This document shows positions 1 through 64,000 of a stretch of 64,000 bases of DNA, in pieces; the stretch's first letter is position 1, and every line of letters begins with the position of its first letter. Made by a program: the position numbers and the translations under genes. The DNA is taken from the NCBI GenBank assembly GCA_016179765.1, contig JACPCL010000029.1:10333-74332 (forward strand), read 5' to 3'. The notes below the pieces were generated by a model. That model saw nothing but the letters and a program-made list of their open reading frames with translations, ran no database searches and was not told where the DNA came from. This DNA comes from Chloroflexota bacterium (lineage in GTDB: Bacteria > Chloroflexota > Dehalococcoidia > Lucifugimonadales > JACPCL1).

Positions 1-435
1 TATCTCCCACTTGCCCGCGGCGGACACCCCGAAGAGGATGGAGATGAGCAGGGCGCCCAGGAGGATGGAGGCCAGGAGGAGCCTGTCCAGCAAGCGCAGG
101 GTATCCGTGGGCAGTGGGAGGGTGGACTCGCCGCGGGAGGTGCGGCGCACGATCCACAGGTTTACGGCTATGAGGAACCCAAAGAGGGCAGCCCCCGCCA
201 GGAACAGTTGCACCTTAGTCCAGAGCACCGTCTTGAACACCTCCAGATATCCCAGGTTGCTAAACCAGAGCCAGTCGGTGTAGACGTTGCGGGCGAAATT
301 GAGGAGGAAAAGGGCAAGGACAAGCAGCAGGAAGACCAGCCCCCATTTGAGCAGGGAACCGGCGTTTGGGGGCAGCAGGAGCACCGGGGCGCTACCCGGC
401 TCGCCAAAGGGTGGGAACCCGCCGTTCTGCCTCAT
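1..435 (-). CDS. UPF0182 family membrane protein, N-terminal part (gene runs off left edge)
   Basis: Absent from ORF track (no stop in window). Hand translation from ATG at 435 gives MRQNGGFPPFGEPGSAPVLLLPPNAGSLLKWGLVFLLLVLALFLLNFARNVYTDWLWFSNLGYLEVFKTVLWTK..., matching the YxDWLWFxxLGYxxVF signature of UPF0182/COG1615. GGAGG lies 8 nt upstream. Confidence 0.75.
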   Translation of the reverse strand, partial: MRQNGGFPPFGEPGSAPVLLLPPNAGSLLKWGLVFLLLVLALFLLNFARNVYTDWLWFSNLGYLEVFKTVLWTKVQLFLAGAALFGFLIAVNLWIVRRTSRGESTLPLPTDTLRLLDRLLLASILLGALLISILFGVSAAGKWEI

Positions 436-470
436 TGGTTACACCTCCCCAGAATGCGCCGCCCCATAGG

Positions 471-494
471 TATACGGACATACGGGCATACGGG
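471..494. repeat. 8-nt tandem repeat (tatacgga catacggg catacggg)
   Basis: Three contiguous 8-nt units read directly in the argB/UPF0182 intergenic region. Confidence 0.8.
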
Positions 495-574
495 CAAGGC
501 TATGCCCGCCGACCTAGCTCTGCTTCCTTGCCAGCATGTTTTCATGTCCTATGTCCGACTGTCAGAATGTTCAT

Positions 575-601
575 ATGCCAGTATGCCAGTATGCCAGTAT
601 G
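575..601. repeat. 8-nt tandem repeat atgccagt x3.4
   Basis: atgccagt atgccagt atgccagt atg read directly, about 10 nt from the argB stop codon. Confidence 0.85.
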
Positions 602-609
602 TCCTCCCG

Positions 610-1401
610 TTATGCCACTACCCAGGTCCCCTCTGGGCCCTCGCCAAGGGCCCGCAACAAGGCGCCGGGGACACGGCCATCCAGGATGCGGGCTGCGGGA
701 ACCCGCTCCAGGGCCTTGACGCAGGCCTCTAGCTTGGGGATCATACCGCCCGCCGCCGTGCCCGCCGCAATGAGGGCATTGGCGCCGGCTACCGAGAGGC
801 GCGGGAAAACGCGCCTCTCGGAGTCCATGACCCCTTCCACGTCGGTGAGGAACACCAGGCGCTCTGCGCCCAGGGCCAGGGCCAGGTGGCCCGCGGCGGT
901 GTCGCCGTTGATGTTCAGCAGGGTGCAGCTTTCACCCGGCGTTTGGGGCAGACGGATGCCGATGGGAGCGATGAGGGGGATGTAGCCGCGCTCTACCAGG
1001 TCAACCACCGGGTCTGGGTTGACCTTCACCACCTCTCCCACCAGGCCCAGCTCCTCATTGGCGATGGCGGCCTGAAGGATGGCGCCATCGGCGCCGCTCA
1101 GGCCGACGACTTCGCCGCCCAGGGCGGTTATGGCCCCCACAAGCTGCTTGTTGATAAGGCCCGTGAGCACCGCCACGACGATCTCCAGGCTGGGAGGGTC
1201 GGTCACCCGCAGGCCGCGGATGAACCGGGGGACGAGGCCCTGTTTCTGCATCCACTGGGTGATGAGTGGGCCGCCGCCGTGCACCACGACGGGGGTGCGC
1301 CCCTGGCGCTGGAGCGTCACCAGGTCTTGGAAGGAGGTGTCGGCGCTGCCCAGGGTGCTGCCGCCTATCTTAACGACGAGGGGTCTTGCGTTGTCAGACA
1401 T
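610..1401 (-). CDS. argB: N-acetylglutamate kinase
   Basis: 263 aa from ATG at 1401 (MSDNARPLVVKIGGSTLG...). Amino-acid-kinase motifs VVKIGGS, VVHGGGP, NINGDTAAG. The upstream 29 codons of the track ORF are judged a non-coding extension. Confidence 0.9.
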   Translation of the reverse strand: MSDNARPLVVKIGGSTLGSADTSFQDLVTLQRQGRTPVVVHGGGPLITQWMQKQGLVPRFIRGLRVTDPPSLEIVVAVLTGLINKQLVGAITALGGEVVGLSGADGAILQAAIANEELGLVGEVVKVNPDPVVDLVERGYIPLIAPIGIRLPQTPGESCTLLNINGDTAAGHLALALGAERLVFLTDVEGVMDSERRVFPRLSVAGANALIAAGTAAGGMIPKLEACVKALERVPAARILDGRVPGALLRALGEGPEGTWVVA

Positions 1402-1423
1402 GGAGTACCTTCTTTGAGACTCA

Positions 1424-1795
1424 TCACAGCGTTTCTCTCTCCAACCGGTAACCCACAACGGGCACCAGGCGGCGCTCCACCGGATCAACCGATAGCAAGA
1501 AGATCTCCAGGGTAACAGCTCCTATGACCGATGGCTCCCCGGCCTCACCGAAAACACAGACTATGGTGCCTTGTATCCCATTTAGCTCCGCCCTGACTGG
1601 GCCAATGGGACGCTCCTGGATCTGGCCATTGGCCAGTTGCAACCTCACGGTACGTTCGGGTTCAACGCCCAGACGCTCCAGCAACGAAGCCGGCACACTG
1701 GTGAAGGTAGCGCCGGTGTCCACCAGAGCCTCCACCCTCTGCCGTATGTCGCCGGAGCGTGAGATCAACGTGATATCGTGGGTGAACGTCCCCAT
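1424..1795 (-). CDS. Retropepsin-like (clan AA) aspartic protease domain protein
   Basis: 123 aa with ALVDTGATFTSVP (DTGA catalytic motif) and ...GAVTLE... near the C-terminus, the single-domain retropepsin-like pattern. Sits between argJ and argB on the same strand. Confidence 0.65.
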   Translation of the reverse strand: MGTFTHDITLISRSGDIRQRVEALVDTGATFTSVPASLLERLGVEPERTVRLQLANGQIQERPIGPVRAELNGIQGTIVCVFGEAGEPSVIGAVTLEIFLLSVDPVERRLVPVVGYRLERETL

Positions 1796-1884
1796 GTCTC
1801 GCTAGCCTTCTCACTTGACCATACCACCCGAAGTATCCCTGGGCGGGTGGATGGCTCTGGCAAAGCATTCATCAGATAGGGCGC

Positions 1885-3114
1885 TCACGTCGTGTAGGCG
1901 CTGTTGAAGGTGACGTAGGCCTCGCTGAGGTTGCAGCCCCAGGCGGTGGCGACGGCATCGCCCAGTCCGAGGTGCACGCGGAAGGTCACCTCTGGCTGGC
2001 GCATCTGTTGGATGACGGCGTCCTTGAAGAAGGGGATGGGCAAGCCGCCCTCCATGATGCATACGTCGTTGACGTAGAGGGAGAGCCGCTCCTCCTCCAC
2101 GCGGGCGCCGCTGCGGCCCAGGGCAGCCACAATGCGGCCCCAGTTGGGGTCGTTGCCGTGGACGGCCGTCCTGACCAGGTTGGAGTTGGAGATGGTGCGG
2201 GCGGCCATGCGGGCCTCGGCCTGGCTCCTGGCGCCTTCTACGCGGACCTCAAAGAGCTTGCTGGCCCCTTCGCCGTCGCGGACGATGGCTTTGGCGAGGT
2301 GCAAGCAGAGCTGGTCCAGGGCCTCCTGAAAGAGGGCCGCCTCGGGTGAGCCGGCGGCTATGGCTGGGCCGCCGGCGGCGCCGTTGGCCAGGAGGAGCAC
2401 CGTGTCGTTGGTGCTGGTGTCGCCGTCCACGCTGATCATGTTGAAGGAGCGGTCCACGGCGCTCTTGAGGGCCTGGCGCAGGAAGCCTGCCTCCACAGCG
2501 GCATCGGTGCCCAACACGGAGAGCATGGTGGCCATGTCTGGGTGGATCATGCCGGAGCCTTTGGCCACGCCGCCGATGGTGATGGTGCGCTGGCTGGAGG
2601 GATAGGCCACCGCCGCCTCTTTGGGGGCGGTGTCGGTGGTCATGATGCAGCGGGCGAACTGGGGGCCGCCGGTCTCGGTCAGCTTGATCTTGGGGAGGGC
2701 GGAGCGGATGAGGGCCATGGGCAACTCTACGCCGATGAGGCCGGTGCTGAGGACGCCCATCTGGTCGGGCTGAAGGCCAAGGTGCTGGGCTGCCAGGCGG
2801 GCCATCTCCAGGGCGTCCTTGCGGCCCGGGTCGCCGACGACGGCGTTGGCGATGCCGCTGTTGGCCACCACCGCCCGCAGGTTGCCCTTGCGGACGTTCT
2901 CTTCGGTGATGCGGATGGAGAAGGAGCGGACCTCGTTCTGGGTAAAGGCACCGGCGCAGGTGCAGGGGCGGGTGGAGCAGACGATGCCCAGGTCGTACTT
3001 CTCAGGGGCGAAGGTCTTCATGCCTGCGAAGGTGGCGCCGGCCTGAAAGCCCTTGGCGCTGGTGATGGTTCCCTTGTCAATAAAGCTGATGTGCTGGTTC
3101 ATGGATGGTCTCAT
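1885..3114 (-). CDS. argJ: Bifunctional ornithine acetyltransferase / N-acetylglutamate synthase
   Basis: KGFQAGATFAGMK, autoproteolysis-site context GMIHPDMATMLSVLGTDA, STNDTVLLLANG. Start at 3114 (MRPSMNQ) or 3102 (MNQ) is uncertain; the longer track ORF N-terminus looks non-coding. Confidence 0.9.
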   Translation of the reverse strand: MRPSMNQHISFIDKGTITSAKGFQAGATFAGMKTFAPEKYDLGIVCSTRPCTCAGAFTQNEVRSFSIRITEENVRKGNLRAVVANSGIANAVVGDPGRKDALEMARLAAQHLGLQPDQMGVLSTGLIGVELPMALIRSALPKIKLTETGGPQFARCIMTTDTAPKEAAVAYPSSQRTITIGGVAKGSGMIHPDMATMLSVLGTDAAVEAGFLRQALKSAVDRSFNMISVDGDTSTNDTVLLLANGAAGGPAIAAGSPEAALFQEALDQLCLHLAKAIVRDGEGASKLFEVRVEGARSQAEARMAARTISNSNLVRTAVHGNDPNWGRIVAALGRSGARVEEERLSLYVNDVCIMEGGLPIPFFKDAVIQQMRQPEVTFRVHLGLGDAVATAWGCNLSEAYVTFNSAYTT

Positions 3115-3276
3115 GGCGAAAGGAGGAGCAGAGGCAGTATAGCATAGGGCTGTTTGGAGGTGAAGGGAAGGCGAATACCGATGCGGGTGTCCCTGGGATA
3201 GGTTTCGCCAGAGGTAGCAGGGGCGGCTCTGTGTGGTACTATTGGGCGGCGTTATCACCAGAAGGAGGGACAGGCC

Positions 3277-4242
3277 ATGAAGGTGGTCATCAGCATGGGC
3301 GTCGGCGTCTCTTTTGAGGGCATCTCCGAGGCGCAGGTGGCGCGCATCCGGAGCGTGTCTGAGGAGCTAGAGGTGGTTGTTGCGCCCACGGACAAGGAGA
3401 TGGAGCCGCACCTGCCGGATGCGGAGATTGTGTTGGGCCGGTTCAGCCGCGCCATCTTTGAGGGGGCGAAGAGGCTGAAGCTGGTGATGGTGGAGGGCGC
3501 TGGGGTGGATAATCTGCTGTTCCCGGAGTTTGTGAAGAGCAACGTAACGCTGGTGAGCGCCAAGGGTACCGTAGGCACCCATCTGGCAGACCACTCCTGG
3601 GCGCTGTTCCTGGCGCTGCTGCGAGGCGTGGGCAAGTCGGTGCGGGTGCGGAACTGGGACCTCCGGCGCCAGATTCGGGATGAGAGCTGGGAACTGGGGG
3701 GCAGGACCCTGGGGGTGGTGGGACTGGGCGGGACGGGGGTGGAGTGCGCGCGGCGGGCCCAGGGCTTTGACATGCGGGTGATAGCCGTGGACCCGGAGGA
3801 GGTATCCAAGCCCCCGTTTGTAGCGGAGCTTTGGAAGACGGGACGCTTCTACGACCTCCTGGGGCAATCGGACGTCGTGATGAACTGCACGCCCCTCACG
3901 AAGGAGACGCGGGGCATGTTTAACCTGGCGGCCTTCCACCATATGCAGCGGCACGCCTACTTCATCAACGTGACCCGCGGGCCCATTGTGGAGGAGGCGG
4001 GCCTGCTACAGGCGCTGCGGGAAGGGGTGATCGCCGGCGCGGGGCTGGACGTCACGCCCACGGAGCCGTTGCCACCACAGCACCCCTTGTGGGAGATGCC
4101 CAACGTCATCATCACGCCCCACGCATCCGGTGGCTCGCCCCTGCGACTGGACCGCTGGGTGGACCTGGCCTGCGAAAACCTGCGTCGCTACCTGGATGGT
4201 CGCCCGCTGCTGAGCATCATTGACAAGGAGAAGGGGTACTAA
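3277..4242 (+). CDS. D-isomer-specific 2-hydroxyacid dehydrogenase family (NAD-binding)
   Basis: VVGLGGTGVECARRAQGFDMRVIAVD (GxGxxG...D Rossmann motif) and ITPHASG with catalytic His. AGGAGG RBS upstream of ATG 3277. Confidence 0.85.
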   Translation: MKVVISMGVGVSFEGISEAQVARIRSVSEELEVVVAPTDKEMEPHLPDAEIVLGRFSRAIFEGAKRLKLVMVEGAGVDNLLFPEFVKSNVTLVSAKGTVGTHLADHSWALFLALLRGVGKSVRVRNWDLRRQIRDESWELGGRTLGVVGLGGTGVECARRAQGFDMRVIAVDPEEVSKPPFVAELWKTGRFYDLLGQSDVVMNCTPLTKETRGMFNLAAFHHMQRHAYFINVTRGPIVEEAGLLQALREGVIAGAGLDVTPTEPLPPQHPLWEMPNVIITPHASGGSPLRLDRWVDLACENLRRYLDGRPLLSIIDKEKGY

Positions 4243-4297
4243 TGACCTCTCCCCTACACTCCCACTCTCCCAAGGGAAGTGGGGGACAGAGTTTTGT

Positions 4298-4330
4298 GAG
4301 CAGGGGCACGGCGGAGCCGTGCCCCTGCTC
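4298..4330 (+). terminator. Perfect 15-bp GC-rich hairpin between convergent genes
   Basis: GAGCAGGGGCACGGC gga GCCGTGCCCCTGCTC, followed by atattatccattt. Lies 56 nt after the dehydrogenase stop. Confidence 0.5.
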
Positions 4331-4395
4331 ATATTATCCATTTCCCCCTTCCTGCTTTGGGAAGAGGCTCTCCTTGAGTCCTGATGCATCGGGAC

Positions 4396-6075
4396 TTACT
4401 CTAAGGGGAGGAGCAACGGCTGCGTTGCCGGGGATGGAGTAGCGCCTTGCCCCTCTACTGGGGGAACGATGCGGTAGCCCTGGCCCCGTTGGGTAAGGAT
4501 GATGCGTGGCATTCGCGGGTCTTCCTCCAGCTTTCGGCGCAGGTGCTGGATGTGCACCTTGAGCAGATAGGAGGCGTTGGCGTACTCTTGCCCCCACACC
4601 TTGACCAGCAGCTCCCGTGCCAGCACAACACGGCCATGGCCCTGGGTCAGATGTTGCAGCAGCTTGGCCTCGGTAGCGGTCAGCCTCACCTTTCGGCCCC
4701 TGACCGTGGCCTCCCGCCTGGGGATGTCCAGGAAGAGGCCTGGGAAGGCGAAGGCGGTGGAGGCCTGCTGGGGGCTATGGCGCAGAACGGCCTCTGCCTT
4801 GGCCAAGAGGAGCCTGTAGCCAAAGGGCTTGCTGAGGTAGGCATCGGCGCCCGCCTCCAACGCCTGGCTCTCAGCGGCCTCGTGGCTGCCGGCGCCCAGG
4901 AGGACCAGGGGCACGGAGGAGGCCAGGCGCACCTCCTGGCAGAGATGAAAGGGGCCAGTCGCCTGGGAAGCTGCGTCCAGGAAGACCAGGTCAAAGGCCC
5001 CTTGCTTCAGGAGGGACAGCCCTTCTCCCATGCCAGAGGCGGCTTTGACGGCGCAAGCAGGCCAGCGGACCCGAAGACAGAGGGCCACCGCTTGGGCAAC
5101 CTCTGCAGAGGCGCTGATGACGACCACCTCAGGGCTGGTGGCTTCATGAACTGATAGCGGCGCCTGGGGCGTCCTTGGGAGCGCCTTCTCTTCATACGGG
5201 GGCTGCGATGAGCCTGGGTCCAGCTCACTGGCCAGCCTCTCCAGGGCCGCCGCCCTTTCCAGCAACGCCTCGCCCAGCCCCTGAGCGGAGCCATCGTCCG
5301 GAAGCTGTCCGTCCGGCCCTTTTTCTTTCAAGAAGGCCCCAAAGGGGCCTTCCTCTCCTTGTCCGGTGGCCGCTCGGAGGGCAGTGGAGGCGTCCAGAAG
5401 GCGCTGCCCAGCTAGGGCGGCGCGCTCCTCTTGCTCTTGAAGGCGCCTTCGCAGCTCCGCGGCCTCCGCTTCCTTGAAGGCATAGAGCCGTGCGTCCTCT
5501 ATGCTGGGAGCAGCATGAGCGAGGCTCTGCGCCAGTTGCTCCAACGCTTCAGGCGCGGGGGGAGCGCCGCTCTCCGTGGGGCCAAGGAGCACACCTCCCA
5601 GAGGTTGGCTTTCCTCCAGGAGAGGCAGCAGGTGTTGTGGCCTGACCTCTTGCAGCAAGCGAAGGAACTGCTGGGGCAGCGCCTGGGACTGGGGAAGGTC
5701 TTCTGCCTGTGCCCAAGGGGTCCCGCATGGGCCGTTCGCGGCTGCCCAGCAGAGCAGAGGGAGAGCAGAAGCCAGGGGGGCCACGGCTATCGTGGCGGGG
5801 GGATTGCCCGTCAGGAAGGTGATGCGTCCCTCCTCTGGAGAGTGAAGCAGGAGGGCAGCCGTTGAGGCCCCGGTCGTTGACTGGGCCAGCCGCAGCAACC
5901 GGCCTACCCTCTCGTCCAAACGCAAGGAAACAGGGAGGGCCTGGCCGGGAGGAGTGGCACGCAAGGGGGTAGCAAGGGATGGGATCCCCTGGCTTTCGCC
6001 GGTGTGGCCGTGGGTTGTGGTGGTGGGATTGGCCATGAGATTGCGTCTCTGCCCCGTTTCCATTCTCTCGTCCAT
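4396..6075 (-). CDS. Atypical response regulator: N-terminal GAF-like region, degenerate receiver, OmpR/PhoB-type winged-helix DNA-binding domain
   Basis: C-terminus LTATEAKLLQHLTQ...VHIQHLRRKLE...ILTQRGQGYRI is the OmpR wHTH pattern. The receiver keeps DLVFLD and YLSKPF but has VVISASAE in place of the acidic DD pair. Start codon uncertain (6105/6075/6063/6036). Confidence 0.75.
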   Translation of the reverse strand: MDERMETGQRRNLMANPTTTTHGHTGESQGIPSLATPLRATPPGQALPVSLRLDERVGRLLRLAQSTTGASTAALLLHSPEEGRITFLTGNPPATIAVAPLASALPLLCWAAANGPCGTPWAQAEDLPQSQALPQQFLRLLQEVRPQHLLPLLEESQPLGGVLLGPTESGAPPAPEALEQLAQSLAHAAPSIEDARLYAFKEAEAAELRRRLQEQEERAALAGQRLLDASTALRAATGQGEEGPFGAFLKEKGPDGQLPDDGSAQGLGEALLERAAALERLASELDPGSSQPPYEEKALPRTPQAPLSVHEATSPEVVVISASAEVAQAVALCLRVRWPACAVKAASGMGEGLSLLKQGAFDLVFLDAASQATGPFHLCQEVRLASSVPLVLLGAGSHEAAESQALEAGADAYLSKPFGYRLLLAKAEAVLRHSPQQASTAFAFPGLFLDIPRREATVRGRKVRLTATEAKLLQHLTQGHGRVVLARELLVKVWGQEYANASYLLKVHIQHLRRKLEEDPRMPRIILTQRGQGYRIVPPVEGQGATPSPATQPLLLPLE

Positions 6076-6192
6076 AGAATAGACGTCCCCTGTTAATTTC
6101 GTCATGCACCATGACGCAACATCCGGTATAGATGCGGACAAGTTGCGGTTAATTACGGCCTTAATAGAGCCTGTCACACTGCAACCGGCCAC

Positions 6193-6222
6193 TTGCATAA
6201 AATAGAACGTATATTCTATTAT
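6193..6222 (+). promoter_or_regulatory. Sigma70-like promoter (TTGCAT-18-TATTAT) overlapping a 7-bp inverted repeat AATAGAA-N6-TTCTATT
   Basis: Read directly in the AT-rich divergent region between the regulator (minus) and the 6258 membrane gene (plus). GGAGGG lies 4 nt before GTG 6258. Confidence 0.45.
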
Positions 6223-6257
6223 ACCTGGCATGAACCTATGGGCCATCGGAGGGCTCC

Positions 6258-6584
6258 GTGGCGAGAGGTGCCAGGTTGTTCCAGCTTGAACTCGTCCTCC
6301 TCATGCAGAGGGGGGTGACCATTCTCCTCAGCGGCTACAACGCCTGCTTCTTCTTGGCCTACGCCCAGCGCCACGTCCGAAGGCGATGGGGGGCGCGTAC
6401 CCTGGCCCTGTTCAACGTTGCCCTGGGTGGCGAGAGCCTAACCTTTGGGCTGGTCCCCCGTCTTCTGGATGCCCCAGCGTTGCTCACCACGGTGGGCCAG
6501 TTCATTGCATCGTCTCTATCGCTGGCGGTGGCGGTGGTCATGGCGGCGCTGGTTTTGTGGCACCGGCTGCGCAGAAAAGGATAG
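6258..6584 (+). CDS. Small integral membrane protein, unknown function
   Basis: 108 aa with about 3 hydrophobic spans (VTILLSGYNACFFLAYA, LALFNVALGG, IASSLSLAVAVVMAALVLW). GTG start with RBS. No family recognised. Confidence 0.5.
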   Translation: MARGARLFQLELVLLMQRGVTILLSGYNACFFLAYAQRHVRRRWGARTLALFNVALGGESLTFGLVPRLLDAPALLTTVGQFIASSLSLAVAVVMAALVLWHRLRRKG

Positions 6585-6762
6585 ACCTGACCCCCGTTCC
6601 CTTCTCCTTCGTCCCGATGCCATCGGGACTCAAGGACAGGCTCTTCCCTCAAGGGAAGGGGAGAGAAAACACGTGAGGGTGAGGGAGAGGGTGAACAGGA
6701 AGAAGGGAAGGTTCTTTCCCCAGAGGTGAAGGGAAAGAGGGTAATTCCTTGAGGAGGTCCCA

Positions 6763-6948
6763 ATGTCTACGCTGGCACAGGCGGTACGCAAGGAACGGTG
6801 GGAGCTGGCGGCTCTGTTGCTGCTGCAAGGGATGTGGGAGGTGGTTCAGCGTGTCCCAGAGGACGCCATCCCGCAGCTTCTGGAGGCGCTGGAAGGCGCC
6901 GATTCGTTGGGGAACATGAAGGGAGGGGCCGATGGCCCAGGCGCCTGA
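6763..6948 (+). CDS. Hypothetical small protein (first gene of phage-like block)
   Basis: 61-aa ORF. Its stop overlaps the next ORF start, consistent with translational coupling. No family recognised. Confidence 0.35.
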   Translation: MSTLAQAVRKERWELAALLLLQGMWEVVQRVPEDAIPQLLEALEGADSLGNMKGGADGPGA

Positions 6949-7252
6949 GACCTCTGACTTCTACGCCAACGCCCTCTCCGAGGCGGAGCGCCTGCGCCTG
7001 CCCAAGGCCCGATCGGTAGCGGGGCTGGACGAAGAGATCGCCTTGCTGAGGGTGCGGTTGTTCCGGGCGGTCCAAGAGCACTCGGAACAGCTTGAGCTCC
7101 TGCTGAAGGGCGTCAACGTTCTGGTGCGCCTGGCTGCTCTGCGCTATAAGCTCTCGGACAAACCGGCCCAGGAGCTTGCCAAGAGCATAGAAGGGGTGCT
7201 GAGGGGCGTCGGCGGCGCACTGTACCCGGAGCGTTTCACCAATGGCGGATGA
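6932..7252 (+). CDS. Hypothetical helical protein upstream of terminase (small-terminase position, not recognisable)
   Basis: 106 aa, helical/charged (LDEEIALLRVRLFRAVQEHSEQLELLLKG). Overlaps both neighbours by 11-17 nt. Confidence 0.45.
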   Translation: MAQAPETSDFYANALSEAERLRLPKARSVAGLDEEIALLRVRLFRAVQEHSEQLELLLKGVNVLVRLAALRYKLSDKPAQELAKSIEGVLRGVGGALYPERFTNGG

Positions 7253-7517
7253 CAAGCTGCCCAAGGATACGCTGAAGGAGACGCTGAGCAGGCTCTTCCG
7301 GCCTCTCCAGAAGGAGGCGCAGTTGCCAACGACAATGGAGGAGCTACAAGCGGGCCTGGACCTCTCGCCGCGGTCGCCCTTTGACGTGGTGCTGGACCAG
7401 CGCCTGAAGGCCCTGGAGAGCCAGGTGGAGGAGCTGAAGGGCCGGGTCAACGGGCTGATGGCTCTGGTAGCCGGGGCGGTGGTGGTGCAGATTGTGCTGG
7501 GATTTTTCCGAACCTAA
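7242..7517 (+). CDS. Hypothetical coiled-coil protein with C-terminal transmembrane helix
   Basis: 91 aa: LKALESQVEELKGRVNG followed by LMALVAGAVVVQIVLGFF. Confidence 0.45.
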   Translation: MADDKLPKDTLKETLSRLFRPLQKEAQLPTTMEELQAGLDLSPRSPFDVVLDQRLKALESQVEELKGRVNGLMALVAGAVVVQIVLGFFRT

Positions 7518-7551
7518 CCCCCTGGCCCCCTTCCCTCATAGGGAAGGGGGG
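7513..7551. repeat. REP-like element, family CCTAACCCCCTGGCCCCCTTCCC-N5-GGGAAGGGGG
   Basis: cctaaccccctggcccccttccc tcata gggaagggggg with a 10-bp stem. Same family at 29473, 29566, 29739, 29898, 32339, 34379, 40264, 63264. Confidence 0.8.
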
Positions 7552-7569
7552 AACAGGAAGCAGCCACTT

Positions 7570-8961
7570 ATGCCACTACAACATACGCTCCGCCCCTATC
7601 AGGTAGAGGTAGGCAGAGCCATCCTGGACAGCGTTCTCAACCGCAAAGGCCTCACCTTTACGGTGGAGATGGCCCGCCAGGGGGGCAAGAACGAGCTATC
7701 GGCTCAGCTGGAGGTGCTGCTGCTGACGCTGTTCATGGCCCAGGGAGGCAACATCGTCAAGGCCGCTCCCACCTACGTGCCGCAGCTTCTGCACAGCATC
7801 CTGCGCCTCAAGGACCGCCTGACGGAGGCGGGCTACGGCGGCCTCTGGCGCAAGGAGGCGCTGAACATCTTCTGCCTGGGCAAGGCGCGCCAGGTGTTCC
7901 TCAGCGCCGAGCCTTCGGCGCGGGTCGTTGGGGCCACGGCCCACATCCTGCTGGAGATGGACGAGGCCCAGGAGGTGGGCAAGGAGAAGTTCTACAAGGA
8001 GTTCCGGCCTATGGGCGCCTCCACCAACGTCACCACCGTGCTGTACGGCACGCCCTGGGACGGCGATTCTTTGCTGGAGGAGGTGAAGACGGCCAACCTG
8101 GAGCAGGAACGCGCGGATGGCATTCGTCGCCACTTCCGATACAACTGGCAGGCGGTGGCCGAACACAACCCCCTCTATCTGGCCTACGTAGAAGGCGAGC
8201 AGAGGCGACTGGGGGAGGACCACCCGCTGTTTCGCACGCAGTATCTGCTGCTGCCGGCCCACACCGGCGGCGGCTTATTCTCACTCTCCCAGCAGGCCCA
8301 GCTTCAGGGCCAACACCCGAGGCAGCGGACGCCTACACCGGGGGTGACCTACGTGGCCGCCCTTGACGTGGCCGGCGGCGTGAATGACGGCGATGGGCTG
8401 GCCGACCAAGGGGACGGCAACCGCGACTCCACGGTGCTGACCATCGGCGAGCTGGATTTTGCCGCGGGCGATCCCGCCAGTGGTGAGCCCCAGGTCCGCG
8501 TGGTGGAGCACCGGTGGTGGACGGGGGTATCGCCGGCGGCGCTGCACCCGCAGCTTCTGGACCTGGCGCGGCTGTGGCGGCCCCGGCGATTGATCGTGGA
8601 CGCCACGGGCATGGGCCAGGGGACCGCCAGCTTCCTAGAACGCGCCCTGGGCGGCATGGTGGAGCCATTCGTGTTCACCGCCGGGAGCAAGTCCCGCCTG
8701 GGCTTTGACCTGCTGGCAACCGTCAACAGCGGACGTCTGAAGGCCTACGCCCCGGATGGTTCCCGGGAGCACCAGGAGCTGTGGCGACAGCTTGAGCGTG
8801 CCGAGGCCCACCTGCGGCCCAATCGCGGGCTGGCCTTTGGCGTGGCCGCCGCCAAGGGGCACGAGGACTTTCTGATGAGCCTGGCGCTGCTGGTGCAGGC
8901 CGCCCGCTATCTGCCACGGGTGGCCCGGGGGCGGGCGAAGGAGGCGGTGGGGGTGGGATAA
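7570..8961 (+). CDS. Phage terminase large subunit
   Basis: 463 aa from ATG 7570. RPYQ..., Walker A-like MARQGGKNE, Walker B LLEMDEAQ, GTPW, nuclease-domain acidic motifs ALDVAGG, DSTVLTIGE, LIVDATGMGQG. Confidence 0.75.
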   Translation: MPLQHTLRPYQVEVGRAILDSVLNRKGLTFTVEMARQGGKNELSAQLEVLLLTLFMAQGGNIVKAAPTYVPQLLHSILRLKDRLTEAGYGGLWRKEALNIFCLGKARQVFLSAEPSARVVGATAHILLEMDEAQEVGKEKFYKEFRPMGASTNVTTVLYGTPWDGDSLLEEVKTANLEQERADGIRRHFRYNWQAVAEHNPLYLAYVEGEQRRLGEDHPLFRTQYLLLPAHTGGGLFSLSQQAQLQGQHPRQRTPTPGVTYVAALDVAGGVNDGDGLADQGDGNRDSTVLTIGELDFAAGDPASGEPQVRVVEHRWWTGVSPAALHPQLLDLARLWRPRRLIVDATGMGQGTASFLERALGGMVEPFVFTAGSKSRLGFDLLATVNSGRLKAYAPDGSREHQELWRQLERAEAHLRPNRGLAFGVAAAKGHEDFLMSLALLVQAARYLPRVARGRAKEAVGVG

Positions 8962-8970
8962 AACCGAATC

Positions 8971-9034
8971 CCGTAGGGGCGAACCGGTGTGTTCGCCCTG
9001 CGCCCTGGGCCGACACATCGGTCGGCCCCTACGG
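8971..9034. repeat. Composite REP palindrome (GTAGGGGC...GCCCCTAC family)
   Basis: ccgtaggggc...gcccctacgg outer arms enclose two 8-bp hairpins (GGGCGAAC/GTTCGCCC and GGGCCGAC/GTCGGCCC). Confidence 0.75.
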
Positions 9035-9120
9035 AGGAGATCTTCTGGATAGCCGTGCGAATTGGCAAGCCGATTGTAGACAGGTGGTGTGCCGTGAGCA
9101 GCAGGAAAGGTGTCCCGGCC

Positions 9121-9390
9121 ATGGATACGTTACCCGAGTACTTCCCCTACAAGGACGACGGTTGCGAGGTGTCGCCCACGTGCCTGCGGTGCCCGCTGCC
9201 CCAATGCAAGTATGATGACCCCGGCTGGCTGGCCCGGGTCCGAAGGGACCTCCGCGACCGGCAAGTGGTGGAGGCCCGCCGCTGCGGCGACGTCACCATC
9301 GGCGACCTGGCGCGGCGGTTTGGGCTGAGCGTGAGGACGGTGCACCGGATACTGGGGAAGGGGCAGGAGAATGGGAAGTCCGACGCATGA
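9121..9390 (+). CDS. Cys-rich N-terminus + helix-turn-helix protein (phage-type regulator or small DNA-binding protein)
   Basis: 89 aa from ATG 9121: C-x6-C-x2-C-x4-C cluster (CEVSPTCLRCPLPQC), then IGDLARRFGLSVRTVHRIL HTH. Confidence 0.55.
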   Translation: MDTLPEYFPYKDDGCEVSPTCLRCPLPQCKYDDPGWLARVRRDLRDRQVVEARRCGDVTIGDLARRFGLSVRTVHRILGKGQENGKSDA

Positions 9391-9431
9391 GAGTAGGGGC
9401 AGGTTTGAACCCTGCCCCTACGTTCCCCATT

Positions 9432-9561
9432 GTCATGCTGAGGAGTCCCAATGGCATCGGGAGGACGAAGCATCTAGGGCGCACGGTGAGGTAGGCATCC
9501 GCCTTAGATGCTTCGCGATGTTCGTCCCGATGGGAATCGGCACTCACTCGCTCAGCATGAC
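9432..9561. mobile_element. MITE-like element, family with GTCAT(G/T)(C/G)(T/C)GAGG termini
   Basis: 130 bp bounded by gtcatgctgagg ... gctcagcatgac (11/12 inverted), with internal inverted repeat gacgaagcatcta/tagatgcttcgcg. Confidence 0.65.
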
Positions 9562-9660
9562 AGGAAGGGCTACGGTATTAGTGTCCGCGTGATGCACGAA
9601 TACTGGCAAAGCGTCTCTGGAATAGGAGCCGAATAGTACTCATCTCAGTGCAAGGAGTTG

Positions 9661-9696
9661 CAGCTAAAGAAAAGTAGCGTCCTTGCAGACGCTACT
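9661..9696 (-). terminator. Intrinsic terminator of the tRNA-like/micro-ORF unit
   Basis: Minus strand: AGTAGCGTC tgcaag GACGCTACT followed by TTTCTTT. Confidence 0.65.
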
Positions 9697-9721
9697 CAAA
9701 TCACAATTGTAATAATTAGAA

Positions 9722-9775
9722 TTACTTACTATGTTTTACATTTATAACAATGTGAATGGTGATAATCCAAATCAT
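9722..9775 (-). CDS. Candidate 17-aa hydrophobic micro-ORF MIWIITIHIVINVKHSK
   Basis: Hand-translated minus strand. AAAGGAG lies 4 nt upstream of the ATG; the stop TAA is followed 25 nt later by the terminator. Below the ORF-track length cutoff, in AT-rich DNA. Confidence 0.25.
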   Translation of the reverse strand: MIWIITIHIVINVKHSK

Positions 9776-9842
9776 ATCGCTCCTTTCTCGCTGAATATTC
9801 TTTCCTCCTTTCTGCCTCAGCGGAGCTTAATAGCACAATTAC

Positions 9843-9962
9843 CTGGTGGGGCCGGAGGGACTCGAACCCTCACGGAGCTTGCGCCCCACTCCCTTAGACT
9901 GGGTCTAAGCCCAAGCTTAGGCTCACTCCAAGGGAAGCGCGTCTGCCATTTCGCCACAGCCC
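9843..9962 (-). tRNA. tRNA-Leu-like (type II) gene, 120 nt, with a 39-nt sequence in place of the 7-nt anticodon loop; function or pseudogene status unknown
   Basis: Hand fold: acceptor GGGGCTG/CGGCCCC, D arm GCG-AAATGGCAGA-CGC, stem CTTCC/GGGAG closing a 39-nt insert, variable arm T-GGGGC-GCAA-GCTCC-GT, T arm GAGGG-TTCGAGT-CCCTC, A73, encoded CCA. Confidence 0.55.
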
Positions 9963-9972
9963 CATCAGGACT

Positions 9973-10001
9973 GATTGTACCACAACGTTCAAGTTCTGTC
10001 A
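9973..10001 (-). promoter_or_regulatory. Near-consensus sigma70 promoter TTGACA-17-TACAAT for the tRNA-like gene
   Basis: Minus-strand reading cTTGACAgaacttgaacgttgtggTACAATcagtcctgat, then the GGGGCTG 5' end of the tRNA-like gene. Confidence 0.7.
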
Positions 10002-10111
10002 AGTAGACTTTGAAAATTGTACAAAATGAACGCATACATATTGATTATTTGCAGATGTATTTCATTCAGGAGTAAGTCATATCGGGATGTTTTCGCATTG
10101 GAGATGCAATT

Positions 10112-11416
10112 ATGAACACGCTACCCCTTCCCCAGCAGCTTGAGCGCATGGACGCGGAGCGCCTGCGCCGCTACCAGGAGCACCTGGCCTTCTACAGCGG
10201 TCGTCAGTGGGTGGGGCGTGCCCGCCCCGGTGAGCGGCGCCTGACGTTCAACTACGCCAAGGCCATCGTGGACAAGCTGGCGTCCTACGTGATGAGCGGC
10301 GTGAGCGTGGCCGTGGAGCCGTGGGACGCCTCAACCGAGGCCGCCGAGCGGGCCCGGCGCGCCCAGGAGGCGCTGCGCCAGGTCTATCAGGAGAACGCCC
10401 TGGAGACCCTGGACCTGGACACCGAGCTGGACGCCTCCATCCTGGGCGATGGGGCCTTCAAGGTAACGTGGGACGCCGATGCCGCACGGGTACGCGTGAC
10501 GTCGCCGGACGTGCAGGGCCTCTTCGCCTGGTGGCAGCCGGACGACCCTTCCCGCCTGTGGCGGGTCGCCAGCCGCTACCGACTGTCGTCGGAGGAGGCG
10601 TCGGCTCTGTACGCCATAGAGTCGCCTGTCCCAGGGCAGCCCCAGGGACAGGTCACGGTGGTGGAGGCATGGACAGGGGATGCCTTCCAGCTTTGGGCCG
10701 GCAACCATATGATCCGGGAGTCGCCGAACCTTTACGGCTTCATCCCCTTTGTGCTGTTCCCCAACCTGCGGGTGCCCAAGGCCTTCTGGGGGGAGTCGGA
10801 CCTGCCCGCCCTGGTGGAGCCGGCGCGGGAACTGAACCGGGCGCTGTCGCAGCTTTCGGCCATCGTGGAGCTTTCGGGCAACCCCATCGCCGTGCTGGAG
10901 GGCGTGGAACGGGCCGAGGACATCGCCGTGCAGCCCGGCGCGGTGTGGGAGCTGCCGGAGCGGGCGCGGGCGTACCTGCTGGACCTTCTCCAGGGAGGCG
11001 GCGTGAAGCTGCACATTGACTTCATTGACCTGGTGTACCGGGCCATCCACGACATCTCGGAAGCGCCGCGGACGAGCTTTGGCGATAACCCCAAGGCCCT
11101 CTCTGGCGTGGCGCTGGAGATGGAGATGAACCCGCTCATGCAGCGGGTGCGGCGCAAGCGGCTGGTGCGCTCCGCCGCCTACCAGCGCCGCAACGAGATG
11201 GTCCTGCGCCTGCTGGAACAGCACACGAGGGTGTCCTACCTGCCGGTGCGTCAGGAGATGGTGTGGGGGCCGGTGCTGCCCCAGGACCGGGGCCGCCTGG
11301 TGCGGGACGAGGCGCTGCTGGTGGGGGCTGGCCTGCACAGCAAGCGCACGGCCATGGAGGCGCTGGGGGTGCGGGATGTGGAGGGGGAGGTGGGGAGGAT
11401 ACGGGGGGAGGGGTGA
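10112..11416 (+). CDS. Phage portal protein (SPP1 gp6-like)
   Basis: 434 aa. The N-terminal pattern RYQEHLAFYSGRQW...RLTFNYAKAIVDKLASYVMSG and overall size fit the portal family. GGAG lies 8 nt before the ATG. Confidence 0.7.
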   Translation: MNTLPLPQQLERMDAERLRRYQEHLAFYSGRQWVGRARPGERRLTFNYAKAIVDKLASYVMSGVSVAVEPWDASTEAAERARRAQEALRQVYQENALETLDLDTELDASILGDGAFKVTWDADAARVRVTSPDVQGLFAWWQPDDPSRLWRVASRYRLSSEEASALYAIESPVPGQPQGQVTVVEAWTGDAFQLWAGNHMIRESPNLYGFIPFVLFPNLRVPKAFWGESDLPALVEPARELNRALSQLSAIVELSGNPIAVLEGVERAEDIAVQPGAVWELPERARAYLLDLLQGGGVKLHIDFIDLVYRAIHDISEAPRTSFGDNPKALSGVALEMEMNPLMQRVRRKRLVRSAAYQRRNEMVLRLLEQHTRVSYLPVRQEMVWGPVLPQDRGRLVRDEALLVGAGLHSKRTAMEALGVRDVEGEVGRIRGEG

Positions 11417-11425
11417 GGGCAATCG

Positions 11426-11454
11426 TTGCTGGTAGGAAACTTATGTGCGAGAAT
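11426..11454 (+). promoter_or_regulatory. Possible promoter TTGCTG-17-(TGc)GAGAAT for the DUF433 operon
   Basis: Read directly 23 nt upstream of ATG 11477. Weak -35, extended -10 TG. Confidence 0.3.
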
Positions 11455-11476
11455 AGGGCGCACTGAAGGAGACCAC

Positions 11477-12166
11477 ATGTCCAACTATGTAGGGATATAC
11501 CAGATGGCCGAAGCCAGCAGGTATCTCTCCATCACCGCCCCGAAGACAAAGCCTGGGTATCCGACAGTACGTAGATGGGTGAGGAGCGGCGTCTTGCTTA
11601 ACAGTGAGCTTGATCGAAAAGAAGTGGAGGTAGTACTCTCTTTTGAGGACTTAATTTCGCTCCGGATGATTGTTGCCCTAAGACTGGCAGGTTTCTCTCT
11701 TCAGCACATACGTAAGGTTCACTTGTGGCTCCAGAATGAAGTCACGCATTACCCGCGCCCCTTTGCCTTGAGGGACCTTTGGGTAAGTACCACAGATGTC
11801 TTTGTAAGAATGGAGGGAGCTTTCCTGTCGGCCTCTAGGCAAGGACAGTTTGCCCTAGAGTTTATCAAAGATTGGCTACGTGAACTTCGTAGGCCTGATA
11901 CAGGCCCGCTTGATCTCACTTTTGAGAAGTTTGATGGCAAAGAACGGGCAATCGCTTGGAGTCCTCACGCACACATCGCCTTGAACCCCAAGATTCAGTT
12001 TGGCTCCCCCTGCATCAGTGGGACGAGAATACCCACCTACAGCGTCTGGGGAATGCACCGCGCTGGAACCCCAGAAATCACCATAGCCAACGACTATAAA
12101 GTCCCTGTAGATGCAGTTAAAGCGGCCATTGATTGGGAGCAGAAGATTGACAGGCTCGCAGCCTGA
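11477..12166 (+). CDS. HTH + DUF433 domain protein (putative antitoxin)
   Basis: 229 aa from ATG 11477 (AAGGAG RBS). N-terminal MerR/excisionase-like HTH (MAEASRYLSI...PTVRRWVRSGVL); C-terminal DUF433 pattern GSPCISGTRIPTYSVW... Confidence 0.65.
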   Translation: MSNYVGIYQMAEASRYLSITAPKTKPGYPTVRRWVRSGVLLNSELDRKEVEVVLSFEDLISLRMIVALRLAGFSLQHIRKVHLWLQNEVTHYPRPFALRDLWVSTTDVFVRMEGAFLSASRQGQFALEFIKDWLRELRRPDTGPLDLTFEKFDGKERAIAWSPHAHIALNPKIQFGSPCISGTRIPTYSVWGMHRAGTPEITIANDYKVPVDAVKAAIDWEQKIDRLAA

Positions 12167-12179
12167 TCCTTCAACAGTC

Positions 12180-12572
12180 GTGGTTCTCCTGGACGCGAGC
12201 TTAGCCGACAGGCCCGTGGCGGCTGCCCTCAGACTTGTTGACTATTCCAATGCTGTGGCTGTGTCTGACCGGTTTGGTGAAGGGGTGGAGGACCCGATCG
12301 TGATACAGTGGCTTGGCCTTCAAGGGGGCCTCTGGGTCACGATGGATGAGAGGGCGAGACATCGGCATGCCGCTGTGATTGAGCAATCGGGCATCCATGT
12401 TCTTTGGGTTCGTCGCCCTAAATCTGGCATGAGCAAGAGGCAGCAGCTTTATCTCCTCCTCGGCGTCCTCGACAGCGTCCTCGAACAGATCAAAAGAACC
12501 CGTCTTAATCAAAGCCTGAGATTTCTCGCCAAATATAGTGGTGAGAGGCCAAGAGTAGAACGGTTGCAGTAA
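12180..12572 (+). CDS. DUF5615/PIN-like (Mut7-C-type) putative toxin
   Basis: About 130 aa starting VVLLDASL... (family typically starts MxxLLDENL), with LWVTMDERA. GTG 12180 is the first plausible start after the DUF433 stop at 12166. Lower GC than flanks. Confidence 0.5.
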   Translation: MVLLDASLADRPVAAALRLVDYSNAVAVSDRFGEGVEDPIVIQWLGLQGGLWVTMDERARHRHAAVIEQSGIHVLWVRRPKSGMSKRQQLYLLLGVLDSVLEQIKRTRLNQSLRFLAKYSGERPRVERLQ

Positions 12573-12726
12573 CCCTTCCCTCTTCACCCCCTCCTCTAGA
12601 ACCTGCTGCACCCAGTAGGGCAGACGCGTCGCAGCACGCGCTGTTAGAGACGTCAGTTCTCGTAGCATGGCGCGCCAGCCGATGACACGGGTCCGCAACG
12701 GTCCGTTAGGAGGCCGGCTTCTGCCC

Positions 12727-13734
12727 CTACCTGGGCAGCCCCTTGCCGCCGGCAAGCATGGCTGCCAATTTGATGGCCTCCACCATGCTGACCGCCTGGG
12801 CGACGCCCTTGCCGGCGATGTCAAAGGCCGTGCCGTGGTCCACCGAGGTGCGCACCAGGGGCAGGCCCAGGTTCACGCTGACGCTCTCCTCAAAGCCGTG
12901 CACCTTCACGGGGATGTGCCCCTGGTCGTGGTACATGCACAGCACCGCATCGTACTTGCCGTCAATGGCCTGGTTGAAGATGATGTCCGCCGGCACGGGG
13001 CCGGTGGCAAGGATGCCCAGGGCGCGGGCGTCGTTGACGGCTGGCTCAATCTGGGTGGCCTCTTCGTCACCCAGGAGGCCGCCGTCGGAGCCGTGGGGGT
13101 TGAGGGCGGCGACGCCAATGCGCGGCTGCGGGAACCCCCACTGCTTGAAATAGTCGTCCGTCAGCTTCAGCTTGCCCAGGATGTTGTCGCGGGTCACGGC
13201 GTCGCAGGCGCGGCGCAGGGAGCGGTGGGTGGTGAGGTGGACGACGCGGAGGGCGCCGGAGATGAGCATAGTGGCGACGTTGCTTGCCCTGGTCATGGCC
13301 TGGAGGAGCTCCATGTGGCCAATCTCCTTGTAGCCAGCAAGGGACGCCGCCTCCTTGTTGACAGGGGCTGTGGCCATGGCGCTGACGCCGCCGCCCAGGC
13401 AGAGGCGGCCCGCCAGCTCTACCCACTGCATGCACGCCTTGCCTGCGACGGGGGATACCTGGCCCAGGGCCACGTCCTCGTAGTTCAGGTTGTGGGGGTC
13501 AAGGACGGAGACGACGCCGTGGGCAGGGTCTACGTCGCCCGGATGCTGTGCCTCCCGTACGGAGAGGCGCGCCCTGGAGATGGCAACGCCATGCTGCATT
13601 GCCTGGGCGCTGCCGATGACCAGGGGCAGGCAGAGGTCACGCACCTCTTTGAGGGCGAGGGCCTTGGCGACCACCTCCGGGCCAATGCCGCAGGGGTCTC
13701 CCATGGTAATGGCGATGACGGGTAGCTGGGACAT
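12727..13734 (-). CDS. pdxA: 4-hydroxythreonine-4-phosphate dehydrogenase family (PdxA/PdxA2)
   Basis: MSQLPVIAITMGDPCGIGPEVV..., HTSVDHGTAFDIAG-type C-terminal motif (RTSVDHGTAFDIAGKG). AAGGAG RBS. Confidence 0.85.
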   Translation of the reverse strand: MSQLPVIAITMGDPCGIGPEVVAKALALKEVRDLCLPLVIGSAQAMQHGVAISRARLSVREAQHPGDVDPAHGVVSVLDPHNLNYEDVALGQVSPVAGKACMQWVELAGRLCLGGGVSAMATAPVNKEAASLAGYKEIGHMELLQAMTRASNVATMLISGALRVVHLTTHRSLRRACDAVTRDNILGKLKLTDDYFKQWGFPQPRIGVAALNPHGSDGGLLGDEEATQIEPAVNDARALGILATGPVPADIIFNQAIDGKYDAVLCMYHDQGHIPVKVHGFEESVSVNLGLPLVRTSVDHGTAFDIAGKGVAQAVSMVEAIKLAAMLAGGKGLPR

Positions 13735-13989
13735 GGTGCTGCTCCTTGCATGGGCCGCGCCAAGGGCATTGCCCTAGGCGAACCCTGCGATGGTGATGAC
13801 CGCATGGGCAGGGGCCTGGCGTTGTAGAAACCTCAGGGGGGCATTGCCCGGTCAATTACGAATTGGCTGTTGGCGAAGCTGGTTTGTCCCGCCCTCCCGC
13901 CCGCAAAGGTCTTGTAGGGGACGCCCCTAGAACCCCGGGCAAGGGGCAGCGCCCCTTGCCAATCCACTGTCATTTGTTGGCCGAGGCTC

Positions 13990-14949
13990 TCAGGGGGCGA
14001 GGGGTAGCTGGGCGCCCAGGCCGCGCTCCTTGGCCTTGGCGTAGACGTAGGCCGCAGCGGCGACGTCGCTGACGGCGATGCCCTGGGACTCAAACAGGGT
14101 GATGTCGCTGTCGGCGTGGCGGCCCTGGATGCGGCCCACGGCCACTGACGCCAACTCATGAATCTGGTCCCAGCGGATGACGCCCCGCTCTATGGGGTAG
14201 AGCAGGTCGCCGGCCTCCACCTGGGCGTCGGGAATGCTGTCCACCACCACAACGTTGGCGCGGCGGATAACGTCGTCGTCCACCTCGCGGCGAATCCAGT
14301 GGTTGCTGCCCGCAGCGTTGACGTGCTGCCCCGCTTCTAGCCAGGCTCCCAGCAGCACTGGCTCTCTGGCGGTGGTCATGGTGATGGCGATGTCCACGCC
14401 CTTGACGCACTCCTGGGCGGTGGCGGCCTGGGCCACCTCTATGCCCAGGGCCGCAGACATCTCCTGGCAGAACTTCTTGCAGGCCTCCTCCACGCGGTCG
14501 TAGGCCTTGACGCGCCGGATGGGGCGGACGGCGCAGACGCCTTCAAGCTGCGCCCGACCCTGGAAGCCGGCGCCGATGATGCCGACGGTGGCTGCGTTCT
14601 GCCGGGCCATGTACCTGGTGGCCACGGCGCTGACGGCTCCGGTGCGCATCTGGGAGCACCGTCCACCCTGGACAATGGCCAGGAGGTCGCCGGCCTCGCT
14701 ATCGTACAGGAGTGTGGTGAAGCGGGTTCCGGCGGAGAAGCTGGTGTAGGTCTTGAGGCCAAAGACCTTGCTGCCGAGGACGGCGGCGGCCATGAGGTGG
14801 TGGAAGCCCCGGGGCATACGGATGCGGGACCGGGGACGGTTCCAGGTGAGGCCGTTACCGGCCTGCTTGAATGCGTCGTCCACCACCTCTACGCACTCCT
14901 TCATTGTCATGAGTTGGTTGACCTCGGTATCTCCCAGCAGCAGCACCAT
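13990..14949 (-). CDS. Ornithine cyclodeaminase / mu-crystallin family protein
   Basis: 319 aa from ATG 14949 (AGGAGG RBS). MVLLLGDTEVNQLMTMKECVEVVDDAFK..., IIGAGFQGRAQL Rossmann motif. Confidence 0.85.
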   Translation of the reverse strand: MVLLLGDTEVNQLMTMKECVEVVDDAFKQAGNGLTWNRPRSRIRMPRGFHHLMAAAVLGSKVFGLKTYTSFSAGTRFTTLLYDSEAGDLLAIVQGGRCSQMRTGAVSAVATRYMARQNAATVGIIGAGFQGRAQLEGVCAVRPIRRVKAYDRVEEACKKFCQEMSAALGIEVAQAATAQECVKGVDIAITMTTAREPVLLGAWLEAGQHVNAAGSNHWIRREVDDDVIRRANVVVVDSIPDAQVEAGDLLYPIERGVIRWDQIHELASVAVGRIQGRHADSDITLFESQGIAVSDVAAAAYVYAKAKERGLGAQLPLAP

Positions 14950-15034
14950 GGGCTCTCCTCCTGTGTGCGGCTCCAATGCTGGGGCCAGTATACACCACCC
15001 GTAGCAAGGGCCACAGCCTGCCTGATTTGAGAGA

Positions 15035-15075
15035 GGTGTAGTGGGTGCATGGCTTTGCCATGCACCCACTACACC
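15035..15075. repeat. Perfect 19-bp hairpin
   Basis: GGTGTAGTGGGTGCATGGC ttt GCCATGCACCCACTACACC in the divergent region between the OCD-like gene and the cyclase gene. Confidence 0.85.
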
Positions 15076-15100
15076 TAGCCAACTCATAGAGAAAAGCCCA

Positions 15101-15109
15101 TGCTATAAT
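15101..15109 (+). promoter_or_regulatory. Extended -10 element TGcTATAAT
   Basis: Perfect TATAAT with upstream TG, 227 nt before the cyclase ATG. No good -35. Confidence 0.35.
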
Positions 15110-15335
15110 GGGTTTCGTTTCATCAGACGCTAATGCTCATGGATTAAGGAAAACCCTCTTGGGTGTTCGCGTAATGGGCGGCAGGGCTGTGCCAAGAGGA
15201 TGTTAGGTTGGGCATAGATCTGCGCCCAGGGAGAGAGGGAAGCCCCCTGGGGCTTCCTTGATAGCAAGATACGATGGGATGCTCTTTGAGGAGAGGCAAA
15301 CCACCTCCCGCGGGAGAACGTGAAGGAGGGATGCC

Positions 15336-18300
15336 ATGAACTGCACAAGATGTCAGACAGCTAACCCACCCGGGGCGCGGTTCTGCATGAGCTGCGGAGC
15401 ACCCCTGCCTTCGGCGTGTCCGGCCTGTAGCGCTGCCGTCCCGGCCCAGGCACGCTTCTGCCCCCAGTGCGGCCATCAGTTGCAACCAGCGCCCCCGGCA
15501 GCGCAGGCGGTTCAAGGCCAGCCGGCGCTGCCGTCCCAGATGGGCCTGCACCAGTACATCCCCCCAGAGCTTCTGGCCAAGCTGGAGTACGCGCGCGCTC
15601 ACGGCGGCATGTTGGGGGAGCGCCGCATCGTGACCATGCTCTTCAGCGACGTGCGCGGCTCCACTTCTGCGGCGTCTAGCCTTGACCCGGAAGAGTGGGC
15701 CGAGATCATGAAGGGGGCCTTTGAATACCTCATCGCGCCGGTCTACCGGTACGAAGGCACCCTGGCCCGCCTCATGGGCGACGCCATCCTGGCCTTCTTC
15801 GGCGCACCCATCGCCCACGAGGACGATCCCCAGAGGGCCGTTCTGGCGGGCCTAGAGATCCTGGAAGGCATCGCCCCTTTCAAAAAGCGGGTGAAAGAAA
15901 AGTGGGGGCTGGACTTTGACGTCCGCATCGGCATCAATACCGGCCTGGTGGTGGTGGGCGAGGTCGGCTCCGACCTGCGGCTGGAGTACACCGCCATGGG
16001 CGACGCCATCAATATGGCGGCCCGCATGGAGCAGACCGCCCAGCCAGGCACGGTGCAGGTCTCCGAGAGCACGCATCGTCTCATCGCCCCTCTCTTTGAG
16101 GCCCAGGACCTGGGGTTGATAGAGGTCAAGGGGAAAACGGAGCCGGTGCGCACCCACCGCATTGTTGGGCCAAAGGCGTTGCCTGGGCAACTGAGGGGCA
16201 TTCAAGGGCTGCAATCCGTCCTGGTGGGCCGCGATGCCGAGCTTTCCACTCTTCGCCAACGGGTTGACGAGCTGCGAAAGGGGAATGGCCAGGTGGTTTC
16301 GGTCATGGGTGAAGCCGGCCTAGGCAAGTCCCGGCTCATTGCTGAGGTGCGCCGCTGGCTCACCGACGAGGGTATCATTGCGGGCCGAGAGGCCCAGGGC
16401 AACGGAAGCGCGGCCTCTGCCGGCCTCCCGGCCATCACCTGGATAGAAGGCCGCTCCCTCTCCTACGAAACCTCTACCCCCTATGCGCCCTTTGTGGATA
16501 TGCTGACAGAGTACTTTACCTTGCGGGGAGATGAGACGGACGACGCCAAGTATCAGAAGATTACCCAGCGTCTTGCTGCCCTTGCTCCTGGCAAGGTGGA
16601 CGACATCGCCCCGTTTCTGGCTTCGGTGTTGGAGATGAAGCTGGACGGCGAGGCGTTGGAGCGTGTCCGCTACCTGGAGCCACCTCTGTTGCGGGGCAAA
16701 GTGTTTGGTGCGGTGCAGGAGCTGGTGAAGGCCCAGGCCTCCTATCAACCTCTGGCCCTGGTGTTTGAAGACCTCCACTGGAGCGACTCTGCCTCCTTGG
16801 AGCTTCTGGAGCAGCTCCTGCCCCTGACCGACCAGGCGCCCCTGATGCTCCTGGCTGTGTTCCGCCCTCAGCGGCAGGAGCCCTCATGGAGGTTCCATGA
16901 GCTAGCCTCGCGCGACTACGACCACCGGTATACACCCATCCAGCTAGAGCCTCTGGGCGAGGAGGAGACTCGCTCCCTGGTGTCCAACCTGCTGCACATT
17001 GAAGGTCTGCCGGAGCGGCTGCGCGCGCTCATCCTCCAGAAGTCGGAGGGCAACCCCTTCTTTGTGGAGGAGGTCATCCGCTCCCTGCTGGACTCGGGCG
17101 TCGTGGTCCGGGAAGGCGCTCACTGGCGGGCCACCCGAGAGATTGAGGGGATGGCCGTGCCGGACACTATTGCCGGCGTCCTCACCACTCGCCTGGACCG
17201 TCTGGAGGAGGAGGCTCGCCGGGTTATTCAGACGGCCTCCGTCATAGGGCGGGAGTTCCAGTACGAGACGTTGCGTCTGACGCACCACCCTCCGGAGGGG
17301 CTGGAGATGGCTCTGGCCGACCTCCAGCGTCGCGGCCTGCTGCGGGAGAAGAGCCGTATCCCAGAGCGGTTGTACTCCTTCAAGCACTCCCTCATTCAGG
17401 AGACGGCCTACGCCTCTCTGCTCATGAGCCGCCGGCGGGAGCTGCACTTGCGCACCGCCGAGAGCATCCTGCAATTGGACCCCAAGCGGGTGGGGGAGAT
17501 CGGGCGCCACTATTTGGAGGCGCGAGAGTACGCCAAGGCCCTGCCCTATTTGGTGCAGCAAGGGGAGCGCGCCGCTCAAGCCTCCTCAAACCCGGAGGCC
17601 ATCTTCCACTTCCGCAAGGCCCTGGAGATCCTGGCAACGGTGCGCGACGCCTCATTGGCTCGGCGCGCCCACGCCGGCCTCGGCGGCGCCCTTGCCTTCT
17701 CCTTTGACGTGCCAGGAGCCGTGGACACCTTTCATATGATGATCCATGAAGCGGAGGTCTTTGGTGACCTCCCCATGAAGGTTTCGGCCCTGAACAAGCT
17801 GGGGCGCATCACCGCCGTGATGCAGGGGCAGTTCCCTGAAGCAGAGAAACATTTGATGGAGGCCGAGCGTCTGGCGATTATCTCCCAGGACCTTCCGGGG
17901 CTTGCGGAGCTCCACATGAACTACTGCATCATTCGCACCATCTCTGGGGACATTGACGGCGCACTAGACCACCAGCGGCGCGCCATGCGGCTTGGCGATA
18001 CACCCGATCTGACAGAGGCGCGGTTGTTTGGCGCTAGCCACTGCGCTAATAGCCTAACCTTCCTCACCCGCTTTGACGAGGCATTGCCCCAGGCAAGGCA
18101 GGCCCTAGCCGCTGCGGAGGAGGCGGGGAATCGTCGCTTCATTACGGAGCCTTTGATCTTTGCTATTCCCTGGTGTCGTCTCCGTCTGGGAGAGTTGGAG
18201 GGCGCCCGAGAGGAGGCGATGCGGGGTATTGAACTGGCCTCCCAGATTGGAGCGGTGGACAATGTAGGACTGGGTTCCTATACATGGGGGCTCATCGCCC

Positions 18301-19043
18301 GGCTAGAGGGGCGGTACGAGGAGGCTATGGCCTTTCTGAGGCGCGCCATTGAAGCGAGCCGTGCCTCTGGAATGCTCTTTGTGGAGGCGGGAGCGCTCTG
18401 CGCCTTGAGCAGTTGCTATTTTGCCGTCAACCCCAAGAACCTGGACCTGGCGATGGAGTTCTCTGGCCAGGGCGAACGGCTCATGGAACATCCCTTTGGC
18501 CTGACCATGGCTGCGCAAAGCTGGACGGACATGGGCTTCTGCGCTCTCAAGCTGGGTAACCAGGAGAGGGGCCATGACCTCTTCCAGAGGGCCTTGAATG
18601 AACGAACTACCATGCGATACCTGCTGCGTCCCGCAGCCATCGTGGGACTGGCGCAGGTATCTCTGGCCCGCGGAAACACGGAGGAGGCGTCCCTTCTCGC
18701 CGAGGAGGCCAGAGCCTTTGCCGTTGAACGAGGGATGCGGCACTACTTCCCCCTCACGAGCTTGGTGCAGGCCAGAGTGGCCCAGGCCCAGGGTGACATA
18801 CCAGGATCCCTGGATTGTCTTGCCCAGGCGGAGGCCCAGACCCTGGCCATGAACATGCGCCCCATGGCGCTGGAGGTCCGTTTGAACATGGCCAGCCTGC
18901 TGGCCGCCACGGGGCAACGCCAGGGGGCGGAAGAGAAGCGCGTCGCGGCCCAAAGCACGATTGAGGAGATGGCCCACCTCTTCCAGGATGGGAGGTTGCG
19001 AGGGCAGTTCCTTGAGCATACAAAGGCATTGCTCGCGGAGTGA
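15336..19043 (+). CDS. Double zinc ribbon + class III adenylate/guanylate cyclase + AAA_16/STAND ATPase + TPR protein
   Basis: CTRCQ...CMSCG / CPAC...CPQCG; cyclase motifs MLFSDVRGST, GDAILAFFGAP, RIGINTGLVVVGEVGS, YTAMGDAINMAARME; P-loop GEAGLGKSR; Walker B FEDLHWSD; about 500 aa of helical-repeat C-terminus. Confidence 0.85.
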   Translation: MNCTRCQTANPPGARFCMSCGAPLPSACPACSAAVPAQARFCPQCGHQLQPAPPAAQAVQGQPALPSQMGLHQYIPPELLAKLEYARAHGGMLGERRIVTMLFSDVRGSTSAASSLDPEEWAEIMKGAFEYLIAPVYRYEGTLARLMGDAILAFFGAPIAHEDDPQRAVLAGLEILEGIAPFKKRVKEKWGLDFDVRIGINTGLVVVGEVGSDLRLEYTAMGDAINMAARMEQTAQPGTVQVSESTHRLIAPLFEAQDLGLIEVKGKTEPVRTHRIVGPKALPGQLRGIQGLQSVLVGRDAELSTLRQRVDELRKGNGQVVSVMGEAGLGKSRLIAEVRRWLTDEGIIAGREAQGNGSAASAGLPAITWIEGRSLSYETSTPYAPFVDMLTEYFTLRGDETDDAKYQKITQRLAALAPGKVDDIAPFLASVLEMKLDGEALERVRYLEPPLLRGKVFGAVQELVKAQASYQPLALVFEDLHWSDSASLELLEQLLPLTDQAPLMLLAVFRPQRQEPSWRFHELASRDYDHRYTPIQLEPLGEEETRSLVSNLLHIEGLPERLRALILQKSEGNPFFVEEVIRSLLDSGVVVREGAHWRATREIEGMAVPDTIAGVLTTRLDRLEEEARRVIQTASVIGREFQYETLRLTHHPPEGLEMALADLQRRGLLREKSRIPERLYSFKHSLIQETAYASLLMSRRRELHLRTAESILQLDPKRVGEIGRHYLEAREYAKALPYLVQQGERAAQASSNPEAIFHFRKALEILATVRDASLARRAHAGLGGALAFSFDVPGAVDTFHMMIHEAEVFGDLPMKVSALNKLGRITAVMQGQFPEAEKHLMEAERLAIISQDLPGLAELHMNYCIIRTISGDIDGALDHQRRAMRLGDTPDLTEARLFGASHCANSLTFLTRFDEALPQARQALAAAEEAGNRRFITEPLIFAIPWCRLRLGELEGAREEAMRGIELASQIGAVDNVGLGSYTWGLIARLEGRYEEAMAFLRRAIEASRASGMLFVEAGALCALSSCYFAVNPKNLDLAMEFSGQGERLMEHPFGLTMAAQSWTDMGFCALKLGNQERGHDLFQRALNERTTMRYLLRPAAIVGLAQVSLARGNTEEASLLAEEARAFAVERGMRHYFPLTSLVQARVAQAQGDIPGSLDCLAQAEAQTLAMNMRPMALEVRLNMASLLAATGQRQGAEEKRVAAQSTIEEMAHLFQDGRLRGQFLEHTKALLAE

Positions 19044-19177
19044 TACCAGATGGAGGGCGCGGTGATGGTCTTCCTTTTGAGTTCATGACCATTACCGTGC
19101 CAAAGCCAACACCACTGCAGTGAATGAACGGTGGACGCTGCGTCCTTCACCCATCCCACAACCGAGGTTGCGACATC

Positions 19178-20833
19178 ATGCCCAGCCCTGTCATCCTTCT
19201 GGTGGACGATGAACCCCAGGTCCTGAGTGCGGTAGAGCGCGACTTGCGTCGCCACTACCGTAACGAATACCGTTTTGTCCGGGCCGCCTCGGGCGCAGAG
19301 GCCCTGGAGGCTACCAGGCAGCTCAAGCTGCGCAGCGACCCCCTGGCCCTCTTCCTAGCAGACCAGCGCATGCCCGGGATGAGCGGCACCGAGTTCCTCA
19401 TAGAAGCCCGCAAGCTCTACCCGGAGGCCAAGAAGGTGCTCCTGACCGCCTATGCCGATACGGAGGCGGCCATCAGCAGCATCAACACCATTGGCCTGGA
19501 CTACTACCTGATGAAGCCCTGGGACCCACCGGAGCAGAAGCTCTACCCCGTCCTTGACGACCTGCTGAGCGAATGGATATCCACCGTGCAGATGCCCTAT
19601 GACGGGATACGCGTCGCTGGCACTCTCTGGTCCGCTGCCTCCCACCAAGCCAGGGACTTCCTCTCCAGCAACCAGGTGCCTTACCAGTGGCTGGACATTG
19701 AGAAGGATGCTCAGGCCCGGACGCTGGTGGAGGCGGTAGACAAAGACCTCTCCCACTTGCCGGCCATCATCTTCCCTGACGGCTCAACCCTGCTGGCCCC
19801 TGACCTGCGCACCCTTGCCGCCAAGGTCGGCCTCATCACCCAGGCCACCAAACCCTTCTACGACATCGTTGTCATCGGCGGCGGCCCCACGGGCCTGGCC
19901 ACCGCCGTCTATGGCACGTCGGAAGGGATGCGCATCGCCCTGGTGGAGCGGTACGCCACGGGCGGCCAGGCCGGGGCCAGCTCCATGATTGAAAACTACC
20001 TGGGCTTCCCCAGGGGCGTCACCGGCTCAGAGCTGGCCAGGCGGGCCACGACCCAAGCCAAACGCTTCGGCACCGAGATCATCACGGGAGTGGAGGCCAC
20101 GGGCATCCGGGTGGATGGCTCCTACCGGCACGTGACCCTCTCCGACGGCAACGAGCTGTCCTGCTACGCGGTGCTGCTGGCCACAGGGGTCCTGGCCTCC
20201 CTGCTGGACGTGCCGGGGCTTGAGGCCCTGACCGGCGCCGGCGTCTATTACTCCGCCGCCGTCACCGAGGCCTCCCACTACCGGGGCCAGCCCGTCTTTG
20301 TGGTAGGCGGCGCCAACTCCGCTGGCCAGGGCGCCATCTTTCTGGCGCGCTACGCCAGCAAGGTTGGCCTGCTGGTGCGCCGCGCCTGGCTTGACCAGTC
20401 CAAATACCTTCGCGACCAGATTGCCGCCACGGAGAACATCCAGGTGCACTTTAGCACCGAGGTGGCCGCCGTCCACGGCCAGAGGCGCCTGGAGCGCATC
20501 ACCGTCAGGAACAGCGAGACGGGGGCGACACAGGAGTTGCCCGCAGCGGCCATGTTCATCTTCATTGGCGCCCGGCCCCACACGGACTTTGTGGCAGACT
20601 TGGTGGAGCGTACACCAGAGGGCTTCATCGTGACCGGCGAAGACCTCTTTCACGATGGCCGCCGGCCCAAGGGCTGGACCCTCAAGCGCGACCCTTACAT
20701 GCTGGAGACCAACGTGCCAGGCATCTTTGCCGCGGGCGACGTGCGCCACGGCACCATCAGCCGCATCGCCACCGCTGTTGGCCAGGGCGGCATGGTGGTG
20801 AGCTTTGTAGAACAGTATTTGAAGACGGTGTGA
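19178..20833 (+). CDS. Fused response regulator / thioredoxin-reductase-like FAD oxidoreductase (no redox-active CxxC)
   Basis: Receiver ILLVDDE...LFLADQRMPGMSG...MKPW; FAD motif VVIGGGPTGLATA; NAD(P) motif VVGGANSAGQ; GIFAAGDV. Only one Cys in 551 aa. Confidence 0.8.
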   Translation: MPSPVILLVDDEPQVLSAVERDLRRHYRNEYRFVRAASGAEALEATRQLKLRSDPLALFLADQRMPGMSGTEFLIEARKLYPEAKKVLLTAYADTEAAISSINTIGLDYYLMKPWDPPEQKLYPVLDDLLSEWISTVQMPYDGIRVAGTLWSAASHQARDFLSSNQVPYQWLDIEKDAQARTLVEAVDKDLSHLPAIIFPDGSTLLAPDLRTLAAKVGLITQATKPFYDIVVIGGGPTGLATAVYGTSEGMRIALVERYATGGQAGASSMIENYLGFPRGVTGSELARRATTQAKRFGTEIITGVEATGIRVDGSYRHVTLSDGNELSCYAVLLATGVLASLLDVPGLEALTGAGVYYSAAVTEASHYRGQPVFVVGGANSAGQGAIFLARYASKVGLLVRRAWLDQSKYLRDQIAATENIQVHFSTEVAAVHGQRRLERITVRNSETGATQELPAAAMFIFIGARPHTDFVADLVERTPEGFIVTGEDLFHDGRRPKGWTLKRDPYMLETNVPGIFAAGDVRHGTISRIATAVGQGGMVVSFVEQYLKTV

Positions 20834-22227
20834 TGAAGGACATCTTGAGGAAAGTCCCCCTCTTTGCCGGCCTGGCCGAGGCTGACCTGGAACACCTCTG
20901 TCGCCTGGCGGAGGAGGTCCACCTGCCTGCGGGCCAGGTGCTCTTCCCAGAAGGCAGCGCCGGGGACAAGGCGTACGTTATCCTGGAAGGGGAGGTGGAG
21001 GTGGTCAAGGAGTCCAGCGGTCGCGAGGTGCTTCTAGCCGTGCGCCCGCCGGGAGATGTCATTGGCGAGATGGCCTTGCTGGAGGAGACGCCTCGCACGG
21101 CCACCGTGCGCGCCCGCACGGACGCCCTGCTGCTGGCTCTGAGCAAGGAGCAGTTGGATGCGTTGCTGGCCACCAGCCTCTCCGCGGCCCAGGCCCTTTT
21201 CCACACCGTCCTCTCCCGCTGGCGCGCTACCGAGGCGGTCCTGCGCCAGAGCGAGCGTATGGTGCAGCTTGGCACGCTCACGGCAGGGGTGGCCCACGAG
21301 CTGAACAACCCTGCCGCCGCCGTGAAACGCAGCGCAGACCAACTCCTGGAGGCCCTGGCCGCTCTGGAAGAGGCGCGAAGCGTGTGGGAGTCCCAGGCCC
21401 CACGGGAGGAGCAGCGGCGCACCCTCCAGGCCATGGCTCAAGCACAAGAGGAGGCGGTGGCGCACCCCCTCCACCTTGACCCGATGGCCCGCAGCGACCG
21501 CGAAGCGGAGCTCCAAGAGTGGCTAGAAACGCGTGGGGTGGAAGACGCGTGGGACATCGCCCCCAACCTGGTCTCCATGGGACACGGCCTGGAGGGAGTG
21601 AAAGCCATGACCGGAGAGTTCCCGCCGCTTCAGCTTGGGGCTGCCCTGGGCTGGCTCGTCGCCACGTACAACGTGTGGAGCCTGGTCTTTGGCATCGGCC
21701 TTGGGGCTGGGCGCATCTCCGACATCGTCAAGGCCCTGAAGTCATACTCTTACCTGGACCAGGCGCCAGTCCAGGACGTGGATGTGCAGGAAGGGCTAGA
21801 CCAGACCCTGCTCCTTCTGGGACACAAGCTAAAGTCCAACATTACGGTGCGGCGAGAGTACGCGCCGGCTCTGCCGAGAATCCACGGCTACGGCAGCGAG
21901 CTGAACCAGGTGTGGACCAACATCATAGACAACGCCGCTGATGCCCTGGAGGGCCATCAGGGGACGATTGTCCTACGCACCAGGACCGAGGATGGCTGGG
22001 CTGTTGTGGAGATTGAGGACGATGGCCCGGGCATCAAGCCGGAGGTCCAGCCCCGCATCTTTGACGCCTTCTTTACCACCAAGCCGCCGGGCAAAGGCAC
22101 CGGGTTAGGGCTCAACATCTCCTACCACATCGTAGTGGACAAGCACCGGGGGGAGATCACCGTCACCTCGCAACCAGGCAAGACCTGCTTCCAGGTGCGG
22201 TTGCCGGTGGGGCCTTCCGCAAGATAG
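20830..22227 (+). CDS. cNMP-binding domain histidine kinase
   Basis: CNB domain (LFAGL..., GEMALLEETPRTATVRA), H-box GVAHELNNPAAAV, N-box NIIDNAADA, DDGPGI, GKGTGLGL. The ATGA overlap with the upstream gene implies an operon. Confidence 0.85.
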   Translation: MMKDILRKVPLFAGLAEADLEHLCRLAEEVHLPAGQVLFPEGSAGDKAYVILEGEVEVVKESSGREVLLAVRPPGDVIGEMALLEETPRTATVRARTDALLLALSKEQLDALLATSLSAAQALFHTVLSRWRATEAVLRQSERMVQLGTLTAGVAHELNNPAAAVKRSADQLLEALAALEEARSVWESQAPREEQRRTLQAMAQAQEEAVAHPLHLDPMARSDREAELQEWLETRGVEDAWDIAPNLVSMGHGLEGVKAMTGEFPPLQLGAALGWLVATYNVWSLVFGIGLGAGRISDIVKALKSYSYLDQAPVQDVDVQEGLDQTLLLLGHKLKSNITVRREYAPALPRIHGYGSELNQVWTNIIDNAADALEGHQGTIVLRTRTEDGWAVVEIEDDGPGIKPEVQPRIFDAFFTTKPPGKGTGLGLNISYHIVVDKHRGEITVTSQPGKTCFQVRLPVGPSAR

Positions 22228-22257
22228 GTGCCGGCCATCTCATCCTGGCGCAAGGGT

Positions 22258-22294
22258 GGGGCCAGTAGGGCGGTTTCGTCGCCCTACTGGCCCC
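22258..22294 (+). terminator. 15-bp perfect hairpin after the kinase gene (REP/terminator)
   Basis: GGGGCCAGTAGGGCG gtttcgt CGCCCTACTGGCCCC, followed by atgttgttctt. Confidence 0.5.
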
Positions 22295-22525
22295 ATGTTG
22301 TTCTTGGTGGGGATAGGTGCTTGCCATGCTCTTGTGTGATTGGGTAGACTTGGCAATCAGCGTAAAACGATGGGAGGGTGCCTGTGCCTCGTCCAAAGGT
22401 GTTCGCCACGTGGGTGCTGCCCAAGGAGGCGGAGGCAGACCTGGCCTTATCCTTTTTCTAGCAATCGGCTCCGTTGCACGTTGGTGGTTTTGTGACGCTG
22501 GGCAAATGACCCAGAGGAGGCAAGC

Positions 22526-23695
22526 ATGGTGTTGGCGCATAGGATGGCGAATCTTGGCACCGAGTCGGCGTTCACCGTACTGGCCCGGGCCAGGGAGCTT
22601 GAAGCTCAGGGCAAAGAGGTCATTCATCTGGAGATAGGAGAGCCTGACTTCGCCACGCCCAAGCATATTAGGGACGCCGCGGTACGAGCGTTGGAACAGG
22701 GCTACACGCACTACGTTCCTGCTCCAGGGTTGAGCGAGGTCCGACAGTCTATTGCCAGACACGCTGGCCAGCGCCGCGGTATTGAGGTGAACTGGCGACA
22801 GGTGGTCGTAACCCCCGGGGCTAAACCCATCATGTTCTTCACTATTCTGGCCCTGGCCCAGCGAGGGGTTGAGGTCATCTATCCCGACCCAGGCTTTCCC
22901 ATATACGAGTCCATGATCCGCTTCTGCGGCGCGCGGGCCGTGCCTATGCCGCTGCTGGGCGAGAACGACTATCACCCAGACCTGAAGGAACTGGCCAAGA
23001 AGATTACGGACCGCACGCGGCTGATCATCTTGAACTCCCCCAACAACCCTTGCGGCTCTGTGCTGAGCAAGGAGGAGATTTCGGCTATTGCGGTCATGAT
23101 AAGGAGGCATCCAAATCTGTACGTCCTTACGGACGAGGTGTACAAGGACATTCTGTATGAGGGCAGTCACTACAGCATCGCCTCCTTACCCGGCATGAGG
23201 GACAGGACCATCATCCTGGACGGCCTCTCCAAGTCCTACGCCATGACGGGATGGAGACTGGGCTACAGTGTGTTTCCGGAGGCGCTTACTGATCATATCG
23301 TCAGGTTGGCCGTAAACAGCGTGTCCTGCGCCACGGCGTTCTCCCAGCGAGCCATCATTGATGCCTTAGAGGGTCCCCAGGAGAGTGTGGCTGCCATGAA
23401 GGATGAGTTCCAGCGAAGAAGGCAGGTCATTGTTGAGGGCCTTCGTAGCATCCCTGGCATCAGTTGCCCAATGCCGGAGGGCGCTTTCTATGCCTTTGCC
23501 AACGTTGCCAAGACTGGCCTGTCCAGTGACGAGTTTGAGCGCAGGGCGTTGAACGAAGCGGGGGTGGCGCTGCTCTCCGGTAAGAGCTTTGGGCGATATG
23601 GAGCAGGGTACGTCCGGTTCTCCTACGCCAACTCGGTGGAGAACCTGCAAAAGGCTGTAGGGCGACTGAAATCCTTTGTAGAAGGAATCGGGTAG
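22526..23695 (+). CDS. Class I/II pyridoxal-phosphate aminotransferase (aspartate aminotransferase-like)
   Basis: IHLEIGEPDFATP, NSPNNPCG, SKSYAMTGWRLGY (PLP-lysine motif). GAGGAGG RBS. Confidence 0.85.
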   Translation: MVLAHRMANLGTESAFTVLARARELEAQGKEVIHLEIGEPDFATPKHIRDAAVRALEQGYTHYVPAPGLSEVRQSIARHAGQRRGIEVNWRQVVVTPGAKPIMFFTILALAQRGVEVIYPDPGFPIYESMIRFCGARAVPMPLLGENDYHPDLKELAKKITDRTRLIILNSPNNPCGSVLSKEEISAIAVMIRRHPNLYVLTDEVYKDILYEGSHYSIASLPGMRDRTIILDGLSKSYAMTGWRLGYSVFPEALTDHIVRLAVNSVSCATAFSQRAIIDALEGPQESVAAMKDEFQRRRQVIVEGLRSIPGISCPMPEGAFYAFANVAKTGLSSDEFERRALNEAGVALLSGKSFGRYGAGYVRFSYANSVENLQKAVGRLKSFVEGIG

Positions 23696-23721
23696 GCCAA
23701 AGGCTATGGGCTAACTTCCGA

Positions 23722-24510
23722 TTAGAAGAACTCGTCCAGAAGCATGAAGTACGAGAGCTTGGCCCAGTCGGGCGACGCCAGGCCGTAGGCGTCAAAGAGG
23801 GTTTGCTCGTAGCCGGGCCCCAGATTGAAGCGGATGCTCCTGACGGCCAGGGCGATGTCCTTGTAAGGGTCGCCTACCCCACCTCTCCCCCAGTCCACGA
23901 ACCCGCTGACCCGTCCATCCTGGATAATCACGTTGGGCAGACAGTAGTCGCCGTGGGTGAAGGAGGCGTGTTCCTGGTTAGGGCGGGTAGAGAGCACCTC
24001 AGCCAGCATCTCATCTACCTGCATGCCCAGGCGCATGGGGTCAAAGTTGGCCGGGTCTACCAGGCCAAGGGCCGCGCGATGCTGGGCCTCTTCAATCTCC
24101 ACGGCCAGGGTCCGGTCAAAGGAGCAGCCTGCCATAGAAAGGCTGTGGACCTGGCGCAGTCCCTGGGCCAGCAGCCTGACTAGCTCGCGCTTGTCTTGCG
24201 TATCCGCCTGAGCTAAGGTGGCGGCGTCAACGCCCGGCACCGCGCTCATCAGCAGATAGTCACTCCCACCCTCCTCTACGTAGGCGATAACCTGGGGCGC
24301 CCGCAGCTTGCCCTGGAGCCATTCCAGCACCTTTTTCTCCTGAGAGAGGGAGTGTATTGTTGCCTGGCTGTCCATTTTCAGATAGAAGGTTGGACTCCCA
24401 GGCTTTTCAAAGCGGAAGGTCCTTGCGGTGGACTTGCCTATGCTCACGGCGCGCCACTGGTAGCCAGAGACCAGGCTCTGGACGTTCTTGGGTAAGGCGC
24501 GTTCAACCAT
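23722..24510 (-). CDS. aph: Aminoglycoside 3'-phosphotransferase family, APH(3')-like
   Basis: FTHGDYCLPNVII (HGDxxxxN), FVDWGRGGVGDPYKDIA, and C-terminal ...YFMLLDEFF closely parallel the APH(3')-II pattern as I recall it. Confidence 0.8.
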   Translation of the reverse strand: MVERALPKNVQSLVSGYQWRAVSIGKSTARTFRFEKPGSPTFYLKMDSQATIHSLSQEKKVLEWLQGKLRAPQVIAYVEEGGSDYLLMSAVPGVDAATLAQADTQDKRELVRLLAQGLRQVHSLSMAGCSFDRTLAVEIEEAQHRAALGLVDPANFDPMRLGMQVDEMLAEVLSTRPNQEHASFTHGDYCLPNVIIQDGRVSGFVDWGRGGVGDPYKDIALAVRSIRFNLGPGYEQTLFDAYGLASPDWAKLSYFMLLDEFF

Positions 24511-24575
24511 GGCCCAGCCTGCCGCTATCTAAGCAGAGCGTTTAGTGTCCTGTAACTGAAATACCTTTACGAATT

Positions 24576-24696
24576 GTCATTGCGAGGAGGCGGCAGCCGA
24601 CGAAGCAATCTAGAGGAGGGATGACCCCGCCGCCAGATTGCCGCGGCCCTCCGAAGCCTGTGGTGAGAACCTTGAACCATCGGGCCTCGCAATGAC
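24576..24696. mobile_element. MITE-like element with perfect 12-bp TIR gtcattgcgagg/cctcgcaatgac
   Basis: 121 bp. An outer imperfect inverted repeat ctgtaactgaa (24550) / ttcagttatag (24710) also flanks it. The interior aligns with the copy at 35181. Confidence 0.7.
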
Positions 24697-24856
24697 ACTA
24701 GCGATGAACTTCAGTTATAGCCTGCTAGTCCCCTTTTCCTGATCTGGAAAGGATGGTACAACAAATCGGTCTCAATACCATACAAAGTTTTGACAAGGTA
24801 GTGTTCCTTGACCCGATGCGTTGACCTTTCCCATCGTCTCCGATAAAGTGCCCCGT

Positions 24857-26881
24857 ATGTTAGCAAGCACCCATCGTATCGTTGGCGTGGACGTGGGCGG
24901 CACCTTCACCGACTTCATGCTGGTGGATGGCGACCGCCTGCGCACCCATAAGGTACTCTCCACGCCCGACGACCCGTCCCGCGCCGTGATTCAGGGCCTG
25001 CGGGAGATGGACGTGCTGAATGATGCGCCGGTGGCCCATGGCAGCACCGTCGCCACCAACGCGCTGTTGGAGCGGCGCGGCGCTCGCACCGCCCTTGTTA
25101 CGACGGCAGGCTTTGAAGATGTGCTCCTGATTGGACGGCAGGCGCGGCCATCGCTGTACGACCTGTTGCAGGAGAAGCCGGAGCCTCTGGTCCCGCCAGA
25201 GCTGGCCTTTGGCGTGGCGGAGCGTCTGGACAAGGACGGCGGCGTCGTGCTACCCATGACGCCTCAGGAAGCGGAGGCGGTGGTCAGGCGGTTGCAGCAG
25301 ATGGGGGCGGAGGCGGTTTCGGTCAGCCTGCTGTTCTCCTTCCGCAACCCGTCTCACGAGGAGCACCTGGCGGCGCTGCTGGAGGCGCTGCCTTCCAGGC
25401 CCTTTATTTCCCTGTCCAGCAGGGTGCTGCCGGAGTTTCGGGAGTACGAGAGGGCCAGCACCGTGACGGTGAACGCCTACGTTGGTCCTCTCATGGGGCG
25501 CTACCTGGGGCGATTGGAGGCGGGCGTGGGACAGAGGAGCCTTCGGGTCATGCAGTCGTCGGGCGGGAGCATATCAGCGCGGAAGGCGGCGGAGCAGCCG
25601 GTACGGACGATCCTCAGCGGCCCCGCTGGGGGCGTGGTGGGCGCCTCCTGGGTTGCGGGCCAGGCGGGACACTCCCACATCATCACCTTTGACATGGGCG
25701 GCACCTCCACCGACGTTTCCCTGTGCCCGGGCCGCATCCAGGAGACCACCTCGGCTCTCGTAGAGGGCCTGCCCGTCAGCGTGCCCATGATAGACATCCA
25801 CACCGTTGGCGCGGGCGGCGGCTCCATAGCCCAGATGGACGCTGGCGGCGCGCTGCGCGTCGGGCCCCAGTCGGCGGGGGCGGATCCTGGGCCTGCCTGC
25901 TACGGCAAGGGTGATGCGCCCACCGTGACCGACGCCAACCTGGTGCTTGGCCGCCTGGTGGCCCACCATTTCCTGGGCGGGCGCATGGCGTTGGACCCTG
26001 GCCGCGCCCGGCGCGCCCTGGAGCCTTTGGCCCAGGCCCTGAGGACCGACGCCACCGGCGCAGCCCTGGGGATCATCCGCGTCGTCAACTCCAACATGGA
26101 GCGGGCCATCCGCGCCGTCTCCCTGGAGCGGGGGCACGACCCGCGCGGGTTCACCCTGCTGGCCTTTGGCGGCGCAGGGGCGATGCACGCCTGCGAGCTC
26201 GCCCAGGAGCTGGGCATCCCCCGTGTCCTTGCTCCGCGCTACCCGGGCATCCTCTCTGCCCTGGGCGTGGCCATCGCCGACGTGGTGAAGGACTATGCCC
26301 GCACGGTGATGCTGACCTCCGATGACCTGACTGCCCACGCACTGGACGAAGCCTTCCGTCCCCTGGAGGCCCAGGCCAGGGAGGACCTGGCGAGGGAGGG
26401 GTATCCTGAAGAGCGATGGCGGCTGGAGCGACTGCTGGATGCGCGGTACACCGGCCAGTCTTATGAGCTGACCGTGCCCTGTCCCAGTACAGCCGCCGAT
26501 GGGTTCAGCCAGGAGTTTGCCGTGGCCTTCCATGAGGCGCACCAGCAGCGCTTCGGCCACAGCGACGCGACGCAGGGTGTAGAGGTGGTGAACGTGCGCC
26601 TGAAGGCGGTTGCCCGGGGGGACAGGCCGGCCATGGCACCCCGGGAGATGGCGCGCGACACCGCCGTGGAGCCCCTCTTTAGGGCCCCAGCGTTCTTCTT
26701 CAGCGGCAGGTATGCAGACACACCCGTCTATGCCAGGGAGAGCCTGACTCCCGGGAAACGTATCCAGGGGCCGTCCGTGGTGGTGCAGATGGATGCCACG
26801 ACTGTCCTGCCGCCAGGGTGGGTGGCCGTGGTGGATGGGTGGGGGAACCTGGTGGCAGAGAGCACAGAAAGGAAAGCATGA
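24857..26881 (+). CDS. Hydantoinase/oxoprolinase A-type subunit (HyuA family)
   Basis: IVGVDVGGTFTDF..., ...SGPAGGV..., FDMGGTSTDVS. 674 aa from ATG 24857. Confidence 0.85.
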   Translation: MLASTHRIVGVDVGGTFTDFMLVDGDRLRTHKVLSTPDDPSRAVIQGLREMDVLNDAPVAHGSTVATNALLERRGARTALVTTAGFEDVLLIGRQARPSLYDLLQEKPEPLVPPELAFGVAERLDKDGGVVLPMTPQEAEAVVRRLQQMGAEAVSVSLLFSFRNPSHEEHLAALLEALPSRPFISLSSRVLPEFREYERASTVTVNAYVGPLMGRYLGRLEAGVGQRSLRVMQSSGGSISARKAAEQPVRTILSGPAGGVVGASWVAGQAGHSHIITFDMGGTSTDVSLCPGRIQETTSALVEGLPVSVPMIDIHTVGAGGGSIAQMDAGGALRVGPQSAGADPGPACYGKGDAPTVTDANLVLGRLVAHHFLGGRMALDPGRARRALEPLAQALRTDATGAALGIIRVVNSNMERAIRAVSLERGHDPRGFTLLAFGGAGAMHACELAQELGIPRVLAPRYPGILSALGVAIADVVKDYARTVMLTSDDLTAHALDEAFRPLEAQAREDLAREGYPEERWRLERLLDARYTGQSYELTVPCPSTAADGFSQEFAVAFHEAHQQRFGHSDATQGVEVVNVRLKAVARGDRPAMAPREMARDTAVEPLFRAPAFFFSGRYADTPVYARESLTPGKRIQGPSVVVQMDATTVLPPGWVAVVDGWGNLVAESTERKA

Positions 26882-28002
26882 TGAACATTGCCAGGGTCCA
26901 GAGCTGGGTATTGCGGGTACCTTTCCATTACCCCCTCTTTGAGGAGACCTCCTACGCCACGACGGTCTTGTTAGAGATAGAGACTGAGGAGGGTCTCAAG
27001 GGCCACGCCATGTCGGGCTACCCCATGGCCCACGGCATCCGGGAGCTGGTCAACCGGAACGTGGCGCCGCTGGTCAAGGGCAAGGACGCTATGGCAATTG
27101 AGGAGGTGCGGGCCGCTATCTTGTGGGGGCTGTCCGCCAAGTACTTCGCGGGGGCCTTTGCCTGCGCCGCCAGCCTGGTGGACATTGCCCTGTGGGACAT
27201 CAAGGGCAAGGCCACGGGGCAGCCGGTGTGGAAACTTCTGGGCGGGTCACGCTCACGCTGCCCGGCGTACATTACCTTTGGGCTGGGCACCTATACGCAG
27301 GAGCAACTGGTGGAGGTGGCGAGGATGCTGGTGGCCCAAGGGCAGAGCCGTCTGAAGATGGTGGTGGCTGCTGCCCCCAACGAGGAGATCTTTGGCCGCC
27401 CGTCGGACGAGCGCATCGCGGAGGACATTGCACGGGTTGCGGCGGTGAGGGGGGCTATTGGCCCCAAGGTGGAGCTAATGGTGGACGCCAACAAGAACGC
27501 CAGCCTTACCCAGGCCTTGCAGCTTGCCCGAGGCATGGAGCCTTACAACCTCACCTGGTTTGAAGACCCCCTGCTGCAGGCGGACCCCCGTCTGATGGCA
27601 CAGCTACGCCAGAAGAGTAGCATACCCCTAGCCGCAGGGAGCACCGGCACCTCGGACCTGCTGTACTTCCGGGAGTACCTGCTGCACAACTCGGTGGACT
27701 ACCTGCAACCTAACGTGCGGGACATTGGCGGGTACACCGGCGGGCTGAAGGCGGCGGCCGTGGCCCAGGCGTTCAACATTCAGATCCAGATGGGCGGTAA
27801 CTGGCCCCACATCAACATGCACCTGCACGGCGGCGCACCCAACGGCGGGCGAGTGGAGTTCCACTGGCAGGGGTGGCACGTGGTGGAGGTGCTTTTTGAC
27901 GGCGCGCCGCCTCCAACGAACGGCTGGGTCACGCTGCCAGAGGCGCTGGGCCTGGGCTTTACGCCTAAGGAGGGCATTGTGCGGGAGTATGCGGTGGAAT
28001 AG
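26878..28002 (+). CDS. Enolase-superfamily enzyme (mandelate racemase / muconate lactonizing family)
   Basis: 374 aa. ALWDIKGKATGQPVWKLLGG, MVDANKN, WFEDP are metal-ligand-region motifs. Start ATGATGA overlaps the HyuA stop. Confidence 0.8.
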   Translation: MMNIARVQSWVLRVPFHYPLFEETSYATTVLLEIETEEGLKGHAMSGYPMAHGIRELVNRNVAPLVKGKDAMAIEEVRAAILWGLSAKYFAGAFACAASLVDIALWDIKGKATGQPVWKLLGGSRSRCPAYITFGLGTYTQEQLVEVARMLVAQGQSRLKMVVAAAPNEEIFGRPSDERIAEDIARVAAVRGAIGPKVELMVDANKNASLTQALQLARGMEPYNLTWFEDPLLQADPRLMAQLRQKSSIPLAAGSTGTSDLLYFREYLLHNSVDYLQPNVRDIGGYTGGLKAAAVAQAFNIQIQMGGNWPHINMHLHGGAPNGGRVEFHWQGWHVVEVLFDGAPPPTNGWVTLPEALGLGFTPKEGIVREYAVE

Positions 28003-28057
28003 GGGCGACCTGTTGGGTCGCCCCTACGTGGTCACGAGGCTCTAGGGCTAGAGCCTC
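28000..28057. terminator. Two hairpins between convergent genes
   Basis: TAGGGGCGACC tgttg GGTCGCCCCTA (11 bp, includes the enolase-family stop) and GAGGCTCTAG gg CTAGAGCCTC (overlaps the CapA stop). Confidence 0.45.
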
Positions 28058-29385
28058 ACGGCGGCGGTCTCGCCATCAATGCGGATGTCGGTGCCGTACT
28101 TTTTGGACATGCTCTGCATGCGCTCCAGGACGGTCTTGGCGACTTCGCCAGTGGCAGGCATGGGGCGGCCACGGGTGCCGCGGCTGCGCTTGAAGCCCAA
28201 GTCCAGGGGGTAGAGGCGGATTTCACCGAGCTTTCGGTCCTTGACGGTCAGCTTGACCATGGTGGCTTCCCACTGGATCTGGTTGGCGGGCATGCCAGCG
28301 GTCTCGTTCTTGGAGCGGGCGTCGAAGAACTGGGCCGGAGTGCCTTCCCAGCCCAGGCCCTGGCGCAGATAGTTGTCGTGGGGCATGCGGAGGACGGTGT
28401 CGTTCTCCATGCAGAAGTCGCCCAGGCTGTAGAAGATGGGCTTGCCGTTGTAGATTTCAATGCCGCGGTCGCGGTGGGGGCCGTGGCCGGTGACGACGTC
28501 GGCGCCTGCGTTAATGGCGTTCTTTGCCAGGGCGACCCAGTGGTCGCCGGGGTCTTCGCCGGTGGGGCCGCCCTCGTGGTTGTGCATGGTGACGATGACC
28601 CAGTCGGCCATGCGGCGGGCGTCCTTGACGCGGTCAATGATGCCGTCCATGTCGTACTGGTCGGGGATGCGGTGGAAGCCGAAGCGCTCGCCCAGGGTGA
28701 AGCGCAACATGTTCACAGGGCTGTACATGGGCAGGCCCATGAGGTGGAAGACGGTGTCGCTGTCGCCCTTGAACTCCTGGGCCTGCTTGCGCTGCTCAAA
28801 GCCGAGCTGCTGGCTGAGGTGGTGCAGGGCGTCAAAGGTGGGGCGGTCCACGACGTACTCGGTGGTGGTGCGCAGCCAGGAGACGCCGGGGCGGCCCTGC
28901 ATGTCGCGGCGCTGCTCGCCGGCGCGGCCTTCGGCGGGGCCGGAGTCGGTGCAGGCGATGAGGGCGACGCGGCCGGCGTTGGTGTCCATGTAGGCGGGCT
29001 CGCGGGCTTCGGCGAGGTTGCGACCGCTGCCGGCGTGGGCGAGGCCGGCGGCGTTGAGGTTCTCAATGTTCTTGAGGACGCCGCCCTCGCCGTAGTCGTA
29101 GGCGTGGTTGTTGGCGCAGGCGACGATGTTGATGCCCAGCCACTGGAGCTCTTTGATGATGGCGGGGTCGGCCCGCATGTAGGTGCCCTGCTGGTGGGGG
29201 TTGGGCGACGTCTCGTAGTTGTGAAAGAGCATTTCGGCGTTGGTGAAGGTGACGTCGCCGCTGCGGAGGAGCTCCACCATCTTCAGGTAGCTTGGCTCCT
29301 TAAAGACGGACATGCGGCGGCTGATGAGGGATTCCCCCGTGAGCAACATGGTGATGTCGCCAGACTCGGAGTCGTAGAGGGGCAT
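28048..29385 (-). CDS. CapA-family (poly-gamma-glutamate synthesis-type) metallophosphatase
   Basis: 445 aa. ...DVTFTNAEM..., ACANNHAYDYGEGG, HNHEGG are typical CapA/YwtB patterns. Confidence 0.75.
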   Translation of the reverse strand: MPLYDSESGDITMLLTGESLISRRMSVFKEPSYLKMVELLRSGDVTFTNAEMLFHNYETSPNPHQQGTYMRADPAIIKELQWLGINIVACANNHAYDYGEGGVLKNIENLNAAGLAHAGSGRNLAEAREPAYMDTNAGRVALIACTDSGPAEGRAGEQRRDMQGRPGVSWLRTTTEYVVDRPTFDALHHLSQQLGFEQRKQAQEFKGDSDTVFHLMGLPMYSPVNMLRFTLGERFGFHRIPDQYDMDGIIDRVKDARRMADWVIVTMHNHEGGPTGEDPGDHWVALAKNAINAGADVVTGHGPHRDRGIEIYNGKPIFYSLGDFCMENDTVLRMPHDNYLRQGLGWEGTPAQFFDARSKNETAGMPANQIQWEATMVKLTVKDRKLGEIRLYPLDLGFKRSRGTRGRPMPATGEVAKTVLERMQSMSKKYGTDIRIDGETAAVRL

Positions 29386-29465
29386 GGTGTGCTCCTTTCA
29401 GAAGGTTGGCGACAGCATACGGCGGGAGGGGGAGGGAGTCAAGGAGGGAGGGGCGGGCAGGCGGG

Positions 29466-29996
29466 TGCGAGACCTCACCCCCTGGCCCCCTCCCTAAAGA
29501 GGAAGGGGGGCAGATGGGAGGATGAGCGAGGAGACCTCGCGTGGTGACACCGGATGGGCAGACGACCTAACCCCTGGCCCCTTCCCTAGGAGGGAAGGGG
29601 AAAAGGAGGATGGAGGACAGCGGGGGAAGGCCATGCCTGGGCGGTGCACGGGCAGACACGCTGGTCTGCCCCTACCATCGGCTCCCTCCTTTGGCAGAGG
29701 CAGGACGAGCCCTTGCCGCACGTGAAGGAGGAGGGAGACCTAACCCCTGACCCCTTTCCCAAAGGGGAAGGGGCAATTGGTGATGGGAGGGCAAGGCCTT
29801 GCGCCCCTACACGGGAATAGGCAGACACGCTGGTCTGCCCCTACGGAGACGATGGGAACGACGGAGACGAACGGGCGGCGGGAAGGCGGATGCGAGACCT
29901 CACCCCCTGGCCCCCTCCCCTAAAGAAACGTAGGGGCGCAAGGCCTTGCGCCCCTACACGGGAATGGGCAGACACCCTGGCCTGCCCCTACGGGTC
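29466..29996. repeat. Array of REP-like elements (BIME-like cluster)
   Basis: Five copies of the (G)ACCT(A/C)ACCCC(C)TG(G/A)CCCC... unit (29473, 29566, 29739, 29898 plus partial) are interleaved with GGGCAGACACGCTGGTCTGCCCCTAC and GTAGGGGCGCAAGGCCTTGCGCCCCTAC hairpins. tgcgagacctcaccccctggccccctccc is repeated at 29467 and 29891. Confidence 0.85.
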
Positions 29997-32261
29997 AGGG
30001 GCCTTTGCCTTGAGCTGTTCCTGGACGCGCTGGAGGGATTCGCGGGCGGTTTCAGCGTCGGGGGAGCCGAGGCGTTCAAGGGTCTCCAGGGCCTGGGAGA
30101 AGTGCGAGCGGGCCAGTTCCAGGTTGCCGCCGTCCTCGGCGAGCCTGCCAAGCTGGTGGAGGGAGATGGCGACGCCCCGCTGGTCGCCCAGGCGCTTTGC
30201 TATGTCCAGGCTCTGCTGGTAGAGGCCTGCGGCCTCCTCCGGGCGGCCCTGGTCCTGGGCCAGCCGTCCTAGCTGGTGGACAGTCGCGGCGATGCCCTGC
30301 TGGTCGCCCAGGCGCTTCTTGATGTCCAGGCTCTGCTGGTAGAGGTCACGGGCCTCCTCCGGGCGGCCCTGGTCCTGGGCGAGGATGCCCAAGCTGTGAA
30401 GGGATTTGGCGATGCCCTGCTGGTCGCCCAGGCGCTTTCTTGTGTCCAGGCTCTGCTGGTAGAGGTCACGGGCCTCCTCCAGGCGGCCCTGGTCCTGGGC
30501 GATAGCGCCCAGGTTGTGCAGGGTTGTGGCGATGCCCTGCTGGTCGCCCAGGCGCTTCTTGATGTCCAGGCTCTGCTGGTAGAGGTCGCGGGCCTCCTCG
30601 GTGCGGCCCTGGTGCTGGGCCAGGATGCCCAACTGGTGGAGGGTGACGGCGATGCCCTGCCGGTCGCCCAGGCGCTTCGCTATCTCCAGGCTCTGCTGGT
30701 AGAGGTCTGCGGCCTCCTCGGTGCGGCCCTGGTCCTGGTTGGCGATGCCCAGGTTCTGCATTATGGTCGCTAGGCGCTGGTCATCCCCGATTGCCTTCGC
30801 CGCCTCTACTGCCGTCTCACCCCAGGCGATACGCTCTACCCAATAGCCTCGCACAAGCAGGAAATGGTACAGGTTGGTGACCAACTCGGTGAGCAAGAGG
30901 GCAGCTGATTGCTCTTTGGGCCTGGCAAGGCACCACTCCATGGAGCCACGGATGTTGGGGAAGTCCAGGGCGACGGCGTTGAGGTCCTGCTCTGAAGGCT
31001 GGTCGTGGGCGCCGGTGAACCGGGCGTAGTATGCCGCCAGGCGGAGCTGCAAGGCGTCGGCGTTCTCCAGCTTGCCACTGGCGTACTGCTTCAGCAGGGG
31101 GTGGAGGCTGTAGCGGCCCGTGGCCTGGTCGCGGCGGAGGAGGGAGACGCCCACGAGATTCCCCATCTCCAGGCCAATGCCTTCATCAAAGAGGGACTGG
31201 ATGGCCTCGGCGGAGAAGTCGGGGCCGGCGAAGAGGCTGAGGGCGGCAAAGAGGCGCTGTTGTATCCGAGGCAGGCGGCGGTAGGAGAGGTCGAAGGCGG
31301 CGCGGACGCTGCGGTTTGGGTCTTGGAGGACGTCAAAGGGACGGCTCTGTAGCTGGCGGAGCAAGTCCGCTGCGCTCATGGGGCCAAAGTTGGGTGCGGC
31401 CAAGATAACTGCTAGTGGATTGTAGTCCAGGAAGCGGAGGACCTCTTTGATCGTAGGGAGTTCGGTGTCTGAGGGCTGGCGGCTATAGGAGGCAAAGAGC
31501 GTGAGTGCGTAGGGTTCTTCAAGGGGCTTCGGGTCAATGCGTTCCAGGCCAGGCACGGGGTTGCGGCTGGTGGCAAGGATTGGGGCAGGGACGACGTGCT
31601 GGCAGAAGGCGTCCACGGCGGCAGCGGCGGGGCCGTCGGCGTTGTTGAAGGCCAGCAGCGGCAGCGAGTCGACAAGGTTGGCCCTGGGGGCCTGGATTTT
31701 ATCATCAAGGTCGCTGATTGCGGTGACGGCCTGGGCATTGATATGACGGGCCACCTGGTCGCAGAGGGCTGGTAGAGAATCAGGGGTAGTTTCAAACCAG
31801 TAGAGGTGGTCTTTGAAGGCGCGCTGGATTTCGGGGGAGCGCAGGGCCTGGATGGCAAGCTCAGTCTTGCCAATGCCTGGCTCGCCGTGGAGAAGAACGG
31901 AGCGGCCATGCAGGACGTGCTCGATGACCTGGGTTTTTTCTGCGTCGCGGCCAACGAAGTGAGGGTTGCCATAAGGTAGGCCGCTGCCGGTAAGGGTGGC
32001 ACTGGGACTATTGTGAGGAGGATTGGGTGGTTTGGATTCAGCGGGCGCAGAGCCACCAGGTGTGTTCACATTCACGTTGATGTTTGGGTTGACGTTGATA
32101 GTAGGCGATGCGGTTGCCGTAGCCGAGGGACCACCTGCGCCCTCAGACGGCGGGTCTGTTGGTTTGCGATGAAACAACCACCAGAGCCACCGTGCAATGA
32201 GGCCTATCGCAACGATGGCACCGGGGATGGCTACGATTAGACGCCAATCAAGGTTTTGCAT
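29988..32261 (-). CDS. Membrane-anchored NB-ARC/STAND NTPase with C-terminal TPR array
   Basis: N-terminal TM helix (LIVAIPGAIVAIGLIARWLWWLF), low-complexity INVNPNINVNVN, P-loop LLHGEPGIGKTELA, LLAFNNAD, then about 7 units of a 40-aa TPR-like repeat (DLYQQSLDIKKRLGDQQGIA..LH.LG..AQDQGR.EEAR). Confidence 0.8.
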   Translation of the reverse strand: MQNLDWRLIVAIPGAIVAIGLIARWLWWLFHRKPTDPPSEGAGGPSATATASPTINVNPNINVNVNTPGGSAPAESKPPNPPHNSPSATLTGSGLPYGNPHFVGRDAEKTQVIEHVLHGRSVLLHGEPGIGKTELAIQALRSPEIQRAFKDHLYWFETTPDSLPALCDQVARHINAQAVTAISDLDDKIQAPRANLVDSLPLLAFNNADGPAAAAVDAFCQHVVPAPILATSRNPVPGLERIDPKPLEEPYALTLFASYSRQPSDTELPTIKEVLRFLDYNPLAVILAAPNFGPMSAADLLRQLQSRPFDVLQDPNRSVRAAFDLSYRRLPRIQQRLFAALSLFAGPDFSAEAIQSLFDEGIGLEMGNLVGVSLLRRDQATGRYSLHPLLKQYASGKLENADALQLRLAAYYARFTGAHDQPSEQDLNAVALDFPNIRGSMEWCLARPKEQSAALLLTELVTNLYHFLLVRGYWVERIAWGETAVEAAKAIGDDQRLATIMQNLGIANQDQGRTEEAADLYQQSLEIAKRLGDRQGIAVTLHQLGILAQHQGRTEEARDLYQQSLDIKKRLGDQQGIATTLHNLGAIAQDQGRLEEARDLYQQSLDTRKRLGDQQGIAKSLHSLGILAQDQGRPEEARDLYQQSLDIKKRLGDQQGIAATVHQLGRLAQDQGRPEEAAGLYQQSLDIAKRLGDQRGVAISLHQLGRLAEDGGNLELARSHFSQALETLERLGSPDAETARESLQRVQEQLKAKAPDP
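30121..30780 (-). repeat. In-frame 120-bp tandem repeat (about 5.5 units) encoding the TPR units
   Basis: The 120-nt period is visible directly. Units at 30301 and 30541 differ at 13/120 positions by hand count, and their first 47 nt are identical. Confidence 0.9.
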
Positions 32262-32296
32262 ATCGGCACAATCATAGCACGAATGTGGGTTAAGCT

Positions 32297-32377
32297 GGGG
32301 CGACGCATGCGTCGCCCCTACACCGGATGGGCAGACGACCTAACCCCCTCGCCCCCTTCCCGTCGCGGGAAGGGGGG
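32297..32377. repeat. REP composite (GGGGCGACGCATGCGTCGCCCC hairpin + CCTAACCCCC...GGGAAGGGGGG unit)
   Basis: acaccggatgggcagacgacctaacccc is shared with 29546-29575. Hairpin cccccttccc gtcgc gggaaggggg. Confidence 0.8.
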
Positions 32378-32480
32378 ACAAGAAATGGCGGGCAGAGACG
32401 CTGACCTGCACCTTCGCTTTCTGGGCGCGGGTGCTGTAGTATGGCTGTCGCAACAACACACGTCACGGGGAGGTGCTTTT

Positions 32481-32876
32481 ATGGCCATGACCAATGCGAT
32501 TGCGGAGCGGGTGCTAGCGGCGGCGAGGGGGAAGGCGGCGGCGATGAATGTGCGGGTGGCGATTGCGGTGGTGGACGCGCGAGGGGACCTGTGGGCGCAG
32601 GTGAGGCTGGACGGGTCGCGGTGGACGGTGTCCACGGTGTGCCAGGGGAAGGCGTTTGCCGCCGCTACCTTTGGGCGGCCCAGCGGGGAGCTGACGGCCA
32701 ATGCGGGAAGCCCGGTCATACAGTCAGTCATCATGCAGCAGGGGGGGCGGCTGATCCCGGCCCAGGGGGCGGTGCCCCTGATCCAGGATGGGCAGGTGAT
32801 TGGCGGGGTTGGGGTGAGCGGGGCGGCGTCGGCGGAGGATGAGGAGATTGCGAAGGCGGGAGCGGGGGCTCTTTGA
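32481..32876 (+). CDS. GlcG/HbpS-like (DUF336) heme-binding-family protein
   Basis: 131 aa from ATG 32481 (GGGGAGG RBS). ...IAVVDARGDL..., GGVGVSGAASAEDEEIA. The upstream part of the track ORF is REP-encoded. Confidence 0.7.
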   Translation: MAMTNAIAERVLAAARGKAAAMNVRVAIAVVDARGDLWAQVRLDGSRWTVSTVCQGKAFAAATFGRPSGELTANAGSPVIQSVIMQQGGRLIPAQGAVPLIQDGQVIGGVGVSGAASAEDEEIAKAGAGAL

Positions 32877-33015
32877 ACCCTCCGGTCCTCCGCCCCAGAG
32901 AAACATGAGCGAAATCTGGTTCGCCAAAGGCGAATCAGATTTCGCTCAGATCTCCTTGGGGTGGGGTACGCGTGCAACCGCAATACCCCGCATTCTGATG
33001 GGAGGCTTAGAAGCC

Positions 33016-34374
33016 ATGCCAGACCTAGATGCGTTGTTGGCCCAGGTGGAGGCATCGCAAGGGGAGATCATCGCGTTGGAGCAGGCGCTGGTGCGCATAC
33101 CATCGGTGAACACGGGGTTCATGCCGACGGGGGATGAGACGCCGGTGTGCGAGTATGCGCGGGGTTTTCTGCGGGAGGATGGTATCGCGTCGGAGATTCT
33201 GGAGTCGGCCCCGAACAGGGGGAACCTCATCGCGCGGCTGGAGGGCCGGTCGGGCAAGGGGGGCCTGCTGCTGATGTCGCATACGGACGTGGTGCCGGTG
33301 GAGGAGGCGGGCAAGTGGCGGTTCCCGCCCTTCAGCGCGACGATTGCCGAGGGGCGGGTGTTTGGAAGGGGGGCATCGGACTGCAAGGGGCTACTGACGG
33401 CGCACCTTATGGCCCTGCGCATCCTGAAGCGCAGCGGCCTCCGCCTGCGGGACAGCCTTATCCTGGCTTCCGGCGCGGACGAGGAGCACGGCGGGCGGTA
33501 CGGCTTCGGCTGGATGGCACAGCACCACCCTGGGAAGCTGGCAGCCCCCTTTGCGGTGAACGAGGGCGGCGGTACGACGATGAGCGCCGCCGGCGGCTTC
33601 ACCTATGTCCTGGGCGTGGGCGAGAAGGGCCGCTTGCAGGTGGAGATTGACATCAAGGGGGCGAGCGCCCACGCCTCAACGCCGTGGCAAGGGAACAACG
33701 CGCTCTACCGCGCCGCCCAGGTGGTGACGCGCCTTGAAGAGTACGAGGCGGCGCGGGACACCTCCACCAGCTTCTTCCAGCACCTGTCGGTTTTTGCGGT
33801 TGAGGACCGGGCGTCGCCGGAGAACGTGGACGACCTGATTGGCCGGGTGCAGCGGGACAACCCGCGGCTGGCCTCGGTGATGCGGGCGCTGTCCCGTATG
33901 ACGGTGACGCCGACGATGGTGCGGGGCGGGATCAAGTCCAACAGCGTGCCGGAGGTGGTGCGGGTCACCTGCGACGTGCGGACGTTGCCGCACCAGAGCG
34001 AGGAGTACCTGCGCGGGGAGCTGGACAGGGCGCTTGCGGGCATTCCAGGGGTGGAGTACCAGGTGGACTATATGTCGGTGCCCAACGCATCGCCCTTTGA
34101 GACCGAGTTTGCGCGGCGCATCCAGCGGGCGACGGCCAGGGCGCTGGGCTTGCCGGAGGTGCAGATGATCCCCGCCATCAGCACCGGCTTCACGGACTCC
34201 CGGTTCACGCGCAACCTGGGCATCGTGACCTACGGCTTCACGGGGAGCCACCCGGACGACGACCCTATGCTCTCCTTTGCCCACGGCACTAACGAGTCCA
34301 TCGGCATCAAGAGCCTGATGAACAGCACGAAGATCATGGTCGCGCTGGCCCACGACATGCTGGCGGAGGGGTGA
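33016..34374 (+). CDS. M20 family metallopeptidase (ArgE/DapE/CPG2-like)
   Basis: 452 aa from ATG 33016 (GGAGG 10 nt upstream). LLLMSHTDVVPV, FGRGASDCKG, GADEEHGG. Confidence 0.8.
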   Translation: MPDLDALLAQVEASQGEIIALEQALVRIPSVNTGFMPTGDETPVCEYARGFLREDGIASEILESAPNRGNLIARLEGRSGKGGLLLMSHTDVVPVEEAGKWRFPPFSATIAEGRVFGRGASDCKGLLTAHLMALRILKRSGLRLRDSLILASGADEEHGGRYGFGWMAQHHPGKLAAPFAVNEGGGTTMSAAGGFTYVLGVGEKGRLQVEIDIKGASAHASTPWQGNNALYRAAQVVTRLEEYEAARDTSTSFFQHLSVFAVEDRASPENVDDLIGRVQRDNPRLASVMRALSRMTVTPTMVRGGIKSNSVPEVVRVTCDVRTLPHQSEEYLRGELDRALAGIPGVEYQVDYMSVPNASPFETEFARRIQRATARALGLPEVQMIPAISTGFTDSRFTRNLGIVTYGFTGSHPDDDPMLSFAHGTNESIGIKSLMNSTKIMVALAHDMLAEG

Positions 34375-34378
34375 AGTA

Positions 34379-34427
34379 CCTAACCCCCTCCCCCTCCCCC
34401 TTCCCCTGGGGGAAGGGGGAGGGGGAG
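34379..34427. repeat. REP-like element
   Basis: cctaaccccctccccctcccccttcccctgggggaagggggagggggag. Confidence 0.75.
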
Positions 34428-34439
34428 AAGATGAATTTG

Positions 34440-34476
34440 AATCGTTGTGATGCGCCGTTGGCGCATCACAACGATT
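34440..34476 (+). terminator. 17-bp perfect hairpin terminator
   Basis: AATCGTTGTGATGCGCC gtt GGCGCATCACAACGATT, followed by ctttagagttcttct. Confidence 0.6.
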
Positions 34477-34517
34477 CTTTAGAGTTCTTCTGATACAGGA
34501 CACTGGCGCGTACCACC

Positions 34518-35081
34518 TCACCCCTTCGCACCCAACTTGGGTAGCAGCCGCTCCCTTGCGAGGGCGAGCCCTGGCAGGGCGCAAATGGCCAGGGCCAGGG
34601 GGAGGGGCTCCTTCAGTAGGAGGACGGCAAGGAAGAGGACGGTGAAGCCCAGGGCGGCGGTCGTGCCCGTGTCGCGGCGCCAGGCGAGCCAGGCCAGGGC
34701 TGGCGGCGTGGCCAGGAGGGCCGGCAGGGGCATGAGGGCGTAGCCTACGCCGATGGCGGTGGCCAGGCCCGCGCCGCCACGGAACCTCAGGAAGAGGGGG
34801 TACCAGTGGCCGGCCAGGGCCGCCAGGCCGGCGGCGAAGGCCCACCAGGTGGGGACGTCGGCAATCTGGGCTGCGGCAACGGGCGCTGCGCCCTTGAGCA
34901 CGTCGCCCAGGAGCACGGCGACGCCGGGGCCGCGGCCTATCTTGCGGAAGACGTTGGCCGCCCCCGGGTTGCGGGTGCCCGTGCTGAAGACGTCCACCCC
35001 CCTGGCCTTCGCCACCAGGTAGGCAATGGGCAGGGAGCCAAGGATGTAGCCAAGGGCGAGGAAGAGCAGGTTCATCACCAC
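34518..35081 (-). CDS. plsY: Glycerol-3-phosphate acyltransferase PlsY
   Basis: LGYILGSLPIAYLVAK..., GTRNPGAANVFR (GSGNxGATN-type motif); multi-TM, 187 aa. Confidence 0.85.
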   Translation of the reverse strand: MVMNLLFLALGYILGSLPIAYLVAKARGVDVFSTGTRNPGAANVFRKIGRGPGVAVLLGDVLKGAAPVAAAQIADVPTWWAFAAGLAALAGHWYPLFLRFRGGAGLATAIGVGYALMPLPALLATPPALAWLAWRRDTGTTAALGFTVLFLAVLLLKEPLPLALAICALPGLALARERLLPKLGAKG

Positions 35082-35180
35082 ACGAAGCCTTCTACTGCTT
35101 CACTCCAATCCAGGATGGAGCATGGGAGGCCCGCCGGATGGGCGTGGGAACAAGAGGAAGTGCTTCAAGGGAGGCCCATT

Positions 35181-35455
35181 GTCATTGCGAGGAGTCCCGA
35201 TTCTATCGGGGCGACGAAGCAATCTGGGGTGGCGCTCCCCTCCCTCCACCAGATTGCCACGGCCCTCCGGAGCCTCTGGTCAGAACCACGAACCGCCGAC
35301 CTCGCATTCCATCATGTTGGCATCCAGCACCAGGAAGGATGAAAAGGGTCAATCTTCAGTTCCTTCCCCCTTGACGGGGGAAGGTTAGGATGGGGGTGAA
35401 CTGGGGTCTACCCCCCCACCTTAATCCTCCCCCGCAAGGGGGGAAAGCTATTTTC
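35181..35455. mobile_element. Composite repeat: GTCATTGCGAGG-type MITE followed by a second module
   Basis: 35181-35310 aligns with 24576-24696 (cgacgaagcaatct, ccagattgcc.cggccctccg.agcct). 35311-35455 aligns with 45299-45428 (caccaggaagga...ttccttccc...aatcctcccccgcaagggggga). Confidence 0.7.
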
Positions 35456-35508
35456 GTACGAATGACGATCTGGCGTGACGTTCCTTGGGGAATCTCAAGG
35501 ACACCGCA

Positions 35509-36384
35509 CTAGCTGGCACGAGCTATGCCTTGCCTCACGAGACCCCGCAAGAACCGTGCAACTTCCCGGTTGAAGTCTGTCAGGTTGTCATCCCAGACGG
35601 GATGGCCGGCGTTGGGGATTTCCACCCACGTGGCATGAGGCATTGCCTGGACCATCTGCTGGGCCGTCTCCGCCATGAACACGTCGGACCGTCCTCCCCG
35701 AACGATGAGGGTGGGGCACCGTATACCACGGACATAGGGCCACATGTCCACCCTGGGGCCTGGATTGCGACGCGCCTCTAGGAGCCCCCGGTGGTCGTAG
35801 CGCCAGGTGACCGTGCCGTCGGGCAACTCTTTGAGGGTATTCTGCAACCGGATGCGCATGGACTCCTCTGAAGCGGTGGGGCGCTGCTGGCGCAGAAAGG
35901 CTTTAGCCTGGTCCCATGAGGGGAATGTAACGGGGGTGGTCTCCACTTCCCGGGTGATGCGCTGGCTACCCGGCGTTGGGGTTTCGCCCTGTGGCCCTGA
36001 GTCCACAATCACGGCGCCGGTGACCTGGTCCGGGTGGGTTGAAGCGTAGAGGATGGTGATGGCCCCGCCCATGGAGTGCCCCATGAGCACCATGCGCTGA
36101 AGGCCCAGCGCCGCAACGAGGTCTTCCACGTCCGATACGTAGGTGGGGGTGTTGTAGTTGCAGAGGGGGTCCCAGGCGCTGTCTCCCCGGCCACGCACGT
36201 CTAAAGAGAGGATGTGATAGTCGCTGCTCAGCTCAGGGACAACCAGGTCCCAGGCGTGGGCATGGGACCGCAGGCCGTGGATGAGCACAAGGGGCGTTGC
36301 GGCGGCGTTGCCCCAATCCAGGTAGTGGATTCTCAGGCCGCTTCGCGTAAGGTAGGACTTGTCTGAGGGTCTGGCAGCTACCAT
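35509..36384 (-). CDS. Alpha/beta hydrolase fold protein
   Basis: LVLIHGLRSHAHAWD and the nucleophile elbow GHSMGG; 291 aa. Confidence 0.8.
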   Translation of the reverse strand: MVAARPSDKSYLTRSGLRIHYLDWGNAAATPLVLIHGLRSHAHAWDLVVPELSSDYHILSLDVRGRGDSAWDPLCNYNTPTYVSDVEDLVAALGLQRMVLMGHSMGGAITILYASTHPDQVTGAVIVDSGPQGETPTPGSQRITREVETTPVTFPSWDQAKAFLRQQRPTASEESMRIRLQNTLKELPDGTVTWRYDHRGLLEARRNPGPRVDMWPYVRGIRCPTLIVRGGRSDVFMAETAQQMVQAMPHATWVEIPNAGHPVWDDNLTDFNREVARFLRGLVRQGIARAS

Positions 36385-36572
36385 TCTTGTCCTCCCCTGG
36401 TAAAGTATGGTGGGGATTTCCTCCTCCAGCCTGCCCTGTTCCGGTGTCCCAGGATGGGGGCAGCGTACACGACCTGAGGTTTGCGGTCAACCATCGCCAG
36501 CGCAGTCTGGGTTGGGGATAGAGAAGGCGCAGGGCGGCTCCCCGCATGGGCGGTGGAGGTCACAGAGGGTTA

Positions 36573-36980
36573 TTAGGAGCGGGTTACTCCGCCGCTGACC
36601 TTTTCCGGTTTGATTTTCAGGATGACCCGGACCTCGCCAGGGCGGTGGGTGTAGGACCTGCCGTTATACTTCAAGGAGAGCTTGTCAATGTGGGCCTCCG
36701 CCCCTTGGGTGGTCACCTCCACCACCGTGCCTCGGACCACCAGGGAGCCACGGTAGCTGTCCTGGGGGTCCACCACCGATATGGCCACGTGAGGGTTGCG
36801 CCTGACGTTCCTGGTCTTGAGCCGGCCCTCCGCCGTGTTGACCAGCACGTGCTCGCCATCGGTATCCACCCACACCGGCGTCACCTGGGGCGTGCCATCT
36901 CGCATGACGGTAGCGACGTGGGCAATGACCCGCTGTTGCAGCAGCTCAATGGCCTTGGGGGTAAGTTTTGCATCTGCCAT
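36573..36980 (-). CDS. Pyridoxamine 5'-phosphate oxidase family (PPOX-class, possibly F420-dependent) protein
   Basis: 135 aa. ...IAHVATVMRDGTPQVTPVWVD...VLVNTAEGRLKTRNVRRNPHVAISVVD is the typical PPOX-class split-barrel pattern. Confidence 0.75.
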   Translation of the reverse strand: MADAKLTPKAIELLQQRVIAHVATVMRDGTPQVTPVWVDTDGEHVLVNTAEGRLKTRNVRRNPHVAISVVDPQDSYRGSLVVRGTVVEVTTQGAEAHIDKLSLKYNGRSYTHRPGEVRVILKIKPEKVSGGVTRS

Positions 36981-37164
36981 GGCAACGTCTCCTTTTCTTG
37001 TTTGGCGATTATCTCATGGGGGCGTGACACGGGATGTTGGCGCTTTGGCAGAATAGTCATCTTCTCTGTTACGTGGGAGGTAGCCTTTGAGGCTCCCTAT
37101 TTTTATTAGATGCGTCGCCGGGGAAAGGGGCGCTGCGCCCAATGCCTGGAACGGGCGTTTCGCA

Positions 37165-37193
37165 TTGACTTCACCTACCCCCGCGCCTATACT
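37165..37193 (+). promoter_or_regulatory. Sigma70-like promoter TTGACT-17-TATACT
   Basis: Read directly about 95 nt upstream of the MmgE/PrpD-family ATG. Confidence 0.6.
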
Positions 37194-37287
37194 CCCCCTG
37201 AAGAATGGGGGATATTGACGCCTTGTAGGACGTCACGCCCACGTCTAGCGTTGGCTCAATTCACAACACAGGTGTAAGGGGGAAAGC

Positions 37288-38640
37288 ATGGGAGTTACCG
37301 CCCGACTCGCAGAGTTCGTCTCCAAAACTCCGTCGTCCAAGATCCCTGACCAGGCCCTGGACGCGGCGAACGTCGGCCTGATGGATTCCGTAGGCACCGC
37401 CCTGGTCGCCAACATCCATGACATCGGCAAAATCATCACCAGCTACACCGACCAGATGGGTGGCAATCCAACGGCTACTGTCATAGGTACTCGTATCAAG
37501 ACCTCGGCCCCCAACGCTGCCCTGGCCAACGGCACGCTGGGGCACTCCGACGACTACGACGACGTGGGGGGCTTCGGCCATCCCTCGGTCATCCTGATGC
37601 CCACGGTGCTGGCCCTGGGCGAGCAGCTCCACAAATCGGGACGGGAGGTGCTGGAGGCGTACAGTCTGGGGTTTGAGGTGGGCACTCGCATCGGCGGCAA
37701 CATTGGCGCCGATCACTATGGGCGCGGCTGGCACAGCACCTCCACCCTGGGGGCCATGGCCTCAGCTGCCGCAGCCGCCCGCCTTCTGGGCTTGGATACG
37801 GACCAGACTCGTACCGCCCTGGGCATCGTGGCCTCCCTGGCCGGCGGCGTGCAGGCGAACTTTGGCACCATGACAAAGCCCCTACACCCCGGCAACGCCG
37901 CTCGCAACGGCATCCTGGCGGCCAACCTGGCCCAGCTGGGCTACACCGCCAACCAGGACGTCATTGAAGCGCCCCTGGGCTACGTGGCAGTCTTTGGCGA
38001 CCAGCAGGCTAACATCAATGGCATGACCACCCATCTGGGGGAGGCTCCGTTGCATGTTATCAGCGGCATCCGCCTGAAGGAGTGGCCCTGCTGCTATGGG
38101 CACCACGGCGTCATCCCCATGCTCATTGAGCTGATCGGCAAGTACGAGCTCCGGCCTGAGCAAGTGGAGCGCGTGGACTTCATCAGTGGCATGGCATACG
38201 GCTTCCTGAACCGGCCTGATGCCAACACCTATTTTGGCGGCAAGTTCAGCTTGCAGTTCAACATCGCCGCCGCTCTGGTGGACGGTACGGTGAACTACGA
38301 GACCTTCACCGATGAGAAGATTAACCAGCCCGCCATTCGGGACATGATGGCTCGGGTGCACCTGAGCGAGGACCCCATGGTGTCGCGCCTGCCTGCGCGC
38401 ATCCGGGGCGCCCATCAGGAGCAGGAGGTTGTGGTCACGCTGAAGGACGGCCGTCAGCTCACCAACGAGATTGAGCACGCCACCAATACGCTGCGGGGCC
38501 ACCAGGTGGACATCAAGTTTGAGGCCAATGCGTCTCACGTGTTGCCATCTGCCCAGGCCAAACAGGCGCTGGCCGCCTTCCGAGACCTGAAGAAGGTGAA
38601 GGACGTGGCGGAGGTCATGAAGACCGTGGCACTGAAGTAA
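37288..38640 (+). CDS. MmgE/PrpD family protein (2-methylcitrate dehydratase-like)
   Basis: 450 aa. Overall pattern (…DSVG..., GHSDDYDD, GWHSTSTLG) is typical of the PrpD fold. Confidence 0.8.
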   Translation: MGVTARLAEFVSKTPSSKIPDQALDAANVGLMDSVGTALVANIHDIGKIITSYTDQMGGNPTATVIGTRIKTSAPNAALANGTLGHSDDYDDVGGFGHPSVILMPTVLALGEQLHKSGREVLEAYSLGFEVGTRIGGNIGADHYGRGWHSTSTLGAMASAAAAARLLGLDTDQTRTALGIVASLAGGVQANFGTMTKPLHPGNAARNGILAANLAQLGYTANQDVIEAPLGYVAVFGDQQANINGMTTHLGEAPLHVISGIRLKEWPCCYGHHGVIPMLIELIGKYELRPEQVERVDFISGMAYGFLNRPDANTYFGGKFSLQFNIAAALVDGTVNYETFTDEKINQPAIRDMMARVHLSEDPMVSRLPARIRGAHQEQEVVVTLKDGRQLTNEIEHATNTLRGHQVDIKFEANASHVLPSAQAKQALAAFRDLKKVKDVAEVMKTVALK

Positions 38641-38656
38641 GCGGTAGATTGGAAAA

Positions 38657-38689
38657 CAGGAAAGGCCCCGCTGAGCGGGGCCTTTCCTG
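38657..38689 (+). terminator. 15-bp perfect hairpin after the MmgE/PrpD-family gene
   Basis: CAGGAAAGGCCCCGC tga GCGGGGCCTTTCCTG, 17 nt after the stop. Confidence 0.55.
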
Positions 38690-38919
38690 TAGGTGGCATA
38701 ATGGGGGTGCATGGGCAAGTCACCCTGGTCACCGACCACAAGCGCTTCTCCAGCGCCTTCTTGCCCATCCGGCTCCTGTACCCCCGCTGGATCATCCGTG
38801 ACATGATGGTGGTCTGGCTGGGGGAACTGAAGGCGGAGGCCGAGCGACGGGCCACGCTCCCATGACCGATGCCTATGGTAGAATTTTCCCAAGGCAGAAA
38901 CTTCACAAAGGAGGATGAC

Positions 38920-39120
38920 ATGGCACTGAATGATCGGATTGAAGTTAATCCCAAGGTCATGTTGGGCAAGCCCGTCATTCGGGGGACACGAATCCCTGTG
39001 GAACTTATCCTTCGTAAGCTCAGTGAAGGGGCAGTTGAAGCGGACCTGATGGACGCCTATCCACGTTTGACCCGCGAAGATATCCAGGCAGCACTTACTA
39101 AGGGGGTCGTTAGTAGGTAG
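38920..39120 (+). CDS. DUF433 domain protein (solo antitoxin-like)
   Basis: 66 aa from ATG 38920 (AAAGGAGG RBS): MALNDRIEVNPKVMLGKPVIRGTRIPVELIL... is the classic DUF433 core. Locally lower GC. Confidence 0.7.
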   Translation: MALNDRIEVNPKVMLGKPVIRGTRIPVELILRKLSEGAVEADLMDAYPRLTREDIQAALTKGVVSR

Positions 39121-39359
39121 ACTTTCACCCTCACCCGCTTCCGCCGCTCCTGGCGTCGCGGTGGAAGCGGCCTCTCCCCTCGAGGGAGAGGCGCACACCG
39201 AGCACTTTTCGGGAAATACGTAGCCGCCCTGGTGATGACTTGGCAAGTCTATTTACTAACGTTCCAATTAGTAAGTTTGGAGCCGATATGGTGGCTCATG
39301 AAGAGACGATATTCGTCGGTTCCACTTCCTGAGACGGTTTACCGTTGGGCAGCCTGGTC

Positions 39360-40226
39360 ATGTTCGTATCGGTCTCAGATATGAAGGCTGAACTCGCAGC
39401 CAAGGCCGAGGCAAGAAAGCTGCTGGGCGTCTTTGCCCACCCGGACGACGAGACCTTTTTGGGCGGCCCGCTGCTGGCCTGGTGCGCCCAGCGTGGCCTG
39501 CGGGTGGAGGTGGCGTGCGCCACGCCCGCCGAGCCTGCGGTGAGCGACCCTTCCGACTGGGACTTCCGCCACCGCCAGGCTCTGCTGTGCGCGGCGCAAG
39601 GGCTGGGCGTCCAGAGGGTGCATTTCCTGGGCTACCACGGCTCTCCCATGAGGCCGGCGGTAAACCCAGACCCAAGGCAGCTTGCAACCGCTCCCCTTTG
39701 GGAGGTGGCCGCGGCCCTGGGAGGTGTGATGAATAACGTGCAGCCGGACGTTGTCGTTACCGACTCCTCCTACGGGGCTTACGGCCATCCAGACCACATC
39801 GTGATGCACCGGGCGACCGTGGCCGCCTTCCAGACCCATAGGAAGGAGGGGGCCAGGCTCTACTGTCTGGCCTACCCTTTGCCGCTGGTCCGCCTGAACC
39901 TGCGCCTCATGCGGCTATGGGGGGTTCCTGTGCGTGGCGTTGGCCCTTTGGGAGACATAGACCTTGCCGCCATGGTGCGCGCCGCTCCGAAGAAGACGGC
40001 TCTGGTGAACACGAGCCGGCACGTTGCCTTCCGGCGCGCCGCCGCCCGGTGCTACGCCGAGGAGATTGTGCTAGCCCCGCTGCCGCTGAAGCTGCTGGAG
40101 CGGTCGCCTTTGTGGGCGCAGCGCCTGGCGTTCTGGCGGTGCGCGCTGACGCGCCTGTATCCGCCAGCAAAGAGGGGCGAGCCCCTGGAGCGGGATCTCT
40201 TTCCTGTTCTGCCCGTGACCGCGTGA
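39360..40226 (+). CDS. PIG-L/LmbE family deacetylase
   Basis: LGVFAHPDDETFLGG and YGHPDHIVMH motifs. Start ambiguous (TTG 39345, ATG 39360 or 39381). Confidence 0.8.
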   Translation: MFVSVSDMKAELAAKAEARKLLGVFAHPDDETFLGGPLLAWCAQRGLRVEVACATPAEPAVSDPSDWDFRHRQALLCAAQGLGVQRVHFLGYHGSPMRPAVNPDPRQLATAPLWEVAAALGGVMNNVQPDVVVTDSSYGAYGHPDHIVMHRATVAAFQTHRKEGARLYCLAYPLPLVRLNLRLMRLWGVPVRGVGPLGDIDLAAMVRAAPKKTALVNTSRHVAFRRAAARCYAEEIVLAPLPLKLLERSPLWAQRLAFWRCALTRLYPPAKRGEPLERDLFPVLPVTA

Positions 40227-40263
40227 TGCGTAGTCCCCGATGCTTTGCCTGGGGGTAGTTTAA

Positions 40264-40304
40264 CCTAACCCCCTCGGTCCCCCTTCCCCAGTGGGGAAGG
40301 GGGA
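40264..40304. repeat. REP-like element
   Basis: cctaaccccctcggtcccccttcccc agt ggggaaggggga. Confidence 0.75.
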
Positions 40305-40328
40305 CGAATTGTATGTGAGGCGGGGAGG

Positions 40329-42191
40329 CTAGCGGAGGACGCGCTCATCGCCGGTGCGGCGGGTGATGCGTCGCTGGTCCAGGTGCTCCATGAGGGCCAG
40401 GGCATACTTGCGGCTGGTGCCGAACATGTCCCGCACCTGGGCGACGGTGATCTTACCCTCCGCCTTCAGGTGATTGATGGCCCTGTCCACCATCTCGTGG
40501 TAGGCGGAGGCGGCGAAGACCACTGAGTCGCTCACCTTCACCACCTGGCCTTCGTCCACCAACAGGTTCAGCAGGTCAGGCGGAGGCGGCTCCGCCGTTG
40601 GCGGCGAGAAGGGCACCGACTCCAGCAGGCGGACGTACTCTGAAAGGACGCGGCGCTGCTCTGGGGTCACGGCCACGCGGTGGTCAGGCAGTCGTACCGT
40701 CGTCTCCTCCTCCACCAGCGCGCCGTCCGCGGCAAGGCGTTGCATGGCCAGGGCGGAGGCTACGCTTTCCATCCCTAGCTTGCCTCGCACCTCCTCTTTG
40801 GGTGCGCCACGTCGCAGGGGGTACTGGCGGTGGTAGGCGACAAGGGTGGCCCGCGCCGCCTCCACCACCTGCGCCCAAAGGGAGGCGGAGAGCAGCAGGG
40901 CTGCATGGCGTCCGCCGTCGCCGCCGAGGGCGACCAGGGTATGCCCTTTTAGCATGGCCTGGGCCTGGCTGCGGGTCTCTTCCAGGGAGAGGTTGGCCTT
41001 TTGAGCAAGGGTCTCCAAGTCCATGGGCCCGTGGGCGTTGAGGGCCTCCAACAGGAGGTCCTCGGGTGAGCCGTGCTCCAGGGCGGCCAGCCGGCCCAGG
41101 GTGGGTGCATGGAAGCGGCGGTGTCGTTTGGCGTGGGCCTCCAGGACGCCGCCGCCGCCCAGGGTCGTGTCCGAGGAGCGGATGACGAAGAAGTCGCCCT
41201 TGACCACGGCGAGGGGTTCGTCCAGGCGTATCTGCGCCCAGGCCGTATCGCCGGGGGACAGGTCTTGCCTGTCCAGCAGACGCACCCGGGCGGGGGCCTC
41301 GCTGGCGCCAGTGTGGAAGGAGACGGGGGCGTTGTGGCGCAAGGGGCGAGGCGCGTCCCCAAGGAGGCGCAGGCGCACGTCCACGGCGGCGGTGGGCGTG
41401 AGCCAACCGGGGATGGTCAGCACGTCGCCGCGCTTCACCTCCTCGTGGGAGACGCCGGCCAGGTTGACGGCGGTGCGGGTACCCGGCACGGCGGTCTCCT
41501 CGCTCTTGCGGTGGGTCTGAAGGCCGCGGATGCGGGCGCGCTTCTGAGCAAGGGCCAGCTCCACCTCCTGGCCCACGCGCAGGGAGCCATCGGCAAGGGT
41601 GCCGGTGACGACGGCGCCGAAGCCGGAGATGACGAAGGAGCGGTCTATGGGCAGCCGTGGCCGCCCGGTGTCCCTGCGGGGCGTGGCCGAGCCGAGCATC
41701 CCGTCCATGGCAGAGAGCAGCTCCGGCAGGCCCTGGCGGGTGAGGGAGGAGACGGGGAGAACAGGAGCGCCCTCTAGGGAGGTTCCGTTTAGCGTCTCCT
41801 CCACCTCTGCCGCCACCAGGTCAAGCCAGTCCTGGTCCACCAGGTCCCGTTTGGTGAGGGCCACGATGCCCCGCCGCACCTGGAGGATGTCCAGGATGGC
41901 CAGGTGCTCTCTGGTCTGGGGCATGACGGACTCATCGGCGGCGATGACCAGGAGGGCCATATCTATGCCTCCAACGCCGGCCAGCATGTTTTTGATGAAC
42001 CGCTCGTGGCCGGGCACGTCCACGATGCTGACCTCCCGTCCGCTGGGGAGCCTGAGCCAGGCGAAGCCGAGGTCAATGGTCATGCCCCGCTCCTTCTCCT
42101 CCTGGAGGCGGTCGGGGTCAATGCCGGTGAGGGCCTTCACGAGGGTGGACTTGCCGTGGTCTACGTGGCCGGCGGTGCCGATGACGAACAT
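40329..42191 (-). CDS. selB: Selenocysteine-specific translation elongation factor SelB
   Basis: 620 aa from ATG 42191. MFVIGTAGHVDHGKSTLVKALTGIDPDRLQEEKERGMTIDLGF..., DVPGHERF, TKRD, and a long winged-helix C-terminal extension. Confidence 0.9.
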   Translation of the reverse strand: MFVIGTAGHVDHGKSTLVKALTGIDPDRLQEEKERGMTIDLGFAWLRLPSGREVSIVDVPGHERFIKNMLAGVGGIDMALLVIAADESVMPQTREHLAILDILQVRRGIVALTKRDLVDQDWLDLVAAEVEETLNGTSLEGAPVLPVSSLTRQGLPELLSAMDGMLGSATPRRDTGRPRLPIDRSFVISGFGAVVTGTLADGSLRVGQEVELALAQKRARIRGLQTHRKSEETAVPGTRTAVNLAGVSHEEVKRGDVLTIPGWLTPTAAVDVRLRLLGDAPRPLRHNAPVSFHTGASEAPARVRLLDRQDLSPGDTAWAQIRLDEPLAVVKGDFFVIRSSDTTLGGGGVLEAHAKRHRRFHAPTLGRLAALEHGSPEDLLLEALNAHGPMDLETLAQKANLSLEETRSQAQAMLKGHTLVALGGDGGRHAALLLSASLWAQVVEAARATLVAYHRQYPLRRGAPKEEVRGKLGMESVASALAMQRLAADGALVEEETTVRLPDHRVAVTPEQRRVLSEYVRLLESVPFSPPTAEPPPPDLLNLLVDEGQVVKVSDSVVFAASAYHEMVDRAINHLKAEGKITVAQVRDMFGTSRKYALALMEHLDQRRITRRTGDERVLR

Positions 42192-42321
42192 GGGGACGTC
42201 CGTGGACAGGTTGTGGAGCCAGGATAGCATGGGCCGTCGGGGGGAGCAATTGGGGACAACGTGTTGGGGCGGCCCGCCTGGACGGGCCGCCCCACGTGGT
42301 TTCTTGGCGTCTGGAGAGGCG

Positions 42322-42533
42322 CTAGCTCACGGTTAGGGGTTGGAACATACCTAGGGCCATGTGGGGTGCGAACTGGTTGGCAGGGGAGGGTATGAAGCAG
42401 ACGAGGGCGTAGTCGCCGGCCGGGAGGTCAATGGTGGCCCAGAGGCTGCCGCCTGGCATGAACCCGTTGGCACCGCCGACAATCTCAAAGGGAGGGGGCC
42501 CCGCAGGCGCGCTTCCCGGGGCTGGAGGGGGCG
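42322..42533 (-). pseudogene. C-terminal remnant of a cupredoxin-like protein
   Basis: ...LPAGDYALVCFIPSPANQFAPHMALGMFQPLTVS has Cys...His...Met spacing like type-1 copper ligands. The first 20 codons of the track ORF are encoded by the adjacent MITE, so no genuine N-terminus exists. Confidence 0.4.
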
Positions 42534-42673
42534 AGGTATCCTTCAGCCGAAGGATTGATTTGTATCTGGGGGACACCCCCAGGCCCCCACCCATTCGCTA
42601 CCGCTCAGGGCAGGCTCCGGGGCTACGTCCTTCAGCTGAAGGGCTTCGCCCCTCTGGACTCCCCTTTTTCAGC
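42534..42673. mobile_element. MITE-like element, family 1 (5'-truncated copy)
   Basis: Shares ggtatcc...gatttgtatctgggggacaccccc...cccctctggactcccctttttcagc with the copies at 44026 and 52855. Ends 6 nt from the stop of the 42680 gene. Confidence 0.65.
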
Positions 42674-42679
42674 ATCCTG

Positions 42680-43984
42680 TTAGGTGCCGCGCAGATGCTC
42701 GGCGGCGTCCCGGATGGCGGCGATGGTCTGGTCCAGGTCCTGGTCGGTGTGGGCCAGGGAGAGGTAGAACTTCTGGCCGCCCTTCAGGATGCCGCGCTCC
42801 AGGAGGAGGCGGTTGAACCTCCTGAGCATGGCGCCGTTGGCGCTGAGGGTGGAGCGATAGGTGGTGATGGGCGCTTCGGTGAAGTAGACGTCAAAGACGG
42901 TGTCCTCGCCGCAGACCCTAGCGGGGATCTCCGCCTGGTCTAACGTTTGTTGGAGGGCTGTGCGGAGTCGGCTGCCGGCGTCGTGCAGGCGCTGGTAGAC
43001 GCCGGGCTTGCGGAGCTCGGCCAGGGTGGCAAGGCCAGCCACGGCGGCTACCGGGTTGCCGTTGAGGGTGCCGGTCTGGGGGATGAAGTCGCCGCCCGCG
43101 ACGGCCCCGGCGTCGTAGGCGCGCATGATGTCGGCGCGGCCGCACACCGCCGCCAGGGGATAGCCGCCGCCTATCACTTTGCCCAGGGCGGCCAGGTCTG
43201 GCGTTACGCCGTAGTACTCCTGGGCTCCGCCGTAGGCGAAACGGAAGCCGGTGACCACCTCGTCAAAGATCAGGGGTATGCCGTAGCGCGCCGTGACCTC
43301 CCGCAGCCCCTGGAGGAACCCTGGCGCGGGCGGTAGGATGCGCTGCATCGGCTCCACGATGACGGCAGCCAGCTCGTCGTGGCGCTTGGTGATGATGCTG
43401 GCCGTGGCGTCCAGGTCGTTGAAGGGTGCGATGAGCATGGTGTCCTGGATGGCTTTGGGGATACCGGCGGAGCCTGCCAGGGGGGTTGGGAAGTCTACCA
43501 GGCGAGCAGGGGTGACGCTCTGGAGGGCGTAGTCGCTGGAGCCGTGGAAGCCGCCTTCAAACTTCAGCACCACGTCCCGCTTGCGGTAGGCGCGGGCGGC
43601 GCGCATGGCCTGGAAGGTGGCGTCGGTGCCGGAGGTGGTGAAGCGCACCATGTCGGCGCAGGGGACGGCCTTGCACACCTCTTCGGCAAGCTGCACGATG
43701 GCGCCGTTGGTGAGGAAGAAAGTGCTGCCCTGGTCAAGCTGAGAGCGCACCGCCTCTACCACTGCGGGGTGGGCGTGGCCCAGGAGCATGGGGCCGGAGC
43801 CAAGGAGGTAGTCAATGTACTCGTTGCCGCTGAAGTCCCAGACCTTGGCGCCGCGCCCGCCCTGGACGAGGAAGCCGTCGTCGTAGTTGGAGGGGGCGTT
43901 GCCCAGGGTGGCACCAGGCAGGTAGCGTCGCGCTTTTTCCAGCAGGGCTTTCTCCTGGGGGCTTTGGGGTTTGCGTGGGTGCAT
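42680..43984 (-). CDS. Class III PLP aminotransferase (glutamate-1-semialdehyde aminomutase-like)
   Basis: 434 aa. DYLLGSGPMLLGHAHP, FTTSGTDA, IFDEVVTGFR, and the overall GSA-AT-like pattern. Confidence 0.8.
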   Translation of the reverse strand: MHPRKPQSPQEKALLEKARRYLPGATLGNAPSNYDDGFLVQGGRGAKVWDFSGNEYIDYLLGSGPMLLGHAHPAVVEAVRSQLDQGSTFFLTNGAIVQLAEEVCKAVPCADMVRFTTSGTDATFQAMRAARAYRKRDVVLKFEGGFHGSSDYALQSVTPARLVDFPTPLAGSAGIPKAIQDTMLIAPFNDLDATASIITKRHDELAAVIVEPMQRILPPAPGFLQGLREVTARYGIPLIFDEVVTGFRFAYGGAQEYYGVTPDLAALGKVIGGGYPLAAVCGRADIMRAYDAGAVAGGDFIPQTGTLNGNPVAAVAGLATLAELRKPGVYQRLHDAGSRLRTALQQTLDQAEIPARVCGEDTVFDVYFTEAPITTYRSTLSANGAMLRRFNRLLLERGILKGGQKFYLSLAHTDQDLDQTIAAIRDAAEHLRGT

Positions 43985-44025
43985 GGAGGGCTATCCAGTC
44001 TGCCAACAGAGTTGGCCTAGCACGG

Positions 44026-44160
44026 TGCTGAAAAACACCCCCAAACCCCCTCAAGGGGGTTCAAGGTATCCGCCTACGGCGGATGGATTTGTATCTGGGG
44101 GACACCCCCAGACCCCCGCCAGAGGGGCGTAGCCCCTCTGGACTCCCCTTTTTCCCCAGC
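44026..44160. mobile_element. MITE-like element, family 1 (full copy)
   Basis: gtgctgaaaaacacccccaaaccc...ggttcaaggtatccgcctacggcggatggatttgtatctgggggacaccccc...ggactcccctttttcc. Termini GCTGAAAAA / TTTTTC are inverted. Confidence 0.7.
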
Positions 44161-44182
44161 CTGCAAAGTTTGGGGGCCTTGG

Positions 44183-45124
44183 CTATCCCGCTGCCTTTTT
44201 CTTGTGCATCACGTCCACCAGCTCCTGGACGGCGGCGGCGGACTTCTTGAGCATCGCCTCTTCTTCGGCGGAGAGCTTGAGCTGAATGACCTGCTCCAGG
44301 CCCTTGGCGCCCAGCTTGACGGGCACGCCGACGAAGAGGTTGCGCAGCCCGTATTCGCCGTTGAGGAGGACGGCGCAGGGCAGGATGCGTTTCTGGTCCA
44401 GCACGATGGAGTCCACCATCTCCGCCACGCCGGCGGCGGGGGCGTAGTAGGCACTGCCGGTCTTGAGGAGGTTGACAATCTCTCCGCCGCCGTCCCGGGT
44501 GCGCTGGACAATCTGGTCCAGGCGCGCCTTGGGGATGAGGTTGCTCACGGGCACGCCGCCGACGGTGGTGTAGCCGACCAGGGGAACCATGGTGTCGCCG
44601 TGGCCGCCGAGGACGTAGGCCTGGATGTCGCGGACGGAGGTCTTGAGCTCCATGGAGAGAAAGGTGCGGAAGCGGGCGGTGTCCAGGATGCCGGACTGGC
44701 CGATGACGCGCTCGCGGGGGAAGCCGCTGCTCTCCAGGGCAACGTGGCACATGGCGTCCAGGGGGTTGGTGACAATGATGATAATGCTGTTAGGAGAGTG
44801 CTTGACGACCTGCTTGGTCACGCCGTCAATGATGCCCATGTTGGTGAACAGCAGGTCATCGCGGCTCATACCCGGCCGGCGGGCAATGCCGGAGGTGATG
44901 ACCACCACGTCGGAGCCGGCGGTGGGCTCGTAGCTGTTGGCGCCGATGATGCTGGCGTCGGAGCCGACGACGGGGCCGGACTCTAGCATGTCCAGGGCCT
45001 TGCCCTGGGGCAGGCCCTCCACAATGTCCACGAGGACAACATCGGCGTAGCCGCGCTCAAAGATGCGCTGAGCGGTGGTGGCGCCTACCTGGCCGGCGCC
45101 GACGATGGTTACCTTTTTACGCAT
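44183..45124 (-). CDS. mdh: Malate dehydrogenase (LDH-like family)
   Basis: [18 protein letters not shown]..., IVTNPLD, GGHGD. AGGAGG RBS. Confidence 0.9.
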
Positions 45125-45193
45125 TGGAATGCTCCTCCTGCTTGGTGGTGTTTGGGTGCATTGTTAGCCTTGGCATGGAAATGAGCATCTTAT

Positions 45194-45428
45194 GTCATGC
45201 TGAGAGAGCAAGGCAAGAGAGAACGCAGCGAAAAATCTCTCCTGGTGAGAGATTCATTCAGTCGCCCTTTCCGTGCGGGAAGGACCCGCTCAGCATGGCT
45301 TATGCTGGCCTCCAACACCAGGAAGGAACAGTTCCTTCCCCTTTGACCTGGGGAGGCCAGGATAGGGGCGAACGAGGGCCTACCCCCTACCTCAATCCTC
45401 CCCCGCAAGGGGGGAGGAAGCTATTCTG
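45194..45428. mobile_element. Composite repeat (GTCATGCTGAG-type MITE + second module)
   Basis: gtcatgctgag...ctcagcatgg (45194-45298), then a module aligning with 35311-35455. Confidence 0.65.
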
Positions 45429-45451
45429 GTGGTCGTAATAGGAAGAAGAGG

Positions 45452-46669
45452 CTAGCTCTTCTTTTGAGTGAAGACGTAGGCGTTCCAGCGGCTTTCCAGG
45501 GTGGGGTCTTCCACGGTGTGCATGAGGTAGTCGCCAAACTGGTGGCCGGTGGCGCCGTTGTTGCGGCCGGTCATGACCACCTTGCGCTCGTACTGGCCGC
45601 AGACGTCAATGGCCATGTGGAGCTTCTTGCCCAAGTCGGCGAAGCCGATGTGCTCCAGCATCATGGCGGCGGCGCGGGCGACGGAGCTGGGGTCGGCGTA
45701 CTGGGCGCGGCCCTCCTTGACCATGCGTGGGGCGGTGCCGTGGATGGCCTCAAACATGGCGTAGCGCTGGCCGATGTTGGCGCTGCCGGCGGTACCCACG
45801 CCGCCCTGGATCTGGGCGGCCTCGTCGGTGAGGATGTCGCCGTAGAGGTTGGGCAGCGCCATGACCTGGAACTCCTTGCGGCGGGCCGTGTTGATGAGCA
45901 TGGCGGTCATGATGTCAATGTACCAGCCGTCCCAGGTGATGCCGGGGTAGTTCTTGGCGATTCTGCCGGCGACTTCCAGGAACTTGCCATCGGTGGCTTT
46001 CACGATGTTGGCTTTGGTGATGATGGAGACTTTGGTCTTGCCGGTGCGTTTGGCGTGGGCGAAGGCGGCTTCTATGATGCGCTCCGACCCCTGGGTGGTG
46101 ATGACGCGGAAGTCCACGGCGAGGTCGTCGGTGACGTTGACGCCCTGGCTGCCCACGGCGTACAGGTCTTCGGTGTTCTCTCGGAAGAAGGTCCAGTCAA
46201 CGCCCTGGTCCGGGATGCGCGTGGGGCGGACGTTGGCGAAGAGGTCAAGCTCTTTGCGCATGGCGACGTTGGCGCTTTCAATATTGGGCCAGCCATCGCC
46301 CTTTTCCGGCGTGTGGGTTGGGCCTTTGAGGGTAACGTGGCACTGTTTGATTTCGGCCAGAACGTCGTCGGGGATGGCCTTGAGGCGGGCGGCGCGGTTT
46401 TCTATGGTGAGGCCTTCAATGACGCGGAACCGCACCTTGCCCCGTTTCACCTCGTCCCGCAGGAGGTACTCCAGGACGCGCTGGGTCTCGGCGGTGATCA
46501 GAGGGCCAATGCCGTCTCCGCCGATGACGCCGATGACGATGGGACTTACTTTGGAAAAGTCTAATTTTTCCGTGCTCTGCTTCAGACGCTCCACGCGCTC
46601 AAGCTGCTCCTCAACGATCTTACCAAAATGTTCCTTGGCCCGGTTCACTACTCGTGGGTCTACCGCCAT
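45452..46669 (-). CDS. icd: Isocitrate/isopropylmalate dehydrogenase family protein (isocitrate dehydrogenase-like)
   Basis: 405 aa from ATG 46669 (AAGGAG RBS). NLYGDILTDEAAQIQGGVGTAGSANIG, HGTAP. Adjacent to mdh. Confidence 0.7.
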   Translation of the reverse strand: MAVDPRVVNRAKEHFGKIVEEQLERVERLKQSTEKLDFSKVSPIVIGVIGGDGIGPLITAETQRVLEYLLRDEVKRGKVRFRVIEGLTIENRAARLKAIPDDVLAEIKQCHVTLKGPTHTPEKGDGWPNIESANVAMRKELDLFANVRPTRIPDQGVDWTFFRENTEDLYAVGSQGVNVTDDLAVDFRVITTQGSERIIEAAFAHAKRTGKTKVSIITKANIVKATDGKFLEVAGRIAKNYPGITWDGWYIDIMTAMLINTARRKEFQVMALPNLYGDILTDEAAQIQGGVGTAGSANIGQRYAMFEAIHGTAPRMVKEGRAQYADPSSVARAAAMMLEHIGFADLGKKLHMAIDVCGQYERKVVMTGRNNGATGHQFGDYLMHTVEDPTLESRWNAYVFTQKKS

Positions 46670-46918
46670 GTCGCTCCTTTCTGCCGGGGTCGCGCAGGAT
46701 TTTCCCTTGGCGACCACTTGATGGTACTGGGGGGGAGGCTCCTGGGTAGGTGATGGAGAGGGAGGACCGCGGGCCGCACCGCACCCATTGCATGTTGCAT
46801 CCCAGGTGGATTATAGCAGGAAACGGAGAGGTGGCAATGAAGTCCCGCCTATGGGTCAGCCTTAGGCTGGCGATGATTATCAATAGGTGATGTTTATTGG
46901 CATGGGTAATGCTCCAAC

Positions 46919-46958
46919 AAGCAGGAAACCCTGGGCTTAAGCCCAGGGTTTCCTGCTT
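46919..46958 (-). terminator. 18-bp perfect hairpin terminator
   Basis: AAGCAGGAAACCCTGGGC ttaa GCCCAGGGTTTCCTGCTT, starting 4 nt after the small-ORF stop. Followed on the minus strand by TTGTTGG. Confidence 0.65.
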
Positions 46959-46961
46959 CGT

Positions 46962-47174
46962 TTATGTCCGTTTCCAGCCTATCTTGTACCAGGGGAGGCC
47001 CAGCTCCCATCGGCGGCGCTGGCTTGCTTTCCATCGGCTCTGCCTTTGGACGGGCGGGAGGGTGATCCCCTGGCGGGCCAAGGTGGCTTCTACAATGGCG
47101 GCTACCGCCTTCATGAGGGGAGACGCATCAGGAGGCTGGGCCTGTTGGTGGGGTGTGTGGGGTTGGTTGTCCAT
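46962..47174 (-). CDS. Small protein downstream of the carboxyltransferase gene (possibly acyl-CoA carboxylase epsilon-like)
   Basis: 70 aa from ATG 47174 (AGGAG RBS): MDNQPH...ASPLMKAVAAIVEATLARQG...RWKASQRRRWEL. The position and the helix-plus-basic-W-rich-tail pattern recall AccE-type subunits. Weak call. Confidence 0.35.
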   Translation of the reverse strand: MDNQPHTPHQQAQPPDASPLMKAVAAIVEATLARQGITLPPVQRQSRWKASQRRRWELGLPWYKIGWKRT

Positions 47175-47275
47175 GAGCAGCTCCTGGATCCCAGCGTTGG
47201 GCAAGGCTTGCTTGCAAGGGTTACAACGCATGGGGCCAGGGAACGTCAGCAACGAGGGCGTGCGTCTTTTTGGTC

Positions 47276-48838
47276 TTACAGGGGGATGTTGCCATGCTTC
47301 TTGGGTGGCATGGTGTCCCGCTTGTTTTGCAGCATTTCCAGGGCCTTGATGACCTTGACGCGGGTTTCAGCGGGGTTAATGACGTCGTCAATATAGCCGC
47401 GATTGGCGGCCACGTAGGGGTTGGCCCATCGGGTGCGGTACTCCTGGACAAGCTGCGCCCGCAGTTCCTCCTGGTTCTCGGCGGCGGCTAGCTCGTCCTT
47501 ATAGAGGACGCCTACAGCACCCTCTGGCCCCATGACGGCGATCTCCGCGGTGGGCCAGGCGTAGTTGATATCGGCTCCGAGGTGCTTGCTGCCCATGACC
47601 AGATACGCGCCGCCGTAGGCCTTGCGGGTGAGGACGGTGATCTTTGGCACGGTCGCCTCGGCGTAGGCGTAGATGAGTTTTGCGCCGTGGCGGATGATGC
47701 CGCGGTGCTCCTGCTCGGTGCCGGGCAAGAAACCGGGCACGTCTACCAGGGTGAGGATGGGAATGTTGAAGGAGTCGCAGAAGCGGACGAAGCGGGCGGC
47801 CTTGGTAGAGGCGTCTATGTCCAGGACGCCGGCCAGGTAGAGGGGCTGCTGGGCGACAATGCCGGTGGAGAATCCCCCCATGCGAGCAAAGCCGACGATG
47901 ATGTTCTGGGCGAACTGGGCGTGCACCTCCATGAAATCGCCATCGTCCACGATGCGGTTGATGACCTCTCGCATGTTGTAGCCCTTGACCAGGTCATCGG
48001 GCACGATGTGGGTGAGGACGTCGTCGGTGCGGGCGGGATCGTCAAAGGGAGGGATGAAAGGGGGGTCGTCCATGTTGTTCTGGGGCAAGAAGGCGAGGAG
48101 TCGCCGCACTTCGCTCAGGCACTCCTGCTCCGAGGCGGAGTTGAAATGGGCGACACCGCTCATGGTGGCGTGGCTTTCAGCGCCGCCCAAGGTCTCGTGG
48201 CTGACCACCTCGCCGGTAGCAGCTTTGATGACGTCTGGCCCGGTGATGTACATCTGGCCCAGGTCCTGGACCATGAAGACGAAGTCGGTGATGGCAGGGG
48301 AGTAGACGGCGCCGCCGGCGCAGGGGCCAAGGATGACGGAGAGCTGGGGGACGACGCCGGAGGCCATGGTGTTGCGCAGGAAGAGCTCGCCGTAGCCCGC
48401 CAGGCTCACGACCCCTTCCTGGATGCGGGCGCCGCCGGAGTCGTTGAGGCCGATGATGGGAGCGCCATTCTTCATGGCCAGGTCCATCACCTTGTTCACC
48501 TTCTCGGCCACGGCCTCGGAGAGGGAGCCGCCCAGCACGGTGAAGTCTTGGGCGTAGACGTAGGTTGATCTCCCGTTAATCTTGCCGAATCCGGTGACGA
48601 CGGCGTCGCCCAGATAACCACGGGAGCCGGGTTCCGTATCGGCTGCCCAACTGGTGACGAAGGGGTCCAGCTCTTGAAAGGTGCCTGGGTCCAGGAGGAG
48701 TTCCAGGCGCTCGCGGGCGGTGAGCTTGCCCTTGAGGTGTTGCTGCTCAATGCGCTTGAGGCCGCCACCCAAATGGCCTTGCTCTCTGAGCCTATTAAGC
48801 TCTTCCAGGCGCTCTTCAATACGTTTTTCTACAGCCAT
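47276..48838 (-). CDS. pccB: Acyl-CoA carboxylase carboxyltransferase (beta) subunit, propionyl-CoA carboxylase beta-like
   Basis: 520 aa from ATG 48838. GKLTARERLELLLDPGTF, DSGGARIQEG, GPCAGGAVYSPA, ...FPGTEQE... Confidence 0.88.
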   Translation of the reverse strand: MAVEKRIEERLEELNRLREQGHLGGGLKRIEQQHLKGKLTARERLELLLDPGTFQELDPFVTSWAADTEPGSRGYLGDAVVTGFGKINGRSTYVYAQDFTVLGGSLSEAVAEKVNKVMDLAMKNGAPIIGLNDSGGARIQEGVVSLAGYGELFLRNTMASGVVPQLSVILGPCAGGAVYSPAITDFVFMVQDLGQMYITGPDVIKAATGEVVSHETLGGAESHATMSGVAHFNSASEQECLSEVRRLLAFLPQNNMDDPPFIPPFDDPARTDDVLTHIVPDDLVKGYNMREVINRIVDDGDFMEVHAQFAQNIIVGFARMGGFSTGIVAQQPLYLAGVLDIDASTKAARFVRFCDSFNIPILTLVDVPGFLPGTEQEHRGIIRHGAKLIYAYAEATVPKITVLTRKAYGGAYLVMGSKHLGADINYAWPTAEIAVMGPEGAVGVLYKDELAAAENQEELRAQLVQEYRTRWANPYVAANRGYIDDVINPAETRVKVIKALEMLQNKRDTMPPKKHGNIPL

Positions 48839-49053
48839 CGCTTCCTCTGTTGTCCGCCCCGCGTTAAAGATGATTATGGAGGTGACGGTCTGGGCCATAA
48901 CGCCCAGAGTAATAGCATAAGGATGGCGCCAGGGGGCGGCATTGCTAACACGGCAGTGTACGCCTTTTGCGGCGCGACTTCAAGGGAAAAAGGGGCAGGT
49001 ACGATAGTACCTTACGGCAAGGATTTGGTTCTCTTATGGAACAGTTGTGCTGT

Positions 49054-50397
49054 TTATGCTTTGGCGCCGTCGTACCGCACGACCTCGGCGCGGTCCCGCT
49101 GGAAGCGCAGGTATTGCTCCTTGGTCATGGGGGCTTTGTCGTTGGATTTGATCTCCTTGGCTTTCTGGGCGCCGTTGGCCAGCAGGTCAATGACGGTCAT
49201 GGCCATAGCTTTGGCGGGGGCGATGACGGCGGTGTCGTAGTCCTGGATGACATAATCCGCGCCGTGGCCGGTGCCGGTGGCGCCGCCGCAGTAGGGGTGA
49301 ATGAGGGGCATAATCTGGGCCAGGTCGCCCATGTCGGTAGAGCCGCCGCCGTTGTGGGTGGCGGGCCGGACAAGTACGCTGCCATCGCCCACCAGCTCTT
49401 TGGCGTTGCGCAGGTACACCTCCTGCATGACGGCGTTGTTGCGCATGGGGAGGTAGCCGGGGATGTTGGTGATGCTCACCTGTGCGCCCACGGCCATGGC
49501 CCCGGCCTTGAAGCAGCGGTCAACCTTGCCGCTATTGCTGACCAGGGCGTTCAGGTTGCCGGACCGGACGCGCCACTCCAGGGTGACGTTGGAAGGGACG
49601 GCGCTGACGGCGTCGCCGCCGCGGGTGAGGATACCGTGGACGCGCACCGTATCCTGGTCCCGGAAGGTTTCGCGATTGGCGTTGATGGAGGTGAGGGCGA
49701 TCATGGCGGCGTTGAGGGCGTTGATGCCCATGTGGGGCGCGCCGCCGGCGTGGGCGCCCCTTCCGGTGAATTGTACGAACTTGACGACGTGGCCGTTGCT
49801 GGTGCCGCCGATGCCCAGCTTGAAGGCCTCGGCGCTGGTGTGGGTGATCATGGCCATATCTACATCGTCAAAGACGCCCAGCTTGATGAACTCCTGCTTG
49901 CCGCCCATGAACTCCAGCTTGCCCTCCTCCCGCAGGCGCATGCGGCGCTCCACCTCAATGAACTCCTCCGCTGGCACGGCGACGGGTGCGATACGCCCCG
50001 AGAGGTGGTTGATGACGCCTGGGGCCATGAGGCCGACCATGGCGCCCAGCATGTTGGCGACCTGGCAGTGGTGGCCGCAGGCGTGGGCTGCGCCGGTGAC
50101 GTCGTCATGGAAGGGGTGCTCCAGGACGCGCAGGGAGTCCAGCTCGCCGATGACGGCGACGGTAGGGCCTGGGCCAGCCTTGCCCTGCACCATGCCCTTG
50201 ACGCCGGTGATGGCCAGCGCCGACTGAAAGGGGATCCCCATCTGCTGGAATCGCTGCTGCACCAGGCGAGCGGTCTTCTGCTCCGTGAAGCCCGTCTCCG
50301 GGTTCTGGAGGATGGTCTTGGCGATGCCAATGACCTCCTCTTTACGCTCCTCTATGGCTGTAATGGCCGCCTGCTTTATCTCTGCTACGGTGGGCAT
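49054..50397 (-). CDS. M20D-family amidohydrolase (AbgB / hippurate hydrolase-like)
   Basis: 447 aa. ...NPETGFTEQKT..., AAHACGHH, GGSTDMGD. AGGAGG RBS. Confidence 0.75.
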   Translation of the reverse strand: MPTVAEIKQAAITAIEERKEEVIGIAKTILQNPETGFTEQKTARLVQQRFQQMGIPFQSALAITGVKGMVQGKAGPGPTVAVIGELDSLRVLEHPFHDDVTGAAHACGHHCQVANMLGAMVGLMAPGVINHLSGRIAPVAVPAEEFIEVERRMRLREEGKLEFMGGKQEFIKLGVFDDVDMAMITHTSAEAFKLGIGGTSNGHVVKFVQFTGRGAHAGGAPHMGINALNAAMIALTSINANRETFRDQDTVRVHGILTRGGDAVSAVPSNVTLEWRVRSGNLNALVSNSGKVDRCFKAGAMAVGAQVSITNIPGYLPMRNNAVMQEVYLRNAKELVGDGSVLVRPATHNGGGSTDMGDLAQIMPLIHPYCGGATGTGHGADYVIQDYDTAVIAPAKAMAMTVIDLLANGAQKAKEIKSNDKAPMTKEQYLRFQRDRAEVVRYDGAKA

Positions 50398-50756
50398 GAC
50401 CTACCTCCTGGTAGAAGTTCGGTACAAGGATACAGGATGTGCGGCCCGTGGACAACGCAGGAAACCTCTTCCCGTACCTGTTTCTGTGGAGGTGCCCGAT
50501 CATTCGCCCAGTTATCCTCACCCACCCGCCGACTCCTTCGCGCCGACGGAATTGGGATTCAAGAACAGGCTCTGCGGTTTTCTCCACTTTCCGTTGGAGG
50601 CTCCGATTTTTCGGCCAAGGCTGCTTGGGTCGCGGGGGCGTTGTCTCATGACCCATGGGTGGTACCAATGGGTGGTACTAACGGTCATTGGCAGAAACCG
50701 TAAAGGGATGCATTAATAAGATGTGCTCTGCTAAGAAAGGTGCGTGAGGCCGTTCC

Positions 50757-51128
50757 ATGAAGAAAGTGCTGCTGGCTGACAATGAAGACGGCGTCCTGGC
50801 CCTGCTGGCCGCCGCCCTGGGCAACGATGACCGGTATTCCCTTTTGGTGGCCAGGGATGGGGAGGAGGCCCTGGCCCTGGCCAAGAAGGAGGTCCCAGAC
50901 CTTGTTGTCCTGGACGTCATGATGCCCAAGGTGGATGGGTATCAGGTGTGCCAGGCATTGAAGCAGTCCCCTCCCACCAGACACATCAAGATCGTCATGC
51001 TCACGGCAATGGCGCAATATGCCAACAGGGAAAGGGCCAGGGCCGTTGGCGCGGATGACTATGTTACCAAACCCTTTAGTCCTACGGCCCTGCGAACAAG
51101 GGTAAGGAGTTTGCTGGCGCTGGGGTAG
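50757..51128 (+). CDS. Single-domain response regulator (CheY-like)
   Basis: KVLLADNED..., DLVVLDVMMPKVDG, MLTA, DDYVTKPF. 123 aa, no output domain. Confidence 0.88.
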   Translation: MKKVLLADNEDGVLALLAAALGNDDRYSLLVARDGEEALALAKKEVPDLVVLDVMMPKVDGYQVCQALKQSPPTRHIKIVMLTAMAQYANRERARAVGADDYVTKPFSPTALRTRVRSLLALG

Positions 51129-51154
51129 CTTTCCACCCATGTGGGCGTATGGTA

Positions 51155-51187
51155 CTGTAAGGGCGAGTCGGTGACTCGCCCTTACAG
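51155..51187 (+). terminator. 15-bp perfect hairpin after the CheY-like gene
   Basis: CTGTAAGGGCGAGTC ggt GACTCGCCCTTACAG. Confidence 0.5.
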
Positions 51188-51202
51188 GAAGACAACATAG
51201 CC

Positions 51203-52834
51203 ATGTTCCTAGGTAGAGCTCATCTCGGTTCCTACCAGGCTTTGGTGGATGATGCCCTGGCCCGCTTGCAGCGGCAGGACGCCGTCCGCCGCCTCTGGCT
51301 GCACGACCACACCCTGTGGAAGCAGGAACCCACCGAAATCGTTGACCGCCTTGGCTGGCTGAGGGTTACAGAAGGGATGCGGCGGGAGGTGGCCGGACTC
51401 AGGGACTTTGCCCGGGATGTCCGCCGCGAGGGGTTCCGGCACGCGGTAGTCCTGGGCATGGGGGGAAGCGTCCTGGGGGCGGAGGCGCTGCGCCAGGCCT
51501 TTGGCAACACCCAGGGCTCCCCGGCCATCGCCATCCTGGACTCCACGGTGCCCGCCTGGGTGGCCGCGGTGACCCAGGCCGTTGACCCGGCCCGCACCCT
51601 GTTCCTGGTCTCCTCCAAATCGGGCACCACCGTTGAGCTGCTCTCCTTTTACAGGCATTTTCGCCGCCTGACAGAGGATGCCGTTGGCCCAGGGAAGGCG
51701 GGAGGTCACTTCGTCGCCATCACGGACCCGAGCACGCCGCTGGAGAGGCTGGCCCAGGAGCAGGGCTTCCGCAGGGTCTTCCTCAACCCCCAGGACATCG
51801 GCGGGCGTTACTCCGTGCTCTCACTCTTTGGCCTGCTGCCCGCCGCCCTCATGGGCGCGGACCTGGAGGCGCTTCTGGCTCGCGCCGACGCTATGCGGGG
51901 GGCTTGTGGGCCGCAGACCCAGGCCACAGACAACCCCGGCGCATGGCTGGGCGCTGCCATGGCGGCCCTGGCGCTCCGGGGGAGGAACAAGCTGACCCTT
52001 GTGGTATCGCCCGCCATCGCCAGCTTTGGCCTGTGGGCCGAGCAGCTCATCGCCGAAAGCACGGGCAAGGAGGGCAAGGGTATTGTGCCGGTGGCCGGGG
52101 AGCCCCTGGCCAGCCCAGCGGCCTACGGAGACGACCGGTTCTTTGTGCGGCTGCGGCTGGAAGGGGACGACAACGTTTCTGCGGACCGGATGATGGATTC
52201 GCTGACGGCAGCGGGCCAGCCCGTCGCCGCCATAGGGCTGCGGGACAGGTACGATCTGGGGGCGGAGTTCTTCCGCTGGGAGTTCGCCACGGCGTTGGCC
52301 GGGCATCTCCTGGGCGTCCATCCCTTTGACCAGCCGGACGTCCAAGGCGCCAAGGAGGCTACAGACCGGCTCCTGGCCCGCCGCCGCAACTTTGGCTCCT
52401 TGCCAGGCGTAGGGAGCGCCACCAACCTGCAAGAGCTGCTCGGCCAGGCCCGGCCGGGAGACTATCTGGCCATCATGGCGTATTTGCACCAGGCTCCAGA
52501 GCTTGACCAGGCCCTGAGCGAGCTGCGCCTGCGGGTGATGACCAAATATCGCATTGCGACGACGCTGGGGTATGGCCCGCGCCTCCTGCACTCCACCGGC
52601 CAGCTCCACAAGGGAGGCCCCAACCAGGGCCTTTTCCTGCAGATCACCCAGTCCCACGCCCAGGACATTCCCCTGTCCGGCGAGGAGTACACCTTTGGTA
52701 CGTTGGCTGATGCCCAGGCCCTGGGCGACCTGCACGCCCTCCAGGCGGGCGGTCGCAGGGTGGCCAGGATGCACCTGGCCGCCGGCTACGCGGTCAGGCT
52801 GCTGCGCCGTCTGGCGGAGGAGGTTGGGGAATAA
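51203..52834 (+). CDS. pgi: Glucose-6-phosphate isomerase
   Basis: 543 aa. VVLGMGGS, FLVSSKSGTTVE, GGRYSVLS... Confidence 0.85.
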   Translation: MFLGRAHLGSYQALVDDALARLQRQDAVRRLWLHDHTLWKQEPTEIVDRLGWLRVTEGMRREVAGLRDFARDVRREGFRHAVVLGMGGSVLGAEALRQAFGNTQGSPAIAILDSTVPAWVAAVTQAVDPARTLFLVSSKSGTTVELLSFYRHFRRLTEDAVGPGKAGGHFVAITDPSTPLERLAQEQGFRRVFLNPQDIGGRYSVLSLFGLLPAALMGADLEALLARADAMRGACGPQTQATDNPGAWLGAAMAALALRGRNKLTLVVSPAIASFGLWAEQLIAESTGKEGKGIVPVAGEPLASPAAYGDDRFFVRLRLEGDDNVSADRMMDSLTAAGQPVAAIGLRDRYDLGAEFFRWEFATALAGHLLGVHPFDQPDVQGAKEATDRLLARRRNFGSLPGVGSATNLQELLGQARPGDYLAIMAYLHQAPELDQALSELRLRVMTKYRIATTLGYGPRLLHSTGQLHKGGPNQGLFLQITQSHAQDIPLSGEEYTFGTLADAQALGDLHALQAGGRRVARMHLAAGYAVRLLRRLAEEVGE

Positions 52835-52854
52835 CCCTAGCAGGGTGCTGAAGA

Positions 52855-52998
52855 ACACCCCCAAACCCGCCGCAGGCGGGTTCAAGGTATCCGCCTGCGG
52901 CGGATGGATTTGTATCTGAGGGACACCCTCATCCGCCGCAGGCGGACCGGCAGAGGGGCTTTGCCCCTCTGCCCTCCCCTTTTTCAGCAACCAGCTAC
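52855..52998. mobile_element. MITE-like element, family 1 (full copy)
   Basis: gtgctgaagaacacccccaaaccc...ggttcaaggtatccgcctgcggcggatggatttgtatctgagggacaccc...cccctttttcagc. Contains three copies of the CCGCC(GCA/TGC)GGCGG palindrome. Confidence 0.7.
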
Positions 52999-53011
52999 CT
53001 AGGAGGCTTCT

Positions 53012-53923
53012 ATGGAGATGGGCATGGTTGGCTTGGGGCGCATGGGCGGAAACATGGCCCAGCGCCTGCTGCGCGGCGGCCACCGAGTGGTGGCCTACGA
53101 CGCCAGCCCCGCGGCCGTGCAGGCGGCGGTCCAGCTCAGGGTTACCGGCGTGGCATCACTGGCAGACCTTATCCAGAAGCTGGCGTATCCCCGGGCGGTG
53201 TGGGTGATGGTGCCAGCCGGCCAGCCCACCGAGGACACCATCACCAGTCTGGCTACGTTGTTGTCTCCTGGAGATGTGGTGATTGATGGCGGCAACTCCC
53301 TCTACAAGGACAGCATGCGCCGCGCTCAGATTCTGCGAGGGAAGGGCGTCCGGTTCCTGGACTGCGGCACCAGCGGCGGCGTCTGGGGCCTGGCGGAGGG
53401 GTACAGCCTGATGGTCGGCGGAGACCGGGAGGCTTTTGTCAGGCTAGAGCCGCTTTTTCAGACGCTGGCGCCTGGCCCGGACAAGGGCTACGGCTACGTT
53501 GGCCCGGCTGGGGCGGGGCATTTCGTCAAGATGGTGCACAACGCCGTGGAGTATGGCATGATGCAGGCCTACGCCGAGGGGTTTGAGCTGATGGCGGCCA
53601 AGGAGGAGTTCCGCCTGGACCTGGCGCAGGTGGCGGAGATATGGCGGCACGGCAGCGTGGTGCGCTCCTGGCTGCTGGACCTGGCGGCGGAGGCGCTACG
53701 CCAGGACCCCGGGCTGGCGAGTCTGGAGGCCTACGTGGACGATTCCGGCGAGGGCCGCTGGGCGGTGCAGGAGTCGGTAGACCTGGCGGTGCCGGCGCCG
53801 GTCATGGCCGCGTCGTTGCAGGCGCGGTTCCGGTCGCGGCAGGCGCAGCCCTTCGGCGCGCGGCTGCTCTCGGCGCTGCGCCAGCAGTTTGGCGGTCATA
53901 CCGTGAAAAGGCGGGAAGGCTAG
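53012..53923 (+). CDS. gnd: 6-phosphogluconate dehydrogenase, short (YqeC/Gnd-like) form
   Basis: MGMVGLGRMGGNMAQRLLRGGHRVVAYD, GGNS.YKD, GAGHFVKMVHN. Confidence 0.85.
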   Translation: MEMGMVGLGRMGGNMAQRLLRGGHRVVAYDASPAAVQAAVQLRVTGVASLADLIQKLAYPRAVWVMVPAGQPTEDTITSLATLLSPGDVVIDGGNSLYKDSMRRAQILRGKGVRFLDCGTSGGVWGLAEGYSLMVGGDREAFVRLEPLFQTLAPGPDKGYGYVGPAGAGHFVKMVHNAVEYGMMQAYAEGFELMAAKEEFRLDLAQVAEIWRHGSVVRSWLLDLAAEALRQDPGLASLEAYVDDSGEGRWAVQESVDLAVPAPVMAASLQARFRSRQAQPFGARLLSALRQQFGGHTVKRREG

Positions 53924-53929
53924 GCAGCT

Positions 53930-54664
53930 ATGTCTCCAGAGCAACTCCTTGTGACCGTGGGTGTGGGCCTTGCGGCCTTTGCAGCCTCCACCATCGCAGC
54001 GGTGGCCGGTTTCGGGGGCGCCGTCATCATGCTCCCCGTCCTGGTCTGGGGCTTCGGTGTGCGTGACGCCATTCCTATCCTTACCGTGGCCCAGCTCATT
54101 GGCAACCTCTCCCGTGTCTGGTTCAACCGCCGCGAACTTTCCTTGCTGGTGGTCAAGTGGTTTGCCTTGGGAGGGGTGCCTGCCGCCGTCCTGGGCGGCA
54201 TCGTTTTCGCCACGGCCCCTGCCGGCGCCCTGGTGCGGTTGCTCGGCGTCTTTCTCCTAGCTGTTGTCGTCTACCGTCACACCCCTTGGGGCAAGCGGGC
54301 ACGCCTGACCCTCAGAGGGTTCCTCCCCTTGGGCGCTATCTCAGGTTTTCTTTCGGCCCTCCTGGGCAGCATCGGCCCCTTTATGGCGCCCTTCTTCCTG
54401 GCCTATGGCCTGGCCAAGGGCGCATACATCGGCACCGAGGCGCTGTCCACGGTGGTGATGCACGTCACCAAGCTGGGGGTATACGGGAAATACTCCTTGC
54501 TAGGAGTAAGGGGCGTGCTCATAGGCGTAGCCATTGGCGGGGTGATGTTTCTTGGCTCCTATGCTGGCAAGCGGCTGCTGGACAAGGTGCCGGAGCGGAT
54601 GTTCCCGATGATCATAGAGGGAGTGCTGGTGATTGCGGGGGTAACGTTCCTGGTGGGCGGGTAG
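53930..54664 (+). CDS. TauE/SafE family sulfite/anion exporter-type membrane protein
   Basis: 244 aa, about 7-8 TM helices, with G-rich helices (AGFGGAVIMLP...). Family recognised from overall pattern. Confidence 0.7.
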   Translation: MSPEQLLVTVGVGLAAFAASTIAAVAGFGGAVIMLPVLVWGFGVRDAIPILTVAQLIGNLSRVWFNRRELSLLVVKWFALGGVPAAVLGGIVFATAPAGALVRLLGVFLLAVVVYRHTPWGKRARLTLRGFLPLGAISGFLSALLGSIGPFMAPFFLAYGLAKGAYIGTEALSTVVMHVTKLGVYGKYSLLGVRGVLIGVAIGGVMFLGSYAGKRLLDKVPERMFPMIIEGVLVIAGVTFLVGG

Positions 54665-54680
54665 ACCCCATTAGTCGACG

Positions 54681-54709
54681 TTGCCTTGCCTGGGCAAGTT
54701 AGCTAGAAT
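54681..54709 (+). promoter_or_regulatory. Promoter TTGCCT-17-TAGAAT for tRNA-Asn
   Basis: Read directly. The -10 ends 12 nt before the tRNA 5' end. Confidence 0.55.
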
Positions 54710-54721
54710 AAAGATTAGCGC

Positions 54722-54796
54722 TCCGCAGTAGCTCAGTGGTAGAGCGGCCGGCTGTTAACCGGTTGGTCGTAGGTTCGAGTCCTACCTGCGGAGCCA
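54722..54796 (+). tRNA. tRNA-Asn (anticodon GUU), CCA encoded
   Basis: Hand fold: TCCGCAG/CTGCGGA acceptor, GCTC-AGTGGTA-GAGC D arm, GCCGG-CTGTTAA-CCGGT anticodon arm, GTAGG-TTCGAGT-CCTAC T arm, G73, CCA. Confidence 0.9.
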
Positions 54797-54805
54797 ACGA
54801 TTCCA

Positions 54806-55072
54806 ATGTATACAGTTTACGTTCTCCTCAGCAAGTCCACGGGAAAGCAGTACATAGGGCAGACCCAAGACCTAACACGACGTCTTACAGAGCACGAGCA
54901 AGGCATAGCACGATACACCCGGAACAGAGGGCCTTGGGAGCTCGTTCATCATGAAATACTCAAGACCCGTGCTGAAGCAATGAAGAGGGAAAGGTTTTTG
55001 AAGAGTGGGCAAGGAAGGGAATGGCTAAAGGGGAGGCTCAGTGGTAGGGCGGGTCCGCCGCAGGCGGATTAA
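54806..55072 (+). CDS. GIY-YIG nuclease domain protein (small, COG2827/UPF0213-like)
   Basis: 88 aa: MYTVYVLLSKSTGKQYIGQTQDLTRRLTEH...AMKRERFLK has GIY-like (VYV), YIG, Arg and Glu motifs. Starts 10 nt after the tRNA without an SD. Lower GC. The 3' end is written in tRNA-like sequence. Confidence 0.8.
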   Translation: MYTVYVLLSKSTGKQYIGQTQDLTRRLTEHEQGIARYTRNRGPWELVHHEILKTRAEAMKRERFLKSGQGREWLKGRLSGRAGPPQAD

Positions 55073-55110
55073 CCGGTTGGTCGTAGGTTCGAGTCCTACC
55101 TGCGGAGCCA
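55036..55110 (+). repeat. Partial duplicate of tRNA-Asn (D-arm-like segment + palindrome + perfect 42-nt copy of the 3' part)
   Basis: 55069-55110 is identical to 54755-54796 (42/42). 55036-55052 matches 54731-54747 at 16/17. No complementary 5' acceptor strand, so it is not a functional tRNA. Confidence 0.85.
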
Positions 55111-55192
55111 GCTCTGGCTCCTGGCAAGCAGACCGCCAGTTACTCGCCTCCTTTCCCCATTGCCACCCGAATCGTCCTCTCCTCTAGCAGGC

Positions 55193-55330
55193 CGCTGAAA
55201 AACACCCCCAAACCCCCTCAAGGCGGTTCAAGGTATCCGCCTGCGGCGGATGGATTTATATCTGGAGGACACTCCTTCGTCCTTCAGCTGAAGGACTCAA
55301 GGACAGGCCTCAGACCCCGCCCCTTCACTT
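55193..55330. mobile_element. MITE-like element, family 1 (variant right half)
   Basis: gctgaaaaacacccccaaaccccctcaaggcggttcaaggtatccgcctgcggcggatggatttatatctggaggacac... The right half carries the cgtccttcagctgaaggactcaaggacaggc module also seen at 42625 and 6600. Confidence 0.6.
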
Positions 55331-55548
55331 CGCTCAAAGGCAGGCTTGAAAACGTCTCTACGGAACACCCGTAGAGCCCCTGGCAAAAGCGCTGCGCCCT
55401 CTTGCCAATCCCTCAGAATCATTCGGTGCCCCCCTTCCCTCAGGACGCTAGCTATTGCTTTCCCATTTGGCATGCCCTAGTATTAGTGCCGCCAAACCAA
55501 CTTCTGATGCTGCGACATCTGCTTGGCATCAAAAGAAAGGAGAGACCA

Positions 55549-55989
55549 GTGAAAGCTGACGCAAAGACCGAAGCGGCCGTGATAGGTGCGTTCAATAGAC
55601 TTTGGAGGGCCTACGAGACGCGGGATGGGGACTCCCTGTCGGATATGGTTGTGCCAGACCCCGAAGTGGTCCTCTACGGCACTGGGGCGGACGAGAAGCG
55701 TATAGGTGTAAGGCAGATCAAAGTACAGTTTGAGCGCGACTGGTCTCAGTCGGAGGCGGCGTCCTTGAGATTCAACTGGCACTCGGTCTCCATGGCGGGT
55801 GGAGCGGCGTTGGTAGCGGCAGATGGTGCTGCTCACGTCAAGGTCGGCGGGCAGGAAGTGACCATGCCGGTCCGGGCCACCATAGCCTTTGAGCGGCGCG
55901 GAGAGAGGTGGCTCGTAGCGCAGATGCACGTTTCTACGCCGGCCAGTGAACAGTCCGAAGGCGAGTCTTGGACCCCACCTTCAAGGTAG
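55549..55989 (+). CDS. NTF2-like / SnoaL-like (DUF4440-type) protein
   Basis: 146 aa from GTG 55549 (AAAGGAGAG RBS). ...AVIGAFNRLWRAYETRDGDSL...RWLVAQMHVS is the typical NTF2-fold pattern. Confidence 0.6.
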   Translation: MKADAKTEAAVIGAFNRLWRAYETRDGDSLSDMVVPDPEVVLYGTGADEKRIGVRQIKVQFERDWSQSEAASLRFNWHSVSMAGGAALVAADGAAHVKVGGQEVTMPVRATIAFERRGERWLVAQMHVSTPASEQSEGESWTPPSR

Positions 55990-56149
55990 GCACCCGAGAG
56001 CAGCGCCCAAGTGGCACGACTAGCTCCACCAGCGCCAGGAATGCGCGCGCAATGCCGAAAGATGGCATCAACTGCCCTGGGCTATGAAATGCAGAATAAA
56101 AGCCCTCATGTTATGACCACCCGACCAACGACACGCAAGGAGGAAGGAA

Positions 56150-56461
56150 GTGCTCTATTTCGTTCGCTTTGATATCCATCAGCCAGAGGGCATGAGCGCT
56201 GAACAACTGCGCCGCCATTGGGATCAAGAGGCTCAGGCGGCGCTCAAACTTAGAGACCCAGGGCCCCTCAAGGGACTATGGAAGGTTTCTGGGCAGAGGG
56301 TTGTGCTGGCAGTGCTGGACCTGCCAAACAACGATGTTTTAGATCAAGCACTTGCAGGCCTGCCTATCATGCAGTCCATGGGAGGGTCTGTGAAGGTAGA
56401 GACCTTGCCTATACGGCCCTACGAGAACTTTGCAGCAGACCTTAGGAAAGCCGTCGGGTGA
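56150..56461 (+). CDS. Muconolactone delta-isomerase-like small protein
   Basis: 103 aa: MLYFVRFDIHQPEGMS...LWKVSGQRVVLAVLDLPNNDVLDQALAGLPI... parallels the MLFxVxMxV...LWRxAG...D..s...L..lL..LPL pattern of the MIase family. AGGAGGAAGGAA RBS, GTG start. Confidence 0.55.
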   Translation: MLYFVRFDIHQPEGMSAEQLRRHWDQEAQAALKLRDPGPLKGLWKVSGQRVVLAVLDLPNNDVLDQALAGLPIMQSMGGSVKVETLPIRPYENFAADLRKAVG

Positions 56462-56538
56462 ACATAGGCCGCGAACTTGTGCCTTGGTGGACAGCCTGGT
56501 TCTCCGGGCGATTATGAGCGGGAGCCGCCTGGTTCCCC

Positions 56539-57741
56539 TCAGACCACCTTCTCCGCGCGAAGCTGCGCCAGGTCTTCTTTGCTCATCCCCAGCAGGCCCG
56601 TCAGGACCTCCTCGGTGTGCTGGCCCGGCAGGGGCGCTGGCCCAATGTTGAGCTCACCCCGGCTGAAGTGGAAGATGTCCCCCACCACGTTGATGCTGCC
56701 CGCACGGGGGTCCGGCACCTCCATCATGATGTTGCGGGCCTTCATGTGGGGGTCCGCCGCGGCCTCCGCGACGGTGTTCACCCGCTCCACGGGAATGCCC
56801 TGGGGCGTCAGCAAGGCTATCGCCTCCTGCACGGTGCGCCCTCGGAACCAGGCGGAGAGCACCGCCTCTATCTCGCCGGCTATCTGAGACTGTTTCTCCC
56901 TGGTGGCGAACCTGGGGTCCTCCAGCCACTCCTGGTGGCCGATGGCCTTGGCGACCAGTCTCCACATCTCCGGGCCGATGCAGATGAGGTACGCCCAGCC
57001 GTCAGTGCACGGGTAGGTGTTGATGAAGTTGGAGCCGTTGCCGGTGCGGGGCTGCATCTTGCCCGTGCCCAGGTAATAGGAGATGGGGATCTCCTGGGTG
57101 GTGTAGCCGGTGTCGGCCAGGCACACGTCAATGCACTGGCCCTGGCCGGAGAGGCGGGACTCCCATAGGGCCGCCAGGGCGCCGATGGTGGCGTGGAGCG
57201 CGGTGATGCGGTCAATGAGGGGGAAGGAGAGGCGGACTGGCGGCATTCCCTCGTAGCCGGTGCTCATCATCAGGCCGCTCATGGCCTGGCCCAGCATGTC
57301 AAAGCCCACGCGGTCCCGGTAGGGGCCGTACTGGCCGTAGGCGGAGATGTTGACCATGACGATGCGGGGGTTGAGGCCCCGCAGGGTCTCGTACCCCAGG
57401 CCCATCTCGTCCATGGTTCCCGGGCGGAAGTTCTGGATGACGATGTCCGAGAGCTTGACCAGGTTTTTGACGATGTCCCGCCCTCTGTCTGAGTACAGGT
57501 TGAGGCCGAGGCTGCGTTTGCCGCTGTTGTACTGCACCCAGTAGGCGCTCTGGCCGCGGACGTTGGGGCCGTTGCCACGGCTCTCCTCACCATCGGGAGG
57601 CTCCACCTTGATGACGTCTGCCCCCAGACGGGAGAGCATGAGGGCGGTGCGGGGGCCTGCCTGGTAGCGCCCCAGGTCCAGGACGCGGACGCCGCTGAGA
57701 GGCGCCGGGGCTGTGCCGATGGTTGGCGATTTGCCTGTCAT
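56539..57741 (-). CDS. Family III CoA-transferase (CaiB/BaiF)
   Basis: 400 aa from ATG 57741 (GGAGGGAGG RBS). LSGVRVLDLGRYQAGPRTALMLSRLGADVIKVEPPDGEESR. The rest of the 958-aa track ORF is antisense to real genes. Confidence 0.85.
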   Translation of the reverse strand: MTGKSPTIGTAPAPLSGVRVLDLGRYQAGPRTALMLSRLGADVIKVEPPDGEESRGNGPNVRGQSAYWVQYNSGKRSLGLNLYSDRGRDIVKNLVKLSDIVIQNFRPGTMDEMGLGYETLRGLNPRIVMVNISAYGQYGPYRDRVGFDMLGQAMSGLMMSTGYEGMPPVRLSFPLIDRITALHATIGALAALWESRLSGQGQCIDVCLADTGYTTQEIPISYYLGTGKMQPRTGNGSNFINTYPCTDGWAYLICIGPEMWRLVAKAIGHQEWLEDPRFATREKQSQIAGEIEAVLSAWFRGRTVQEAIALLTPQGIPVERVNTVAEAAADPHMKARNIMMEVPDPRAGSINVVGDIFHFSRGELNIGPAPLPGQHTEEVLTGLLGMSKEDLAQLRAEKVV

Positions 57742-57747
57742 GGGATG

Positions 57748-57837
57748 CCTCCCTCCTCGTCTTTCAAGGAGGCCCCAGAGGGGCCTCCCTCTCTGTCTTT
57801 CAAGGAGGCTCCAGGGGAGCCTCCCTCTCTCACTGCC
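57748..57837. repeat. 36-nt tandem repeat (2.5 units), each unit forming a 9-bp hairpin
   Basis: cctccctcctcgtctttcaaggaggccccagagggg / cctccctctctgtctttcaaggaggctccaggggag / cctccctctctcactgcc. Hairpins GGAGGCCCC-aga-GGGGCCTCC (57768-57788) and GGAGGCTCC-agg-GGAGCCTCC (57804-57824). Confidence 0.85.
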
Positions 57838-57930
57838 GCTACGCTGCTTCCTTGACCCCCGAAAGATGTCGCAAATATAATGCCACCATTCACTCCTTCG
57901 CAACCCCCAGGTTAGTTTTGGAGGCGGCCC

Positions 57931-58695
57931 ATGAACTCCTCTGTCGTCCTTGTAGAAAAAGACGGCCCCATCGCCGTCGTCACCCTCAACCGTCCCCAGG
58001 CCCTGAACGCCCTCAACTCCGCGGTACGCAATGCGATGGAGGAGGCCCTGACGCTGTTGGAGATAGACGATGAGGTGCGGGTGGTGGTCCTGACCGGGGC
58101 GGGGAGAGCCTTCTCCGCAGGGGGCGACATCAAAGAGCAGGTGGCCGCCGCGGATCTGACGGCGGAGGAGCGCGCCCGCCGGGCCAGTGGGGGCGCGCCC
58201 TGGACGTGGCACGTGGCCAGCTACCGCAAGCCGACCATCGGCGCCATCAACGGCATCGCCTATGGCGGCGCGGCCCTTCTCTCCTCGTGCCTGGACATCC
58301 GCATCGGCTGCGAGAAGAGCAGCTTCCGCTTCCTGGCCGCCACCTATGGCCAGGCCAACTCCACCTGGTCGTTGCCGCTGATTGTGGGGCTTCCCAAGGC
58401 CAAGGAGCTGATGTTCACCGGGCGGGAGGTGTTTGCCGAGGAGGCCCTGCAGATTGGCCTGCTGAACAAACTGGTGCCTTCGGAGAGGCTGATGGAGGAG
58501 GCCAAGGCCATGGCGAGCATGATCGCCAACAGCCACCCGGTGATGGTGCAAGGGATCAAACGGCTGCTGCACCAGGGCATCGGTGCAGGCCTCTCTGACC
58601 GCTACCAGATGGAGCGGGACGCCACGACGACCTGGATGCGTCCGGTGGACCCGCGAGAGGGGTTCAAGGAGTTCCTGTCCAGGAAGGGGGAGTAG
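57931..58695 (+). CDS. Enoyl-CoA hydratase/isomerase (crotonase) family
   Basis: VVVLTGAGRAFSAGGDIKE, INGIAYGGA; 254 aa. Confidence 0.85.
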   Translation: MNSSVVLVEKDGPIAVVTLNRPQALNALNSAVRNAMEEALTLLEIDDEVRVVVLTGAGRAFSAGGDIKEQVAAADLTAEERARRASGGAPWTWHVASYRKPTIGAINGIAYGGAALLSSCLDIRIGCEKSSFRFLAATYGQANSTWSLPLIVGLPKAKELMFTGREVFAEEALQIGLLNKLVPSERLMEEAKAMASMIANSHPVMVQGIKRLLHQGIGAGLSDRYQMERDATTTWMRPVDPREGFKEFLSRKGE

Positions 58696-58833
58696 TAAGG
58701 GCGCATCCCTTGACACCTTCCCACCCCGGAGCCATAATCGGGCCAGCGATTCCCGTTGCCACACCTTGGCGGTGCGGCACAAGGCCGCCGTTGTCGTGGC
58801 CTGCGATAGAGCCATGACGGAGGGAGGAGAGCT

Positions 58834-60078
58834 ATGGACTTTGGCTGGACCAAGGAGCAAGAGGAGCTGCGAGGGGAGATTCGCAAGTTCATTGCGGAGA
58901 ACGTGCCGAGCAGAATGGCGGCAGCCCAGCGGGAGGAGCGAGCCACCGAGACTCACATCGCCAATGACCCTTCCGTCACCAACCGCCGTGGGCGCGGCCC
59001 CCGGATGCGGGAGCTGTACCGCAAGATAGAGGAGCGGGGCTGGCTGGGGGTAAGCTGGCCCAAGGAGTACGGCGGCGCGGGCAAGGACCGCTTGACCCAG
59101 TACATTGTGGAGGAGGAGTTCTCCAGGGCGGGGGTGGGCGTCGGCGGAGGAGGCAGCGGCGCGCCCGCCATCGTGGCGGCGGGGACCGAGGAGCAGAAGC
59201 GGGAGTTCATCCCCAAGCTCATCAAGGGCGAGATCACCTTTGCCCTGGGCTTCACCGAACCCTCGGGCGGCGCAGACCTGGCCTCCCTGCAGTGCCGCGC
59301 CGTGGAGGACGGCGACTTCTTCGTCATCAATGGCCAGAAAATCTTCACCTCTGCGGCGCACAACGCCACGCACATCTACCTGATGTGCCGCACGGACCCG
59401 GACGCCCCCAAGCACCGGGGCATCTCTATCCTCATCTTCCCCATGGACACGCCGGGCATCACCGTCCGCCCACTGTGGACGATACAGAACGACCCGCCGG
59501 CGCCTTCCGGCACCACCTACGGCGGTGGGCGCACCAACGAGACCTTCTTTGAGGATGTGCGGGTTCCGAGGAGCGCCCTGCTGGGGGAGAAGAACATGGG
59601 CTGGTACGTGGGGGCCATGGGACTGAACCTGGACCGTGTTGGCGCCGGCCGCTACCTAATGTCCATCCGCCGTGACGAGGACATCATCAACTGGTCCAAG
59701 GAGAACACCTTCAACGGCTACGACATCAAAACCGACGACGCCATGCGGGACAGGATCGCTGACCTGTACGTGGAAGGGCAGGTGTGCCGTCTCATGACGC
59801 TGCGCAGCATGTCCATTGTGCAGCACGGCGGGAACTTCACCTACGAGGGTTCCGCCGAGAAGGTGTGGGCGCCCGAGCATGGCGTCAAGAGCACCGAGAG
59901 CATCGTACAGATGTTTGGCCCCTACGGCCAGCTCCTGAACACCTCGCCCCATGCCGTAGCCAGCGGATTGTACGCCCACAACCTGATGGGCGCTTTCCAG
60001 TCCGGCATCAACCACGGCAGCACGCAGATCATGCGAGACCAGGTGGCCACGCGCGGGCTGGGCATGCCCAGGGGCTAG
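58834..60078 (+). CDS. Acyl-CoA dehydrogenase family protein
   Basis: 414 aa. MDFGWTKEQEELR..., GFTEPSGGADLAS, ING.KIFTS, and a C-terminal helical domain. Confidence 0.85.
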   Translation: MDFGWTKEQEELRGEIRKFIAENVPSRMAAAQREERATETHIANDPSVTNRRGRGPRMRELYRKIEERGWLGVSWPKEYGGAGKDRLTQYIVEEEFSRAGVGVGGGGSGAPAIVAAGTEEQKREFIPKLIKGEITFALGFTEPSGGADLASLQCRAVEDGDFFVINGQKIFTSAAHNATHIYLMCRTDPDAPKHRGISILIFPMDTPGITVRPLWTIQNDPPAPSGTTYGGGRTNETFFEDVRVPRSALLGEKNMGWYVGAMGLNLDRVGAGRYLMSIRRDEDIINWSKENTFNGYDIKTDDAMRDRIADLYVEGQVCRLMTLRSMSIVQHGGNFTYEGSAEKVWAPEHGVKSTESIVQMFGPYGQLLNTSPHAVASGLYAHNLMGAFQSGINHGSTQIMRDQVATRGLGMPRG

Positions 60079-60088
60079 CGCCATTTCT

Positions 60089-60170
60089 CCCCCCTCTCCC
60101 GCAGTTGCGGGAGAGGGGGGAACTCAAGGTGCAGATGTGTCCCGATTGCATCGGGACACATCTGCACCTT
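60089..60170 (+). terminator. Two consecutive perfect hairpins (15 bp REP-type + 21 bp) after the acyl-CoA dehydrogenase gene
   Basis: CCCCCCTCTCCCGCA gt TGCGGGAGAGGGGGG, then AAGGTGCAGATGTGTCCCGAT tgc ATCGGGACACATCTGCACCTT, followed by atttcatg. Confidence 0.6.
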
Positions 60171-60329
60171 ATTTCATGTACCAGTTTTACGGCAACAGGG
60201 GTGGGTGTTGCTCAATGGGGGGGATGGCTCTGGCAAGAGGTAACATTGACCTCCTCCATTGACCTTCTGCCCGCTATCCGTATAATGGCCCCAGGATGAT
60301 ATGAGAAAGAAAAGAAAGGGGGTCTTGGC

Positions 60330-61223
60330 ATGGCAATCGTAGGTGCTGGCCTTTACCGGTACGAGGTCCAGGAGGATTGGGGAAAGCTCCCTGAGGGGTA
60401 CGAATGGGGCCAGGTGGGCGGCGTGGCCGTGGACTCCAGGGATAGAGTATACGTCTTCAACCGTAGCGCCCACCCCATGATGGTCTTTGACCGGGCGGGG
60501 AAGCTGCTCTCCGATTGGGGTGAAGACTTTATCAAGGACGCCCACGGTATTTACATCGGCAATGACGATAGCCTGTTCCTGGTGGACCGCATCCCGCAGG
60601 TGGCCATGAAGGTCACCTTGCAGGGCAAGAAGCTCTTTGAGATGGGGAACCGGGACAAACCTTCGGACACGGGGTACACGCAGGAGAGTCCCACCGTCAA
60701 ACGGGCGGCGGGCCCCTTTCATCACCCCACGGACCTGCAGGTGGCGCCCAACGGCGAGATCTACATCTCTGATGGCTACCGCAATGCCCGGGTGCACAAG
60801 TTCTCCGCCGATGGGAAGCTCCTCTTCTCCTGGGGCGAACCTGGCAATGGCCCTGGCCAGTTTCATCTGGTGCACAGCGTGTGGGAGGCGCGCAACGGCC
60901 GCGTCTACGTGGCCGACCGCCAGAACAACCGCATCCAGGTCTTTACCCCCAACGGCCGGTACATTGACCACTGGGACGGCTTTCTTCAGCCCTGCAAGAT
61001 TTTCGTGGACAAGGACGACATCATGTACGTGGCGGAGCTCCAGGCCCGCCTCACCATCTGCAACCTGGAAGGTACGGTCCTGGCGCGCATCGGCGGGACG
61101 CCGAGCAAGAGTCCCGGCGAACTGATGGCCCCCCACGGCGTCTGGGTGGACTCCCACGGCGACATGTACGTGGCGGAGGTGCTCCAGAGCCAGCGCTTGC
61201 AGAAGTTCATCAGGAAGCGGTAG
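60330..61223 (+). CDS. NHL-repeat beta-propeller protein (peptidyl-alpha-hydroxyglycine lyase-like)
   Basis: 297 aa. Repeated ...G.IYV.D..N.RV..F...G motifs (IYISDGYRNARVHKFSADGK, VYVADRQNNRIQVFTPNGR, MYVAE). Confidence 0.75.
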   Translation: MAIVGAGLYRYEVQEDWGKLPEGYEWGQVGGVAVDSRDRVYVFNRSAHPMMVFDRAGKLLSDWGEDFIKDAHGIYIGNDDSLFLVDRIPQVAMKVTLQGKKLFEMGNRDKPSDTGYTQESPTVKRAAGPFHHPTDLQVAPNGEIYISDGYRNARVHKFSADGKLLFSWGEPGNGPGQFHLVHSVWEARNGRVYVADRQNNRIQVFTPNGRYIDHWDGFLQPCKIFVDKDDIMYVAELQARLTICNLEGTVLARIGGTPSKSPGELMAPHGVWVDSHGDMYVAEVLQSQRLQKFIRKR

Positions 61224-61402
61224 CGGTGAAACGTTGTACGGGGTCATGGCAACGTAGTCGGGTTGCACAGGTTTCACCCCCATCCTTACCTTCCCCCATC
61301 AAGGGGGAAGGGATTTTATCCTCTCCCTTGACGGGAGAGGGCTAGGGTGAGGGTGAAACACCCCGGCATTCAACCAGGATTGCCATTCACTGGAGACCTT
61401 TC

Positions 61403-62230
61403 ATGCAGGTCACGCCCCACGTGTACCGCCACCACATAGAGGAGGACGTGGAGTCCTTTGGAGCGATGCACCCCGGCGGCTCCAACATCTACTTCGTGGG
61501 CAGCCCCCAGGACCGCATGGCCATTGTGGATACTGGGGAGCACTACCGGGACTGGACGTACGGCATTCTGGACTACCACCAGAAGCTGGGCAAGCCCAGG
61601 ATAAGCTGCATCCTCATCAGCCACGGCCATGGCGACCACGTTGGGGGCCTTGACCGCATCCAGGAGGCGACGGGCGCACCGGTGCGCTGCCATCCCAAGC
61701 TGGCCCCGCGCCTGGAGAAGGCGCTGGGACCCGGCGTCGTGGTCAAGATTGGGGACAAGGAGAGCATTGCTCTGGGAGGAGGCGCATCAGTGGCGGCCCT
61801 GTACACCCCTGGGCACGAGGACGACCACATCTGCTACTATTTGGCGGCGGACAGCGTGATGTTCACGGGGGACACGGTGCTGGGGAGCTCCACGGGCACG
61901 GTGCGCCACCTGGGGGAGTACATGCGCTCCCTGGAGCTGCTGGCCAGCTACAATCCCGCCAGGGTCTTCCCCGCCCACGGTGGCTTGGTGGAGGATGGCG
62001 CCGCCCGCATCCGGTCGTACATCGCCCATCGGAACGAGCGGGAGCAGCAGGTCCTGGCTGCCCTGCGGAAGGGGCTGGCCGACGTCTACGACATCGTGGA
62101 TGACGTGTACCCGAAGGACCTGCGCCGCAACCTGCGGGAGGCCGCCGCACGCAACGTCCGCACCCACCTGGCGAAGCTGGTGGAGGAGGGCAGGGTGGCG
62201 GAGAGTGAACCTCGGTACGTTCTGAAGTAA
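61403..62230 (+). CDS. MBL-fold metallo-hydrolase
   Basis: ILISHGHGDHVGG (HxHxDH), TPGHEDDH; 275 aa with a C-terminal winged-helix-like tail. Confidence 0.85.
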   Translation: MQVTPHVYRHHIEEDVESFGAMHPGGSNIYFVGSPQDRMAIVDTGEHYRDWTYGILDYHQKLGKPRISCILISHGHGDHVGGLDRIQEATGAPVRCHPKLAPRLEKALGPGVVVKIGDKESIALGGGASVAALYTPGHEDDHICYYLAADSVMFTGDTVLGSSTGTVRHLGEYMRSLELLASYNPARVFPAHGGLVEDGAARIRSYIAHRNEREQQVLAALRKGLADVYDIVDDVYPKDLRRNLREAAARNVRTHLAKLVEEGRVAESEPRYVLK

Positions 62231-62242
62231 CAGGAGGCATTC

Positions 62243-63157
62243 ATGGCATTCACCCGCATCCACCACGTCGGCATCATCACGCCCAGCTTTGAGGAGGCGG
62301 AAAAAGTCTTTGTCAAAGGCTTTGGCCTGGCGGTGGACCGTCGCCGCAGCCCGCTGCCCGACGGCCGGCCTGGCTCCTTTGACAACGTCTCCACCATTGA
62401 GATCCCTGTGGCGGAGCTGTACCTGGAGCTGAGCAAGCCCAACGACACAACTGGGGAGGCGGGCAGGTTCCTGGCGGAGCGGCCCCGGGGCGGCATGCAC
62501 CACCTTTGCCTGGCCTCTGACGACATTGTGAACGACGTGCGCCGCCTGCAGCAGAAGGGCATCAAGCTACGGGAGGAACAGGCGGGCAAGTGGGATGGGC
62601 GGAGCCCCGTCTTTCTTGACCCGGCCACCACTCTCGGCTTGCAGCTAGAGGTGGCCTCTAGCGAGCAGTACTATCCCCACCCCGCCTACCGGGGCGAGGG
62701 TCTCATTGTGGGCATGGCCCACATCGGCATCGCCGCCCGCAGCTATGAGGAGGTGTACAAGCTGTGGGCCGATAGCTTTGGCCTGGCCCAGAACTACTCC
62801 CGCGACCGCGGCGGCCCCCGCCGCCAGGAGCCCGGACGGAGCCTCGGTCCCGATGATCCGGTCTATCTGAAGGAGTTCCCTGCCAGCGGCTGCGTTATTG
62901 AGATCAGCATCCCGGCTGATAGCGAAAGCGGCACGGCCCGCTTTGTGGCCCAGCGCGCCACGCAGGGGGCGGCCTTCCACCACATTGGCCCCTACGCTTC
63001 TAACGTGCACGGGGTGGTGGCCAAGGCCAAAGCCGCAGGCGTCCAGCAGATTGGCGCTATTCCGGAGCCGGGCACGGCTGCGAATTACGTGGCCTGGTTC
63101 CATCCTCGGAGCTGCATTGGCACTCTGGTGGAGGTATGGAACCGGCCAGAGCCTTAG
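62243..63157 (+). CDS. Two-domain VOC (glyoxalase/dioxygenase) superfamily protein
   Basis: MAFTRIHHVGIITPSFEEA... and a second module GMAHIGIAARSYEE..., each ending with an ...HH(L/I)... motif. Confidence 0.75.
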   Translation: MAFTRIHHVGIITPSFEEAEKVFVKGFGLAVDRRRSPLPDGRPGSFDNVSTIEIPVAELYLELSKPNDTTGEAGRFLAERPRGGMHHLCLASDDIVNDVRRLQQKGIKLREEQAGKWDGRSPVFLDPATTLGLQLEVASSEQYYPHPAYRGEGLIVGMAHIGIAARSYEEVYKLWADSFGLAQNYSRDRGGPRRQEPGRSLGPDDPVYLKEFPASGCVIEISIPADSESGTARFVAQRATQGAAFHHIGPYASNVHGVVAKAKAAGVQQIGAIPEPGTAANYVAWFHPRSCIGTLVEVWNRPEP

Positions 63158-63379
63158 GATTCTGTCCAGGGCCACTGCGCCTTCAGAGGCCCTAGTGTCC
63201 TGAGTCGTTAGTTCCCTGCGAAAGGGCTCATTGCTTGCTGGCACGTTCATTGGCGGCAAGACACCTTACCCCCTGGCCCCCTCTTCCTTCGGCTGCGCTC
63301 AGGATAGGCTCGGTTGGAGAGGGGGAAGATTAGTTCTGGGGGACACCCCCAGGCCCCCGTCCCCACCCCAATAGATAAT

Positions 63380-63431
63380 GAAGAAGAAGGTATTGGTGCG
63401 AGCGCATGCTCGCACCAATACCTTCTTCTTT
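63380..63431 (+). terminator. 24-bp hairpin, probable bidirectional intrinsic terminator
   Basis: GAAGAAGAAGGTATTGGTGCGAGC gcat GCTCGCACCAATACCTTCTTCTTT. The arms themselves end in T/C-rich runs on both strands. Confidence 0.6.
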
Positions 63432-63627
63432 ACCCTTAAGGGAGGGCGGCAGAAGCGAAGGAAAGGTAAAGAATCGTTACCTTTTACCCAGGGTTATGAT
63501 TTGGTGAACATGGGGGGTGGGCCTAAGCAAAGGGAAGGGAATAAGCACCCAGGGCACGTATACTGGGAAGAGTCTGCACAGGGCGCAGACCAGTCTTCTT
63601 GGGACGGTTGCTTGGGAGGTTTGTGTA

Positions 63628-64000
63628 ATGGACGCTGATCGCCTTTCCAACGCTGCCAAGGGAGTCCTGGTGGTGGAGGATGATGATGCTCTGGCCCGTC
63701 TTCTGGAAGCCGCGCTGCTGACGCGGGGCTACGGAGTCCTGCGCCTCTCCGATGGTGAAGGCGCGGTGGAGGCGGCTGAACAGGGGTCCTTCTCCCTCAT
63801 TCTTCTGGACCTGGGTATACCCAAGCTCAATGGCTTCCAGGTATGCCAGCGGATACGGCGGAACTCCAATGTTCCCATTATCATCCTGAGCGGGAAGAGC
63901 ACGGTGGCAGACAAGAGCGCGGCCCTGGAGATGGGCGCGGACGACTATGTCACCAAACCCTTTAGTCTGGATGAGCTCCTGGCCCGGATCAAGGCCCTGC
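63628..64000 (+). CDS. OmpR-family response regulator, N-terminal receiver (gene runs off right edge)
   Basis: Not in ORF track (no stop). Hand translation from ATG 63628 (GGGAGG 8 nt upstream): MDADRLSNAAKGVLVVEDDDALARLL...SLILLDLGIPKLNGFQVC...PIIILSGKS...GADDYVTKPFSLDELLARIKAL. Confidence 0.85.
   Translation, partial: MDADRLSNAAKGVLVVEDDDALARLLEAALLTRGYGVLRLSDGEGAVEAAEQGSFSLILLDLGIPKLNGFQVCQRIRRNSNVPIIILSGKSTVADKSAALEMGADDYVTKPFSLDELLARIKAL

What the first reader, a model, noticed from the sequence alone, without database searches (positions are those of the whole stretch)
9843..10001. Strongly promoted 120-nt tRNA-Leu-like gene whose anticodon loop is replaced by a 39-nt structured insert
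Seen (minus strand): GGGGCUG acceptor; UG; GCG-AAAUGGCAGA-CGC (3-bp D stem, Leu/type-II-like D arm); G; CUUCC [39 nt: CUUGGAGUGAGCCUAAGCUUGGGCUUAGACCCAGUCUAA] GGGAG (5-bp stem closing the insert); U-GGGGC-GCAA-GCUCC-GU (long variable arm with GNRA loop); GAGGG-UUCGAGU-CCCUC T arm; CGGCCCC; A73; encoded CCA. Everything except the anticodon loop is textbook, and removing 32 nt would give an 88-nt type-II tRNA. The insert has its own hairpin (CUAAGC-UUGG-GCUUAG) and three CUAAG/CUUAG copies that allow alternative pairings. No single 32-nt deletion restores a Leu anticodon: the possible 7-nt loops are CUUCUAA, CUUGUAA and CUUGGAA (UCU, UGU, UGG). A near-consensus promoter (TTGACA-17-TACAAT) ends 10 nt before the 5' end, so this does not look like a silent relic. 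It sits in a ~520-bp low-GC island between the terminase and portal genes. Inference, three options: a phage-type tRNA hit by an insertion, a tRNA with an unconventional intervening sequence, or an anticodon-less tRNA mimic (decoy or regulatory RNA).
Basis: partly seen in the sequence, partly recalled or inferred. Interest (0 to 1): 0.7.

Follow-up and report, generated by a model that had tools for sequence, protein, structure and literature searches.

The report
Anticodon-less tRNA-Leu-like gene with hairpin
A strongly promoted gene in a Dehalococcoidia (Chloroflexota) chromosome encodes a flawless leucine-tRNA body whose anticodon loop is replaced by a ~20-bp hairpin, so it cannot read codons. 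Similar hairpin-capped tRNA-Leu genes turn up in other metagenomes, but this copy is unique to its lineage and could be either a tRNA mimic or simply a disrupted tRNA.

Summary
Window 9963..9844 (minus strand) is a 120-nt type-II tRNA-Leu body: 7/7 acceptor pairs, a Leu D arm, a GCAA-capped variable arm, a canonical T arm, A73 and an encoded CCA. A 39-nt insert replaces the anticodon loop. Rfam tRNA scores it 39.9 bits (gathering 29); default ARAGORN misses it. An 11/12 sigma-70 promoter ends 10 nt upstream. A terminator-like hairpin lies about 150 nt downstream. The unit sits in a 519-bp low-GC cargo island (GC 0.44 against 0.64).

The host cluster (terminase-like, HTH, portal) is chromosomal and conserved in more than 576 Dehalococcoidia species. 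None of 86 related loci carries the tRNA-like gene. No group I or bulge-helix-bulge (BHB) intron signature is present, and no splice choice gives a Leu anticodon.

New finding: pattern scans recover about 19 well-formed tRNA-Leu-type genes with 28-54-nt hairpin inserts at the same site. Some of these families conserve the insert while their stems covary. The other hairpin-capped members favour the sense RNA strand. The window copy does not show that strand bias, and no sequence-level relative of its insert was found.

Best reading (about 0.4): a non-decoding tRNA-shaped RNA. Main rival (about 0.35): an insertion-inactivated tRNA. Function is unknown.

The parts
9844..9963 (-). 120-nt tRNA-Leu-like gene (position 1 = 9963; A73 = 9847; encoded CCA = 9846-9844)
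   Evidence: Rfam RF00005 at 39.9 bits against a gathering score of 29. Parse shows 7/7 acceptor, 3-bp D, 5-bp anticodon, 5-bp variable-arm and 5-bp T stems. The MFE fold is a cloverleaf with an extended anticodon arm.
9894..9932 (-). 39-nt insert occupying the anticodon-loop position (tRNA positions 32-70). With the anticodon stem it forms an imperfect hairpin of about 20 bp, capped by CUAAGC-UUGG-GCUUAG (9920-9905).
   Evidence: The arm is -25.2 kcal/mol, z = -4.46. The apical hairpin has pair probability 0.97. No other copy exists in the window at up to 3 mismatches.
9974..10002 (-). Sigma-70-type promoter TTGACA-17-TACAAT with an extended -10 TG. The -10 box ends 10 nt before the mature 5' end.
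   Evidence: 11/12 matches. It is one of 5 such sites on both strands of the window.
9722..9775 (-). Possible 17-codon ORF (MIWIITIHIVINVKHSK) with an AAGGAG Shine-Dalgarno sequence 5 nt upstream, on the same transcript. It is unverified. By eye, the Shine-Dalgarno sequence can pair with an upstream GCUCC.
   Evidence: Read from the sequence. It is too short for the family tools, and no counterpart lies downstream of the L164 gene.
9672..9697 (-). Intrinsic-terminator-like hairpin (11 pairs, then a U-rich tail) that would end a transcript of about 295 nt.
9593..10111 (.). Low-GC cargo island ('moron'-like cassette) between a conserved palindromic/ORF region and the portal start.
   Evidence: GC 0.44 (flanks 0.35-0.39) against 0.64 for the window. 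It is absent from 86 related loci, whose slot holds DUF805 or MerR genes instead.
10112..11416 (+). SPP1-type portal gene, divergent from the tRNA-like gene. It belongs to the conserved chromosomal phage-derived cluster that hosts the island.
   Evidence: Pfam PF05133 at 1.3e-14 and phrog_64 at 4e-28. It is 58-88% identical in more than 576 Dehalococcoidia species genomes.

Best explanation
The gene makes a tRNA-shaped RNA that cannot decode. It is derived from tRNA-Leu, and its anticodon loop has been replaced by a stable hairpin, so the whole anticodon arm is about 20 bp long.

Shown: it is transcribed as its own unit, running from a near-consensus promoter to a terminator-like hairpin. That unit lies on a horizontally acquired low-GC cassette, inserted in the variable slot of a conserved phage-derived chromosomal cluster.

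Inferred from established tRNA biology: with an intact acceptor stem, elbow (G18G19 / T-loop), A73 and encoded CCA, it should be matured by RNase P and the 3' processing enzymes like a tRNA. Bacterial LeuRS does not read the anticodon (E. coli identity work; Asahara 1993, Larkin 2002). The RNA should therefore still bind LeuRS and probably be leucylated.

Inferred from geometry: the ribosome cannot use it.

Speculative, on its role: it is either a stable tRNA scaffold that displays the hairpin, or a sink or decoy for factors that recognise the tRNA-Leu body rather than the anticodon. Such factors include LeuRS, acceptor-end-modifying toxins and aminoacyl-transferases.
For: 1. The tRNA body is flawless while the anticodon loop is gone. 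Its Rfam score falls within the range of other insert-bearing Leu genes (39-50 bits) and lies below normal Leu tRNAs with the same D arm (50-61 bits).

2. A rare 11/12 promoter sits exactly at the 5' end, and there is a terminator downstream.

3. The architecture recurs. The pattern ATGGYAGACGCR-N50-80-GGGTTCRARTCCC finds 21 viral and 74 metagenome contigs. About 19 of the distinct genes are well-formed Leu-type genes with a 28-54-nt insert at anticodon positions 34-36. Ten of these ('group 2', including the window) have a 33-39-nt insert that turns the arm into one helix of about 20 bp with a small cap. The z-scores are -3.6 to -7.3 in nine of the ten; L186 is the weakest at -1.9.

4. Selection acts on the RNA in the class. 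The arm is more stable as sense than as antisense RNA in 9/9 other group-2 members, and G.U pairs number 22 sense against 8 antisense over 12 inserts. In family L167/L180/L184/L192 the acceptor and anticodon stems covary while the insert is conserved. L134 and L161 share an identical insert but have different variable arms.

5. Several group-2 genes also have a -10 box ending 8-11 nt upstream.

6. No intron signature is present.
Against: The window copy is the one group-2 member without sense-strand bias: the arm is -25.2 kcal/mol as sense RNA and -26.7 as antisense. Two of its three 1x1 mismatches are A.C, which would be G.U pairs on the other strand. Its helix also needs a bulged U29 and a shifted register.

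No sequence-level relative of its insert exists. The similarity to L164 has p of about 0.02 and is no better than other pairs.

Nothing matched in the phage records, in the specific viral and metagenome pattern scans, or in 86 syntenic loci. Conservation of this particular RNA is therefore untested.

The class was ascertained by requiring intact D and T arms, which enriches for intact-looking genes. Hairpin inserts also occur in some non-Leu bacterial-type tRNAs (L217, L278, L280). This weakens the argument that synthetase recognition independent of the anticodon matters.

Expression, processing and charging are all inferred.
Confidence: 0.4

Rival explanations
1. Insertion-inactivated tRNA-Leu. 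An ordinary mobile-element or phage-type tRNA-Leu arrived with the low-GC cassette. It was then hit by a 32-nt palindromic insertion or duplication in the anticodon loop. The promoter still fires, but the product has no selected function and the gene is decaying too recently to show it.
For: The gene is unique to this lineage. The insert folds at least as well on the antisense strand, as expected for a DNA-level palindrome rather than an RNA under selection. The helix is imperfect and register-shifted. The anticodon loop is a known hot spot for recombination into tRNA genes (established knowledge; Williams 2002).
Against: There is not a single disruptive change anywhere else in the 81 non-insert nucleotides. 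The promoter is near-consensus. No intact parent (same D arm and anticodon stem with a 7-nt loop) was found in viral contigs. No second copy of the palindrome exists in 64 kb. The same ~34-39-nt, ~20-bp design recurs independently elsewhere under apparent RNA-level selection.
Confidence: 0.35
2. Intron-containing tRNA. The insert is an intervening sequence removed by an unrecognised bacterial or phage endonuclease-plus-ligase activity, or in trans by a ribozyme, to give a decoding tRNA.
For: In a subset of the class ('group 1': L134/L151/L161, L167/L180/L184/L192, L183/L190, L175) every insert is flanked by CUU...AAAA. Removing it gives CUUAAAA, a perfect tRNA-Leu(UAA) loop. This is exactly the site of the classical bacterial group I intron, CUU/a...g/AAAA (site notation from bioRxiv 10.1101/2020.01.27.920355). 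L134 sits in a tRNA array next to tRNA-Leu(CAA).
Against: For the window gene no splice choice gives a Leu anticodon; only UCU, UGU or UGG are possible. ARAGORN's two solutions, Arg(UCU) and Ser(GGA), disagree with each other and with the Leu body. At 32-39 nt the insert cannot be a group I ribozyme, and there is no Intron_gpI hit at E up to 10. The predicted arm has only 1x1 internal loops and no two 3-nt bulges separated by 4 bp. Other group-2 members also give no consistent anticodon (checked by hand on the sequences).
Confidence: 0.1
3. RNA partner (antidote or decoy) of the neighbouring DUF433 / PIN-like toxin-antitoxin pair. The PIN-like nuclease would target tRNA-Leu, and the uncleavable look-alike would titrate it.
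For: Both the window (DUF433-MerR at 11426-12166; PIN_10-like at 12111-12572) and the architecturally closest gene, L164 (DUF433 at 732-1340; DUF5615/PIN_10 at 272-781, ending 18 nt from the tRNA-like gene), carry such a pair next to the tRNA-like gene. In L200-L203 a homologous pair lies directly upstream of leuS. PIN-domain VapC toxins are known tRNA anticodon-loop nucleases (established knowledge).
Against: None of the homologous pairs examined has a tRNA-like neighbour. Checked were the four short same-species contigs L196-L199 and the more distant homologues L200-L206, plus 18 loci around the closest homologues of the L164 protein, where the pair instead follows an IS1595 transposase. Other group-2 genes have unrelated neighbours such as OEP, kinase, esterase, FtsX and methylase. 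In the window the portal gene separates the two. Such pairs are abundant mobile cargo, so two co-occurrences can be chance.
Confidence: 0.07

Closest known systems
Canonical bacterial type-II tRNA-Leu
   Same: The 21-nt D-arm string GTGGCGAAATGGCAGACGCGC occurs in 13 viral contigs, always in ordinary tRNA-Leu genes with GAG, CAG, UAG or CAA anticodons. It also shares the 3-bp D stem, long variable arm, A73, T loop and encoded CCA.
   Different: There is no 7-nt anticodon loop and no Leu anticodon, and the anticodon arm is about 20 bp instead of 5 bp. Default ARAGORN rejects it.
Group I intron-interrupted bacterial tRNA-Leu(UAA) (classical CUU/intron/AAAA site)
   Same: The interruption lies inside the anticodon loop of a Leu tRNA. 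Some relatives in the class (group 1) use exactly the CUU/AAAA site.
   Different: The insert is 32-39 nt, whereas the smallest known group I introns are about 200 nt. There is no Intron_gpI match, and removal does not restore a Leu anticodon in the window gene.
Archaeal/eukaryal protein-spliced tRNA introns (bulge-helix-bulge)
   Same: A short insert (archaeal introns are typically 16-44 nt) that pairs to extend the anticodon helix.
   Different: There is no BHB motif in the fold. The canonical 37/38 solution gives Ser(GGA) in a Leu body. The host is bacterial, and no splicing endonuclease could be looked for beyond the window.
tRNA-like non-coding RNAs (bacterial Y RNA YrlA, tmRNA tRNA-like domain, mascRNA, phage T4 species 1/2 RNAs, B. 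cereus tRNA-Other)
   Same: A tRNA-shaped acceptor/T/D core that keeps recognition by tRNA enzymes but has no decoding anticodon. In YrlA and tmRNA a long helix takes the place of the anticodon arm (recalled from the literature, not tested).
   Different: This RNA is not permuted (YrlA has its ends in the long stem). It has no mRNA-like domain or pseudoknots. The best non-tRNA Rfam matches are far below threshold: mascRNA 18 bits against 42.5, permuted tmRNA 15 against 47. No Y RNA / YrlA match at all was listed at E up to 10. The core is a full, unreduced tRNA-Leu.
Irregular / allo-tRNA-like genes of soil bacteria (Mukai et al. 2017, as reviewed in PMC7609411)
   Same: Non-canonical tRNA genes, often in polycistrons and linked to transposable elements or toxin-antitoxin genes, of unknown use. 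Insert-bearing Leu genes L134, L175 and L124 sit beside such odd tRNAs: a 94-nt Ile(UAU) with a long variable arm, and a 92-nt Ser-like Arg(UCU).
   Different: Allo-tRNAs are defined by 8/4 or 9/3 acceptor/T geometry and keep an anticodon loop. The window gene has the canonical 7/5 geometry and lacks the loop.
Phage 'morons' (autonomous promoter-gene-terminator cassettes between conserved structural genes)
   Same: It has its own promoter and terminator and a deviant GC content. It sits between conserved terminase-side and portal genes and is absent from relatives, whose slot carries other cargo.
   Different: The cargo is an RNA gene (plus at most a 17-codon ORF). The host cluster is a chromosomally fixed phage-derived cluster, not an active prophage.

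Membership tests
tRNA (Rfam RF00005) | Covariance-model score at or above the curated gathering threshold over the full model | tested here: met
   39.9 bits against 29, model positions 1-71, with a 35-nt insertion in the anticodon loop.
tRNA (functional decoder) | A 5-bp anticodon stem closed by a 7-nt loop with U33 and a 3-nt anticodon | tested here: not met
   The loop position holds 39 nt that pair into a hairpin. Default ARAGORN makes no call.
tRNA-Leu (bacterial, type II) | Leu-type D arm (3-bp stem, G18G19), long variable arm and A73 discriminator | tested here: met
   Read from the sequence. The D-arm 21-mer is found only in tRNA-Leu genes among 13 viral matches.
tRNA-Leu (bacterial, type II) | Leu anticodon (NAG or YAA) | tested here: not met
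   All eight 7-nt loop reconstructions give UCU, UGU or UGG. ARAGORN -i gives Arg(UCU) or Ser(GGA).
tRNA-Leu (bacterial, type II) | Aminoacylation by LeuRS | not testable with these tools
   Inferred to be likely, because bacterial LeuRS does not use the anticodon. This needs an in vitro charging assay.
Group I intron in tRNA | Catalytic core (P3-P9) detectable by the Intron_gpI model; length of about 200 nt or more; U at -1 and G at omega | tested here: not met
   No Intron_gpI hit at E up to 10 in 9700-10150. The insert is 32-39 nt.
BHB (protein-spliced) tRNA intron | Two 3-nt bulges separated by a 4-bp helix at the exon-intron junctions | tested here: not met
   The MFE and centroid structures have only 1x1 internal loops and one single-nucleotide bulge.
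tmRNA | tRNA-Ala-like ends enclosing a tag reading frame and pseudoknots | tested here: not met
   ARAGORN's tmRNA search finds nothing. The Rfam permuted-tmRNA match is 15 bits against 47. The tRNA-like part is complete and contiguous.
Bacterial Y RNA (YrlA) | Permuted tRNA-like module with 5'/3' ends in a Ro-binding stem; an rsr gene nearby | tested here: inconclusive
   No Y RNA / YrlA match was listed at E up to 10, and the topology is not permuted. The window's ORFs were not all screened for a TROVE/Rsr protein.
Phage moron / cargo cassette | Own promoter and terminator, deviant composition, presence/absence polymorphism between conserved flanking genes | tested here: met
   (signals and GC). 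(absent in 86 related loci, where the slot holds DUF805 or MerR).
Recurrent 'hairpin-capped tRNA-Leu-like' group (defined here, not a published family) | Leu-type body plus a 33-39-nt insert at positions 34-36 that extends the anticodon stem to about 20 bp with a small cap | tested here: met
   Insert 39 nt; arm z = -4.46, comparable with L164, L154, L156, L124, L158, L185, L144 and L116.
Recurrent 'hairpin-capped tRNA-Leu-like' group (defined here, not a published family) | Hairpin more stable as sense RNA than as antisense RNA (the signature of RNA-level selection) | tested here: not met
   The window arm is -25.2 kcal/mol sense against -26.7 antisense. The nine other members all favour sense.

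The most novel reading that the evidence does not exclude
The window gene belongs to an undescribed, widespread class of bacterial and phage tRNA-Leu-derived RNAs in which a hairpin of about 30-35 nt replaces or splits the anticodon. One branch (CUU/hairpin/AAAA) would be a new kind of very short bacterial tRNA intervening sequence at the classical group I site. The other branch (~20-bp capped arm, as here) would be a chargeable but non-decoding tRNA mimic, used in conflicts between mobile elements and hosts or as a dedicated aminoacyl donor.
Probability: 0.25. Interest if true: 0.8.

Novelty: new variant of a known kind. Interest (0 to 1): 0.52.

Why it matters
Leu, Ser and Ala tRNAs are charged without reference to the anticodon. 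A tRNA-Leu body with its anticodon capped off would therefore be a natural 'chargeable but untranslatable' tRNA. Such a molecule could act as a decoy for tRNA-targeting toxins or synthetases, as a private aminoacyl donor, or as a natural version of the engineered tRNA scaffold.

Full-text searches of the held literature found no description of 20-55-nt hairpin inserts in bacterial or phage tRNA anticodon loops. Standard tRNA finders skip these genes, so they are invisible in annotations.

The conserved CUU/hairpin/AAAA subgroup raises a testable question: do bacteria have a tRNA intervening sequence that is not a group I intron?

If the window copy is merely a broken tRNA, the finding is ordinary. 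Even then it shows that a conserved Dehalococcoidia phage-derived cluster has a slot that exchanges cargo.

Tried and rejected
1. Homologues of the element:
- The island against 50,697 phage records: no match; the wider region 5000-20000: no match.
- The D-arm/insert/variable-arm pattern in viral contigs: none.
- The insert core 18-mer: one hit, judged by eye to be unrelated non-tRNA sequence.
- A specific D-arm plus T-loop pattern with insert spacing in metagenomes: none.
- An intact-parent pattern in viral contigs: none.

2. Synteny. 80 Dehalococcoidia loci around portal homologues and 6 loci from the three closest portals were checked with blastn, ARAGORN (default and intron modes), a T-loop motif and Rfam. 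No tRNA-like gene lies in the slot. The three ARAGORN intron-mode calls (L003, L027, L061) are false positives without Rfam support.

3. DUF433/PIN association. This looked promising (window and L164) but failed in 11 + 18 homologous loci. A viral-contig scan with the DUF433 alignment found nothing.

4. Homology of the window and L164 inserts. The shared CCUA(A)GCUU-GG-UUAG is not significant (p of about 0.02; other pairs score the same).

5. Alternative fold with an anticodon-stem-loop-like tip (UUGGG-CUUAGA-CCCAG, a Leu(UAG) look-alike with a 6-nt loop). It is -16.9 against -25.2 kcal/mol, with probability about 0.

6. Repeat or mobile-element origin. There is no second copy of the palindrome in the window at up to 3 mismatches.

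7. Leu specificity. A control pattern for type-I D arms mostly returned eukaryote-type tRNA-Tyr introns from giant-virus MAGs. It also returned a few bacterial-type tRNAs with hairpin inserts, so the phenomenon is not strictly Leu-specific.

8. Source look-ups. Exact-sequence look-ups of the portal and of ORF 9371-9592 found nothing on record, and contigs holding the identical DUF433 protein were too short to reach the tRNA-like gene.

9. Literature. Seven full-text searches and three papers gave no description of this class.
Full report
WHAT IS THERE

- 7-bp acceptor stem GGGGCUG/CGGCCCC
- U8 G9
- a Leu-type D arm, GCG-AAAUGGCAGA-CGC
- G26
- a 5-bp anticodon stem CUUCC/GGGAG enclosing 39 nt instead of 7
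- a variable arm GGGGC-GCAA-GCUCC
- a T arm GAGGG-UUCGAGU-CCCUC
- A73 and an encoded CCA (9846-9844)

Rfam's tRNA model matches 9847-9963 end to end at 39.9 bits (gathering 29) with a 35-nt insertion in the anticodon loop. No other family comes near its threshold. Default ARAGORN does not report the gene.

ViennaRNA reproduces all four tRNA helices. It folds the anticodon stem plus insert into one irregular hairpin with a bulged U29, 8+2+1+6 further pairs and a UUGG cap. That arm is -25.2 kcal/mol, z = -4.5 against shuffles of the insert.

The 21-nt D-arm string occurs in 13 viral contigs, each time in a normal tRNA-Leu. The body is therefore unambiguously Leu-type.

None of the eight ways to restore a 7-nt loop gives a Leu anticodon. 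ARAGORN's intron mode returns Arg(UCU) with an intron at 34/35, or Ser(GGA) with one at 37/38.

EXPRESSION SIGNALS AND SETTING

TTGACA-17-TACAAT with an upstream TG lies at 10002..9974. Only five sites in the whole window, both strands, match the consensus at 11/12 or better. This one ends 10 nt before the mature 5' end.

A terminator-like hairpin lies at 9697..9672. Between the gene and the terminator is a possible 17-codon ORF with a good Shine-Dalgarno sequence (9775-9722). It is unverified.

The 519 bp from 9593 to 10111 have GC 0.44, with non-tRNA flanks at 0.35-0.39, against 0.64 for the window.

The window is a bacterial chromosome. It carries ArgJ, response regulators, ornithine cyclodeaminase and an adenylate cyclase. 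It comes from a Chloroflexota/Dehalococcoidia MAG.

The 'terminase' (7492-8961, weak PHROG hits), an HTH gene (8989-9390) and the SPP1-type portal (10112-11416) belong to a phage-derived cluster. Its portal is 58-88% identical in more than 576 Dehalococcoidia species genomes.

In 80 such loci and in the three closest lineages (portal 83-88% identical) there is no tRNA-like gene. The slot between the HTH gene and the portal carries a DUF805 gene or a MerR gene instead. The tRNA-like unit is therefore a lineage-specific, self-contained cargo cassette of the kind called a moron in phages.

WHAT IT IS NOT

At 32-39 nt the insert cannot be a group I ribozyme, and no Intron_gpI match appears at E up to 10. 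The fold has no bulge-helix-bulge. It is not a tmRNA. The best non-tRNA Rfam matches are far below threshold, and no Y RNA / YrlA match was listed at all.

The palindrome has no second copy in 64 kb, so it is not an abundant REP- or MITE-type repeat here.

One gives a tip, UUGGG-CUUAGA-CCCAG, that resembles a Leu(UAG) anticodon arm with a 6-nt loop; CUUAGAC is the real loop of the tRNA-Leu in L089. That fold is 8 kcal/mol worse and has no weight in the ensemble.

RELATED SEQUENCES

Nothing resembling this particular gene was found.

A looser pattern did find things. It asked for a Leu D arm and a T loop separated by 50-80 nt rather than the normal ~35. It returned 21 viral and 74 metagenome contigs.

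Tandem or partial tRNAs were set aside. About 19 distinct genes then remain with 7/7 acceptor pairs, a 5/5 anticodon stem, a Leu variable arm and usually A73. Many encode CCA. All carry a 28-54-nt insert where the anticodon should be, keeping positions 32-33 and 37-38. Rfam scores them as tRNA at 39-50 bits, against 50-61 for normal Leu tRNAs with the same D arm.

They fall into two groups.

Group 1 comprises L134/L151/L161, L167/L180/L184/L192, L183/L190 and L175.
- Every insert is flanked by CUU...AAAA. Deleting it gives CUUAAAA, the loop of tRNA-Leu(UAA), at precisely the classical group I intron site (site notation in bioRxiv 10.1101/2020.01.27.920355).
- In L167/L180/L184/L192 the acceptor and anticodon stems covary while the insert (UCAUC-loop-GAUGA..CGUGCAGC) is conserved.
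- L134 and L161 have identical inserts but different variable arms.
- Some lie in tRNA arrays beside tRNA-Leu(CAA) and odd tRNAs: a 94-nt Ile(UAU) with a long variable arm, and a Ser-like 92-nt Arg(UCU). This recalls the irregular tRNA polycistrons reviewed in PMC7609411.

Group 2 comprises the window gene plus L164, L154, L156, L124, L158, L185, L186, L144 and L116.
- The inserts are 33-39 nt and turn the whole arm into one helix of about 20 bp with a 3-7-nt cap. The z-scores are -3.6 to -7.3, except L186 at -1.9.
- No consistent anticodon can be recovered.
- Several have a -10 box ending 8-11 nt before the 5' end, as in the window.
- Neighbouring genes are unrelated to each other.

IS THE HAIRPIN SELECTED AS RNA?

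G.U pairs stabilise only one strand, so I folded each insert and arm in both orientations. Nine of nine other group-2 arms are more stable as sense RNA, by 0.3 to 11.6 kcal/mol. The two family-A inserts tested are also more stable as sense RNA. G.U pairs number 22 in sense against 8 in antisense folds over 12 inserts. This points to selection on the transcript in the class.

The window gene is the exception: -25.2 kcal/mol sense against -26.7 antisense. Two of its 1x1 mismatches are A.C, which would be G.U pairs on the other strand.

Its apparent similarity to the L164 insert (CCUAAGCUUGGGCUUAG against CCUAGCUUCGGUUAGG) is not significant (p of about 0.02, matched by other pairs).

The window gene therefore fits the group-2 design in size and shape. 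It has no demonstrable relative and lacks the one signature that would show selection on its own hairpin.

A LEAD THAT FAILED

Both the window and L164 carry a DUF433 protein plus a PIN-like (PIN_10/DUF5615) protein next to the tRNA-like gene. A homologous pair abuts leuS in L200-L203. PIN toxins often cut tRNA anticodon loops, so a decoy role was attractive.

However, 11 loci around homologues of the window protein have no tRNA-like gene. Nor do 18 loci around the closest homologues of the L164 protein, where the pair follows an IS1595 transposase. I treat the co-occurrence as probably coincidental (about 0.07).

HOW IT MOST LIKELY WORKS

Shown: an intact tRNA-Leu body without an anticodon loop, on an autonomous promoter-to-terminator cassette of foreign composition.

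Inferred from established tRNA biology:
- maturation by RNase P and the 3' processing enzymes;
- recognition, and probably leucylation, by LeuRS, which in bacteria relies on A73 and the D/T elbow and not on the anticodon;
- no possibility of decoding with a 20-bp arm.

Speculative: a role as a decoy or sink for factors that read the tRNA-Leu body, or as a stable scaffold for the hairpin, like the engineered tRNA scaffold.

I put this functional-mimic reading at about 0.4, an insertion-inactivated tRNA at about 0.35, an unconventional intron at about 0.1 and the toxin-partner idea at about 0.07.

A control scan showed that a few non-Leu bacterial-type tRNAs in viral contigs also carry hairpin inserts (L217, L278, L280). 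The argument from synthetase recognition independent of the anticodon is therefore suggestive only.

NOVELTY AND VERDICT

The gene itself is a new variant of known kinds of object (tRNA-like RNAs; disrupted tRNA genes). It is unique, untested for expression, and possibly a relic.

The more interesting result is the class. Hairpin inserts of a narrow size range sit at one site of Leu-type tRNA genes. They recur in bacteria and phages, show signs of RNA-level constraint, are invisible to default tRNA finders, and were not found in seven full-text literature searches.

Interest is 0.52 for the finding as given. It would be about 0.8 if the class proves to be a real family of mimics or mini-introns, which I put at about 0.25.

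Noticed in passing
window 7492-11416; loci L001-L086: The terminase-like/HTH/portal cluster is not a prophage remnant peculiar to this genome. The portal is 58-88% identical in more than 576 Dehalococcoidia species genomes, many on Mb-scale chromosomes. No capsid or tail genes lie next to it in the window. It looks like a vertically kept, possibly domesticated phage-derived module with a variable cargo slot (DUF805, MerR, or the tRNA-like cassette).
   Followed up: partly
window 9425-9570 (+); L081 6-186 and 224-409: A 146-nt nested inverted repeat folds into one long hairpin (-77.8 kcal/mol, z = -6.7). It lies just upstream of the island, inside ORF 9371-9592, which has no Pfam match. The homologous stretch is present twice in tandem in the closest relative, at the same edge of the cargo slot. 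It may be a structured RNA or a recombination/boundary element.
   Followed up: partly
window 54722-55110: tRNA-Asn(GUU) at 54722-54796 is followed by an 88-codon GIY-YIG nuclease ORF at 54806-55072 (Pfam 2e-15). After that comes a perfect 42-nt repeat of the tRNA's anticodon-loop-to-3'-end segment (55069-55110), and a 94% copy of its D arm (55036-55052). This is a small GIY-YIG element inserted at a tRNA gene with duplication of the target, leaving a second, unannotated partial tRNA-Asn copy that overlaps the ORF's 3' end.
   Followed up: partly
L134 360-474, L151 415-505, L161 988-1078, L167, L180, L184, L192, L183/L190, L175 (metagenome contigs): These tRNA-Leu genes carry a 22-47-nt hairpin-containing insert flanked by CUU...AAAA, so removal gives a perfect Leu(UAA) loop at the classical group I intron site. 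The insert is far too short to be a group I intron. It is conserved across species whose stems covary. This may be an undescribed short intervening sequence.
   Followed up: partly
L134 740-833; L151 2093-2185; L161 192-285; L124 2904-2995: The tRNA arrays next to insert-bearing Leu genes hold odd tRNAs. One type is a 93-94-nt tRNA-Ile(UAU) with a long, type-II-like variable arm. Another is a 92-nt tRNA with a Ser-like body (G73) and anticodon UCU. They are reminiscent of allo-tRNA-like irregular tRNAs (PMC7609411).
   Followed up: no
L102 family (L102, L104, L108, L109, L112, L113, L115, L118, L120, L121, L146, L149, L165, L193); L101 family (L101, L103, L114, L117, L129, L132, L133, L141, L177): Two tRNA-Leu-like gene families are widespread in viral contigs. 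One has a 33-nt insert (AUUCAG-loop-CUGAAU) and a short variable region. The other, which includes a contig labelled human gut metagenome (L132), has a ~65-nt structured central domain and no recognisable anticodon stem. Both score above the Rfam tRNA threshold, at 35 and 32 bits.
   Followed up: no
L200-L203 (DUF433 at 5001-5684 in L200); L326-L343: DUF433 + PIN-like pairs homologous to the window's pair sit directly upstream of leuS, beside a type I restriction-modification system, in one Dehalococcoidia lineage. Homologues of the L164 pair always follow an IS1595 transposase. These pairs behave as mobile cargo.
   Followed up: partly
window 9722-9843 (-): Downstream of the tRNA-like gene, on the same predicted transcript, is a 17-codon Ile-rich hydrophobic ORF (MIWIITIHIVINVKHSK). 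By eye, its Shine-Dalgarno sequence can pair with an upstream GCUCC...GCUGA segment. This layout resembles small type I toxin mRNAs. It is not conserved next to L164.
   Followed up: no
L078 695-781 (-): An 87-nt tRNA with anticodon CCA and a long variable arm (Rfam 56 bits) lies about 3 kb upstream of the portal in another Dehalococcoidia genome. A type-II-like Trp tRNA is unusual.
   Followed up: no

Follow-up and report, generated by a model that had tools for sequence, protein, structure and literature searches.

A putative second-messenger relay of a STAND nucleotide cyclase, a cNMP-binding histidine kinase and a receiver-flavoprotein in a Chloroflexi genome

Three adjacent genes in a 64-kb stretch of Chloroflexi DNA (the window analysed here) raise the question of whether a nucleotide cyclase, a receiver-flavoprotein and a cNMP-binding (CNB) histidine kinase encoded side by side form one signalling relay, and whether such a relay serves phage defence or housekeeping. 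An initial annotation had proposed a closed relay, from STAND/TPR sensing through cNMP and a CNB kinase to a flavoprotein, with parallels to Avs- and Pycsar-type defence.

Gene order and transcription unit

15336..19043, + strand: G1, 1235-aa protein with double zinc ribbon (DZR), class III cyclase, AAA_16 STAND NTPase and TPR region (ORF, Pfam, exact NCBI match MBI2171011.1)
19044..19177, + strand: G1-G2 spacer, 134 nt, with GAGG 10 nt 5' of the G2 ATG
19178..20833, + strand: G2, 551-aa response regulator with receiver, Cys-less glutaredoxin-like domain and Cys-less TrxR-fold flavoprotein (MBI2171012.1)
20833..22227, + strand: G3, 464-aa cNMP-binding histidine kinase (MBI2171013.1), with a one-base overlap between its start and the G2 stop
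22256..22296, + strand: terminator-like hairpin, 19-bp stem with 12 G-C pairs, 29 nt 3' of the G3 stop (consensus scan only)

The three products exactly match consecutive NCBI proteins (MBI2171011/12/13) from a 206-kb contig of a Chloroflexi MAG. As first annotated, the genes are co-directional with short spacers, and ORF calls confirm the G1-G2 gap. The reported G2/G3 overlap also exists, but not literally as ATGA: the junction reads gtGATGa, in which TGA and ATG overlap by one base, or by four (GTGA) if G3 starts at the GTG at 20830. A consensus scan found no promoter-like or terminator-like site in the G1-G2 spacer and no terminator-like site within the cassette upstream of the G3 end, and the hairpin probably marks the end of the transcription unit. 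Because the only cyclase domain (CHD) and the only CNB domain of the window both lie inside this one co-directional cluster, their association is not due to chance.

Domains and residues of the three proteins

15342..15473, + strand: G1 double zinc ribbon, aa 3-46, four CxxC pairs (Pfam DZR 9.2e-13)
15630..16157, + strand: G1 class III cyclase catalytic domain, aa 99-274 (Pfam Guanylate_cyc 8.4e-25; alignment to CyaB 3r5g and Cya2 2w01)
16221..16850, + strand: G1 AAA_16 STAND P-loop NTPase core, aa 296-505 (Pfam 2.4e-23; Walker A GEAGLGKS, Walker B VFEDLHW)
17766..18725, + strand: G1 TPR / MalT-like sensor region, aa ~811-1130 (Pfam TPR_MalT, TPR_12, TPR_2)
19193..19534, + strand: G2 receiver, aa 6-119, with D10, D11, phospho-acceptor D62, T90 and K113 (Pfam Response_reg 9e-14; invariant columns)
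19607..19828, + strand: G2 glutaredoxin/mycoredoxin-like fold, aa 144-217 (NCBIfam TIGR02200 2.6e-9; AF2 secondary structure)
19859..20821, + strand: G2 TrxR-fold FAD/NAD(P)H module, aa 228-548 (Pfam Pyr_redox_2 at aa 228-537, 8e-36)
20917..21174, + strand: G3 cNMP-binding domain, aa 29-114 (Pfam cNMP_binding 4.6e-24; family alignment)
21295..21297, + strand: codon of the G3 phospho-accepting His155 in the H-box AHELNNP (sequence, family invariants, AF2)
21406..21609, + strand: G3 helical insert specific to the family, aa 192-259, separating the two DHp helices (AF2 model, pLDDT 85)
21895..22209, + strand: G3 HATPase_c catalytic domain, aa 355-459, with N, G1, F and G2 boxes (Pfam 2.4e-25; invariants)

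The Pfam scan bears out the four-part composition first given for G1. Its cyclase motifs, previously called intact-looking, hold the catalytic residues when aligned to 3r5g and 2w01: two metal-binding Asp (FSDVRG, MGDA) and the Asn and Arg of the transition state (NMAARME). However, Arg/Thr takes the place of Lys/Asp as the base-specifying pair, and since the Lys is replaced by Arg in both G1 and its orthologues, neither the product nor even robust activity can be taken for granted. The helical repeats run on beyond aa ~1130 to the C-terminus, and no part of the cassette evolves faster than the TPR region (per-domain amino acid identity 55–60%, versus 85–98% for the response regulator, RR). 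On the basis of AAA_16 and TPR_MalT, G1 groups with the MalT/AfsR-type regulators. G1 belongs to a very large family (6,886 matches at E ≤ 1e-30), and a second AAA_16+TPR protein is encoded at 29988-32261 of the window.

G2 had been described as a receiver fused to a thioredoxin-reductase-like flavoprotein; the receiver and the TrxR fold are both present, and a third, glutaredoxin-like domain had been overlooked. The TrxR module retains GGGPTG, GGANSAG and AAGDV and carries a 19-aa family-specific insert (DLFHDGRRPKGWTLKRDPY), but SAAV replaces CAAC, and the redox-active CxxC is thus lost. Since CxxC is retained at this site in 0 of 170 G2 homologues, identity as a true thioredoxin reductase was rejected. 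The Grx-like domain has WSAASH where CxxC would stand and no Cys at all, and is degenerate across the family as well; the stand-alone Grx of one relative matches this domain in all loci. G2 shares fold and cofactor motifs with the low-molecular-weight thioredoxin reductases (best PDB sequence match 7jyp, 8.6e-52), its module superposes on FR-state TrxRs at a TM of 0.9 (Foldseek), and a thioredoxin-fold domain stands N-terminal to the TrxR module, an order also seen in AhpF. It differs from TrxR and AhpF in lacking CxxC in both the NADPH and the Grx-like domain and in having the insert and an N-terminal receiver, and it scores 234 bits against the NCBIfam TIGR01292 cut-off of 343.

For G3, the CNB domain has a canonical phosphate-binding cassette (PBC; G78-E79...P87-R88-T-A), and HATPase_c was likewise recovered as first annotated, whereas Pfam HisKA had no match in the protein. 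The protein does have the H-box, which is invariant in the kinase family, as are its N, G1, F and G2 boxes. In the AF2 model, a single continuous helix (aa 116-187) joins the CNB domain to the DHp and carries the H-box, and Foldseek matches the catalytic domain to HK853, CckA and ThkA. No characterised CNB-kinase was found in the literature search or among the PDB fold matches listed. The DHp insert is common to all kinase homologues irrespective of their sensor domain; other members bear PAS, GAF or REC domains on the same kinase core, which implies modular rewiring.

This rewiring and the loss of cysteines could also suit a reversed logic, in which the flavoprotein would be a redox/NAD(P)H sensor, the receiver a phosphate sink or a feedback on the kinase, and the true output or other partners would be encoded elsewhere; loss of catalytic residues is typical of such enzyme-derived sensors. 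We nevertheless consider this arrangement distinctly unlikely. Strict conservation of the FAD, NAD(P)H and GD motifs, together with 50–60% identity of the module across phyla, would befit a working redox enzyme; TrxR-type ferredoxin-NADP reductases are active without CxxC; and no other response regulator is consistently adjacent to the pair.

Conservation of the pair and linkage of the cyclase

G2 and G3 constitute a strongly conserved two-gene module, with representatives in at least 600 species from about 10 phyla. Among the 110 loci flanked by 1.7 kb or more on each side, 99 have the kinase next to the receiver-flavoprotein, and the two proteins are 50–70% identical, constant in length and syntenic across the phyla. 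This conserved adjacency strongly supports cognate pairing. Recurrent neighbours of the pair in relatives are thiol/redox genes (EgtB/D, Grx, OsmC and CoA-binding).

TrxB-type response regulators of the P2CS/P2RP class, known merely as a database class, likewise combine a receiver with a Pyr_redox_2/TrxR-like module beside a kinase; SCO7298 (trxB3), with the kinase SCO7297, is a putative relative. In Streptomyces coelicolor this RR-HK pair is uncharacterised (PMC9739842), and SCO7298 has been taken for a thioredoxin reductase gene, with induction by sulfane sulfur and by acid shock (PMC9952706, PMC2631018); in one Leptolyngbya genome, one TrxB RR and one cNMP_binding HK were counted (PMC9953108). 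The G2-G3 family includes two Streptomyces loci (L070 and L077). In the Streptomyces kinases the CNB-like domain is degenerate and lacks the PBC Arg, and no cyclase is adjacent, whereas G3 has a canonical PBC and an adjacent cyclase.

Synteny of the cyclase with the pair, named earlier as a test of the relay, holds in the Chloroflexi relatives of the window, in which the receiver gene is immediately preceded by a DZR-cyclase-STAND-TPR gene, and the cyclase-RR-HK order is kept where RR identity is 63–97%; four positive cyclase neighbourhoods were preselected via G1 homologues and are a biased sample. It fails in about 90% of the wider-family loci, which have no adjacent cyclase, and of three G1-like homologues checked, one has RR/HK beside it, one stands alone and one is interrupted by IS elements. 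On this evidence the kinase may instead respond to a global cNMP pool. Where cyclases do recur as an accessory of the pair, they are close: the inner flanks, up to 3 kb from the pair, contain 16 cyclase ORFs in 751 kb, all of them within 1.6 kb, versus none in 1,073 kb of outer flank. At least five arrangements were recognized, namely the STAND type upstream of RR, the STAND type downstream of HK (L061, L127), a cyclase of 160-190 aa lying between RR and HK (L084, L166, L168, L171), a ~275-aa cyclase directly upstream (L160, L114), and a cyclase downstream (L132). In the L166, L168 and L171 clusters, 2–4 cyclase genes surround the pair. Cyclase adjacency also tracks an intact PBC Glu/Arg in the kinase (9/44 versus 1/64; Fisher p = 0.0012, a test that ignores shared ancestry of the loci). 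In five loci (L082, L086, L166, L168, L169) the gene directly upstream of the cyclase encodes a metallo-beta-lactamase-fold (MBL) hydrolase weakly similar to class II PDE and Apyc1; this putative cNMP phosphodiesterase accompanies the cyclase in many relatives and is absent from the 64-kb window.

These data bear on a looser reading, in which the pair would be an autonomous two-component system sensing the cell-wide cAMP/cGMP pool and G1 a neighbouring STAND cyclase paralogue with no dedicated link. The lack of an adjacent cyclase in most loci speaks for it, as do the size of the G1 family, some members of which have no RR/HK nearby, and the second AAA_16+TPR protein of the window. The G1 gene is also mosaic relative to RR/HK in L081: in the closest relative the cyclase gene is 68% identical in nucleotides versus 95% for the RR gene, which indicates that the cyclase evolves or recombines independently of the pair. 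However, the confinement of cyclase ORFs to the vicinity of the pair, their independent arrangements, their association with an intact PBC and the multiple-cyclase clusters speak against loose coupling, and we judge it unlikely, if less so than the reversed logic.

Defence parallels and the proposed relay

The anti-phage alternative would have an Avs-like STAND sensor detect a phage protein via its TPR region and raise a cNMP alarm, upon which the CNB-kinase would engage a toxic flavoprotein (e.g. through NAD(P)H depletion or ROS). The tripartite layout of G1, with N-terminal effector, STAND NTPase and fast-diverging C-terminal TPR-like sensor, does resemble Avs proteins, and a class III-like cyclase gene beside a CNB-domain gene resembles Pycsar; at domain level PADLOC matched the PycC model (6.7e-24) and the CNB portion of PycTIR (1.4e-15), and an Apyc1-like hydrolase gene adjoins the cyclase in relatives. 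However, these PADLOC hits are generic cyclase- and CNB-domain matches, no Avs model matched G1, nothing matched G2, and the "effector" of G1 is a cyclase. The CNB partner is a histidine kinase feeding a response regulator, in place of the TIR or membrane killer of Pycsar, and the MBL gene is host-encoded within the operon, as fits a signal-terminating phosphodiesterase. The cassette's neighbours include argB, argJ, pdxA and an aminotransferase, with no defence-gene matches among them, and the three genes form a deeply conserved chromosomal operon in this housekeeping context. The conservation of RR and HK over about 10 phyla is unlike that of patchy, fast-turnover defence genes, and the recurrent thiol/redox neighbours also argue against defence. 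The defence parallels drawn initially were thus not borne out: phage defence is highly improbable, and the cassette is most likely devoted to housekeeping signalling.

Similar in layout to G1 are Rv0386, Rv2488c and Rv1358 of Mycobacterium tuberculosis, in which an N-terminal class III cyclase is likewise followed by an AAA_16/MalT-clade STAND NTPase and TPR. Proteins of this type act in housekeeping or virulence signalling, not defence, and their base-specifying residues are a Gln/Asn pair, versus Arg/Thr in G1 (bioRxiv 10.1101/2024.03.06.583649). Unlike G1, they have a C-terminal LuxR DNA-binding HTH and no N-terminal double zinc ribbon, and are not known in an operon with a CNB-kinase. Kinases set by a messenger also have precedents: c-di-GMP binds CckA and c-di-AMP binds KdpD in the cytoplasm and sets the two-component output (PMC8214093; PDB 5idm). 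There, as proposed for G3, the nucleotide acts on the kinase itself; these are cyclic dinucleotides on a CA or USP domain, whereas G3 is predicted to bind a cyclic mononucleotide on an N-terminal CRP/PKA-type CNB domain.

All three proteins retain their domains together with the catalytic or ligand residues, and, judged from sequence, G1-G2-G3 is on balance probably a chromosomal housekeeping second-messenger relay. A ligand or partner on the G1 TPR region, together with nucleotide-dependent oligomerisation, would bring the cyclase domains into active dimers, and these would make a cyclic mononucleotide, with cAMP as the default guess. Its binding to the G3 CNB domain would be transmitted along the long CNB-DHp helix and shift the kinase/phosphatase balance at His155; phosphate would be exchanged with Asp62 of G2, and receiver phosphorylation may switch an NAD(P)H flavoenzyme that lacks a redox-active disulfide. 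Its output may lie in thiol and oxidative-stress metabolism, to which the recurrent neighbours in relatives point. Comparative genomics, through the conserved pair, the cyclase proximity and the intact-PBC correlation, thus supports the relay originally proposed, except that its output is not a thioredoxin reductase.

In short, the G2-G3 pair most likely represents an ancient, widely distributed core, to which the cyclase would have been added as a lineage-specific input for the cNMP-competent version, and this signalling module is most likely widespread yet so far unstudied.

Organization of the operon and its flanks

Based on the open reading frames and on three consecutive NCBI entries (MBI2171011, MBI2171012 and MBI2171013; identical proteins of equal lengths, encoded on a 206-kb contig of a Chloroflexi MAG), the three-gene cassette of the initial annotation is confirmed, with small corrections. 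The three genes are co-directional and occupy 15336-22227, and the 134-nt spacer between G1 (the cyclase gene) and G2 (the response regulator gene, RR) is as described. The overlap of G2 and G3 (the histidine kinase gene, HK) is not exactly the ATGA claimed; in the actual junction, gtGATGa, stop and start share one base (or GTGA).

Genes and terminator-like hairpin of the operon
15336-19043, +, G1 ORF, 1235 aa
19178-20833, +, G2 ORF, 551 aa, GAGG preceding the start
20833-22227, +, G3 ORF, 464 aa
22256-22296, terminator-like hairpin with a 19-bp stem, 3' of G3

No terminator-like sites were found between G1, G2 and G3. The promoter scan gave two sites against 1.2 expected from shuffled sequence, that is, not above expectation, and the Rfam scan of the entire window detected no riboswitch or RNA element within or near the operon, the only matches being two tRNAs elsewhere. 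In the 64-kb window, a cyclase domain and a cNMP-binding domain are each found once, in this operon, the neighbors of which include argB, argJ, a 2-hydroxyacid dehydrogenase, an OmpR-type regulator, pdxA, ornithine cyclodeaminase, an aminotransferase, APH and a hydantoinase. Elsewhere in the window, the region 7492-11416 has the look of a small remnant of phage origin or an integration scar.

Phage-related features
7492-8961, terminase-like ORF among housekeeping genes, weak match to PHROG 38
9847-9963, minus strand, tRNA-model match (39.9 bits), unusually long (117 nt), between the terminase-like and portal ORFs
10112-11416, SPP1-type portal ORF (Pfam 1.3e-14; PHROG 64, 4e-28)
11426-12166, +, MerR-HTH and DUF433 protein directly 3' of the portal-like ORF, matching a PHROG family annotated without function (2e-10)

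Domains and conserved residues of the three proteins

The domain reading of all three proteins agreed with Pfam, and one further domain was found in G2.

Pfam domains
G1: DZR, aa 3-46; Guanylate_cyc, 99-274; AAA_16, 296-505; TPR_MalT and other TPR families, about 811-1130
G2: Response_reg, aa 6-119; Pyr_redox_2, 228-537
G3: cNMP_binding, aa 29-114; HATPase_c, 355-459

The Guanylate_cyc domain of G1 (87.9 bits; cut-off 21.9) keeps the class III cyclase residues, namely, both metal Asp and the transition-state Asn and Arg, and the motifs FSDVRG, MGDA and NMAARME match up with those of CyaB (3r5g) and Cya2 (2w01) in the alignment. The base-specifying pair is Arg/Thr and not one of the canonical purine-specifying pairs (Lys/Asp for ATP, Glu/Cys-type for GTP), so that the cyclase product is not assignable from the G1 sequence. 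The Thr is the class IIIb state, like that of CyaB, and the Arg-for-Lys exchange is common to G1 and the STAND-type orthologues adjoining RR/HK pairs. In the remainder of G1, a P-loop core (AAA_16, 83.9 bits, cut-off 32.6; Walker A GEAGLGKS and Walker B VFEDLHW) is followed by a helical-repeat sensor (TPR_MalT, 46 bits, cut-off 45), which is the layout of a STAND NTPase. Together with incomplete matches to models for TOMM kinase/cyclase and AfsR, these domains group G1 (6,886 matches at E<=1e-30) with signal-transducing STANDs, comparable to Rv0386 of M. tuberculosis, which consists of cyclase, MalT ATPase, TPR and HTH (bioRxiv 10.1101/2024.03.06.583649). A second STAND-type protein of 757 aa, with AAA_16 and strong TPR_12/TPR_10 matches and without a cyclase domain, is encoded at 29988-32261 (minus strand), and proteins of this type are evidently abundant in this genome.

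The cNMP-binding (CNB) domain of G3 (84.6 bits; cut-off 27.5) carries a canonical phosphate-binding cassette, GEMALLEETPRTATV, with E79 and R88, and its predicted fold matched cAMP-bound GlxR and CRP in Foldseek. As expected for a histidine kinase, H155, N363/N367, D396xGxG, FFTTK and GTGLGL are invariant among 86 homologues, and the HATPase_c domain (89.6 bits) had Foldseek matches to HK853 and CckA. The Pfam HisKA model did not match G3. In the AF2 model, the DHp domain is split between its two helices by an inserted helical segment of about 68 aa (pLDDT 85), and a single unbroken helix (116-187) is predicted to join the CNB domain to His155. Foldseek searches with the AF2 models of G2 and G3 found only HK, CRP and TrxR folds, and no solved CNB-kinase or REC-TrxR architecture.

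In G2, the receiver residues D10, D11, D62 (the phospho-acceptor), T90 and K113 are conserved across 170 homologues. The additional domain, missed previously, is a glutaredoxin/mycoredoxin-like fold at aa 144-217 (NCBIfam), which is also predicted in the AF2 model (pLDDT 89, pTM 0.76); here WSAASH occupies the place of CxxC. In the TrxR module, likewise, SAAV aligns to CAAC of the thioredoxin reductase 7jyp, and none of the 170 homologues has a Cys in the nine-residue CxxC window. The FAD (GGGPTG, AAGDV) and NAD(P)H (GGANSAG) motifs are conserved among the same 170 proteins, and the AF2 model resembles FR-state TrxR structures (TM 0.9 in Foldseek). The family-wide lack of CxxC and a TIGR01292 score of 234.5 bits, below the cut-off of 343.45, rule out a thioredoxin reductase: G2 is a TrxR-fold flavoprotein and not a thioredoxin-disulfide reductase. 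With REC and Pyr_redox_2 in one protein and an adjoining HK gene, it belongs to the "TrxB" class of response regulators (P2CS class) listed in two-component censuses, an example of which is S. coelicolor SCO7298 with SCO7297, a putative family member (PMC9739842, PMC9953108). SCO7298 has been treated as trxB3, with sulfane sulfur and acid shock as inducers (PMC9952706, PMC2631018).

The G2-G3 pair across phyla and its linkage to cyclase genes

The search for G2 homologues was saturated (all 8,000 of 8,000 scored candidates at E<=1e-20), which puts the family at 8,000 or more members, mostly of 551-557 aa and 65-70% identical. Because the family is so conserved, it collapses at 50% identity; in the representative-library search with REC and the glutaredoxin-like domain, fragments accounted for many of the 481 clusters at E<=1e-30. 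With one genome scanned per species, at least 600 loci were obtained, the best 80 of which belong to Chloroflexota, Acidobacteriota, Gemmatimonadota, Cyanobacteria, Actinomycetota (including Streptomyces and Micromonospora), Bacteroidota, Pseudomonadota, Planctomycetota and others. After addition of 80 further metagenomic loci and look-ups, 110 loci were flanked by 1.7 kb or more on both sides; a G3-type kinase, homologous over the DHp insert and CA, adjoins the RR in 99 of these, and 87 of the adjacent kinases have a CNB-type N-terminus, the others combining the same core with PAS, GAF or REC sensors. This adjacency and the varied sensors across phyla indicate that the pair is an old, modular two-component system.

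The cassette retained by G3 is not general, since 64 of 108 family loci lack an intact one. The canonical class, with the cassette Glu and Arg, is mostly found in Chloroflexota and some Actinomycetota, and of the degenerate classes, one has TGxLPFSRM (Acidobacteriota and others) and another keeps GE but not the Arg (Cyanobacteria). Partner kinases of Acidobacteriota, Gemmatimonadota, Bacteroidota, Cyanobacteria and Streptomyces (loci L007-L079; for example, 11653-13092 in L027 and 11769-13223 in L014) have lost the Glu and/or Arg that contacts the cNMP. Such degenerate domains presumably bind another ligand, and the family would thus offer a natural series for a change of sensor ligand, the cassette being kept in Chloroflexi and some Actinobacteria and lost elsewhere.

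Synteny of the cyclase gene with the HK/RR pair, proposed in the initial annotation as a check, holds in close relatives but fails in 78 of the best 80 species-level loci, only two of which have a cyclase domain within 10 kb of the pair. The resulting view that the cyclase is not syntenic was revised in the light of closer metagenomic relatives and a positional enrichment test. The gene next to the RR on its upstream side encodes a DZR-cyclase-STAND-TPR protein in L140 and in L081, L082 and L086 (RR 97%, 83% and 84% identical to that of the window, respectively; the contig end cuts the cyclase gene of L081), and also in L166-L169 and L171, of which L166-L169 are a biased sample selected through G1 homologues. 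In other arrangements, the kinase is followed by a cyclase-STAND gene (L061, Sphaerobacter, and L127), a stand-alone cyclase of 160-190 aa separates RR and HK (L084, L166, L168 and L171), the RR is immediately preceded by a cyclase of about 275 aa (L160 and L114) or a cyclase lies downstream (L132); in L171, four cyclase genes surround the pair. In the first 165 loci, all 16 cyclase ORFs were within 1.6 kb of the pair, i.e., 16 in 751 kb of inner flank versus none in 1,073 kb of outer flank. Cyclase neighbors were found in nine of 44 canonical-CNB loci versus one of 64 degenerate ones (one-sided Fisher p=0.0012, with no phylogenetic correction). Evidence to the contrary comes from the great size of the G1 family and from three G1-like proteins at about 54% identity that differ in setting: one adjoins RR/HK, one is cut off from any RR/HK by IS elements and one stands alone. 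We read the cyclase as a lineage-specific input module that recurs with the cNMP-competent pair, and not as an obligatory third component.

In five of these relatives, a metallo-beta-lactamase-fold (MBL; Lactamase_B_2) hydrolase gene is located directly upstream of the cyclase.

MBL hydrolase genes
L082, 282-1052
L086, 5416-6228
L166, 3458-4231
L168, 234-1007
L169, 3429-4235

The hydrolases show weak matches to class II cAMP-phosphodiesterases, and those of L082 and L168 have precomputed matches to Apyc1. The simplest reading is that they are probably the signal-terminating cNMP phosphodiesterases of the system. Recurrent neighbors of the pair are EgtB- and EgtD-like genes, a small zf-UBP protein, a stand-alone glutaredoxin, OsmC, CMD/AhpD-like proteins and CoA_binding_2, the last also being a C-terminal fusion in many kinase homologues; they hint at a tie to thiol and oxidative-stress metabolism. 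EgtB-like (DinB_2/FGE-sulfatase), EgtD-like (Methyltransf_33), zf-UBP, Grx and OsmC genes flank the pair in L166, L167, L168, L170, L171 and L084. Searches of the window found no homologues of MBL, zf-UBP, EgtB or EgtD, and the stand-alone glutaredoxin, OsmC, CMD/AhpD-like and CoA_binding_2 neighbors are likewise missing there.

A comparison with the closest relative (L081 1-5657 versus window 16975-22227) revealed an abrupt mosaic boundary between G1 and G2. Nucleotide identity is 95% in the RR gene (11% third-position differences) and about 91% in the kinase gene, versus 68% in the cyclase gene and 74.5% in the flanking APH gene, a profile suggestive of either a recombined RR-HK segment or a replaced sensor gene. 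Separately, the window has two copies (35318-35467 and 45329-45425) of an intergenic repeat that is about 130 nt long, contains two G+C-rich hairpins (TTCCCCCTTGACGGGGGAAGG and CCTCCCCCGCAAGGGGGGAGG) and matched no Rfam family. A copy also lies between the RR and HK genes of L081 (4090-4262), where the stop/start overlap is removed.

This boundary, and the fact that the TPR region of G1 is the fastest-evolving portion of the operon, leave a small door open to the hypothesis that the cassette serves anti-phage defense in the manner of Avs or Pycsar systems. As the main explanation, however, defense was rejected, since PADLOC (run on G1, G2, G3 and eight neighboring or related proteins) gave only generic, domain-level matches, namely, PycC on the cyclase domain, PycTIR and Effector on the CNB domain (residues 19-146 of G3 only), and TPR. 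The tested neighbor proteins had no PADLOC matches, and the surroundings consist of genes such as argB, argJ and pdxA. The parallel drawn with Avs proteins is not supported: Avs proteins carry at the N-terminus an effector that kills the cell (nuclease, protease, Sir2, TIR etc.), whereas the N-terminal enzymatic domain of G1 is a cyclase; no Avs model matched G1, G2 or G3 at E<=0.01, G2 gave no match at all, and AAA_16 with TPR_MalT places G1 among signaling STANDs. Nor is the Pycsar parallel supported: Pycsar is a two-gene system with a CNB effector fused to TIR, a transmembrane or another killing domain, whereas the CNB domain of G3 is fused to DHp and HATPase_c. The defense reading is thus not supported.

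A candidate cNMP-to-phosphorelay pathway

The gene neighborhood and the intact motifs support a putative relay from cyclase to cNMP, to kinase and to receiver-flavoprotein, as the initial annotation proposed. Bacterial signaling by cyclic mononucleotides is known mostly from CRP-type transcription factors, Pycsar defense and a few enzymes. To our knowledge, histidine kinases are gated by cyclic dinucleotides and not by cNMPs. Full-text literature searches yielded no characterized CNB-histidine kinase or REC-TrxR protein, only census listings. The individual parts are all of known kinds; what would be new is the combination of a CNB-gated histidine kinase, a dedicated cyclase and a Cys-free TrxR-fold output, and what is new is the size of the misannotated flavoprotein family. 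We tentatively propose, as a possibility somewhat against the odds, that this is the first recognizable cNMP-gated histidine kinase pathway, with its own cyclase (and phosphodiesterase in relatives) and a phospho-controlled, Cys-free TrxR-fold flavoenzyme catalyzing a different NAD(P)H-dependent reaction, which the ergothioneine, CoA, glutaredoxin and OsmC neighbors would tie to low-molecular-weight-thiol or oxidative-stress metabolism. One operon encodes every part of the route, so that the idea is directly testable with three purified proteins.

The very large, cross-phylum family now labeled "thioredoxin reductase (NADPH)" or "FAD-dependent oxidoreductase" lacks redox-active cysteines, for which reason the former label is wrong, and it may hold a conserved, phosphorylation-controlled flavoenzyme reaction still to be discovered. 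If the proposal is true, a flavoenzyme family that spans about 10 phyla and has 8,000 or more members has been misannotated throughout as thioredoxin reductase, and a fast-diverging, recombining STAND/TPR sensor would let lineages plug differing stimuli into one conserved core.
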